NCBI GenBank assembly: GCA_016875475.1
Contig: VGRB01000003.1
Location: 1-40,679 of the forward strand
Reading direction: 5' to 3'
Length of the DNA stretch: 40,679 bases
Source of the DNA: Deltaproteobacteria bacterium
GTDB taxonomy: Bacteria > Myxococcota_A > UBA9042 > DTJE01
Part shown: positions 1 through 40,679 of the stretch, piece by piece
Numbering within the stretch: position 1 is the stretch's first letter
How the letters are laid out: every line of letters starts with the position of its first letter
Notes under the pieces: model-generated
Databases searched by the model: none
Told to the model about the DNA's origin: nothing
What the model saw: the letters and a program-made list of their open reading frames with translations, nothing else
Program-made: the position numbers and the translations under genes

Positions 1-12
1 GGGGCCACGGCC

Positions 13-279
13 CTACTCCGATGGGTTCTTCGGCAGGATCCCCTGGTCCTTGAGGAGGAGCAGGAACTCGCGCACGTCCCGGTCGAGGTCGTCGGAGGGA
101 CCGACCTCGAAGCGCTTCGCCAGCTCCTTCCGCACGCCCTCCGCGTCGAGCCCCTGCTTCAGCAGTTCCAGGATGGCCCGGCCGGTCTCGTTCGCGCTGA
201 AGGTCGAGCCCGTGTAGGGGTCGAACAGGAACCCCGAATCGCTGACCGCCAGGTTCCTGAGCCGGGTCGCGACGTCCAT
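13..279 (-). CDS. PqqD-family (RiPP-recognition-element-like) small protein, 88 aa
   Basis: Real ORF is the C-terminal 88 aa of ORF 13..1509 (MDVATRLRNLAVSDSGFLFDPYTGSTFSANETGRAILELL...DVREFLLLLKDQGIL). This fits the PqqD/RRE pattern (short strands, N-x-T-G, then helices ending D-V-x-x-F-L-x-x-L-x-x-x-G-I-L). GGAGGT RBS precedes the ATG at 279. Confidence 0.8.
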   Translation of the reverse strand: MDVATRLRNLAVSDSGFLFDPYTGSTFSANETGRAILELLKQGLDAEGVRKELAKRFEVGPSDDLDRDVREFLLLLKDQGILPKNPSE

Positions 280-332
280 GCCGCACCTCCCTGGACGGGG
301 GTCCGGTCCCCGTCCCCAGGGCACCGGCCTAG

Positions 333-348
333 TGCACGGGACGTGCCA
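333..348 (-). promoter_or_regulatory. sigma54 (-24/-12) promoter of the PqqD-like gene
   Basis: Minus strand reads TGGCACGTCCCGTGCA, an exact GG-N10-GC with the TGGCAC -24 box. It lies 53 nt upstream of the ATG at 279 and just downstream of a sigma54 activator gene. Confidence 0.8.
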
Positions 349-392
349 CCGCCGAACCCCCCGGAACCACGCAAGTTCACCGCCGGGGAGAT

Positions 393-434
393 GTAGCATT
401 CCTGCTACCATGGATCGGCAATGTAGCGATTGCG

Positions 435-438
<4 letters not shown>
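393..438. promoter_or_regulatory. Tandem palindromic upstream activator sites (putative enhancer for the adjacent bEBP)
   Basis: GTAGCA-TTCC-TGCTAC (393-408) and GTAGCG-ATTG-CGCTAC (423-438) are perfect palindromes 30 bp apart, upstream of the sigma54 promoter. Confidence 0.7.
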
Positions 439-1652
<1,214 letters not shown>

Positions 1653-1661
1653 CGCGGGGGT

Positions 1662-1680
1662 ATGGTAGCAGGATCGCTAC
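1662..1680 (-). promoter_or_regulatory. Third GTAGC-palindrome overlapping an extended -10 of the bEBP gene (putative autoregulation site)
   Basis: GTAGCA-GGAT-CGCTAC at 1665-1680. On the minus strand, TG-C-TACCAT (hexamer 1667-1662) lies 9 nt before the ATG at 1652. Confidence 0.6.
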
Positions 1681-1712
1681 ACGAGGTCTTCGGACCCTTC
1701 CGGCCCGTCCCG

Positions 1713-2207
1713 CTACACCAGGTCTTCCAGCCTCACCGTCTCTTCCAGGTGCTTCGGCCCGCTCGAGTCGGCGTGCAGGAACGGCAGGTTCACGTCGTAC
1801 GACCCGGCGCCGGACATCAGCGCCTCGACCGCCTTCCGCGCCGCCCCGGCGATCCGCTCCCGCGCGTTCGGATCGCCGGCCGCGTCGAGCCCCGTCTTCG
1901 CCCTGAAGCGCCCGCAGAGCACCGAAACCAGCCGGGCCTCGGCCTCGGCCCCGCTCCCCCGGAACTGCCCGCGCGGGGTGCGGACGTCGATTCCGGACAT
2001 CGCGAACGACGTGCTCGTGCTCGCGCTCGTCGTCCCCTGCCCCGCGGCGCCGGCCTGCCCGAGCATCTGCCGGACGAGGTCGACCGTCGCCGGGTCCGTT
2101 CCCGCGTTCCGGAGCTGATCCAGGGCAGCGCCGAACGGATCGCCGCGGCCGGGAGCAGGCGGATCGGCGACGGGCGCCGCGGCCCGCCCGGCCGCCGGCT
2201 CGACCAC
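1713..2207 (-). CDS. Hypothetical protein with a C-terminal DnaK/Hsp70 nucleotide-binding subdomain IIB-like segment; probably 5'-truncated
   Basis: RFRAKTGLDAAGDPNARERIAGAARKAVEALMSGAGSYDVNLPFLHADSSGPKHL resembles the DnaK pattern F-K-K-x-x-G-I-D-L-x-x-D-P-x-A-x-Q-R-L-K-E-A-A-E-K-A-K-x-E-L-S...D-V-N-L-P-Y-I-T-A-D-x-x-G-P-K-H. The start is uncertain; the GTG at 2207 has no RBS. Confidence 0.55.
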   Translation of the reverse strand: MVEPAAGRAAAPVADPPAPGRGDPFGAALDQLRNAGTDPATVDLVRQMLGQAGAAGQGTTSASTSTSFAMSGIDVRTPRGQFRGSGAEAEARLVSVLCGRFRAKTGLDAAGDPNARERIAGAARKAVEALMSGAGSYDVNLPFLHADSSGPKHLEETVRLEDLV

Positions 2208-2216
2208 CGGTTCGGC

Positions 2217-3002
2217 GCGATCGTCCGCGACTACGCCCAGGAGTACTCGAGGATCCTCTCGAATCAGGCGAATCCAGCCTTTCATCACGTGTACATCGAC
2301 GGGTTCTCCGGCCCGGGCGTCCACATGGTCAAGAAGACCGGCGAGTTCGTGCTGGGGAGTCCGCTGAACGCCCTCGGGATCGTGCCTCCGTTTCGCGAGC
2401 ACTACCTCATCGACCTCGACGGCGACAAGGTCGAGAACCTGCGAGCGCTCGTGGGTAGCCGGTCCGACGTGCACCTCTTCACCGGCGACTGCAACAAGAT
2501 CCTCCTGGAGCGGGTGTTCCCCAACGTGCGTTGGGACCAATACAGGCGGGGCCTGTGCCTGCTCGATCCCTACGGACTCCACCTCGATTGGGAGGTTCTC
2601 GCAACGGCCGGAAGGATGCGGACCATGGACGTCTTCCTGAACTTCCCCACCATGGACATGAACCGGAATGCGCTCTGGAGGAGCCCGGGAGGCGTCGCGA
2701 CCGAAGACCTGGCGCGGATGACTGCCTTCTGGGGCGATGAGTCGTGGCAGGCACAGGCCTACAGGCCGGTGCCGCAACTCGGGCTCTTCGGTGACGTCGA
2801 CACCGAGAAGGCCTCAAACGACGAGATCGCAGAGGCATTCCGCAAACGTCTTCGCGATGTTGCCGGATTCGCCTACGTCCCGAAGCCAATCCCAATGCGA
2901 AACTCGACGCGTGCCGTGGTGTACTACCTGTTCTTCGCCAGCCACAAGAGCGTGGCGACGAAGATCATCGAACACATCTTTGAACGCTACGGGAGGATGT
3001 AG
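2217..3002 (+). pseudogene. tcmP: Three-Cys-motif partner protein TcmP (SAM-methyltransferase-like), 5'-truncated
   Basis: Motifs IVRDYAQEYSRIL...YIDGFSGPG...GSPLNAL...GDCN...LLDPYG...YYLFFASH, immediately upstream of a DUF5131 gene. There is no start codon or RBS, and the usual N-terminal W-S/T-x-x-K-L segment is absent. Confidence 0.7.
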
Positions 3003-3003
3003 C

Positions 3004-3526
3004 ATGGCTCAGTCGTCCATCGAGTGGACGGAGTTCACGTGGAATCCGGTTACGGGCTGCACGAAGATCAGTTCGGGGTGTCGCAACTGTTACGCGGAAG
3101 TGATGACGCGGCGCCTCGAGGGAATGGGCCAGCCGAACTACCGAAACGGGTTCATGGTCACTCTGCACGACGCCATGGTCGACCGTCCATTGAGTTGGAC
3201 CAGACCATCGATGGTCTTCGTGAACTCGATGTCCGATGCTCGGACCTTTGCCCGACCTGGATCTGACCGGGATCGACTGGGTCATCGCTGGCGGCGAATC
3301 CGGACGCGGGGCACGCCCGATGGACGGGGCATGGGTGCTCGAGATCAGGGACAGGTGCACGGCTGCCGGAGTGCCGTTCTTCTTCAAGCAGTGGGGCGGA
3401 TGGCCCAAGAAGAAGGCGGGGCGATTGCTCGACGGCCGAACCTGGGATCAGATGCCTGTCCCGAGGGCGGCGCCCCGATCCGCGCCGTGCGTGCCGTTCA
3501 ACGCGTCGCGGCCTTCATCTCGGTGA
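3004..3526 (+). pseudogene. DUF5131 (phage Gp37/Gp68-like, CxxxxxxCxxC) gene with internal deletion and frameshift
   Basis: ATG 3004 gives [28 protein letters not shown]...VFVNSMSD. The family C-terminus [22 protein letters not shown]...FFFKQWGG...[10 protein letters not shown] continues in another frame from 3236, and the central part is missing. Confidence 0.85.
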
Positions 3527-4304
3527 CGAAGGTCAGGACGTCCGCGCGCATCGCGGCCGGGTCCCCCAGGTGGGACTCCACGCGCGCCACCACGGCGGAT
3601 CCGGAGATCGCGCCCGCGGCGCCCGCGGCGATCGCGGCGCGCACGTGCTCCGGACTCGAGATGCCGAAGCCCAGCAGCGCGGGAGGTGCGCCGAGGCCGG
3701 CGAGTCGGTCGAGCAGGGCGCGGTGGCCCGTTGCGGCCCGCTCGTCCGCACCCGTGACGCCCGTACGGGTCACGACGTACGTGTAGGCCGCGCCCAGCCG
3801 CGCCACGTCCGCGAGGTGGGCGTCGGGGCTGTTCGGCGCCGCGATCAGGACCGGCGCCACGCCCGCGGCCCGCGCGGCGGCGGCGTACGGCGCGGCCTCG
3901 ACCGTGGGCACGTCCGCCACCAGCACGGAATCCACCCCCGCCACGGCCGCCGCGGCGTAGAACGCCTCCCGGCCCGGCGCCTCCACGAGGTTCGCATAGA
4001 CCAGCAGGCCGACCGGCACGTCGGGCCGGCGCGCGCGGAACGCGGCGACCAGCCCGAGGCAGTCGCGCGGACGCGCGCCCGCGGCCAGCGCGCGAAGGTC
4101 CGCGGCCTGGATCGCCGGCCCGTCCGCGACCGGGTCGGAGAACGGGATCCCGAGTTCCAGGGCGTCCGCGCCGCCGTCCGCGAGCGCGAACAGCAGGTCG
4201 AGGCTCGTCGCCGGATCCGGGTCGCCGAGCACGAGGAACGGCACGAACGCGCCCTCCCCGGCCGCGGCCAGGCGCGCGAACATGGCGTCGTAGCGCGTGG
4301 TCAT
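3498..4304 (-). CDS. trpA: Tryptophan synthase alpha chain
   Basis: MTTRYDAMF...[50 protein letters not shown] overlap with trpB. Confidence 0.97.
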
Positions 4305-5488
4305 GGTCGCCCCCCCGCTCCGCCGAGCCGGCCCGAGAGCTGCGCGAGGTCCTTGTCGCCGCGGCCGGACAGGTTGACGAGCAGGACCGTGTCCCGGTCG
4401 GCCGCGGCGGCCATCTTCAGCGCGTGGGCCAGCGCGTGAGCGGACTCGACCGCGGGCAGGATGCCTTCGGCCTCGGCCAGCCTGCGGAACGCGTCCACCG
4501 CCTCGTCGTCGGTCGCGCCGACGTACTCGGCGCGGCCCGTGGCCTTGAGGTGCGCGTGCTCGGGGCCGACGCCGGGGTAGTCGAGCCCGGCCGCGATCGA
4601 GAACGACTCCTCGACCTGGCCGTCCTCGTCCTGGAGCACGAGGCTGTACGCGCCGTGAAGCACGCCGGGCCGGCCCTTCCGGAGCGTCGCGCCGTGGTGC
4701 GCCGTGTGCAGGCCGCGGCCCGCCGGCTCGACCCCGACCAGCCGGACGTCCGGATCGCCCAGGAAGTCCGAGAAGATCCCCATCGCGTTCGACCCGCCGC
4801 CCACGCACGCGACGACCGCGTCCGGCAGGCGGCCCTCGGCCTCCAGCACCTGCCGCCGCGCCTCGCGGCCGATCACCCGCTGGAACTCGCGGACCATGGT
4901 CGGGTACGGGTGGGGCCCGGCCACCGTGCCGAGCAGGTAGTGCGTGGTCTCGAAGGACCCGGCCCAGTCGCGCAGCGCCTCGTTGATCGCGTCCTTGAGC
5001 GTGCGCGCGCCCTGCGTCACCGCGACGACCTCGGCCCCGAGCAGGCGCATGCGCAGGACGTTCGCCTGCTGCCGCTCGACGTCCTTCTCGCCCATGTAGA
5101 TGCGGGTGGTCATGCCGAAGAGCGCCCCGGCCATGGCGGTCGCGACGCCGTGCTGGCCGGCCCCGGTCTCCGCGATGAGGCGGGTCTTCCCCCCCCGGCG
5201 CGCGAGCAGGGCCTGGGCGAGCACCTGGTTCGTCTTGTGCGCGCCGCCGTGCAGCAGGTCCTCGCGCTTCAGGCAGAGCCTCGCGCGCGTTCCCTCGGCG
5301 ATGCGGCGGCAGCGGTACAGCGGCGTCGGCCGCCCGGCCCAGTCGCGGAGCAGCGCGTCCAGCTCCGCCGCGAACGCGGGGTCCTCCCGCGAGTCCAGGA
5401 ACGCGGCCTCGAGCGCCTCGAGCGCGGGCAGCAGAACCTGGGGCACGAAGCAGCCGCCGAACTCACCGAACCGGCCCGATTGCCTCAT
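4301..5488 (-). CDS. trpB: Tryptophan synthase beta chain
   Basis: [23 protein letters not shown] (PLP lysine), [33 protein letters not shown]. Alternative start at 5500. Confidence 0.97.
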
Positions 5489-6911
5489 CTTGAGCCCCAT
5501 CCGCGCCGCGACGCCGCGGGACCTGCCGCGCCGTCCCGGCGCGGCCGTTTCCGCGCAGGACACCGAAGAACGCCGCGATCCGCGCCCCGTCCTTGATCCC
5601 CGGCGCCGCCTCCACGCCCGACGACACGTCCAGGGCCCAGCACCCGAGCGCGTCCGCGGTCGCGGCATTCGCGGGCGAGAGCCCCCCCGCGAGCACGATC
5701 CGGTTGCGCCCGGCCGCCGGGACGAGCGACCAGTCGAACGCGCGGCCCGTGCCGCCCGCCAGCGCCGCGTCCGCCGTGTCGAGGAGGACGCGGTCCGCCC
5801 CGCACGCCGCGAGGTCCGGCGGCGCGTCCCCGACGCGTACGACCTTCCACACCTCGCACCCGGCCGGCAGCAGCGGCCGGAGCGCGGAGACGTACGCCTC
5901 GTCCTCGCGGCCGTGGAGCTGGACCGCGGCGAGGTCGAGCGAGCGCGCCGCCTCCGCGACCGCCCCGGCCTCCTCGTCCACGAACACGCCGACCCAGGCC
6001 AGTCCGGGCGCGCCGTCGCGGACCTCCCGGGCGCGGTCGGGCGTCAGCCGCCGCGGGGACGGCGCGAGGACGAGCCCGCCGTGCGTCGCACCCGACCGGA
6101 AGGCCGCCGCGGCGTCGTCCGGCCGGGTCAGCCCGCAGACCTTCGCGCGGCCGAAGACCAGCTCGCGGACCGCGCGCCCGAGGTCCGGCCGCGTCATCAG
6201 GGAGGTGCCGACCAGGAAGGCGTCCGCGAGCGGCCGGAGGTCGCGCACGTCCGCCCGGTCCCGGACCCCGGACTCGCACACGAGCGCGACCCCGGGCGGC
6301 ACGAGCGGGGCGAGCCGCCTCGTCACGTCGAGGTCCACCGCGAGCGTGCGGAAGTCGCGGTTGTTCACGCCGACGATCCGCGCGCCGAGCGCGACCGCGT
6401 CCGAAAGCTCCGCCTCGTCGTGCACCTCGACGACGCAGTCCATGGCAAGCCGGTCCGCGGCCGCCGTGCACGCCGCGATCGCGGCCGGCTCGAGCACCGA
6501 CCGCATCAGCAGCACCGCGTCCGCGCCGTGGAGCCGCGCCTCGAAGACCTGGTACGGGTCCACGGTGAAGTCCTTGCACAGGACCGGCACGGGCACGCAG
6601 GCGCGGACCGCGGCCACGTGGTCGAGCGAGCCGCCGAACCACGGCGCGTCCGCGAGCACCGACACCGCGTCGGCGAAGGGCGCGTATTCCTTCGCGATCC
6701 CGACCGGATCGTAGTCCGGACGGATCGTGCCCTTCGACGGCGACGCCCGCTTGCACTCGAGGACGAACCCGGTCCGCGGGGCGCGGAGCGCGGCATCCAG
6801 GCTCCGGTCGGACGGCGCGAGCGCGTCCGCGAACGAGGCGAGCGGGCGGGCGGCCTTGCGCGCCGCGACCTCCGCGCGCTTGCCCTCGACGATCCGCTCG
6901 ATCACCGTCAT
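5463..6911 (-). CDS. trpCF: Bifunctional indole-3-glycerol-phosphate synthase / phosphoribosylanthranilate isomerase (TrpCF fusion)
   Basis: [25 protein letters not shown] (TrpC part), then [33 protein letters not shown] (TrpF part). ATGA overlap with trpD. Confidence 0.95.
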
Positions 6912-7888
6912 CGGGCCGCACCGTCGTTCGACCGCTCCACCCACCGGCGCAGCCGCGCGGCCGCGCGGCCGGACCGCAGCACGTCGAGCGCCGAGGCCAC
7001 GCCGCAGGGCCAGTCGGCGGCGCGGCCGGACACCCAGAGGAGCGCGCCCGCGTTCATCGCAACCGCGGCGCGCTGCGCTTCCGTCCCCCCCCCGCCGGCG
7101 AGGTCGCCGAGCCACGCGGCGTTCTCAGCGGCCGTGCCGCCGGCCAGCGCCGACAGCGGCGCCCGCGCGATCCCGCACGCCTCCGGCGCGAGGGTCAGGC
7201 GGGTCGTCCGCCCGTCCAGCAGGAGTACGGCCTGCGTGTCCGCGTGCAGGGCGATCTCGTCGAGTCCGCCGCCGTGCACGACCAGCGCGCCCTCGCACCC
7301 GAGCCGCGCGAGCGTCGCGGCAACCGGCTCGCAGAGCCCGGGATCATAGACTCCGACGACCTGCCACCGGGGCCGCGCCGGGTTCGACAACGGCCCGATC
7401 ACGTTGAAGATGGTGCGCCCCCCGAGCCTCCGGCGAACCGGCGCGGCGTGCCGCGTCCCCGCGTGGTAGAGCGGCGCGTACAGGAAGCAGATGCCGACCT
7501 CGCGCAGCGTGTCCGCCGCCTCCCCGGGTGACTGGTCGATCCGGACCCCGCACGCCTCGATCACGTCCGCGGATCCGCACCGCGACGAGATCGACCGGTT
7601 GCCGTGCTTCGCGACGGGCACGCCGGCCTCCGCCGCGACCAGGGCAGCCGCGGTCGATATGTTCAGAGTCCCCCCTCCGTCCCCCCCGGTGCCACAGGTG
7701 TCCGCGACCGCGAGGTCCCCGATCGGCACCGGGACCGCGGCCTCGCGCAGGGCCATCGCCGCCCCGGCGATCTCCTCCGCGGTCTCGCCGCGCGCGCGCA
7801 ACGTCACCAGGACCTCGGCGATCTCCAGCTCGCACGCGTCGCCGCGGACGATGCGGCGGAACGCCTCGGCGGCCTCGTGCTCGGTCAT
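6908..7888 (-). CDS. trpD: Anthranilate phosphoribosyltransferase
   Basis: DTCGTGGDG, NIST, KHGNRSISSRCGSAD, TIFNVIGPLSNP, GLDE. Confidence 0.95.
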   Translation of the reverse strand: MTEHEAAEAFRRIVRGDACELEIAEVLVTLRARGETAEEIAGAAMALREAAVPVPIGDLAVADTCGTGGDGGGTLNISTAAALVAAEAGVPVAKHGNRSISSRCGSADVIEACGVRIDQSPGEAADTLREVGICFLYAPLYHAGTRHAAPVRRRLGGRTIFNVIGPLSNPARPRWQVVGVYDPGLCEPVAATLARLGCEGALVVHGGGLDEIALHADTQAVLLLDGRTTRLTLAPEACGIARAPLSALAGGTAAENAAWLGDLAGGGGTEAQRAAVAMNAGALLWVSGRAADWPCGVASALDVLRSGRAAARLRRWVERSNDGAAR

Positions 7889-8493
7889 CCCGCCCCCCCG
7901 TCGCACCGGCGGGTCGCCCACGCGAGCACGTTGTCCACGATCCCGCCCCCCTCGGGCGTCAGCACGGACTCCGGGTGGAACTGGACGCCCGCGACCGGCC
8001 AGGACACGTGCTCGACCGCCATCACCAGGTCGCCGCAGCGCGCGGTGACGCGCAGGTCGTCCGGCACGCGGTGCGCCACGAGGGAATGGTACCGGCCCGC
8101 GCGGAGCGGGGACGGCAGGCCCTCGAAGATCCCGCGGCCGTCGTGCGTCACGGCCGCGGCCTTCCCGTGCAGGACCTCGCCCGCCGGGCCGACCACGCCC
8201 CCGAACGCCTCCACGATCGCCTGGTGCCCCAGGCAGACCCCGAAGACCCCGACGCGGCCCCGGATCGCGCGCACCAGCGGCACGGTGCAGCCCGCGCCGG
8301 CGGGGCAGCCGGGCCCCGGCGACAGCACCACGAGGGACGGCCGCGGAAGCGACACGGCGAGCCGCTCCGCCTCCTCCACGGCCAGGTCGTTCCGCCATAC
8401 CTCGACCGCGCACCCGCGGGACCTCAGGTCGTGGACCAGGTTGAACGTGAACGAGTCGAAGTTGTCGATGAGCAGCACGCCGGGCGCGGTCAT
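7885..8493 (-). CDS. trpG: Anthranilate synthase component II (glutamine amidotransferase)
   Basis: LIDNFDSFTFNL, LSPGPG, GVCLGHQ, RYHSL, GVQFHPES. Confidence 0.96.
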   Translation of the reverse strand: MTAPGVLLIDNFDSFTFNLVHDLRSRGCAVEVWRNDLAVEEAERLAVSLPRPSLVVLSPGPGCPAGAGCTVPLVRAIRGRVGVFGVCLGHQAIVEAFGGVVGPAGEVLHGKAAAVTHDGRGIFEGLPSPLRAGRYHSLVAHRVPDDLRVTARCGDLVMAVEHVSWPVAGVQFHPESVLTPEGGGIVDNVLAWATRRCDGGAG

Positions 8494-10055
8494 GGCGTCC
8501 CCCCCCCGGCCTCCGCGATCGCGGCGAGGACCGCGTTCGCCTTCCGGCGCGTCTCGTCCGCCTCGGCCTCCGGATCCGAATCGAAGACCACGCCCGCCCC
8601 CGCCCGCACCCCCGCCGTGCCGTCGCGCACCACCGCGGACCGGATCACGATCCCGGTGTCCATCCGCCCGTCCGCCGCGAGGTAGCCGACCGCGCCGCCG
8701 TACGGCCCACGCCGCGTCCGCTCGTGCACCCGCAGCAGGCGCGCGGCCTCGATCTTGGGCGCGCCGGTGAGCGTCCCCATCGGCAGCGACGCGACCAGCG
8801 CGGCGAGCGCGTCGAGGTCGGGCCGAAGCTCCCCTGACACGGTCGAGACGAGGTGCATCACGTGCGAGTACCGCTCGACCGCCAGCAGCGAGTCCAGCCG
8901 CCGCGTGCCGGGCACGCAGACCCGCGCGACGTCGTTCCGCGCGAGGTCCACGAGCATCATGTGCTCGGCCACCTCCTTGGGGTGGGTGCGAAGCTCGGCC
9001 TCGATCCGGCCGTCCGTGTCCGGGTCCGGCCCGCGCCGCCGCGTCCCCGCGATCGGCCGGATCTCGACCCGCCGGTCCGACCCGACCCGCACCGCGGTCT
9101 CGGGCGAGGCGCCGAACAGAACCCCCGAGGACGCGGCCAGGTAGAACATGTACGGGCTCGGGTTCAGGTCGCGAAGCGCCCCGTACGCCGCGAGCGGCGC
9201 GGGGCAAGGCAGGGAGAACGTGCGGGAAGGGACGATCTGGAACACGTCGCCGGCCACGATGTGCCCCTTCAGCCGCTCGACGAGAGCGGCGTACTCCGCG
9301 TCGCAGAGGTCGGCCCGGACCGACGCGCCCTCGGCCCGCGCCGTCGCCTCCGGCGCGGGCCGCCCGGTTCGAACGGGACGGGCGCGTGCGGGCCGGCGGG
9401 CCACCTCGTCGCTCAGCTCCGCCACCGCAGCCGCCGCCCGGGCGGTCTCGCCCGCGCCGAACGCGACCGCCACGACCGTGGCGCGGGCGTGCCGGTGGTG
9501 CACCCAGACCATCCGGTCCGCCAGCACCATCTCGAAGTCCGGCCACCCGAGCGGGTCGGAGGCGGACTCCGGCAGCCGCTCGAACACGCCGATCAGGTCG
9601 TAGCCGAACACCCCGGCGATGATCGGCCCGTACCCCTCGGGCCCCGACACGGGCAGGTAGCGCGTCAGCGCGCGCAGGACGTCCATCGGCGACGGAGCCT
9701 TGAGCCGCGCCTCGTCCTCCCCCCCCGGCGGAGGCTGGAACCGCGCGACGAGCCCGTCGGCCCCGTCCGCCGCGACCTCGGAGGCGATCCCGGTCAGGCT
9801 CTCCGCGAGCCACGGGAGCAGCGCCGCCCCGTTCGACGACAGCGCCCGGACCTCGACCTCCCTGCCCCGGCACGCGATGCGCAGCGCCGCGCCCGCGACG
9901 ATCAGGCTCCGCTCGCCGTGACGCGCCGTGGTGTCGCCCGACTCGAGCAGCAGCGTGTCCGTCCTGGTGCCGTTCGCCGAGAGGGCGGCGTACAGCGCGA
10001 GGGGGTCCGGCTGGACCGGCAGGGATCGGACCAGCACCTCAGCGTGCGCGGTCAC
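8490..10055 (-). CDS. trpE: Anthranilate synthase component I
   Basis: TLLLES, GDVFQIVPSR, NPSPYMF, GASPE, PIAGTR, KEVAEHMMLVDLARND, GTLTGAPK, YGGAVGY. GTG start overlaps the aroF stop. Confidence 0.95.
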   Translation of the reverse strand: MTAHAEVLVRSLPVQPDPLALYAALSANGTRTDTLLLESGDTTARHGERSLIVAGAALRIACRGREVEVRALSSNGAALLPWLAESLTGIASEVAADGADGLVARFQPPPGGEDEARLKAPSPMDVLRALTRYLPVSGPEGYGPIIAGVFGYDLIGVFERLPESASDPLGWPDFEMVLADRMVWVHHRHARATVVAVAFGAGETARAAAAVAELSDEVARRPARARPVRTGRPAPEATARAEGASVRADLCDAEYAALVERLKGHIVAGDVFQIVPSRTFSLPCPAPLAAYGALRDLNPSPYMFYLAASSGVLFGASPETAVRVGSDRRVEIRPIAGTRRRGPDPDTDGRIEAELRTHPKEVAEHMMLVDLARNDVARVCVPGTRRLDSLLAVERYSHVMHLVSTVSGELRPDLDALAALVASLPMGTLTGAPKIEAARLLRVHERTRRGPYGGAVGYLAADGRMDTGIVIRSAVVRDGTAGVRAGAGVVFDSDPEAEADETRRKANAVLAAIAEAGGGTP

Positions 10056-11068
10056 AGGTGCCTCCCCCCCGCCTCCACGAACGGCCTCAGCGCGGCCATC
10101 AGCGCCGCGAACTGCTCCGGAAACAGCGACTGCTTGCCGTCCGACAGCGCGACTTCGGGGTTCTCGTGGACCTCGACGATCAGCCCGTCCGCGCCGCACG
10201 CGGCCGCCGCGAGCGCCATCGGCGTCACGAGGTCGCGGATCCCGGTCCCGTGCGAAGGGTCGACCAGGATCGGCAGGTGGCTCCGCTGCTTGACGAACGG
10301 GACCGCGGACAGGTCGAGCGTGTTCCTCGTCGCGGTCTCGAAGGTCCGGATCCCGCGCTCGCAGAGCACCACGTTCGGGTTGCCCTCGGCGACCACGTAC
10401 TCCGCGGCCATCAGGAGGTCCGTGACGGTCGCGGCGGGCCCGCGCTTCAGCAGGACCGGCCGCGGGCACTGGCCGACCGCCTGGAGCAGCCGGAAGTTCT
10501 GCATGTTGCGCGCGCCGACCTGGATCATGTCCGCGTGCTCGACCACCGCGTCGAGGTCGGACACGTCCACCACCTCGGTCACCACCGGGAGCCCGCGCCG
10601 GCGGCCGACCTCGGACAAGAGGGCGAGCCCGTCGCGGCCGAGCCCCTGGAAGCTGTAGGGGCTGGTCCGGGGCTTGAACGCGCCCCCGCGCAGCACCGAG
10701 GCGCCGGCCTCCTTCACGCGCTCCGCGGTCGCGTCGAGCTGCTCGCGGCTCTCGACCGCGCACGGCCCCGCGACCACCACGAACCGGTCCGACCCGATCC
10801 GCGCTCCGGGCCCGAGCGGCACCACGGTGTCGTGCGGGTGCAGCTCGCGGCTGACGAGCTTGTACGGCGACAGGATCGGCGTGACCGTCTCGACGTGCGG
10901 GTTGCCCTCCAGGTGGAGTCCCGCGAGCACCCGCTCGTCGCCGATCGCGCCGAGCACCGTCCGCTCGGTGCCGGGCAGGTAGAGCGGCTTCAGTCCCGTG
11001 GCCGCGATCTGGTCGAGGATCCGGTCGCAGTCCTCCTTCGACGTGCCGGGCTTCAAGACGATGATCAT
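10052..11068 (-). CDS. aroF: DAHP synthase, type I-beta with N-terminal ferredoxin-like regulatory domain
   Basis: MIIVLKPG..., AGPCAVES, RGGAFKPRTSPYSFQGLG, QVGARNMQNF, CERGIRTFE, DPSHGTG, ALSDG. Confidence 0.95.
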   Translation of the reverse strand: MIIVLKPGTSKEDCDRILDQIAATGLKPLYLPGTERTVLGAIGDERVLAGLHLEGNPHVETVTPILSPYKLVSRELHPHDTVVPLGPGARIGSDRFVVVAGPCAVESREQLDATAERVKEAGASVLRGGAFKPRTSPYSFQGLGRDGLALLSEVGRRRGLPVVTEVVDVSDLDAVVEHADMIQVGARNMQNFRLLQAVGQCPRPVLLKRGPAATVTDLLMAAEYVVAEGNPNVVLCERGIRTFETATRNTLDLSAVPFVKQRSHLPILVDPSHGTGIRDLVTPMALAAAACGADGLIVEVHENPEVALSDGKQSLFPEQFAALMAALRPFVEAGGRHL

Positions 11069-12342
11069 CGCTTCTCCTCCAGTGCGCCGAACACCGCGTC
11101 CGCGACGGTCGCGTCCACCCCGAGCCGCTCCGCCGCCTCGCGCCTCGCCGCGGCGATCCGCTCGGCCGCCTCGCCGGACGGCCGTGCGCCCGCGGCCCTC
11201 GCGACCTCGGCCCGCGCCGCGACCGCGCGGAGCAGCTCCGCGTCGCGATACGCGATCTCGGCCTCCCAAGCGCCGGGATCCGCGGCCGCCCCCGCGATCG
11301 CGGACTGGCGCAGCGCCGCGTCGCACAGCACGATCGCGACCATCGCCTCGGCCACGGGCACGAGCCTGGGCGCGATGCACGGGTCGTGTCGGCCCGGCAC
11401 CGAGATCGTCACCCCCTCGCCCGCCGCGTTCACGGTGCGCTGGGGCAGCGCGATCGACGAGGTCGGCTTGACCGCGACCCGCGCGACGATCGGCTGGCCG
11501 GTCGAGATCCCGCCGAGCAGGCCGCCCATCCGGTTCGTCTCGAACCCCCCCGCCACAAGCGCGTCGTTCGACGCCGAACCCCGCATGCCCGCGAGGGCGA
11601 ACCCGGCCCCGAACTCGACCGCCTTGACCGCGCCGATCGACAGGAGCGCCGCCCCGAGCAGCGCGTCGAGCTTGCCGAAGACCGGGTCGCCCCAACCCGC
11701 GGGCACGCCCTCCGCCACGACCTCCACCACCCCGCCGAGCGAGTCGCCCGCCGCCTTGGCGTCGAGCACCGCGGCCTCCATGCGCGCCGCCGCCTCCGGG
11801 TCCGCGCACCGGACCGCGTTCCGCTCGATCTCCGCCGGGTCGAACCGCGCCGCCTCCACGTCCCCTATCCGGACAACGTGTCCGGTCACGCGCGCGCCCC
11901 GCGCCGCGAGCACCTGCTTCGCGATCGCGCCCGCCGCGACCCGGGCCACGGTCTCGCGTCCCGACGTCCTGCCCCCCCCGCGCCAGTCCCTCACGCCGAA
12001 CTTGGCCCCCCACGTCCAGTCCGCGTGGCCCGGCCGGAACACGTCCTTCAGCGCCTCGTAGTCCGCGCTCCGCTGGTCGCGGTTCCGGACCAGCAGCGCG
12101 ATCGGCGCGCCCGTGGTGCGGCCCTCGAAGATGCCCGAGAGCACCTCGACCTCGTCGGCCTCGCGACGCCCGGTCGACACGGCGCTCTGCCCGGGCCGCC
12201 TCCGCGCGACCTCGGCCCGGAGCGCGTCCAGGTCCACCGGCACGCCCGGCATGACCCCGTCCACCACCACGCCGAGCGCCGGGCCGTGGCTCTCGCCGAA
12301 CGTGGTCACGCGGAAGCAGTCGCCGAAGGAGTTCGCGGACAT
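11065..12342 (-). CDS. aroC: Chorismate synthase with a C-terminal degenerate chorismate-mutase (AroQ)-like extension
   Basis: TTFGESHG, FRPGHAD, RGGGRTSGRET, GGISTG, KPTSSI, GRHDPCI, followed by ~70 extra helical residues. Confidence 0.95.
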   Translation of the reverse strand: MSANSFGDCFRVTTFGESHGPALGVVVDGVMPGVPVDLDALRAEVARRRPGQSAVSTGRREADEVEVLSGIFEGRTTGAPIALLVRNRDQRSADYEALKDVFRPGHADWTWGAKFGVRDWRGGGRTSGRETVARVAAGAIAKQVLAARGARVTGHVVRIGDVEAARFDPAEIERNAVRCADPEAAARMEAAVLDAKAAGDSLGGVVEVVAEGVPAGWGDPVFGKLDALLGAALLSIGAVKAVEFGAGFALAGMRGSASNDALVAGGFETNRMGGLLGGISTGQPIVARVAVKPTSSIALPQRTVNAAGEGVTISVPGRHDPCIAPRLVPVAEAMVAIVLCDAALRQSAIAGAAADPGAWEAEIAYRDAELLRAVAARAEVARAAGARPSGEAAERIAAARREAAERLGVDATVADAVFGALEEKR

Positions 12343-12436
12343 GGGTCTCCCCCCCGCCGCGCGTCCGTCCGATTCACCCCCGGCGGGCCGCGGCGGCGTC
12401 AACGCCGCGGCCCGAGGACGCGCGGCGGGCAAATCC

Positions 12437-13654
12437 TCAACCCGGCCCGTCGGCCGCGGCCCGGATCGCGTCGATCGCGTCCCAGAAGGCCGGGAACGAC
12501 TTCGCGACGCACCCGGGATCCTGCACGCTGACGCCAGGGATCGCGAGCGACACGGCCGCGAACGCCATGGCCATGCGGTGGTCGCCGGCCGGGTCCAGCG
12601 CGACATTGCGCGGGATCCGGTCGGCCAGCGGCAGGACCTCCATCCCGTCCGTGTGCTCGACGATCCTCGCTCCGAGCGCCCGGAACCCGCGCACCAGCAC
12701 GGCGATCCGGTCGGACTCCTTGATCCTCGTGTGCGCCGCGCCGTCGATCCGCGTCGCGTGGGACGCGAGCAGGGCGCTCGCCGCGAGCGGCGGCAGCAGG
12801 TCCGGGCAGTCCGCGAGGTCGAACGCGTGCGGCCGCGGCAGGTCCAGCTCGGCGAGCATGCCCGCGAACCGCGAGTCCCCCTGGAGCGACTCGCCCGGCG
12901 GCGGCAGGCCCGGCAGCGCGACCTCCACGCCGGCGGCGCGGCCCGCCGCGAACAGCAGCGCGGCCCCGGACCAGTCGGGCTCGACCACGACCGCGTCGCC
13001 GGCCCACGCGTACCGTCCGGGGCGCACGACGAAGGTGCGGCCGTCGGGCCGATCCGCCGCGGCCCCCGCCGACGCCATCATCCTGGCCGTCATGTCGAGA
13101 TAGGGCTCGGACACGACCCGGCCGACGAGCCTGATGCGCAGCCCGGCGGGCAGCCGCGGCGCGACCATCAGGAGGCCGCTCGCGAACTGGCTCGAGAGCG
13201 ACGAGTCGATGTCGACCTCGCCCCGGATCGCCCCCCCACCGGTCAGCGCGACCGGCGGGAACCCCGCGCGGCGGAGCCACCGCACGCCGACGCCGAGCGA
13301 CTCGAGCGCCTCGCCGAGCGGGTTGAGCGGCCGCTCCCGCATCCGCGCGTCGCCGTCCAGCGTGATCGTGCCCCGGGCGACCAGCGAGAGCGCCGCGCCG
13401 AAGCGCACCGCCGTGCCCGCGTTCCCGCACCAGACCGGCGCGCCGCCGGCCGCGAGCGGGCCCGGGGTGACGAGGACCTGGTCCGCGTCCCATTCGACGC
13501 GCGTGCCGATCGCGCGCAGCAGGTCGGTCAGCCGGGCCGAGTCGTCGCACGCGAGCGCGCCCCTCACCCGCGCCGGCCGCTCGCCGAGCGCGGCCAGCAT
13601 CAGGGCCCGCTGCGTGATGCTCTTGGAGCCCGGCGCCTTCAGGGTCACGGTCAT
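12437..13654 (-). CDS. aroA: 3-phosphoshikimate 1-carboxyvinyltransferase (EPSP synthase)
   Basis: PGSKSITQR, GNAGTAVRF, RMRERP, SSQFASG, RIKESDR, DHRMAM, KSFPAFW. Confidence 0.95.
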   Translation of the reverse strand: MTVTLKAPGSKSITQRALMLAALGERPARVRGALACDDSARLTDLLRAIGTRVEWDADQVLVTPGPLAAGGAPVWCGNAGTAVRFGAALSLVARGTITLDGDARMRERPLNPLGEALESLGVGVRWLRRAGFPPVALTGGGAIRGEVDIDSSLSSQFASGLLMVAPRLPAGLRIRLVGRVVSEPYLDMTARMMASAGAAADRPDGRTFVVRPGRYAWAGDAVVVEPDWSGAALLFAAGRAAGVEVALPGLPPPGESLQGDSRFAGMLAELDLPRPHAFDLADCPDLLPPLAASALLASHATRIDGAAHTRIKESDRIAVLVRGFRALGARIVEHTDGMEVLPLADRIPRNVALDPAGDHRMAMAFAAVSLAIPGVSVQDPGCVAKSFPAFWDAIDAIRAAADGPG

Positions 13655-15018
13655 GCCAACAACTCCGACAGCTCCGCGGGCGAGACGGGCTCGCCGAGCA
13701 GGAACGTCATCTGGGCGGCGCCCTGGTGCACCCACATCGCGTGGGGACCGAGCACGACCGCGCCCGCGGCCCGGGCCCGCGAAAGCAGCTCCGACGGGCC
13801 GTCGGCCATCGCCAGGTCGAACACCACGGCAGCCCCGGGAGGCGCGTCGAACGGCCACGAGGCGTCCGGCGTCGCGTTCACGATCACGTCCGCGGCCGCG
13901 CGGTCGCGGCGGTCCCAGGGCACCGATTCGAGACCCGCGACCGGTTTCCGCGCCGCCACGACCACGTCCAGGCCGAGGTCCCGGCAGGCCGCGATCGCGG
14001 CCGACGCGGCGCCCCCCGCGCCGAAGACCAGCGCCCGGCCGCGCCGCGTGCCGAGAACCGCGGCGAGCGGCTCCCTCACGCCCGCCACGTCCGTGTTCGT
14101 CGCGAGGAAGCGCGTCCCGTCGACCTTGAGCGTGTTCGCGGCGCCGACCCGCGCGGCCTCCGCGTCCGGCTCGCCGTGCGCGAGCGCGGCCTCCTTGTGC
14201 GGCATGGTCACGGCGATCCCCGCGGCCCCGAGCGCGGCCAGCAGGTCGAACGTCTCGCGCGGCCTCGGGGAAGCCTCGATGCCGCGCTTCCGGAACAGGC
14301 GGCCATAGACCCGGGGACCGGGCGAGCGCGCGACGACCGGACCGCCGACCAGCGCGTGGAAGGGCCGGTCGGCCGAGCCGGGAAGGCCCGCGTCGATCGC
14401 GTCGTCGAGCGACGGCTGCCCCGGAGCGGACGCGGTCGCGGAAGACGCGGCCACGTAGGTCCACGGCGAGCCGAAGGCGCGGTAGCGGACCCGCGAGAGC
14501 GCGCCCGCCGCGCCCATGCCGATCAGGACGCGGCGTCCGGGCGACCGCGACGCGAGCAGGCGCGCGAGGTCCGCGGGGTCATCCACCCGGACCGCGACCT
14601 TGACCACGTCGGCCCCCGCCGCCTCGAGCGCGGTCGCGCGGGCCGCGATGTCCGGCGGGAAGCCGTTGAAATCGTGGAACGACCTGACGATCCGCGTGGC
14701 GGTCGCGCCCCCGCGCGGGATGGCGGCATCGACGTCGGCCTCCACGTCCGCCGCGAACGGCCCGAGCGCGATCGCGGCCCGGAGGAGGTCCAGGCGCGCG
14801 GCCTCGTCGCCGGTCCACAGCCCCCCCTGGCGGACCGGCCGCGCGGCGAGGATCAGCGAGCCGATCCATGGCGAGAGCGAGGGCAGCACCTCGGCGGGGG
14901 GGTCTTCGAGCGCGTCGAGCCGGACCTCCTGGATGCAGCCCGGGAGGCGCGAGGCCACGGCCGCGACCCGGGACAGCAGGGGCCCGGCCGCGCGCTCGAG
15001 TCCGGTCACGCAGAGCAT
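13651..15018 (-). CDS. aroDE: Bifunctional type I 3-dehydroquinate dehydratase / shikimate dehydrogenase (AroD-AroE fusion)
   Basis: EVRLD, R-x-x-x-QGG, DVE, SFHDF, DVVKVA, IGMG, APGQ (AroD part), then S-x-G-P, VTMPHK, GAANT, NTD, FGAGGAA, VNAT, MWVHQG (AroE part). Divergent. Confidence 0.85.
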   Translation of the reverse strand: MLCVTGLERAAGPLLSRVAAVASRLPGCIQEVRLDALEDPPAEVLPSLSPWIGSLILAARPVRQGGLWTGDEAARLDLLRAAIALGPFAADVEADVDAAIPRGGATATRIVRSFHDFNGFPPDIAARATALEAAGADVVKVAVRVDDPADLARLLASRSPGRRVLIGMGAAGALSRVRYRAFGSPWTYVAASSATASAPGQPSLDDAIDAGLPGSADRPFHALVGGPVVARSPGPRVYGRLFRKRGIEASPRPRETFDLLAALGAAGIAVTMPHKEAALAHGEPDAEAARVGAANTLKVDGTRFLATNTDVAGVREPLAAVLGTRRGRALVFGAGGAASAAIAACRDLGLDVVVAARKPVAGLESVPWDRRDRAAADVIVNATPDASWPFDAPPGAAVVFDLAMADGPSELLSRARAAGAVVLGPHAMWVHQGAAQMTFLLGEPVSPAELSELLA

Positions 15019-16091
15019 GCGCGCTCCCAGGCGTCGGCGAGCACGGCCGCGGGCACGGGCACGGTGTAAAGGCCGTCCCCCGGCTCCATCTCGCCGATGC
15101 GGCGGGGAAGGGCGCACCGGACCTCGCCCTCCCGGCCCTTCTTGTCCGCGGCGAGCCACGGCTCCGCGAGGGCGAACGGCACGGGGGGGGAAGCGGGGAG
15201 CCCGATCGTCCGGAGCACGGCGCGCAGGCGGTCCACGGAGGCCTCCGGGAACGAACCGAGACGCGACGCGACGATCGCCTCGACGACCATCCCGGCGGCG
15301 ACCGCCGCGCCGTGCGGGACCGAGTGTCGCGTGGCGGCCTCGATCGCGTGGCCCGCGGTGTGGCCGAAGTTCAGGACCGCGCGCAGGCCCCGCTCGGTCT
15401 CGTCCGCCTCGACCACGCGCGCCTTGACCGCGGCGAGCCGGACCAGGAGCTTCGGGGACAGGGACCGCGGCGACGCGGCGATCCCCTCGACCTCGGCGAA
15501 CAGGTCCTCGCCCGCGATCACCGCGTGCTTGACCGCCTCGGCGAGCCCGTTTCGCCATTCCGCGTCGGGCAGCGACGAGAGCGCGGCGTGGTCCAGGAAG
15601 ACCGCGGCCGGCTGCCGGAACGCGCCGACGAGGTTCTTGCCGCGCGGCGTGTTGACGCCGGTCTTCCCGCCGATGGCCGCATCGACCTGGGCGAGCAGGG
15701 TGGTGGCCACGTTGACGTGGGCGACGCCGCGCAGGTACGTCGCCGCGACGAAGCCCGCGACGTCGAGCGCGATCCCGCCGCCGACCGCGACGACGCAGGC
15801 GTCCCGGTCCACGCCGGCGGCGAGCATCGCGTCCTCGAGGTTCGCCTTGGTCTCGCGCGTCTTGTTCGTCTCGCCCGCGGGGAAGTCGAGGACGAGGGTG
15901 CTGCGGACGAACGGCTCGATCGCGCCGGCGATCGCGCCGCCGAACCGGCCCGCCGTGTTCCTGTCGCCGATCACCACCCCCTGGCGCCACGCTGGGTCCC
16001 AGGCCCCGACGATCGCGGCCGGAGCGTACCCGCCCGAGTAGACCGGGCAGGAGCGGCCGCCGGGCAGGCGCATGACGAACGCGGGATCCAC
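15006..16091 (-). CDS. aroB: 3-dehydroquinate synthase
   Basis: GETNKT, VGGGIALDVAGFVAATYLRG, TTLLAQVDAAIGGKTGVN, KNLVGAF, LNFGHTAGHAIE, HGAAV, DKK. Start is GTG 16091 or ATG 16073. Confidence 0.95.
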   Translation of the reverse strand: MDPAFVMRLPGGRSCPVYSGGYAPAAIVGAWDPAWRQGVVIGDRNTAGRFGGAIAGAIEPFVRSTLVLDFPAGETNKTRETKANLEDAMLAAGVDRDACVVAVGGGIALDVAGFVAATYLRGVAHVNVATTLLAQVDAAIGGKTGVNTPRGKNLVGAFRQPAAVFLDHAALSSLPDAEWRNGLAEAVKHAVIAGEDLFAEVEGIAASPRSLSPKLLVRLAAVKARVVEADETERGLRAVLNFGHTAGHAIEAATRHSVPHGAAVAAGMVVEAIVASRLGSFPEASVDRLRAVLRTIGLPASPPVPFALAEPWLAADKKGREGEVRCALPRRIGEMEPGDGLYTVPVPAAVLADAWERACSA

Positions 16092-16156
16092 GATCGGGCA
16101 ACCTCGCGATCCGGAGGCAGAAGGATACCCGAAAACGTGGGGAGGCGGGGCCGGAG

Positions 16157-17341
16157 CTACAGCGAGTCCTTCACCACGCGGTAGGCCTCGCGGAACGGGA
16201 TCCCGCGGTCGCGGACCAGGGCGTAGGCGCGCTCGGTCGCGAGCAGGGAGCCGTCCATCGCGGCGGCGAGGCGCTCGGCGACGAACTCGACGCCGGGCAG
16301 CGCGTGGGCCATCACGGCCGCGGTGTCGCGCACGGAGTCCATGCCGCGGAACAGGGGCTTCTTGATCCCCTGGAGGTCGCGGTGGTAGCCGGAGGTCAGC
16401 TTCGAGACGACCCCGAGCACCTCGTGGAGGGCCGCGACCGCCTCGGCCGTGCGGCCGCGCGCCAGCTCGAACACGTCCGGGTTGCGCTTCTGGGGCATGA
16501 TGGACGAGCCCGTGGTGAACCGATCCGGCAGCCGCACGAATCCGAACTCGGCGGTCGCGAACAGGCAGAGGTCCGCGGAGAGGCGGCCGAGGTCGATCGC
16601 GAGCAGGGCCGCCTCGAACAGCGCGGACGCCTCGGCCTTGCCGCGCGAGAGCTGGACCGCGGTGACCGGCTCGTGCGGGGCCGCGAACCCGAGCGCCGAC
16701 GTGGTCGCGGCCCGATCGAGGGGCAGCAGCGGCACGCCGTAGCCCGCCGCGGACCCGAGCGGGTTCAGGTCGGCCCGCCGGCGCGCGAGCCGCATCCCCT
16801 GCGCGTCGTCCCGCACCTCGGCCGCGAACGCGCCGGCCCACAGTCCGACGGTGGACGGCATGGCGCGCTGCGCGTCGGTGTAGCCGGGCATCGCGAGCGC
16901 GCCCTGTCGCGCCGCGAGGCCGTCGAGCGCCGCGGCGACCTCCTCGGCCTGGTCCGCCAGTTCCGCCGCGGCCGCCTTCAGCCACAGCCGGACCGCCGCG
17001 AGCACCTGGTCGTTCCGCGACCGGCCGAGGTGGACCCGGCCGCCCGCCTCGCCGATCCTCGCGACCAGCCGGTTCTCGATCGCGGTGTGGCAGTCCTCCT
17101 CCTCGGGCGAGACGCGCCACTCCCCCCGTGCGTGCGCCTCGCCGACCTCGCGGAGCGCGTCGCGGATCGCCGCGTGGTCCGTGTCCGAGAGGAAGCCCGC
17201 GGCGTGCAGCATCGCCGCGTGCGCCGCGGACGCCTCCACGTCGAAGGCCACGAGGCGCTCGTCGAGCGCGTGGTCCTCTCCCGCGGTGTACCGGAGCACC
17301 AGGTCGTCGAGCGGCTCGCCCTTGTCCCACAAGCGCTTCAT
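16157..17341 (-). CDS. argH: Argininosuccinate lyase (short form; conserved His reads Asp)
   Basis: MKRLWDKG, EDCHTAIE, HLGRSRNDQV, MPGYTDAQRA, PLGSAAGYG, TGSSIMPQKRNPD, GYHRDLQ, GIPFREAY. Confidence 0.9.
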   Translation of the reverse strand: MKRLWDKGEPLDDLVLRYTAGEDHALDERLVAFDVEASAAHAAMLHAAGFLSDTDHAAIRDALREVGEAHARGEWRVSPEEEDCHTAIENRLVARIGEAGGRVHLGRSRNDQVLAAVRLWLKAAAAELADQAEEVAAALDGLAARQGALAMPGYTDAQRAMPSTVGLWAGAFAAEVRDDAQGMRLARRRADLNPLGSAAGYGVPLLPLDRAATTSALGFAAPHEPVTAVQLSRGKAEASALFEAALLAIDLGRLSADLCLFATAEFGFVRLPDRFTTGSSIMPQKRNPDVFELARGRTAEAVAALHEVLGVVSKLTSGYHRDLQGIKKPLFRGMDSVRDTAAVMAHALPGVEFVAERLAAAMDGSLLATERAYALVRDRGIPFREAYRVVKDSL

Positions 17342-17348
17342 GACGGTG

Positions 17349-17377
17349 GTTGTAGACGACGCGGCGCCGGGGCGCAA
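17349..17377 (-). promoter_or_regulatory. sigma70-type promoter of argH, probably leaderless mRNA
   Basis: Minus strand TTGCGC-N17-TACAAC. The -10 ends 7 nt before the ATG at 17341 and there is no SD sequence. Confidence 0.55.
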
Positions 17378-17404
17378 GTCGAGCGATCCGCGCCGAGGCG
17401 CGGA

Positions 17405-17452
17405 GCGCTCGGCGGCCGCAAGGCGGCCGCGCAAGGGGGGTGGCCCGCGCCC
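17405..17452 (+). repeat. 48-bp GC-rich palindromic repeat element, copy 1
   Basis: GCGCTCGGCGGCCGCAAGGCGGCCGCGCAAGGGGGGTGGCCCGCGCCC is the exact reverse complement of 40632-40679. Confidence 0.85.
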
Positions 17453-17504
17453 GGGCTCGGGTTCGGGCTCGGGTACGGGCTCGGGCTTGGACGGGCACGG
17501 GAGG
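17452..17504 (+). repeat. Degenerate hexamer tandem repeat (CGGGYW)n
   Basis: cgggct cgggtt cgggct cgggta cgggct cgggct ... cgggca cgggagg. Confidence 0.75.
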
Positions 17505-17559
17505 CTCGCGGTCCCGGCGACCGTGCTACACTGATGCGAATCCGATCGAGGCGCGCGCG

Positions 17560-18075
17560 TTGGAAGCCACGGTCCGAGTCCTGAACGACCTGGAAGCCGC
17601 GGGCGTCGTCCGTCGGTACGCAATCGCCGGGGCCATGGGCGCCAACTTCTACATCGAGCCGACGGCCACGGAGGACCTGGACGTGCTGGTGCTCCTCCCG
17701 GCGGCGCCGGCGTCGCCGGACGTCCTTCGCCCCATCTACAGGTTCCTCGTTGACGAGAGGGGCTTCGCCGCGGAGCGCGAGTGTGTCGTGGTCGCGGGGA
17801 TCCCCGTGCAGTTCCTGGAGGTCTTCGACCCGCTCACGACCGAGGGCCTGGACGAGGCGGTCGAGTTCCCGGTGGGCGGGACACGCGCCCGCGTGCTGCG
17901 GATCGAGCACTTGATGGCCATCATGCTCCAGGTCGGGCGGCCGAAGGACCACGTCCGCCTGGCCCTGGCGATCGAGCAGGCCGACTGGGACCGCGACCGG
18001 TTCCGCGCGGTCATCGGCCGGCACGGCCTCCGCGCGAGGTGGGCGGCCTTCCGCCGGAGGTTCAACCATGGGTGA
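17560..18075 (+). CDS. Pol-beta-superfamily nucleotidyltransferase (putative toxin-like)
   Basis: TTG start with GAGG upstream. YAIAGAMGANFY...TEDLDVLV matches the G-[GAS]...D-x-D signature, with a C-terminal GRPKD motif. Confidence 0.65.
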   Translation: MEATVRVLNDLEAAGVVRRYAIAGAMGANFYIEPTATEDLDVLVLLPAAPASPDVLRPIYRFLVDERGFAAERECVVVAGIPVQFLEVFDPLTTEGLDEAVEFPVGGTRARVLRIEHLMAIMLQVGRPKDHVRLALAIEQADWDRDRFRAVIGRHGLRARWAAFRRRFNHG

Positions 18076-18259
18076 GCGCGAGCTGCCCGCACGCGTGCGC
18101 GAGCGCCTGGCGGCCCGGGAGGCGTCGCGGCGAGCGCTGGCGAGGCTGCCCATCGAGGAGAAGGTGAGGATCATCGTCCGGATGCAGCGGGCGGCGCGCG
18201 CGATCGCCCTGGCGACGGGAAGGCCTCCCCCGAGGGTCTGGGACCTGCCGACGGATTGA
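18068..18259 (+). CDS. Small helical protein (63 aa), putative partner of the nucleotidyltransferase
   Basis: Overlaps the NTase stop by 8 nt. Basic helical sequence RRALARLPIEEKVRIIVRMQR. Confidence 0.55.
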   Translation: MGERELPARVRERLAAREASRRALARLPIEEKVRIIVRMQRAARAIALATGRPPPRVWDLPTD

Positions 18260-18305
18260 ACCCCGGTCGAATCGAGGACGGGTCCGGGCGCAGCATCGGG
18301 GGGAT

Positions 18306-18320
18306 TCCGGGGTAGAATCC
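18306..18320 (+). promoter_or_regulatory. Promoter core TCCGGGGTAGAATCC (TAGAAT -10) of the tandem-CNB gene
   Basis: 25 nt upstream of ATG 18346. Identical 15-mer on the minus strand at 21535-21549. Confidence 0.55.
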
Positions 18321-18345
18321 GTGCGGCCGACACGGGGGTGCTGCG

Positions 18346-19650
18346 ATGGAATCCACGCCCGACCCGAGGGCGCTGCTCGCGGGGGTGCTGCCGATCCGGA
18401 TCGTGAACGAGGGCGAGGTCCTCTTCAGGGAGGGCGAGCCCGGCGACTCGATGGTGATCGTGTTCGCGGGCATGCTCCGGATCGAGGTCGGGGTGCGCGG
18501 CGGCGGCAGCGTCGAGATCGGCCAGGCCGGCCCGGGACAGGTGGTCGGCGAGATGACCTGCCTCGACCCGGCGCCGCGGTCCGCGACCGTCACGGCCGCG
18601 CTGGACTCGACGATCATCACGCTCGACCGCGGCACGCTGAACTCGCTTCGGACCTCGGCGCCCGCGGTGTTCACCGAGGTGCTCAAGGTCGTCATCGCGC
18701 AGGTTACGCACCGCGTGCGCGAGGCGGACGAGCGGGTCGGCGACCTCGCGGCCGGGCTCGGGGTGCCGCCCCCGGCCGCCGGCTCCCCGTCGCCGGGCGG
18801 ACCGCCCCCCGGACCGGCGCAGGCCCCGGCGGGGTTCTCCGCGACCGAGATGGCGCTCCTGGACGGCGCGCTCCCGCGCGAGTCCTTCGACGACGGGGGG
18901 GTCGTGTGCCGCGAGGGCGCGCCGGGCGGCTCGTGCTTCGTGCTGCGCTCGGGCGCGGTCGAGGTGCGCAAGGGCGTGGACGGCGGCGAGATCGTGCTGG
19001 CGGTCCTGGCCCCGGGCGCGATCATCGGCCAGATGGCCCTGGTGGACGAACGCCCGAGGTCCGCGACGGTCCGCTGCCGGGGGCCGGTGGACGTGCTCGT
19101 GCTCGACCGGGACCTGTTCGACCGCATGCTGTCCGCGCAGGCGCCGCTCGCGTTGAGGCTCCAGGAGCAGATCGCTATCTCCGGGATCCGGCAGCTCCGC
19201 AACGCGGACCGCTGGCTGTCGTCGCTGTCGGGCAGGCGCCGGACCCTGCCGATGGCAATCGTGTCGCCGCCGCGCCCGCCGGCCCCGGCCGCATCCACCG
19301 CACCGGCTTCGCGGTCCGCGCCCGCCGCGCGGCCCGCTCCGACCTCGGGACCGTCGACCACCCCGAAGCTCCCCGCGTTGCTCGCGGAGCACCCCGCTCC
19401 GGCTCCGAAGACGGAGGCGGCGCCCCTCCGGGCGGCGCCCCCCCGCGTCCCGGGCAGCCCCGTAGCGGCACCCGTCGGCTCCGAGGCGAGCGAGGCGCAG
19501 CGCGAGGCGCACCTGTTCATGTTCATGCGGACCGCGCTGAACGAGTGGGGGATGTCCACGGACGACGTCGATGGGGTGAAGGCGGTGGAGCCGCACGGGC
19601 ACATCAGCAAGGCCGAACTGAACGCCCGGAAGGGGAAGTGGACGGATTGA
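18346..19650 (+). CDS. Protein with two cyclic-nucleotide-binding (CNB) domains and a Pro/Ala-rich tail
   Basis: LFREGEPGDSM...GQVVGEMTCLDPAPRSATV and VCREGAPGGSCF...GAIIGQMALVDERPRSATV. No HTH or enzymatic domain visible. Confidence 0.9.
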   Translation: MESTPDPRALLAGVLPIRIVNEGEVLFREGEPGDSMVIVFAGMLRIEVGVRGGGSVEIGQAGPGQVVGEMTCLDPAPRSATVTAALDSTIITLDRGTLNSLRTSAPAVFTEVLKVVIAQVTHRVREADERVGDLAAGLGVPPPAAGSPSPGGPPPGPAQAPAGFSATEMALLDGALPRESFDDGGVVCREGAPGGSCFVLRSGAVEVRKGVDGGEIVLAVLAPGAIIGQMALVDERPRSATVRCRGPVDVLVLDRDLFDRMLSAQAPLALRLQEQIAISGIRQLRNADRWLSSLSGRRRTLPMAIVSPPRPPAPAASTAPASRSAPAARPAPTSGPSTTPKLPALLAEHPAPAPKTEAAPLRAAPPRVPGSPVAAPVGSEASEAQREAHLFMFMRTALNEWGMSTDDVDGVKAVEPHGHISKAELNARKGKWTD

Positions 19651-19697
19651 GGGGGGGGCGCGCGCGACCTCTCCGGCGCGTTACTCGCCCGAACCCG

Positions 19698-21512
19698 TCA
19701 CCCCCCGGCGGGCTGCGGCGCGATCCCCAGCCGGCGCGCCATGTCGGCCTTGTCGAGCGCGTGGGACATCGCCTCGTCGGCCTCGATCGCGCCGGACTTG
19801 ACCAGGCGCTCCAGCGAGGCGTTCAGGAAGCAGTTCCCGGCCGCGCCGCCCGTGCTCATGATGCTCGCGATCTGGTGGGTCTTGCCCTCGCGGACCAGGT
19901 TCGCGATCGCGGCGTTGACCACCATGACCTCGACCGCCGCCACCCGGCCGCCCCCGATCCGGCGGCACAATGCCTGTGAGACCACCCCCTTCAACACGTC
20001 GCCGAGCGTCGCGCGGACCTGGGCCTGCTGCTCGGCCGGGAACAGGTTCACGATGCGGTCCACCGTGCTGATCGCAGTCGAGGTGTGGAGCGTCCCGAAC
20101 ACGAGGTGCCCCGTGTTCGCGGTCTCGAGCGCGAGCGAGATGGTCTCGAGGTCGCGCATCTCGCCGACGAGCACGATGTCCGGGTCCTCGCGGAGCGCGG
20201 ACTTCAGCGCGCGCGAGAACGACTTCGTGTGCGTCCCGACCTCGCGCTGGTTCACGAGGCAGGCCGCGGACGCGTGCACGAACTCGACCGGGTCCTCCAG
20301 CGTGATGATGTGACCCTTGCGCTTCTTGTTCAGCGCGTCGATCATGGCCGCGAGCGTGGTGGACTTGCCGGAGCCGGTCGGACCGGTCACCAGGACCAGG
20401 CCCTTCGGGTACTCGCACAGCTTCATCACGACCGGCGGCAGGTCGAGCTTGTCGAGCGGGAGGACCTTCTCCGGGATCTGGCGCAGGACCGCGCACACGC
20501 CACGGATGTCGCGGAACAGGTTCACGCGGAAGCGGGCGAGCCCCGGCACGCCGTGCGCGAAGTCCAGATCCCCCCCGGACTCGAACTCCGCGCTCTGGTC
20601 GTCGTTCAACAGGGGCCGCATCATGTCGCGCACGTCGGACGGCCCGAGGGGCTCGCCGTCGGGGACCTCGCTCACCTGGCCGTCCACGCGCCAGCGCGGC
20701 TTCCCCCCCGCGGACAGGTGCAGATCGGAGGCGCCCTCCCGGACCATGCGGTACAGCAGCCGATCGAGACGGCCAGCGGCGCTTCCGGCCGCGCCAGGAG
20801 TCGTCGCCGGCGCGGGGTGCGCGGTCGCGTCGAGCACGCGGTCAGCGAGGGCCGCGGGGATGCGCACCGGGAGGATCCGGACGCCGGGCATCAGCCGGCG
20901 GACCGCCTCGAGCACCTGCGTGGACGGGTCCCGCACGAACCCCATTTCGAGCTGGTCGTCCTTCAGCCTGAGCGGCAGCACGCGGTGGTTCTGCAGGAAC
21001 GGCAGCGGCAGCCGCGACACGAGGTCCGGGTCCGGGTCGGCGACGTCGGACGCGACCAGCGGGACCTGGTGGGACGCGTCCGCGACCCGCTTGGCGAGCA
21101 CGCGGCAGACCGCGAGCCCGAACTCCGGGATCCGCCGGAACAGCTCGACGAACACGTCCTCGCCGAACCGGAGCGCGAGCACCTGCGTCTCGGCCACCAC
21201 GGTCGCGGTGCGCGGAGTGCCGAGGATCAGGCCCAGCTCGCCGATGACGTCGAGTTGCGCGAGGTGCGCGACCGTGCTCGCGGCCCCGCCGCCCGGCGGC
21301 TCGACCTGCACGACCGCCTCGCCCCTCATCAGGACGTAGAAGGCGTCGGACCGCTCGCCCTCGCGGACGATCGTCTCCTTCGGCTCGTACTGGACCGCCG
21401 TCGCCATGTGCGCGACGCGCTCGGCCCGCTCCTCGCCGAGCGGCTGGAAGAGCGGGGCGCGCACGAGCGCCGCCGCGACCGTCCGCGGGTCCGGGATCGG
21501 CACCTGCCGCAT
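19698..21512 (-). CDS. pilT: PilT-family type IV pilus retraction ATPase with N-terminal CNB domain and a PilB/GspE-N-like domain
   Basis: CNB domain (IVREGERSDAFYV...VIGELGLILGTPRTATV). T2SSE_N-like segment (RLPLPFLQNHRVLPLRLKDDQLEMGFVRDP). PilT core (ASDLHLSAG, RFRVN, GPTGSGKSTT, TLEDPVE, LREDPDIVLVGEMRD, TGHLVFGTLH, AIANLVREGK). Confidence 0.9.
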   Translation of the reverse strand: MRQVPIPDPRTVAAALVRAPLFQPLGEERAERVAHMATAVQYEPKETIVREGERSDAFYVLMRGEAVVQVEPPGGGAASTVAHLAQLDVIGELGLILGTPRTATVVAETQVLALRFGEDVFVELFRRIPEFGLAVCRVLAKRVADASHQVPLVASDVADPDPDLVSRLPLPFLQNHRVLPLRLKDDQLEMGFVRDPSTQVLEAVRRLMPGVRILPVRIPAALADRVLDATAHPAPATTPGAAGSAAGRLDRLLYRMVREGASDLHLSAGGKPRWRVDGQVSEVPDGEPLGPSDVRDMMRPLLNDDQSAEFESGGDLDFAHGVPGLARFRVNLFRDIRGVCAVLRQIPEKVLPLDKLDLPPVVMKLCEYPKGLVLVTGPTGSGKSTTLAAMIDALNKKRKGHIITLEDPVEFVHASAACLVNQREVGTHTKSFSRALKSALREDPDIVLVGEMRDLETISLALETANTGHLVFGTLHTSTAISTVDRIVNLFPAEQQAQVRATLGDVLKGVVSQALCRRIGGGRVAAVEVMVVNAAIANLVREGKTHQIASIMSTGGAAGNCFLNASLERLVKSGAIEADEAMSHALDKADMARRLGIAPQPAGG

Positions 21513-21534
21513 GGTCGTCCTCCTGCGAGCAGGG

Positions 21535-21549
21535 GGATTCTACCCCGGA
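21535..21549 (-). promoter_or_regulatory. Promoter core TCCGGGGTAGAATCC of the CNB-PilT gene
   Basis: 22 nt upstream of ATG 21512. Identical to 18306-18320. Confidence 0.55.
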
Positions 21550-21704
21550 TGACCGCCCGCCATTCGCGCCGGATTCCCGAGCGCCCCCGCGGAGGTGCGA
21601 GCCGGCGGTTCGCGCCGGCCTCGCGGCGTCTCCTACACTGGTTACCTTGCGGGTTTCGCCTTGCTGGTTGCGGCCGCGGGAGCGCGGCCACGGAGGTGAT
21701 GGGA

Positions 21705-22082
21705 ATGGAGAAGAAGGTCAACGTCGCCAACTGGTTCGAGATCCCGGTGCGCGACATGTCGCGGGCGGTCGCGTTCTACGAACACGTGTGCGGCGTGAAG
21801 CTCCGCCCGAACGAGATGGGGCCGCTCAAGATGGCGTGGTTCCCCTGGGAGGCCGGCGCCGAGGGCGCGCCCGGGTCCCTCGTGTGCGGGCCCGGCTACG
21901 TCCCGTCGGACCGCGGCTCGATCGTCTACCTGACCGTGGACGACCTGGACGCCGCGCTCGGCCGCGTCGAGGCGACGGGCGGCAAGGTGCTCCAGCCGAG
22001 GACCCCGATCGGCGAGTACGGGTTCGTGGCGCACTTCGGGGACTGCGAAGGCAACCGCGTCGCCCTGCACTCGATGCAGTAG
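21705..22082 (+). CDS. VOC/glyoxalase-family protein
   Basis: GGAGGT RBS. WFEIPVRDMSRAVAFYE...VYLTVDDLDAAL-x-RVEATGGKV...DCEGNRVALH. Confidence 0.9.
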   Translation: MEKKVNVANWFEIPVRDMSRAVAFYEHVCGVKLRPNEMGPLKMAWFPWEAGAEGAPGSLVCGPGYVPSDRGSIVYLTVDDLDAALGRVEATGGKVLQPRTPIGEYGFVAHFGDCEGNRVALHSMQ

Positions 22083-22175
22083 GGGCGGCCGCAGCGGGGG
22101 CCGGCGCGCCCTCGGCCGTCGGCGTTCATGCCGCCGCCGGCCGCCCGGGATGAAACGGGCCGGGCGCGCCGGGCG

Positions 22176-23159
22176 TCAGCCCCCCCCCGTCCGCTCCTCG
22201 CGCACGGTGTAGGCCGGCTTCTCCATCATGCGGAAGTGCATGCGCGCGAGGTACTCCCCGATCACGCCGATCGCGAAGAGCTGCGCGCCCGAGAAGATCG
22301 CGACGATCGACGCGAGGAACGGGAACCCGGGCACGCTCCCCCCCTCGACCAGGTAGCGCCCGAAGACCCAGGCGAGCACGCCCACCCCGAACAGCGCCAG
22401 CGAGAACCCGACCACGCTCGCGACCTGGAGCGGGAACGTCGAGAACCCGGTCATCATGTTCATCGCGTGCCGGATCAGCGAGCGGAACGTGTAGTTCGAC
22501 GCGCCGTGGCGCCGCGGCTCGTGCCGGACCGGCACCGCGGAGAAGCGGTCGGTCCCCCACGTCAGGAGCACGTCGATCGACACGAACGGGCTGCGGTACC
22601 CGTCGAACGCCTCGCGCACCTTCGTCCGGAACGCTCGGAACGCGCTGACGTGGCGGGCGTTCTCGCCGCCGATCGCCTGCGACAGCGCCGCCTTTGTCAC
22701 GCGCGACGCGACCTTCCGCCACAGGTTGTGACGTTCGTCCTCCGGCGTGCCGAACACGACGTCGAACCCCTCGTCGAGGCGCGAGAGCAGCTTCGGGACC
22801 TCCTCGGGGGGGTGCTGGAGGTCGTCGTCCAGGGTCACGATCACGTCGTGTTGCGCCGCGCGGATGCCGCAAAGCAGCGCCGCGTGCTGGCCCGAGTTGC
22901 GCGCGAGGTCGAACGTCCTGAGCCAGGGGCGGCCGGGCAGCAGCGAGTCCATGACCGTCCGGCTCGCGTCGCGGCTCGCGTCGTTGACCAGGATGACCTC
23001 GTGGGCTTCGCAGATCGGGTCCAGCGCGGCGTGGAGGCGGTCGACCAGGTCCGGCAGGGAACCCGCGGCGTTGAAGACGGGGATGACGACGGAGACCGTG
23101 CGGGCGGGCACGGGCACGGACACGGACACGGGCATGGGCTCGGGCTCGGGTACGGGCAC
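22176..23159 (-). CDS. GT2 polyprenol-phosphate glycosyltransferase (ArnC/GtrB-like, two C-terminal TM helices)
   Basis: SVVIPVFN, VNDASRD, RNSGQHAA, TLDDDLQHPPE, IGEYLAR. Start is GTG 23159 or ATG 23135; the N-terminus is encoded by a hexamer repeat. Confidence 0.9.
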   Translation of the reverse strand: MPVPEPEPMPVSVSVPVPARTVSVVIPVFNAAGSLPDLVDRLHAALDPICEAHEVILVNDASRDASRTVMDSLLPGRPWLRTFDLARNSGQHAALLCGIRAAQHDVIVTLDDDLQHPPEEVPKLLSRLDEGFDVVFGTPEDERHNLWRKVASRVTKAALSQAIGGENARHVSAFRAFRTKVREAFDGYRSPFVSIDVLLTWGTDRFSAVPVRHEPRRHGASNYTFRSLIRHAMNMMTGFSTFPLQVASVVGFSLALFGVGVLAWVFGRYLVEGGSVPGFPFLASIVAIFSGAQLFAIGVIGEYLARMHFRMMEKPAYTVREERTGGG

Positions 23160-23165
23160 GGGAGG
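23105..23165 (+). repeat. Degenerate hexamer tandem repeat (CGGRYW)n
   Basis: cgggca cgggca cggaca cggaca cgggca tgggct cgggct cgggta cgggca cgggagg. Confidence 0.75.
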
Positions 23166-23255
23166 ACTCCGTCGCGCGACGGGGGGAATTCTAGCGCGAT
23201 TGCGGGCGGACCGGCGAGGTGCTAAAACCCTTCGTCGCGGGGCGGAGCGCGCTCA

Positions 23256-24467
23256 ATGACGGTCCTGGTCACGGGCGGGGCGGGGTTCATCGGCTGCGCG
23301 TTCGTGCGCCGCCTGCTCCGGACCGACCCGGACGCGCGCGCGGTCGTGCTCGACGCGCTGACGTACGCGGGCAACCTCGACAACCTCGCGGAGGCGCTCG
23401 GCGACGCGCCGGTCGTGACGCCCGCGGCCCACGCGGTGGCCGGGCTCGTGGAGTTCGCGCTCGATGCGGGCGCGGCCGTTCCCCTGCCCCAGGCGCCGGC
23501 GGTCGAGCGCGAGCGCTGGGCCCGGAAGCTCGCGGGACGGCCCGCGAGGGTCGTGCCGCGGGAGGACGCGACCGCGGCCGCCCTGGACCTGGCCGCGGGA
23601 CCCGGGCGCCTCGCGGTCGTGGTCGGCCACGTCACGGACCCCGGGCTCACCCGCTCGCTCGTCGCAGCGTGCGACGCGGTCGTTCACTTCGCGGCCGAGA
23701 CGCACGTGGACCGATCGATCGTCGATGCGGACGCGTTCCTCAGGACCGACGTGCACGGAACCTACGTGATGCTGGAGGCCGCCCGCGCCGCGAAGCGGCT
23801 GTCCCGCTTCGTCCACGTCTCGACGGACGAGGTCTACGGCCCGGCGGACGGCGCGTCGTTCACGGAGTCCGACGCGGTCAACCCGTGCAACCCGTACTCG
23901 GCGGCGAAGACCGCTGCGGACCGGCTCGCGTTCGCCTACCACCGGACGCACCGGGTGCCGGTCAGCATCGTGCGTCCCTCCAACAACTTCGGCCCGTTCC
24001 AGTACCCGGAGAAGCTCATCCCGGTCACGATCCTGAAGGCCCTCGCCGACGAGCCGATCCCGGTCTATGGCGACGGGCGGCAGGTCCGCGACTGGCTGTA
24101 CGTGGACGACACGGCGCACGCGATCGACCTGGTCCTGCGCGGCGGGGCGGACGGCGAGGCGTACAACGTGGCGGGCCGCAGCGAGCGCGAGAACCTCGAC
24201 ACGGTCGGCCGCATCCTGGCGCGCCTCGGCAAGCCGGCGTCGCTCGTCCGGCACGTCACCGACCGCCCCGGTCACGACCGGCGGTACTCGCTCGACGACT
24301 CGCGCATCCGCGAAGACATGGGCTTCACGCCGGGGGGGAGGTTCGAGGACCGCCTCGACGCCACGGTGGACTGGTACGTGGCGAACCGCGCGTGGTGGGA
24401 GCGGACGCTGCGGGAGGATCGGGAGTACAGGGAGTTCATGGAGTTGTGGTACGCCGGTCGGCGGTGA
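23256..24467 (+). CDS. rfbB: dTDP-glucose 4,6-dehydratase with a ~65-aa insertion
   Basis: VTGGAGFIG, DALTYAGN, HFAAETHVDRSI, VSTDEVYG, PYSAAK, NNFGPFQYPEKLIP, DRPGHDRRY. Confidence 0.92.
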   Translation: MTVLVTGGAGFIGCAFVRRLLRTDPDARAVVLDALTYAGNLDNLAEALGDAPVVTPAAHAVAGLVEFALDAGAAVPLPQAPAVERERWARKLAGRPARVVPREDATAAALDLAAGPGRLAVVVGHVTDPGLTRSLVAACDAVVHFAAETHVDRSIVDADAFLRTDVHGTYVMLEAARAAKRLSRFVHVSTDEVYGPADGASFTESDAVNPCNPYSAAKTAADRLAFAYHRTHRVPVSIVRPSNNFGPFQYPEKLIPVTILKALADEPIPVYGDGRQVRDWLYVDDTAHAIDLVLRGGADGEAYNVAGRSERENLDTVGRILARLGKPASLVRHVTDRPGHDRRYSLDDSRIREDMGFTPGGRFEDRLDATVDWYVANRAWWERTLREDREYREFMELWYAGRR

Positions 24468-24480
24468 CACGGAGGCCACC

Positions 24481-25212
24481 TTGAAGGGCGTCATCCTCGC
24501 TGGGGGGAAGGGGACACGGCTCCACCCTTTGACCAAGACGCTCAACAAGCACCTCCTGCCGGTCGGGCGCGAGCCGATGATCCACAACCCGATCCGCAAC
24601 ATGGTCGCGTGCGGGGTCCGCGAGGTGCTCGTGGTCACCAGCAGCAGCCACATGGGCGACATCGTGAACCTGCTCGGCGGCGGGCGCGAGTTCGGGCTCG
24701 ACCTGACTTACAAGGTGCAGGACGAAGCGCTCGGCATCGCGGACGCGCTCCGGCTGGCCGAGGGCTTCGCGGGCGCGGACAACGTGCTCGTGCTGCTCGG
24801 GGACAACGTGTTCGAGAACCCCGTGGACTTCTTCGTCCGCAACTACCTCGACGGCCAGGGCGGTCGCGGCGCGCGCGTGATGCTGTGCGAGGTCGCGGAG
24901 CCGAGCCAGTTCGGGGTCGCCGCGCTCGACGAGAAGAAGGTCGTCGAGATCCAGGAGAAGCCGGACAGGCCGAAGAGCCCCTACGCCGTGGTCGGCGCGT
25001 ACCTGTACGACCCGCGCGTGTGGGACGTCATCCGGGGGCTCTCCAAGTCCGCGCGGGGCGAGTACGAGATCACTGCGGTCAACAACGAGTACATCCGCCT
25101 GGGCGAGCTGGAGTACGACTTCGTGCGCGGTCGCTGGATGGACACCGGCACGTTCGAGTCCTACGCGATCGCGAACGCCTGGATGTTCGAGCGGCCGTTC
25201 CCCGGGGGGTAG
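24481..25212 (+). CDS. rfbA: Glucose-1-phosphate thymidylyltransferase (short form)
   Basis: TTG start after GGAGG. GVILAGGKGTRLHPLT...KHLLPV, LGDN, EKP, SARGEYEIT, WMDTGT. Confidence 0.9.
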   Translation: MKGVILAGGKGTRLHPLTKTLNKHLLPVGREPMIHNPIRNMVACGVREVLVVTSSSHMGDIVNLLGGGREFGLDLTYKVQDEALGIADALRLAEGFAGADNVLVLLGDNVFENPVDFFVRNYLDGQGGRGARVMLCEVAEPSQFGVAALDEKKVVEIQEKPDRPKSPYAVVGAYLYDPRVWDVIRGLSKSARGEYEITAVNNEYIRLGELEYDFVRGRWMDTGTFESYAIANAWMFERPFPGG

Positions 25213-25217
25213 CCGAA

Positions 25218-26348
25218 GTGATCCCGTTCAACCGCCAGACCCTCTACGGGCCCGAACTCGACTGCATACGCGAGGCGTACGAGCGCGGCAGGACCTGCGG
25301 CGACGGCGAGTTCGGGCGGCGGTGCGAGGCCTTCATCGAGCGGCGGCTCGGGTGCCGCAAGGCGCTGCTGACCCCGTCCGGCACGGCCGCGCTGGAGATG
25401 GCCGCGGTCCTCGCGGGCGTGGGCCCCGGGGACGAGGTCGTGGTGCCGTCGTACACGTTCGTCTCCACGGCGAACGCGTTCGTGCTGCGGGGCGCGCGGC
25501 CGGTCTTCTGCGACGTCCGGCCCGACACGCTCTGCATGGACGAGTCGCTGGTCGATGCGCTCGTCGGACCGCGCACGCGCGCCGTGGTGCCCGTGCACTA
25601 CGCGGGCGTGGCCTGCGGGATGGACTCGATCCTGGACGTGGCCGCGCGCCGCGGGCTCGTCGTCATCGAGGACGCGGCCCAGGCGTTCGACGCGCGCTGG
25701 CGGGGACGTGCGCTCGGCACGATCGGCGCGATCGGGTGCCTCTCCTTCCACGAGACCAAGAACGTGTCCATGGGCGAGGGCGGCGCGATCCTGCTGAACG
25801 ACGAATCGCTGGTGGAGCGCGCCGAGATCGTTCGCGAGAAGGGCACGGACCGCTCCCGCTTCTTCCGCGGGCAGGTGGACAAGTACAGATGGGTGGACGT
25901 CGGGTCGAGCTGGCTGCCGTCCGAGATCTCCGCGGCGGTCCTGTGGGTCCAGCTCGAGCGCGCGGACGCGATCCGCGAGCGCCGGCTCGCCCTGGTCGCG
26001 GCGTACCGCGAGGCGTTCGCGGACCTCGAGGCCGACGGTACGGTGCGGCTCCCCGTGACCCCCTTCCAGGCGGACCCGAACGGCCATATGATGTATCTGC
26101 TGCTGCGGACGGAGGCGGAGCGGGACCGGCTGATCGCGCACCTCGGGTCGCGCGGGATCACGGCCGTGTTCCACTACGTGCCCCTGCACGAGTCCGCGTT
26201 CTGCCGCGAGCGGTGGGGCGCGATGAGCCTGCCGGTGACCGAGTCGGTCAGCCGGCGCCTCGTCCGGCTGCCGCTGTTCCACGGCCTGACCGACCCCGAG
26301 CAGCGGGAGGTCGCGGGCGCGGTCCGCGGCTTCTTCGGCAGGTCGTGA
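25218..26348 (+). CDS. rffA: dTDP-4-amino-4,6-dideoxyhexose transaminase (WecE/RffA family)
   Basis: IPFN, TPSGTAALEMAA, PSYTFVSTANAF, VHYAGVAC, EDAAQ, SFHETKN, EKGTDRSRFFRGQVDKY, VFHYVPLH. Confidence 0.92.
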   Translation: MIPFNRQTLYGPELDCIREAYERGRTCGDGEFGRRCEAFIERRLGCRKALLTPSGTAALEMAAVLAGVGPGDEVVVPSYTFVSTANAFVLRGARPVFCDVRPDTLCMDESLVDALVGPRTRAVVPVHYAGVACGMDSILDVAARRGLVVIEDAAQAFDARWRGRALGTIGAIGCLSFHETKNVSMGEGGAILLNDESLVERAEIVREKGTDRSRFFRGQVDKYRWVDVGSSWLPSEISAAVLWVQLERADAIRERRLALVAAYREAFADLEADGTVRLPVTPFQADPNGHMMYLLLRTEAERDRLIAHLGSRGITAVFHYVPLHESAFCRERWGAMSLPVTESVSRRLVRLPLFHGLTDPEQREVAGAVRGFFGRS

Positions 26349-27106
26349 CGACGGGGAGGCTGCTCGACTTGGCCAAGCCCTACTACGAGGACGCGAACCT
26401 GGCCGTGCTCCGGCAGGCCGGGATCGGCAAGCGGGTCCTGGACGTCGGCTGCGGCCGGGGCAGGCTCGGCGCCGAGCTGAAGCGCCGCGGGAACACGGTC
26501 CACGGGATCGAGATGGACCCGGACGCCGCGGCGGTCGCGGCGACCCGACTCGACCTCGTGCACCGCGGGGACGCGACCGATTTCGCGAGGCTCCCGCCGG
26601 AGATCCGGTCGGGGGGGTACGACGCGATCGTGCTCGCGGACGTGCTGGAGCACATCCCCGACTCGCTGGGCTTCCTGCGCAAGGTCTGCGAGCTGCTACG
26701 GCCGGAAGGGCGCGCGATCGTGTCGCTCCCGAACGTCGCGGTCTGGCCGGTGCGGCTGAGCCTGGCGCTCGGCGACTTCACGTACGCGGACTCCGGGATC
26801 CTCGACCGGACCCACCTGCGCTTCTTCACGCGCGCGACCGCGAACCGCCTGCTCGCGGACGCGGGCCTGCGCGTGGTCGCGTCCGACCTGAACCCGTGCA
26901 TCGTCCGGGCCGCGCTCCCGGCCATCAAGGCCGTGCTGAACGGCCACGGCGGCGCCGGCGCACCATCGGACCCCGCCGCCATCATCGACTCCCCGGCGTA
27001 CCGCGCGTACGCCCGCTGGATCGAGCCCGTCGAGGCGGCAATCGCGCGCCTCCGGCCCGAGCTGCTCGCGTTCCAGATCGTGCTGGTGGGTGTGCGCGCG
27101 GCGTGA
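26345..27106 (+). CDS. Class I SAM-dependent methyltransferase (glycan-associated)
   Basis: VLDVGCGRG, DVLEH, SLPNVA, GILDRTHLRFFT. GTGA overlap with rffA. Confidence 0.88.
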   Translation: MTTGRLLDLAKPYYEDANLAVLRQAGIGKRVLDVGCGRGRLGAELKRRGNTVHGIEMDPDAAAVAATRLDLVHRGDATDFARLPPEIRSGGYDAIVLADVLEHIPDSLGFLRKVCELLRPEGRAIVSLPNVAVWPVRLSLALGDFTYADSGILDRTHLRFFTRATANRLLADAGLRVVASDLNPCIVRAALPAIKAVLNGHGGAGAPSDPAAIIDSPAYRAYARWIEPVEAAIARLRPELLAFQIVLVGVRAA

Positions 27107-27185
27107 CCGCGGCTCCGTCACTCCCGGAAGACCGCTGCGCCCGCGAGCCTGAGGGAATGCGCGGAGCGCCCGGGGACGGCCGGAG

Positions 27186-28235
27186 TCAGACGGGCGCGAC
27201 CGCCAGATCCAGCCACGCCACCCCGTCGAGCGGACCGCCCGCGGCCGGGCGCACCTGGGCCACGGCGTGCGCTCGCCCCCCCCCCGCGTCCAGCACCGGG
27301 AAGCTCACGCGGACCACGCGGGCACCGGCCCCGTTCCCGGGCCGCACCGTCGCCCGCGACAGGCGCGCGACGTACGGCGAAGCGAGCGGGCACGCGTCGC
27401 GCACGGCCGCGACCAGCGCGGCGTCCGGGGCCGAGTCGCCGAGGTCGGCCGGGAGCGGCACCTCGGCCGGGGGCACGGCCGACGCGGACAGGAACGCGTT
27501 CACGTGCAACGTCAGCAGGGCCTCCGCGATCGCGAACCCCTCCCGCGACCAGACCTTCTGGACCGCGACGTTCTGGACCTGGGTCGAGACCTTCATCAGC
27601 CGCGCGCCGCGGTCGCGGAAGTGGGCCTGCGAGAAGCGGATCAGGTCGCCATAGACCCCCCCGCCGGACGCCTCCGTGGTCACGCCGTACAGCACGCCCT
27701 CGCACTCGTCGGCATGTCGCGCGCAGGTCAGGAACGCGACCGGCTCGCCGGCCCGGCGGACCAGCCACGCCACGCGGCCGGACGGGTCGCCGTCCGGCAG
27801 GCAGTGGCCGCGCGCCCACTCCTTGTAGCCCTCCAGCACGCCGTCGCGCGGCAGGAAAGGGTTCGAGGCGTAGTGGCTCGAGTAGCCGTCGAACGTGCGC
27901 TCGACGAGCCGGTCCACGTCCGCGTGGTGCGCCTCGCCGCACCGCTCGAACGCGAGGTCCGCGTTCCGGAGCGGGGCCGGGACGTGCCGCAACAGGTCCG
28001 CGTGGTACCACACGAGCGTGTCCGCCACGACGACCGGGAGCCCGGCCGACGCGAGCCCCGCCACCTCGGGCTGCCGCGCCGCCGGCAGGCGCAGGATCGC
28101 GACGTCCGCCCGCAGCGCGTCGATCTCGTCGAGGATCGCGACCGCGTCCAGGCGGTCGAACCGGCCGCGCACGACCTTGAAGCCGAACCGGTTGGAGTCG
28201 AGGGGCGATTCGACCACCCGCGCGTCCCCGCGCAT
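27186..28235 (-). CDS. GNAT acetyltransferase, WecD (dTDP-fucosamine acetyltransferase)-like, with C-terminal extension
   Basis: LDSNRFG, SHYASNPFL...YKEW, GGGVYGDL, VSTQVQNVAVQKVWSREGF. Adjacent to the rffA-like gene. Confidence 0.7.
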   Translation of the reverse strand: MRGDARVVESPLDSNRFGFKVVRGRFDRLDAVAILDEIDALRADVAILRLPAARQPEVAGLASAGLPVVVADTLVWYHADLLRHVPAPLRNADLAFERCGEAHHADVDRLVERTFDGYSSHYASNPFLPRDGVLEGYKEWARGHCLPDGDPSGRVAWLVRRAGEPVAFLTCARHADECEGVLYGVTTEASGGGVYGDLIRFSQAHFRDRGARLMKVSTQVQNVAVQKVWSREGFAIAEALLTLHVNAFLSASAVPPAEVPLPADLGDSAPDAALVAAVRDACPLASPYVARLSRATVRPGNGAGARVVRVSFPVLDAGGGRAHAVAQVRPAAGGPLDGVAWLDLAVAPV

Positions 28236-28319
28236 GCCGAGGCGAACTGTAACACGGTCCCCGGTTGATCCCCCCCGGGCCGTGCCGTATACTGTCGTCC
28301 GGCAAGCACGGGGGCTCCG

Positions 28320-30080
28320 ATGAGGCGTGCCTCGACCGCAGTGCTCGCGACCGCGATGCTCGCGACCCTGCTCGCGTGCGCGCCCGGCAAGGGCCGGGAC
28401 GACCCGTGCGGCGGCACGGACCTCCCGGCGGAGACGCCCGAGTCGACGCCGGCGGACCTCCCGCCCGAACCCTCTCCCGTCCCCGAACCCGAGCCCGAGC
28501 CCGAACCCGATGTCCCGCCGGACCCCGCGCCGGACCTCGCGCCCGACCCTGCGCCGGAGCCCGGCCCCGACGTGCCGCCCTGCACCCCTGCCGCGGAAAG
28601 CTGCAACGGCAAGGACGACGACTGCGACGGGGTGACGGACGGCCCGGGGGACGGGCTGCCAGGCTGCACGCCGCGCTTCGCGGATCGCGACGGCGACGGC
28701 CACGGCGACCCCGGCGACGAGCGCTGCCTGTGCGCGCCCGTGCCGCCGCACTTCGCGACCGCGGGAGACGACTGCGACGACGGGGACCCGGGCATCCCGA
28801 GCCCGACGTCCGGGTGCGACGGCGGCTGCCCGGACGGGCAGACCACGGGCACGGAGGCGTGCGACGACGGAAACGGGTTCCCCTGGGACGGCTGCGACGC
28901 GTGCAAGAAGCGCGGTTTCGTCGCGGCCGCCCAGTCGGACCATGCCGACCCGGCGATCGCGACGTCCGGCGACCGGCTCGCCGTGGTCTTCACCGCGGAC
29001 GGATACACGCGCAACGTGTACGCGCAGGTGTTCGATTTGTCCGGGCCGAAGCTCACGAAGGTCGGCGCGGAGGTGGCCCTCGGCGGGGGGCACTTCCTTC
29101 CCGGCGGCGAGCAGCTGCAGGGCGGAGGCTCCGTCGCGGGTCTCGCCAACGGCCGGTTCATTGCGGCGTGGGACGCATGGGGGCTCGACGGCGACGACTT
29201 CGGGGTGTTCCTGGCGACGTTCACGTCGAACGGGGTCGACAGCCGGAGCACGGCCAACGAGCACTGGCAGGCGCGCCAGCTCGCGCCGGCGGTCGCGGCC
29301 CGGGCGACCGGCGGGCTCGTGGCGTGGCAGGGCTGGGACGACGGCGGCAGCGGGTACGACGTCTATGCGCGCCCGTTCGGGACGTGGGGCGACCCGTCCT
29401 CGCCGGAGGTCCGGCTGAACGAGTTCTGGGCCGGCGACCAGGAGCGGCCGGACGTGGTCGCCTTGACGGACGGCGGGTTCGCGGTCGCGTGGCTGTCGGA
29501 CCTCCAGGCCGACGGCAAGCCCGCGATCGTGGTCCGCGGCTTCGCGGACGACTCCGCGCCGATCTCGGCCGAGGTCGTACTCCCGGTCGGGCGGTCGGCG
29601 GGAAGGCCGTCGCTCGCCGCGCTCGGGGCAAAGCGGATCCTCGTCGCCTGGGACTCGCAGGAATCCTGGGAGGTCCGGCCGCAGGTCCGGCACGCCGTCG
29701 TGGACCTCTCGGCGCCGGGACCGGTCGCGGTAGCCGAGGTCCCGCCCGTGCCGGACGCGCCCTGGTACGTCACCGGTGCCGGCACCGCGGGCGTCGCGGC
29801 GATCCCGGGGAAGGGCTTCGCGATCGCGTACGAGGCCTGGCAGCACCGCTGGATCCGCGCGCGGGGGTTCACCGAGGCAGGCGAGGTCGCCTGGGAGCGG
29901 GACGTCAGCCCTGCGCACGACGGCCTCGGCGGCTGGGGAGACATGGGGGCGTCCCCGGCCGCGACGTTCCTGCCCGACGGCCGGCTGGCGATCGCCTGGG
30001 TGTGCACGTTCTCGAGCGGACACCCTACCCACGGGACGTGCCTGTCCGCCCTGACCGTCCCCTTCACGCCGTCGCCTTGA
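28320..30080 (+). CDS. Putative surface lipoprotein with Pro/acidic linker, Cys/Asp-rich metal-binding repeats and a C-terminal repeat (propeller-like) domain
   Basis: Signal peptide ending in lipobox LLAC. PEPEPEPEP linker. ESCNGKDDDCDG, DRDGDGHGDP, DCDD and EACDDGN...DGC are myxobacterial-type motifs. Confidence 0.75.
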   Translation: MRRASTAVLATAMLATLLACAPGKGRDDPCGGTDLPAETPESTPADLPPEPSPVPEPEPEPEPDVPPDPAPDLAPDPAPEPGPDVPPCTPAAESCNGKDDDCDGVTDGPGDGLPGCTPRFADRDGDGHGDPGDERCLCAPVPPHFATAGDDCDDGDPGIPSPTSGCDGGCPDGQTTGTEACDDGNGFPWDGCDACKKRGFVAAAQSDHADPAIATSGDRLAVVFTADGYTRNVYAQVFDLSGPKLTKVGAEVALGGGHFLPGGEQLQGGGSVAGLANGRFIAAWDAWGLDGDDFGVFLATFTSNGVDSRSTANEHWQARQLAPAVAARATGGLVAWQGWDDGGSGYDVYARPFGTWGDPSSPEVRLNEFWAGDQERPDVVALTDGGFAVAWLSDLQADGKPAIVVRGFADDSAPISAEVVLPVGRSAGRPSLAALGAKRILVAWDSQESWEVRPQVRHAVVDLSAPGPVAVAEVPPVPDAPWYVTGAGTAGVAAIPGKGFAIAYEAWQHRWIRARGFTEAGEVAWERDVSPAHDGLGGWGDMGASPAATFLPDGRLAIAWVCTFSSGHPTHGTCLSALTVPFTPSP

Positions 30081-30112
30081 CACGCCCGCCCGCCCGCGCG
30101 ACCCTCCGCGCC

Positions 30113-32332
30113 GTGGAAACGCTCCGGCCGAAATCCGTCCGCGTCGCCCTCGCCTGCATCGCGGCGCTGTACGCCGCGGTCTGCCTGCGCGGGATCGCGA
30201 ACGGCTTCTACTGGGGGCACGACGGCTACAACGCGGCCGGGTTCGCGATCGCGGCCAGGAACACGCTCCGGCACGGCGTCGTCGGCATGGCGCTCTCGAC
30301 CGACCCGGCGCCGCCGGCCCCGACCGACCGCTACGTGACGCACCCGCTGCTCATCCACTACCACCACGTCGCGGCCATGGGAGCCTTCGGGGACTCGCCG
30401 CTCGCCCTGCGCGCGACCGCCGCGGCCTACAGCCTGGGCACGCTCCTCCTGCTGTTCGCGGTCGTGCGGCGTCTCGCGGGCCCCGGGCAGGCGCTGGTCG
30501 CGGCCGCGGCCTTCGCACTCGCCCCGCTGAACGCGGTCTTCGCGAACGTGCTGATCCACGACCACGGGTGCATCTTCTGGACGCTCCTGTTCGCGTACCT
30601 CGCGGTCCGTTGGCTCGCGGAAGGCGGCGGGCCCCGAGGCGCCGGGTCCCCGGGCGCCGGGTCCCGAGGCGGCGGCCGCCTTGCGGCCACGGCGGTCGCG
30701 ATGATGCTCGCGCTCTCGCTCGACTGGCCCGCGTACTTCAGCGCGTTCGCGGTCTTCTGCTTCGCGCTCGCGACCGCGGCGAGGCGGCCCGACGCACGCC
30801 GCCGCGCCATCGCGCTCGCGGGGATCGCGGTCGCGTGCGTGGCCGCGAGCGCGGCGCTGCACCTGTGGTACGTACTCTCGGCCTTCGGGGACGTCGCGAG
30901 CCTCAAGTCGATGTACGGCGTCCGCACCGCGCACCACGCGGAGGGCTACCTCGCGTACGTCGCGCGCTGGGCGTGGGACATGTACGGCCCGGTCCCGATC
31001 GCGCTCGGCGGGGCGTGGCTCGCGTCGCTGCCGTTCCGGGTCCGGCGCGGGACCGCGACCGGCGCGGACGCGATCGCCGCGGTCTTCCTGTTCGCCCAGG
31101 TCGCGAACTCGGCCCTCTTCCGGCAGGGCGGGTTCATCCACCGGTTCTGGCTCGCGCACGGCACGGTCGCGCTCGCGATCGCGTCGGGCGTCGTGCTGTG
31201 GGAAGCGGCGGTCCGGCTGCGCGAGGCGGCCCGCGACCGGAGGGCCGGGACCGCGGCGGCCGTCGCCCTGATCGCGCTCGCGGCGGTGCCGCAGGTCGTG
31301 TTCGCCGCCCGGATCGCGGCCTGGGGCGCGCGCACCGGGGCGCTCGCGGTCGGGAAGCCGGAGGAGCGCTTCCGCGACTGGTTCGACGAGATCGAGTGGC
31401 TGAAGGACCTGCGACGCACGTACCACCGCGACAACGCGACCTTCCTGGCGCACCCGTCGGTGGGCGAGGTCCGGCGCGAGATCGAGTACCACCTGGACGC
31501 GCCCGTCAGGACCGTGGAACAGGCGCCGGCCAGGGCGCCGCCGGATGCGTCGGGACGGCACGCGGTCATGCTGTTCGACCTGTACGACGGCTCGGCGCGC
31601 GACCTCGTGCGGGGCCTCGCCGCGAGACATCCGGTCGTGGTGCACGATCGCCGGTTCGTCGCGGTGGACATGTCGGCGTCCGGCGAGGGGTTCGCCGCCC
31701 GGGCCCGCGCTGACGGCGAGGCGGGGTGCGCGTGGCGGTGGCTGGTCAACTGGTGGCGGCCGCCGGTGTCGTGGGTGGAGGACCCGTTCGCGGAGGGGAT
31801 TCGGGCCTGGGTCATGGTGGGGGCGGGGGAAGCCGGGTCGGGTACGGGTACGGGTAGGGCTATCGGCGGGCGGGGAGGGACGGCGTTCTCGTGGCGATGC
31901 CCGCCCGGGCTCGCGCTCGCGGCGATCGACGTGAAGACGCGCGACGGCCGGGACGGCTCGATGGTCGATGCGGTCCGGCCGGTGTGCGCGCCTCACGGCG
32001 AGAACCCGGCGGGCGTGCGCGCGGTCCTCGGCCCCTGGTACGGCGAGCCGTGGCACGACGGGTACCCGGGGGCGCACGCGCGGCTCTCGTGCCCCGGCGA
32101 GTCGCTCGCGGGCGTACACGGAACGGCCGGCCGGTACGTCGCGTCGCTCGGGGTCGCCTGCCCGGATCGCACGCTCGGCCCCGCGCACGGCCGCGCGGAC
32201 GGCGCGCCGGACCTCGCGACCTGCCCCGCGGACGCGCGCGCGGTCGGGATCCACGGCCGCTACGGCGCCCTCGTGGACGCGGTCGGCGCGGACTGCGCGC
32301 CGCTCGCGGGAGGCGCCCGGACAATTCGGTGA
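30113..32332 (+). CDS. GT-C (ArnT/PMT, GT39/83-like) membrane glycosyltransferase with a C-terminal jacalin/beta-prism-like domain
   Basis: Multiple TM helices, GHDGYN, YVTHPLL...AFGDSPLALR. C-terminal threefold repeat (GGRGG..CP..L..I....G..VDAV..C). GTG start with TTGACA at 30078. Confidence 0.75.
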   Translation: METLRPKSVRVALACIAALYAAVCLRGIANGFYWGHDGYNAAGFAIAARNTLRHGVVGMALSTDPAPPAPTDRYVTHPLLIHYHHVAAMGAFGDSPLALRATAAAYSLGTLLLLFAVVRRLAGPGQALVAAAAFALAPLNAVFANVLIHDHGCIFWTLLFAYLAVRWLAEGGGPRGAGSPGAGSRGGGRLAATAVAMMLALSLDWPAYFSAFAVFCFALATAARRPDARRRAIALAGIAVACVAASAALHLWYVLSAFGDVASLKSMYGVRTAHHAEGYLAYVARWAWDMYGPVPIALGGAWLASLPFRVRRGTATGADAIAAVFLFAQVANSALFRQGGFIHRFWLAHGTVALAIASGVVLWEAAVRLREAARDRRAGTAAAVALIALAAVPQVVFAARIAAWGARTGALAVGKPEERFRDWFDEIEWLKDLRRTYHRDNATFLAHPSVGEVRREIEYHLDAPVRTVEQAPARAPPDASGRHAVMLFDLYDGSARDLVRGLAARHPVVVHDRRFVAVDMSASGEGFAARARADGEAGCAWRWLVNWWRPPVSWVEDPFAEGIRAWVMVGAGEAGSGTGTGRAIGGRGGTAFSWRCPPGLALAAIDVKTRDGRDGSMVDAVRPVCAPHGENPAGVRAVLGPWYGEPWHDGYPGAHARLSCPGESLAGVHGTAGRYVASLGVACPDRTLGPAHGRADGAPDLATCPADARAVGIHGRYGALVDAVGADCAPLAGGARTIR

Positions 32333-32355
32333 CAGCCACCGGGTTTCCCGAGCGG

Positions 32356-32439
32356 CCGCGGATGACCTGCGAGCCAGGACGAGTCAGGTCCATCCGCGGG
32401 GTTTCGCGCCGCTTCAGTCGGCGCGAAACGATGTACAAT
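32356..32439 (+). promoter_or_regulatory. Two intergenic hairpins followed by a TACAAT -10 for the heptose operon
   Basis: CCGCGGATGACCTG...CAGGTCCATCCGCGG (32356-32399), GTTTCGCGCCG-N7-CGGCGCGAAAC (32401-32429), and TACAAT at 32434-32439. Confidence 0.5.
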
Positions 32440-32470
32440 CCGCGCCGCTCGTCGGAGGCAGGGGAAGCCC

Positions 32471-33787
32471 TTGACCGCCCGAGACACGAGACCGCAGGAC
32501 GCCACGACGCCGTACGCCGGCCCGGGGCACGTCCAGGTCGTGGTCTTGATGGGCGGCCTCGCGACCCGGCTCGGCGACGCGGCGCGAACGGTGCCGAAGG
32601 CCCTGATCGACGTCGAGGGGCGGCCGTTCTTCGCGATCGTGCTCGACGCGCTGAAGCGCCGGGGGCTCCGGCGGTTCCTGCTCCTGACCGGGCACCTGGG
32701 CGACCAGGTCCGCGCGGCGTTCGTGGACGGGGCCGGCCTCGGCGTCCGGATCGACTACCGCGACGACGGGCCCGAGCCGCTCGGCACCGGGGGGGCGCTC
32801 CGGGCCGCGCTGCCGCTGCTCGACGAGCGCTTCTTCCTGCTCTACGGCGACTCGTACATGGACATCGACTACGAGCGCCTGTACCGCGAGCACCTGCACC
32901 ACGAGCGGGAAGGCCGCGCCGCGCTGATGTCGCTCTACCGGAACGACGACGCGCTGGAGCGGAGCAACGCCCGGTTCGAGGGCGGGCGCCTCGTGCGCTA
33001 CGACAAGCGTGCGGACCCGGCCGGGATGCGCCACGTGGACTTCGGCGTGTCCGTGGTGAGGCGGGACCTGGTCGCGCGGATCCCGGCGAACACGCCGGCG
33101 GACCTCGCCGACCTGATGCGCGACGCGACCGCCGAGGGGCTCGTCGCGGGCTGCGAGCTGCGCGACCGCTTCTGGGAGATCGGGCGGCCGGGCCCGCTGG
33201 AGGCGTTCCGGGCGTACGTGCGGGACCGCGCCGCGCGCCCGCGCAAGGCGGTGTTCCTGGACCGCGACGGCACGATCAACGAGCAGGTTCGCGGCGGCGC
33301 CGAGGGGGTCGATTCGCCCTTCCGCCCCGAGGACGTGCGGCTGATCCCCGGCGCGGCGGACGCGTTGAAGCGCTTGAAGTCGCTCGGGTACCTGCTGATC
33401 GTGGTCACGAACCAGCCCGGCGCGACCAAGGGGAAGGCGACCGTCCCGGACCTGTGGCGAGTGGACGACAGGGTGCGCGACCTGCTGGCCGCGGAGGGCG
33501 TCGCGATCGACGACTCGCTGGTCTGCCCGCACCACCCCGCGGGCGTGCCGGATCGCTGCCCCGGGGCGGGCCTGATCGGGCCGTGCGCCTGCCGCAAGCC
33601 TGCGCCGGGCCTGATCGGAACCGCGGCCGCGAAGCACGGGATCGACCTCGCCGCGTCGTTCCTGGTCGGGGATTCGGACGCGGACATCGGCGCCGCGGAG
33701 GCCGCCGGCGTCCGCGCGGTGCGCGTCGGCCCGAATGGCGGGACGCTCTCGGAGTTCGCGGATCGGCTTCTGCAGGGGGAGGCATGA
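32471..33787 (+). CDS. Fused heptose-1-phosphate nucleotidyltransferase (HddC-like) / heptose-1,7-bisphosphate phosphatase (GmhB)
   Basis: MGGLATRLG...PKAL...LGTGGAL...YGDSY, then KAVFLDRDGTIN, VVTNQ, CPHHP, CACRKPAPG, VGDSDAD. Confidence 0.88.
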   Translation: MTARDTRPQDATTPYAGPGHVQVVVLMGGLATRLGDAARTVPKALIDVEGRPFFAIVLDALKRRGLRRFLLLTGHLGDQVRAAFVDGAGLGVRIDYRDDGPEPLGTGGALRAALPLLDERFFLLYGDSYMDIDYERLYREHLHHEREGRAALMSLYRNDDALERSNARFEGGRLVRYDKRADPAGMRHVDFGVSVVRRDLVARIPANTPADLADLMRDATAEGLVAGCELRDRFWEIGRPGPLEAFRAYVRDRAARPRKAVFLDRDGTINEQVRGGAEGVDSPFRPEDVRLIPGAADALKRLKSLGYLLIVVTNQPGATKGKATVPDLWRVDDRVRDLLAAEGVAIDDSLVCPHHPAGVPDRCPGAGLIGPCACRKPAPGLIGTAAAKHGIDLAASFLVGDSDADIGAAEAAGVRAVRVGPNGGTLSEFADRLLQGEA

Positions 33788-34506
33788 GGATGGTCACGCT
33801 CGCGACCTTGAGGATCAAGCTCTACACGGACAGCGCCAGCCCGGACGACTTCCGGCGGTTCGCGCCGCTGCCGCACATCGCCGGGTTCACGACGAACCCT
33901 TCCCTGATGCGGAAGGCCGGCGTGTCGGACTACCTCGCCTACATGGACGAGGTCCTGCCGCTCTGCCAGGGCAAGCCGGTGTCGTTCGAGGTCATCGCGG
34001 ACGACCTCCCCGAGATGCGGCGGCAGGCCATGCTGCTGGGCCGCAAGGGGGACAACGTGTTCGTGAAGATCCCGATCATGAACACGCGCGGCGAGGACAC
34101 GTGCGGGCTCGTGCGCGAGCTGTGCTCGGAGGGCGTCAAGGTGAACGTGACCGCGCTGCTCGCGCTTGCGCAGGTCGAGCGCGTGGCCGCGGCCTTCCCG
34201 GCGGACGCGATTGCGATCGTGTCGGTCTTCGGAGGCCGCATCGCCGACACGGGGGTGGACCCGATGCCGATCATGCGCGCGTCGAAGGAGCTGATCGCGG
34301 GCATGCCGGGCGTGGAGCTGCTGTGGGCCAGCCAGCGCGAGATGCTGAACGTGGTCCAGGCCGAGGAGTGCGGGTGCGACATCATCACGGTCCAGCCGGC
34401 GACGCTCGACAAGCTCGCGATGCTCGGGACCGACCTCGTGGACCTGTCGCGCCAGACGGTGGTCATGTTCGCTCGCGACGCCGCGGCGTCCGGGCTCTCG
34501 CTGTAG
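33784..34506 (+). CDS. tal: Transaldolase (small Tal/FSA family)
   Basis: GFTTNPSL, VSFEV, FVKIP (Schiff-base Lys), VNVT, SVFGGRI. The E and F residues match the transaldolase rather than the FSA pattern. Confidence 0.85.
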   Translation: MRMVTLATLRIKLYTDSASPDDFRRFAPLPHIAGFTTNPSLMRKAGVSDYLAYMDEVLPLCQGKPVSFEVIADDLPEMRRQAMLLGRKGDNVFVKIPIMNTRGEDTCGLVRELCSEGVKVNVTALLALAQVERVAAAFPADAIAIVSVFGGRIADTGVDPMPIMRASKELIAGMPGVELLWASQREMLNVVQAEECGCDIITVQPATLDKLAMLGTDLVDLSRQTVVMFARDAAASGLSL

Positions 34507-34523
34507 CGCCGGAGGGGGATCCC

Positions 34524-35111
34524 ATGGTTCGTCCGTTCGTGGACCGCTACCTCGACGAGGTCGCCGAGATCGCCCGCACGATCGACCGCGACGCGCTCAC
34601 CGCGCTGGTCTCCGGCCTCGCGGCCGTGCGCGCGCGCGGGGGACGCCTGTTCATGCTGGGGATCGGCGGGTCCGCGGCGAACGCGTCCCACGCCGTCAAC
34701 GACTTCCGCAAGATCGGCGGGATCGAGACCTACGCGCCGACCGACAACGTGGCCGAGCTGACCGCGCGCACGAACGACGACGGCTTCGAGACCGTGTTCG
34801 CCCGCTGGCTCGAGACCTCGCGCCTCGACGCGGACGACGCGGTGTTCGTGCTGTCGGTCGGGGGGGGGTCGGACACGACGTCGCGGAACCTCGTCGCGGC
34901 GATGGAGTACGCCCGCAGGGTCGGCGCGAAGGTCCTGTCCGTGGTCAGTCGCGACGGCGGGGCCGCGCGCGGACTGTCAGACGTGTGCGTGCTCGTCCCC
35001 GTGGTCGAGCCGACCCGCATCACGCCGCACGCCGAGGAATGGCAGGCGGTCGTCGGGCACCTCGTGGTGAACGCGCTGTGCCCGCCCGAAGCCGGAGGAG
35101 GCGCCCCGTGA
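34524..35111 (+). CDS. gmhA: SIS-domain phosphoheptose isomerase (GmhA-like, divergent)
   Basis: GIGGSAANASH, LTARTNDDGFETVF, LSVGG, SRNLV. Context is heptose genes. Confidence 0.8.
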   Translation: MVRPFVDRYLDEVAEIARTIDRDALTALVSGLAAVRARGGRLFMLGIGGSAANASHAVNDFRKIGGIETYAPTDNVAELTARTNDDGFETVFARWLETSRLDADDAVFVLSVGGGSDTTSRNLVAAMEYARRVGAKVLSVVSRDGGAARGLSDVCVLVPVVEPTRITPHAEEWQAVVGHLVVNALCPPEAGGGAP

Positions 35112-36067
35112 CCATCCTCGTCGTCGGCGGCGCCGGGTTCATCGGCAGCCACCTCGTGAAGACCGTGATGGGCGAGGACCCGGACGTGGCCGTCCGCATC
35201 TTCGACAACTTCTCGTCCGGCCGCGAGTGGCACCTCGCGGAGGTCGCCGGCGACCCGCGCCTGGCGGTCGTGCGCGGCGACGTGAAGGACCTGCCCGCTC
35301 TGCAGGCGGCGATGCGGGGCGCGGACGCGGTCTATCACTTCGCCTCGAACCCGGACATCGCACGCGCGGTCACCGAGCCGGACGTGGACTTCTGGGAGGG
35401 GACGTACCTGACCAACAACGTGGCCGAGGCGATGCGACGCGAGGGCGTCCGCCGCGTGCTGTACGCGTCGGGCAGCGGGCTGTACGGCGACACCGGCGAG
35501 GCGGTCGCGCACGAGGACTGGTCGCCGCTCCGGCCGATCTCGACGTACGGCGCGTCCAAGCTCGCCGGCGAGGTGCTGTTCTGCTCGTACTGCCACATGT
35601 TCGGGCTCGTCGCGACCGCGTTCCGGTTCGCGAACGTGGTCGGCCCGCACCAGACGCACGGCGTCGGCTTCGACTTCGTGAAGCGGCTGCTCGCGGACCC
35701 GACGCGCCTGCGGATCCTCGGCGACGGGACGCAGAACAAGTCGTACCTGCACGTTCACGACGTGATCGCGGCGATGCGGCTGTGCCACCGCGTGCAGGAG
35801 GACGGCTTCGCGACCTACAACGTGGCGACCGAGGACCTGCTGACCGTGTCCCGGATCGCCGACCTCTCGTGCGAGGTGGTCGGGGTCACGGGCGTCCGCT
35901 ACGAGTACACGGGGGGGAACCGCGGGTGGAAGGGCGACGTGCCGGTCGTGCGGCTCGACAGCAGCCGCATCCGCGCGCTCGGCTGGAAGAACCGGTTCTC
36001 GGCGCGCGAGGCGATGCGGGACGCGCTCGTCTCGATGCTCCGGGACGCCCGCGCCGGCAAGCTCTGA
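35108..36067 (+). CDS. NAD-dependent nucleotide-sugar epimerase/dehydratase (extended SDR)
   Basis: GGAGFIGSHL, DNFSSG, YGASK, FRFANVVG, GWKGDVP. Confidence 0.9.
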   Translation: MTILVVGGAGFIGSHLVKTVMGEDPDVAVRIFDNFSSGREWHLAEVAGDPRLAVVRGDVKDLPALQAAMRGADAVYHFASNPDIARAVTEPDVDFWEGTYLTNNVAEAMRREGVRRVLYASGSGLYGDTGEAVAHEDWSPLRPISTYGASKLAGEVLFCSYCHMFGLVATAFRFANVVGPHQTHGVGFDFVKRLLADPTRLRILGDGTQNKSYLHVHDVIAAMRLCHRVQEDGFATYNVATEDLLTVSRIADLSCEVVGVTGVRYEYTGGNRGWKGDVPVVRLDSSRIRALGWKNRFSAREAMRDALVSMLRDARAGKL

Positions 36068-36089
36068 TTCCGACCCGGCGGAGGCTGCC

Positions 36090-37073
36090 ATGATCGTGTC
36101 GCGCGCTCCGGTCCGGCTCTCGATGGGCGGGGGGGGCACGGACCTGCCGTCGTACTACCGGCGGCACGGCGGCTTCCTGATGGCCGCGGCGATCGACCGC
36201 TACGTGCACGTCGCCGCGAACCGCCGGTTCAACCGCGAGATCCGCCTCGCGTACTCGAAGACCGAGATCGTCTCGTCGGTGGACGAGATCGAGCACCCGA
36301 TCTTCCGCGAGGGGCTCCGGCTGACCGGCGTCACGGAGCAGATCGAGCTGGCGTCGGTCGCGGACATCCCGGCGAACTGCGGGCTCGGCACGTCGTCCAC
36401 GTTCACGGTCGCGATGCTGAACGCGCTCTACTCGTATCGCCGAGAATACCTGTCGCTTCGGGACCTCGCGGAGGCGGCGTGCGGGATCGAGATCGGGCGA
36501 GCGGGGCGGCCGATCGGCAAGCAGGACCAGTACGCGGCCGCGTACGGGGGGTTCAACGCCTACACGTTCGCGACCGACGGGACCGTGACCGTCGAGAAGG
36601 TCGCGATCAAGGACGAGCACCTGCGCGACCTCCAGAACAACATGGTGATGTTCTGGCTCGGGATCGAGCGCTCCGCGGCCGAGGTGCTGTCGGTCCAGGA
36701 CAAGGCGAGCCGCGAGGGGGACGAGGCGACCATCGCGCGGCTGGGGAGGATCAAGGACATCGGGCTTCACACGCGCCGGCTGTTCGAGGAGGGCCGGATC
36801 GACGAGTTCGGCGAGGTGATGCACGAGCACTGGGAGACCAAGCGGCGCCTGTCCTCGGCCGTGTCGAATCCCGCGATCGACGAGGCGTACGAGACCGCGC
36901 GTCGCAACGGCGCGCTCGGCGGGAAGGTGGTCGGCGCGGGCGGCGGGGGGTTCCTGCTGGTCTACTGCCCCGGGTCGAAGCAGGGGCTGGTTGCGGCGAT
37001 GGAGAAGCTCGGGCTCCAGCCGACGTGGGTGAGGTTCGAGTTCGAGGGCGCGAAGGTCGTGTACCAGCACTAG
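36090..37073 (+). CDS. hddA: D-glycero-D-manno-heptose-7-phosphate kinase (HddA, GHMP family)
   Basis: RAPVRLSMGGGGTD, GLGTSS, GKQDQYAAAYGG, GGKVVGAGGGGF. Confidence 0.88.
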   Translation: MIVSRAPVRLSMGGGGTDLPSYYRRHGGFLMAAAIDRYVHVAANRRFNREIRLAYSKTEIVSSVDEIEHPIFREGLRLTGVTEQIELASVADIPANCGLGTSSTFTVAMLNALYSYRREYLSLRDLAEAACGIEIGRAGRPIGKQDQYAAAYGGFNAYTFATDGTVTVEKVAIKDEHLRDLQNNMVMFWLGIERSAAEVLSVQDKASREGDEATIARLGRIKDIGLHTRRLFEEGRIDEFGEVMHEHWETKRRLSSAVSNPAIDEAYETARRNGALGGKVVGAGGGGFLLVYCPGSKQGLVAAMEKLGLQPTWVRFEFEGAKVVYQH

Positions 37074-37085
37074 CGGAGGCCGGAG

Positions 37086-37757
37086 TTGATCACCGTCGCG
37101 ATGATCACCATGAACGAGGAAGGCGCGGTCGGGAAGGTCATCGCGGACATCCGTGCCGCGGTCCCGGACGCCGAGGTCCTGGTGGTGGACTCGTCGAAGG
37201 ACCGCACGCCCGAGATCGCGGAGGCCGCCGGGGCGCGCGTGATCCGCCAGTTCCCGCCGCAGGGCTACGGCCGCGCCATGGACCTCGCGCTGCGCTCGGC
37301 GAAGGGCGACGTGGTGGTGACGCTCGACTGCGACGACACGTACCCGGTGTCCATGATCCGGCCGATGGCGGAGCGGGTGCTGTCCGGGGCCGCGGCCCTC
37401 GTGGACGGGAACCGCGTGCACCGGAAGCCGGAGGCGATGCCCTGGCTGAACTACGCGGCCAACCGCGGGTTCGCGGCGCTCGCGTCCGTGCTGATGATGC
37501 GGTGGGTCGAGGACCTGCACAGCGGGATGCGGGCGTACCGGAAGTCCCTGATCGACGAGATGGCCTGCGACCCGTCCGGCCCCGCGCTGCCGGTCGAGCT
37601 GCTGCTCCGGCCGATCTCGATGGGGCGGCGGGTCGAGGTCGTGCCGATCGACTACCGCGAGCGGGTGGGCGCATCGACCATGCAGCCGCTGCCGTCAGCG
37701 TGGTGGACGCTGAAGCGGATCGTGCGGGTTCGGATCCACGGCGGCGCGAAGGGGTAG
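37086..37757 (+). CDS. GT2 glycosyltransferase, Dpm1/Ppm1-like polyprenol-phosphate type
   Basis: TMNEE, VVDSSKDRT, GYGRA, TLDCDDTYP, DLHSGMR, PIDYRERVG. Confidence 0.88.
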   Translation: MITVAMITMNEEGAVGKVIADIRAAVPDAEVLVVDSSKDRTPEIAEAAGARVIRQFPPQGYGRAMDLALRSAKGDVVVTLDCDDTYPVSMIRPMAERVLSGAAALVDGNRVHRKPEAMPWLNYAANRGFAALASVLMMRWVEDLHSGMRAYRKSLIDEMACDPSGPALPVELLLRPISMGRRVEVVPIDYRERVGASTMQPLPSAWWTLKRIVRVRIHGGAKG

Positions 37758-37760
37758 CGA

Positions 37761-39041
37761 ATGAGCATCGGGATCCTGGGCGGGGGCCTCGCGGGCGTGA
37801 GCCTCCAGCGGTTCACCAGCCGGCCGAGCGAGGTGCTGGAAGCCTCGGATCGGCCGGGCGGCCTTTGCCGTTCCTGGGGGCCGGAAGGCTGGACGTTCGA
37901 CGTGGGGGGGCACATCCTGTTCTCGAAGGACGCCTCCGTGTTGGACACGTTCCGCGGCGTCCTCGGCGACAACCTCCACGCCTGCCGCCGCGCGAACCAG
38001 GTCCTCTACCGCGACCGGTTCGTCAAGTACCCGTTCGAGAACGGGCTTTCCGTGCTCGATCGCGAGGAGATCCTCGACTGCCTGCTCGGGTTCCTGGAGA
38101 ACCCCCACCCGGCGCCGGCGAACTTCCGCGAGTGGCTGCTCCACACGTTCGGCGACGGCCTGTGCGGCAAGTACCTGCTGCCGTACAACGAGAAGATATG
38201 GAAGGTCGATCTGGCGACCATGGGCCTGGAGTGGGTCGAGCGCGTGCCGAAGCCCCCGCTCGCGGACGTGCTCAGGAGCGCGCTCGGCATCGAGACCGAG
38301 GGGTACGTGCACCAGTTGAACTTCCTCTACCCGACGCGGGGGGGGATCGAGGCGCTGGTCAGGGGCTTCATGGCTCACGACCGGGCGGCCGTGGCGACGG
38401 GCGCCGAGGTGACGGGCCTCCGCAGGCGGCCGGACGGCTGGGAGGTCGCGACCGCGTCGGGGGCCGCGAGGCACTACGAACGCCTGGTCGTCGCGTGCCC
38501 GGTCGACAAGGCGGTGGGCTGGCTGCCGGACGTGCCGGACGAGGTGCGCGCGGCCGCGGCCGGCCTGGTCCGGAACACCGTCCGGGTGGTGCTGGTCGGC
38601 GCCTGCAACGAGTCGCTGCTCGACAAGAGCGCGGTCTACATCCCCGATCCGACCGTGCTCCCGCACCGCGTGTGCTACATGGCGTTCTTCTCGCGCCACA
38701 ACGCCCCGCCCGGGTGCTCGTCGCTCATCGCCGAGGTGACCGCGCGCCCGGGCAGCGAGTGGGACGTGGCGAGCGATGCCGCCGTCACCGAGCGCGTCGT
38801 CGCCGATCTCGACCGGATCGGCTTCGTCCGCCGCGGGGACGTGGTCGTGACGGAGGTCCGCAACGAGCCGTACGGCTACCCGGTCTACGACCTCCGCCAC
38901 GCCCGCAACCAGCGCGTGCTGCGCGAGTACTTCGCGGGGCTCGGCATCGACCTGCTCGGGCGCTGGGGGGAGTGGGACTACATCAACATGGACGAGGTCG
39001 TCCGCCGGAGCCGCGCGCTGGCGGCGCGGCTGGACGGGTAG
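37761..39041 (+). CDS. FAD-dependent oxidoreductase, UDP-galactopyranose-mutase/HemY-like family
   Basis: ILGGGLAG, GGLCRS, FDVGGHILF, PYNEKIW, FLYP-x-x-GG, YPVYD, GRWGEWDYINMD. Confidence 0.8.
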   Translation: MSIGILGGGLAGVSLQRFTSRPSEVLEASDRPGGLCRSWGPEGWTFDVGGHILFSKDASVLDTFRGVLGDNLHACRRANQVLYRDRFVKYPFENGLSVLDREEILDCLLGFLENPHPAPANFREWLLHTFGDGLCGKYLLPYNEKIWKVDLATMGLEWVERVPKPPLADVLRSALGIETEGYVHQLNFLYPTRGGIEALVRGFMAHDRAAVATGAEVTGLRRRPDGWEVATASGAARHYERLVVACPVDKAVGWLPDVPDEVRAAAAGLVRNTVRVVLVGACNESLLDKSAVYIPDPTVLPHRVCYMAFFSRHNAPPGCSSLIAEVTARPGSEWDVASDAAVTERVVADLDRIGFVRRGDVVVTEVRNEPYGYPVYDLRHARNQRVLREYFAGLGIDLLGRWGEWDYINMDEVVRRSRALAARLDG

Positions 39042-39137
39042 GGCGCCGGCGCATCCTCATCCTCGTGGCCGCGTGGACCTCGTTGTCCCCGGGGTGGCCG
39101 CCGGCGCACCCGGCCGCGAACGCCGTCAGGATCGCGA

Positions 39138-40415
39138 TCAGGAGCGGCAGGAATCGCACTGCGACGGACCTCCCCGGCCGCGGAGCATGGCGCCGCGCCA
39201 CGCGCGGTCGATGCCGATCGCGCCGAACAGGATCACGATCGGCATCACGGGGTACGTGTAGCGCGCGATCGACAGGGCCGCGGTCGTCACGATCCAGAAG
39301 TACGCGATCACGCCGAGCAGCGTCAGGGCCAGGCGCCGGTCCGCCGCCGGCGGCGCCCGGGACAGGGCGACGAGCCCGAACAGGCCCAGGATCAGGTACG
39401 GGACCTGGATCGCGAGGACCACGTCGTCCCACCGGAGCGAGTCCGTCCCGTACCAGGCCCGGCACGCCTTGATCGCGACCAGGCGCAGCACGGGAAGGGG
39501 ATCCGCCGCCAGCTCGTCGATCAGGGCGCCGGCCACGCCGCCCGTCGCCGCGCCGTCGATCCTCGCCCGGATGCGGGTCTGGACCTCGACGACCTCCGGG
39601 GACGGGGCGCGTCCGGGCTCGCGGGAGGGCCCCAGCGCGAAGGTCAGGCCGTCCGCCAGCGCCGCCGGCCCGAGAGGCGACACCGGGACGAAGCGCAGAA
39701 GGGCCGCCGAGGCGTGAACGGACCACGGCGCGACGAACGCGAGCCAGCACGCCAGGAACAGGACGGCCCGGGTCGCGCGGACCCGGCGGCTGCCGCTGCC
39801 GGAAGCCGCGATCCCCACGGCGAGGAGAGGGGGGAGGAAGGCGACGAACGGCCGGACAAGCGCCGCCGCCCCGAAGGCGGCTCCGGCGGCGGCGAACGTG
39901 GCGTGCCGCCCGTGGCGGAGCCCTGCGGCGAGCGCGAGGACGGCGGCCAGGAAGACCGGAACGAACGGCTGCTCGGTCGAGGCCAGCACGTCCGCGTAGA
40001 GGCCGAGCGGGTACGTCGTCCAGAGCAGCGCCGCCAGGAGGGCCGCGCGCGGGCCGGCGAACAACAGGCCGAGACGATGGACGAGGACGGACGAGAGCAC
40101 GGCGCAGAACGCGTTGAACGCGAAGACCAGCTCCGGCATGCCCGCGCCGGTTGCGCGCGAGGTCGCGAGGAGCGCGGCCAGCACGGCGGGGTAGCCGGGC
40201 GGCGTCCTCGTGGCGGGTTCCCCGTCTGGCGCGACGAGGCCGCGGCCGTCGGCCAGGCTCTCGGCAACCGGGAAGTAGTGGTGGACGTAGTCGTGGCTCT
40301 CGGCGCCGAGGCCCGCCGCCGTTGCGACGACCACGACCCCCGCGTTCACCGCGAGGGACGCCGCGACCACCCACGCCAGGGCGCGAGAGGAGCCGCCTGT
40401 CGTGCCGTCCGCCAT
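39138..40415 (-). CDS. GT-C (ArnT/PMT-like) integral membrane glycosyltransferase
   Basis: GGAGG RBS. HDY...AESLADGRG...RTPPGYPAVLA, STEQPF, LVRP, ARYTYP. Many TM helices. Confidence 0.75.
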   Translation of the reverse strand: MADGTTGGSSRALAWVVAASLAVNAGVVVVATAAGLGAESHDYVHHYFPVAESLADGRGLVAPDGEPATRTPPGYPAVLAALLATSRATGAGMPELVFAFNAFCAVLSSVLVHRLGLLFAGPRAALLAALLWTTYPLGLYADVLASTEQPFVPVFLAAVLALAAGLRHGRHATFAAAGAAFGAAALVRPFVAFLPPLLAVGIAASGSGSRRVRATRAVLFLACWLAFVAPWSVHASAALLRFVPVSPLGPAALADGLTFALGPSREPGRAPSPEVVEVQTRIRARIDGAATGGVAGALIDELAADPLPVLRLVAIKACRAWYGTDSLRWDDVVLAIQVPYLILGLFGLVALSRAPPAADRRLALTLLGVIAYFWIVTTAALSIARYTYPVMPIVILFGAIGIDRAWRGAMLRGRGGPSQCDSCRS

Positions 40416-40589
40416 GTCGACCGGCCTCCGGATCGCGGCGATCATAGCGCGACATCGTCAGTCACCCATCCTGTCAGTGAGCATTCCGCGCTGTCGCCAG
40501 GCCCGCGCGGCAGGCGGTCCCGAACGACACCCGTCGGGATTCGTACCCCACGCCCCGGACCCCGGCAGGCCCCAGGGGCATCGATCGGA

Positions 40590-40679
40590 GGGGGGCGCGG
40601 CTCGCCCCCCTGCCCGCCGCCCCGCGTTGCGGGGCGCGGGCCACCCCCCTTGCGCGGCCGCCTTGCGGCCGCCGAGCGC
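40590..40679 (-). repeat. Multi-hairpin GC-rich repeat element, copy 2 (runs off window end)
   Basis: Hairpins GGGGGGCG-cggct-CGCCCCCC, GCCCCGC-gtt-GCGGGGC and GCGGCCGC-ctt-GCGGCCGC. Positions 40632-40679 are an identical inverted copy of 17405-17452. Confidence 0.8.

Follow-up and report, generated by a model that had tools for sequence, protein, structure and literature searches.

A PilT-type ATPase with an N-terminal cyclic-nucleotide-binding domain: a widespread subfamily of probable second-messenger-regulated motors

Whether a pilus retraction motor can carry its own cyclic-nucleotide switch, and whether a neighbouring gene takes part in that switch, is the question raised by one locus in the 40.7-kb stretch of DNA analysed here (the window). 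A reverse-strand gene encodes a 604-aa protein that joins a cyclic-nucleotide-binding (CNB) domain, a segment resembling part of the PilB N domain (MshEN_C) and a complete PilT motor. We consider it probably a cyclic mononucleotide (cNMP)-regulated PilT-type motor; its ligand, the sense of the regulation and the machine it serves are presumptive. Its features are:

19698..21512 (-), CNB-MshEN_C-PilT ATPase gene, 604 aa, ATG start (ORF; Pfam; NCBIfam; AF2 model)
19698-19700 (-), stop codon of this gene (ORF)
21072..21491 (-), CNB domain, residues 8-147, including the C-helix 129-147 (PF00027; structure matches)
21201..21245 (-), phosphate-binding cassette GELGLILGTPRTA at 90; residues 90-104 are GELGLILGTPRTATV (regex; conservation)
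20817..21068 (-), MshEN_C-like alpha/beta subdomain, residues 149-232, three strands and three helices (PF05157; profile alignment; secondary structure)
20769..20816 (-), flexible linker, residues 233-248 (pLDDT drop; variable in alignments)
19701..20768 (-), PilT-type motor core (N-terminal PAS-like and RecA-like ATPase domains), residues 249-604 (TIGR01420; PDB; Foldseek)
20364..20387 (-), Walker A GPTGSGKS, residues 376-383 (regex; conserved columns)
19890..19913 (-), AIRNLIRE-type helix AIANLVRE, residues 534-541 (regex)

Pfam places T2SSE at residues 249-519 (E 4.3e-46), and the NCBIfam model TIGR01420 (pilT_fam) matches residues 249-589 at 444.7 bits (cut-off 319.1), covering model positions 2-342 of 343. 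The intact PilT core claimed in a sequence-only reading of this DNA is borne out by pattern searches, which find Walker A, Walker B with the catalytic Glu (DIVLVGE at 444), the His box (HLVFGTLH at 468) and AIANLVRE, a form of the AIRNLIRE-type helix that we take to be a mark of PilT. Across an alignment of 70 family members the columns of Walker A, Walker B with its Glu and the His box are at least 90% conserved, with G377-T386 around Walker A invariant or near-invariant; conservation of M1, also at least 90%, supports the start codon. Models of the full protein and of its N-terminal part are confident (pLDDT 93 and 94); the former, an AF2 model, has pLDDT 93.0 and pTM 0.77, with pLDDT falling to 56 in the block of residues 231-240. 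Foldseek aligns the core with PilT4 (6ojy_F) at TMt 0.96 and 50% identity, and PDB bit scores are 364.6 against Pseudomonas aeruginosa PilT (3jvu) but 250.8 against PilU. A 79-row tree of cores (quick IQ-TREE, SH-aLRT support only) gathers the 27 fused cores in one clade (SH-aLRT 100), whose sister (support 99) consists of 13 unfused orphan PilT paralogs; both nest in the part of the tree that contains proteobacterial PilT, while two PilU clades stand apart. Because the PDB scores, the Foldseek match and the tree agree, the core is, on sequence and model comparison, PilT-type, neither PilU nor PilB.

Between the CNB domain and the linker, MshEN/PF05157 matches residues 149-216 (E 9.8e-7, 29.1 bits, cut-off 23.1) over profile positions 2-69 of 90, and profile A5 aligns to N-domain residues 91-153 of PilB 7lkm (E 2.3e-4) and to residues 70-124 of Myxococcus xanthus PilB. 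The GspE/PilB N-domain-like segment of the sequence-only reading is therefore present, but as half a domain: judged from these alignments, it is only the C-terminal alpha/beta MshEN_C half of the PilB/MshE N domain, a subdomain defined in the accessible text of Wang et al. 2016 (PMC5013675). The same text describes MshEN_N as a four-helix unit with two tandem 24-residue c-di-GMP motifs, RLGxx(L/V/I)(L/V/I)xxG..., and the paper's relaxed form of that motif matched 0 of the 70 family members, among them the window protein. With the motif missing from all 70 and the segment aligning to the MshEN_C part of PilB only, a full MshEN c-di-GMP receptor was rejected; the CNB domain sits at the position of the c-di-GMP sensor of MshE and PilB.

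This arrangement is not peculiar to the window. Each of the 120 top homologues, at 50-63% identity, combines PF00027 with PF00437; 113 of them also have PF05157, and 14 an added C-terminal PDZ. The sequence-only reading had proposed an undescribed system, and this holds for print only: the searchable literature yielded no study of a CNB-PilT fusion, no CNB paired with a hexameric secretion-type ATPase output and no binding, ATPase or genetic results for any family member, whereas databases commonly carry the architecture under the name PilT/PilU family ATPase. The N-terminal module alone, used as query against 1.84 billion representatives, gave 50 matches at E<=1e-30 and 2606 at E<=1e-10; among the 150 matches listed, 72 were single-stretch by our count from the table, most of them extending into MshEN_C. 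In a sample of 401 genomes from the phylum the module was found in 60, patchily: 1 of the 18 genomes from the window's family has it, but 25 of the 29 from another family, f7. It also occurs on the GspE/PilB-type ATPases P0246 and P0253 and so is not retraction-specific. CNB and PilT are linked repeatedly elsewhere: of 80 PilT-relative loci 5 are fused, and in another 8 the CNB has an ORF of its own next to the PilT gene (L011, L015, L018, L020, L025, L028, L038, L043). By its sequence relationships, then, the 604-aa protein belongs to a widespread, monophyletic and distinct PilT subfamily with an N-terminal regulatory cassette, an architecture that the plain annotation hides in about 15% of the sampled phylum genomes.

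Eight PilT-family paralogs, the 604-aa protein among them, are present in the genome, which probably belongs to the Myxococcota; this number leaves room for non-pilus roles. The fused gene is an orphan, away from pil clusters: its neighbours in the window are Trp/shikimate and sugar-nucleotide/glycosyltransferase genes, and the gene content of the 40.7 kb includes neither pilus genes nor a cyclase. Elsewhere the genome has pilB-pilT-pilC on contig C122, PilM on C643 and four cyclase-domain matches; its canonical pilB-adjacent PilT falls in a different clade from the fused core in the 79-row tree. Two other genomes (G012 and G029) carry class III cyclase genes no more than a few kb from their fused gene. 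A PilT-like ATPase that powers or regulates some other machine (T2SS-like, another type IV filament, or one for export or handling of giant surface proteins) would suit a window free of pilus genes, the separate clade of the pilB-adjacent PilT and the presence of the N-terminal module on GspE/PilB-type ATPases. At three loci (L129, L130 and L131) the fused gene follows directly, on the same strand, a protein of ~2050-2080 aa with Dicty_CTDC and LamG repeats (partial in L131), such giant proteins lie near the fused gene in 6 of 20 loci, and non-retraction roles have been proposed for some Geobacter PilT paralogs (PMC5065972, in the portion accessible). We nevertheless hold this explanation to be unlikely, since the core clears the PilT/PilU cut-off by a wide margin, keeps the AIRNLIRE-type helix and is nearest in sequence and fold to bona fide retraction motors. 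In M. xanthus even PilT paralogs encoded away from the pil cluster have an effect on S-motility (PMC13584747, available text), and the CTDC-repeat proteins are clustered in f7, so their position beside the fused gene may likewise reflect inherited synteny.

The second part of the question concerns the convergent gene for a tandem-CNB protein (CNB2), whose stop codon lies 47 bp from that of the 604-aa gene:

18346..19650 (+), CNB2 gene, 434 aa, convergent (ORF; Pfam; own family, alignment A2)
18397..18738 (+), CNB-A, residues about 18-131 (Pfam/NCBIfam; conserved phosphate-binding cassette)
18835..19185 (+), CNB-B, residues about 164-280 (Pfam; cassette has GQ instead of GE)
19498..19647 (+), conserved C-terminal tail, residues 385-434, after a Pro/Ala-rich linker (alignment A2)

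CNB2 was described from sequence as having no output domain, and Pfam agrees, finding cNMP_binding twice (E 2.1e-40) and nothing else; the profile matches of both ORFs are strong enough that chance is no issue for their domain calls. In alignment A2 the CNB-A cassette (VVGEM..PRSAT) has conserved G68, E69, R78, S79 and A80, G228 of CNB-B does not vary, its Q229 is at least 90% conserved, and the tail (columns 580-630), which gave no usable Atlas match, contains W401, at least 90% conserved. The earlier proposal that CNB2 is a dedicated co-sensor or adaptor binding the CNB-PilT protein, the two genes forming one cNMP-gated retraction system, now looks improbable. The convergent pair with its short gap speaks for it, as does a tail that could serve as a docking peptide; a same-family relative, G012, has one or more CNB genes convergent on CNB-PilT with a dCache-HAMP-cyclase gene before them, and in G029 two single-CNB genes, together with a REC-cyclase, are found about 4-6 kb away from CNB-PilT. 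G012 is, however, the only one of 19 other fused loci in which a separate CNB gene adjoins the fused gene, and because it also shares the upstream/flanking GT2 gene with the window, this adjacency reads as ordinary inherited synteny. None of 30 other CNB2-like loci had a PilT core beside the gene (fetched flanks, about 1.5 kb). Across the 401 genomes, 28 have both families, 32 the N-terminal module only and 39 a CNB2-like gene only, counts that for CNB2-like genes, and hence for the 28, are a floor set by a stricter first look. The 28 stand against about 10 expected under independence, but 24 of them belong to f7, with the genes on different contigs, and in classes other than the window's the 29 genomes with the module and the 24 with CNB2-like genes (again a floor) overlap in none. 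Being convergent, the two genes are not co-transcribed. With neither adjacency across lineages nor co-distribution beyond shared ancestry, the marks of a conserved two-gene module, the likeliest role of CNB2 is that of an independent cNMP receptor, a neighbour by chance in this lineage.

The CNB domain of the 604-aa protein itself matches cNMP_binding (PF00027) over residues 40-127 at 58.7 bits (E 5.8e-16, cut-off 27.5) and the NCBIfam Pat CNB at E 1e-10; comparison with CNB structures in VIA covers residues 5-152 of the N-terminal model at Z 19.8 to 19.0 (residues 3-162 at Z 19-20), the CNB fold. The complete domain seen ahead of PilT in the sequence-only reading is thus upheld, pocket included: in the 70 members G91 of the cassette is invariant, and conservation reaches at least 90% at E92, G94, L96, L97, R101 and A103. 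By their roles in PKA and CRP, E92 is presumably the ribose-binding Glu and R101 the phosphate-binding Arg, so that GELGLILGTPRTA has both residues of a PF00027 cassette. Foldseek matches of the N-terminal model are GlxR and CRP with cAMP. The top structural CNB match in VIA is the cUMP-binding PycTIR domain, within 1 Z unit of CRP-type domains, and the ligand therefore need not be cAMP or cGMP. There is only a slight chance that the domain is no cyclic-nucleotide receptor and instead serves structure or oligomerisation, or binds another small ligand as in some CRP/FNR-family sensors: CNB-fold domains with other ligands (DNR, HcpR and FixK2) are among the structural matches, but the cNMP-specific pattern GE.GL....R.A is kept at 90% or more across the 70 members from several phyla, and by sequence the domain matches PKA and PKG regulatory subunits and cAMP-CRPs best. 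A Pycsar-type defence effector was rejected, as PADLOC matches cover the CNB part only (PycTIR residues 27-150, E 1.1e-11), the window has no cyclase and the output is a PilT motor.

The reading that we favour, and consider reasonably probable, is a second-messenger-gated accessory retraction motor, one of the eight PilT paralogs, acting post-translationally. The analysis establishes the anatomy of the domains, the conserved pocket, the place in the PilT clade, the spread of the family and the lack of the c-di-GMP motif; binding of a cyclic nucleotide, the identity of that ligand, an activating or inhibiting effect, a hexameric state and a type IVa pilus as target are inferences. The CNB domain takes the place held by the c-di-GMP-binding four-helix MshEN_N in MshE/PilB-type extension ATPases, followed in order by the shared MshEN_C subdomain, a flexible linker and the complete PilT motor. 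In the likeliest mechanism, binding of cAMP or cGMP at the conserved cassette (E92, R101) would shift the CNB C-helix (residues 129-147), predicted to run directly into MshEN_C; the six N-terminal modules would then change position against the hexameric ring, which would switch either ATPase cycling or the way the motor docks to the pilus platform. The transmission step through MshEN_C is conjecture, because the accessible text of Wang et al. (PMC5013675) calls the role of this subdomain unclear. More tentatively, pilus dynamics may be gated directly and post-translationally by cAMP/cGMP in a design where MshEN_N was swapped for a CNB and MshEN_C kept, the cassette being portable between PilT and GspE/PilB-like motors. 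If so, one cyclic mononucleotide signal could set the balance of extension and retraction without a transcriptional step.

Among known systems, the core is closest to PilT (P. aeruginosa 3jvu/3jvv; Geobacter metallireducens PilT4 6ojx/6ojy), with 50-53% identity, TMt 0.91-0.96, the same Walker A/B, His box and AIRNLIRE-type helix, and a TIGR01420 score above the cut-off. Solved PilTs, at 356-390 aa, lack an N-terminal extension, as had been said of canonical PilT, whereas the 604-aa protein adds about 245 residues (CNB and MshEN_C), is encoded by an orphan gene off the pil clusters and belongs to its own clade. c-di-GMP controls extension ATPases in MshE, PilB and FimX-PilZ-PilB; a sensor built into a retraction motor, or direct cAMP/cGMP input to a pilus ATPase, was not found in the searchable literature. 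MshE/PilB-type proteins (Vibrio cholerae MshE; M. xanthus and Geobacter PilB; Xanthomonas citri PilB 7lkm) likewise place a second-messenger-type sensor N-terminal to a PilT/VirB11-like ATPase and have the MshEN_C alpha/beta subdomain in common with the family. Unlike them, the family lacks MshEN_N with its two c-di-GMP motifs (0 of 70) and has a CNB in its place, and the motor is of retraction type, without the Zn-binding CxxC pairs of the GspE-type P0246 and P0253. PilU (9n32) and M. xanthus MXAN_1995, MXAN_0415, MXAN_6705 and MXAN_6706 are also extra PilT paralogs besides a canonical pilB-adjacent PilT, but the 604-aa protein lies outside the PilU clades with only 250.8 bits against PilU, and the M. 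xanthus paralogs, in the available text of PMC13584747, have no CNB and keep their termini conserved, the exceptions being MXAN_6705 and PilU with disordered extensions. With CNB-regulated proteins (PKA regulatory subunit, CRP/GlxR, the Mycobacterium tuberculosis cAMP-regulated acetyltransferase Rv0998 4ava, PycTIR) it shares the CNB fold and cassette N-terminal to an output, which here, unlike theirs, is a predicted hexameric secretion-type ATPase. A family so large, conserved and confidently folding offers a clean test of ligand-domain control over a PilT hexamer, and of whether MshEN_C is a general coupling element.

The two genes are convergent, with 47 bp separating their stop codons, in a window of about 74% G+C.

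The gene pair and its domains (window coordinates, or residues of the 604-aa protein)
18346–19650, + strand: ORF of the 434-aa tandem-CNB protein (CNB2)
19498–19647, + strand: conserved C-terminal tail of CNB2, about 45 residues (residues 385–434, alignment A2 of the CNB2 family)
19698–21512, − strand: ORF of the 604-aa protein (CNB-PilT)
Residues 40–127: cNMP_binding (Pfam, 58.7 bits against a cut-off of 27.5)
Residues 149–216: PF05157 'MshEN' (Pfam, 29.1 bits against a cut-off of 23.1)
Residues 249–519: T2SSE (Pfam)

The motor of the 604-aa protein is of PilT type. The NCBIfam PilT/PilU model TIGR01420 covers residues 249–589 with 444.7 bits (cut-off 319.1), and the cut-offs of the GspE and PilB equivalogs are missed by a wide margin. 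A motif search locates Walker A, the Walker B/Glu stretch, the His box, AIANLVRE and the phosphate-binding cassette GELGLILGTPRTA; together with the ORFs and the Pfam and NCBIfam domains, these confirm the initial observation of two ORFs, one joining a CNB to a PilT core and the other its tandem-CNB neighbour. Among PDB sequences the protein is closest to the PilTs of P. aeruginosa (364.6 bits), Geobacter (PilT4) and Aquifex; scores drop to 250.8 and 244.4 bits for PilU entries and to about 117–120 for GspE and PilB. An AlphaFold2 model built from 70 homologues is confident (pLDDT 93.0, pTM 0.77), its core matching PilT4 with a TMt of 0.96 at 50% identity. Scanning window positions 17900–22300 for promoters and terminators returned no site of either kind. 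The stretch is present in DNA runs from lake-water metagenomes, and no RNA run contains it among the sequencing runs listed.

We placed this core in a quick IQ-TREE tree of 79 trimmed cores (SH-aLRT support only), comprising the window protein and 26 fused (CNB-carrying) family members, 7 other paralogs from the same genome, pilT–pilU tandems and orphan PilTs from named genomes, and 3 PilB-like outgroups. All 27 fused cores form a single clade (SH-aLRT 100). Its sister (support 99) consists of 13 orphan PilT paralogs without the fusion, found in Myxococcota, Planctomycetota, Kiritimatiellota and Geobacter-like records. The two groups nest within the group holding proteobacterial PilT, apart from the two PilU clades, which upholds the PilT assignment of the sequence-only reading. 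P0246 and P0253, two of the 28 family picks, were omitted because their cores are GspE/PilB-type: each joins the module of CNB and MshEN_C to an ATPase of GspE/PilB type that carries CxxC...CxxC motifs and matches T2SSE over a long stretch, so this N-terminal cassette is common to extension-type and retraction-type motors.

The N-terminal model (pLDDT 94.1) matches CNB structures across residues 5–152. VIA Z scores tie between the PycTIR CNB with cUMP (19.8), Thermus thermophilus CAP (19.1) and Clr–cAMP (19.0), and the top Foldseek matches are GlxR and CRP with cAMP. A Pycsar-like defence role for CNB-PilT is rejected because the defence match is confined to the CNB part. Across a 70-member alignment G64 and G91 are invariant, and conservation reaches 90% or more at E92, G94, L96, L97, R101 and A103. 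Going by PKA and CRP, E92, R101 and the other conserved cassette residues presumably hold the ribose and phosphate, and their conservation argues for a predicted cyclic-nucleotide pocket that is functional; which nucleotide it binds cannot be read from sequence.

The accessible text of Wang et al. (PMC5013675) describes MshEN_N (residues 1–64) as a four-helix bundle binding c-di-GMP via two 24-residue motifs, and MshEN_C (residues 65–145) as an α/β subdomain of a three-stranded sheet and three helices, whose role is unclear. A profile (A5) of residues 148–234 from 18 loci, searched against PDB sequences, matches residues 91–153 of the PilB N-terminal domain in 7lkm (best E 2.3e-4, a modest value), residues 70–124 of M. 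xanthus PilB and residues 86–141 of Geobacter PilB. Residues 162–231 of the window-protein model likewise form three strands and three helices, and the relaxed c-di-GMP motif of PMC5013675, as given in that text, occurs in 0 of 70 family members. These results argue that the window protein retains MshEN_C only, with the CNB occupying the place of MshEN_N. The label 'PilB-N-like' thus stands as regards the relation through PF05157, but applies only to the MshEN_C half. The assignment of residues 150–232 was made from Pfam and the A5 profile against PDB sequences, because CNB matches filled both lists in PDB fold searches with the N-terminal model. Searched with a family MshEN_C HMM, the unfused PilTs of the sister clade show no match; the HMM hits only fused loci L001–L005 and, partially, locus L074.

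CNB-PilT belongs to a PilT subfamily that is large but unstudied and whose members have a predicted cyclic-nucleotide sensor built in. All of the best 120 matches in a collection of 5.8 billion proteins carry PF00027 and PF00437, 113 also PF05157 and 14 a PDZ domain, which is C-terminal (residues ~600–680) in the two proteins scanned (P0045 and P0099); these two and the 12 other PDZ members make up a sub-clade of the fused family. Where named, the best matches are called 'twitching motility protein PilT' or 'PilT/PilU family type 4a pilus ATPase', and they belong to Myxococcota, Verrucomicrobiota, Kiritimatiellae and Vicinamibacteria records; cluster P0047, from an Archangium record, shares 53% identity with CNB-PilT. 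Used alone as a query, the N-module (CNB plus MshEN_C) finds 50 representatives at E≤1e-30 and 2606 at E≤1e-10; by hand count, 72 of the 150 matches listed are single-stretch, most extending into MshEN_C, the remainder being multi-CNB proteins. Within the window's phylum, 60 of 401 sampled genomes have an N-module match (E≤1e-20, two of the 60 spanning the CNB only), unevenly distributed: family f7 has it in 25 of 29 genomes, the window's own family in 1 of 18. No account of a CNB-PilT or CNB-PilB fusion was found in the openly searchable full-text literature, which excludes subscription journals and supplements, where one may have been published earlier. As far as their accessible text goes, a paper on M. 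xanthus PilT paralogs (PMC13584747) leaves the CNB unmentioned, PMC5065972 treats four Geobacter PilTs, PMC6858323 makes just a remark on PilB N1D/MshEN, and PMC8316039 and PMC12943098 have no bearing on a CNB-motor fusion.

The assembly of the window's genome (5.67 Mb, 721 contigs, 89% complete) holds eight PilT-family genes above the cut-off, with the N-module only on CNB-PilT. Type IV pilus parts are found as pilB–pilT–pilC on one contig (C122) and PilM on another (C643), a second PilB-like/T2SSF pair lies on C142, and the class III cyclase domain has four matches. On contig C265 (locus L082, 227–1492, + strand), a 421-aa ORF opens with a complete MshEN-type N domain bearing two 24-residue-like motifs and is directly followed by a PilT paralog (~1500–2547, + strand; TIGR01420 462.5 bits); the pair resembles a 'c-di-GMP sensor protein + PilT' divided between two genes, in the genome that also encodes CNB-PilT. 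Contig C125 (locus L087, 1–2565, + strand) has an open frame with HEAT/Arm repeats upstream of a PilT paralog core, either a fusion or an upstream gene. Housekeeping similarity indicates Myxococcota: the window's chorismate synthase shares 62–66% identity with those of MAGs carrying the label Polyangiaceae, Myxococcales or Myxococcota, and also with those of one MAG labelled Acidobacteriota and one labelled Rickettsiales.

Around the gene pair, one side carries trpB, trpCF, trpD, aroC, aroA, aroD/E, aroB and a lyase gene, and the other VOC protein, GT2, rfbB/rfbA-like and DegT genes; Pfam searches of stop-to-stop ORFs find no pilus gene or cyclase within the 40.7-kb window.

Other features of the window
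4304–17833, − strand: long same-strand aromatic amino-acid gene run (trpB-like PALP, fused IGPS–PRAI, trpD, chorismate synthase, EPSP synthase, DHquinase–shikimate dehydrogenase fusion, DHQ synthase), then Lyase_1 (argH-like)
17440–18075, + strand: 211-aa ORF directly upstream of CNB2; no Pfam or PADLOC match
28269–30077, + strand: 586–603-aa ORF, lipoprotein-like N terminus; no Pfam or PADLOC match

Pfam recognises two CNB domains in CNB2 and no other domain. It forms a family of its own, with GQ replacing GE in the second cassette, a conserved GIRQLR helix and, after a disordered Pro/Ala-rich linker, a tail of consensus ALxEWGM...DLD..VV.P.G...AE...R; an Atlas search with this tail gave no usable feature match and no known fold, just weak, short structural look-alikes. 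The sequence-only reading had joined CNB2 to CNB-PilT in a two-gene module. We examined neighbours by all-against-all ORF clustering and Pfam searches of stop-to-stop ORFs at 19 other fused loci (L001–L005 and L119–L132, each with 1.1 kb or more of downstream sequence beyond PilT; the divergent L133, at 29% identity, and L020, a CNB ORF and PilT core without MshEN_C, were omitted). A separate CNB gene occurs at two of the 19. In L119 (genome G012, same family as the window's), two CNB ORFs converge on PilT, preceded by a class III dCache-HAMP-cyclase gene (11413–13569, − strand); this adjacency looks like inherited gene order because G012 and the window also have in common the GT2 gene on the opposite flank. 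In L125 (genome G029), two single-CNB genes and a class III REC-cyclase (13559–15133, + strand) lie ~4–6 kb from the fused PilT. Looked at from the CNB2 side, none of 30 further CNB2-like loci has a PilT core in its flanks. The CNB2-like family (E≤1e-60) occurs in at least 67 of the 401 genomes, a floor because a stricter first look was used; 28 genomes hold both families, 32 the N-module alone and 39 CNB2-like alone. Joint occurrence, expected of a module, is concentrated in f7 (24 of the 28), where the genes lie on different contigs, and in the other classes of the phylum sample the N-module occurs in 29 genomes and CNB2-like in 24 (again a floor) with an overlap of 0. A complex prediction of full-length CNB-PilT with CNB2 residues 160–434 gave scores of 0.18 and 0.15, where the mark is 0.32, and speaks neither for nor against pairing. 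CNB-PilT and CNB2 are not a two-gene system; the earlier interpretation is half right, keeping the PilT-type motor with its built-in, predicted cNMP sensor and losing the partnership.

A linkage of CNB with PilT in general does exist, weaker than a module. Among 80 PilT-relative loci, five are fused and eight more have a CNB in a separate ORF adjoining the PilT gene, in Desulfuromonadales-like, Myxococcales, Nitrospinota and Victivallaceae records.

Stand-alone CNB genes (coordinates within each locus)
L011, 6411–7073: sister clade, directly after PilT, same strand
L015, 6134–6814: sister clade, as L011
L018, 1575–2474: sister clade, as L011
L028, 7957–8379: Nitrospinota, after pilT–pilU
L038, 5216–5674: Nitrospinota, as L028
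L043, 3257–3691: Nitrospinota, as L028
L025, 4295–4591: further locus, beside PilT
L020, 4677–5663: further locus, beside PilT

Several of the eight are close kin, so perhaps four are independent cases; the arrangement may reflect gene fission or fusion. Separately, the fused PilT in relatives adjoins genes for giant proteins that carry Dicty_CTDC repeats and LamG domains and reach 2081 aa; in three f7 loci these lie directly upstream on the same strand.

Giant Dicty_CTDC/LamG proteins (also in L119, L121 and L128)
L129, 9964–16209, − strand
L130, 10099–16257, − strand
L131, 2–3151, + strand

On balance we lean towards a cNMP-regulated motor of PilT type with an unrelated neighbour. A cyclic mononucleotide would bind the cassette of CNB-PilT, whose CNB C-helix (residues 129–147) runs unbroken into MshEN_C and then, via a linker modelled at low confidence (pLDDT 56, residues 231–240), into the PilT N-domain. 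Movement of the C-helix on ligand binding would reposition the six N-terminal modules on the ring, and this could switch ATPase cycling or platform docking. Anatomy and conservation alone are established; binding, direction of control, hexamer formation and target filament are what we infer. MshE/PilB-type extension ATPases sense c-di-GMP through MshEN_N, whereas CNB-PilT has a CNB instead, and MshEN_C is present in both. The CNB of this PilT subfamily would thus stand in for the c-di-GMP sensor of the extension ATPases, the second-messenger input being swapped, as we see it, on a common coupling subdomain.
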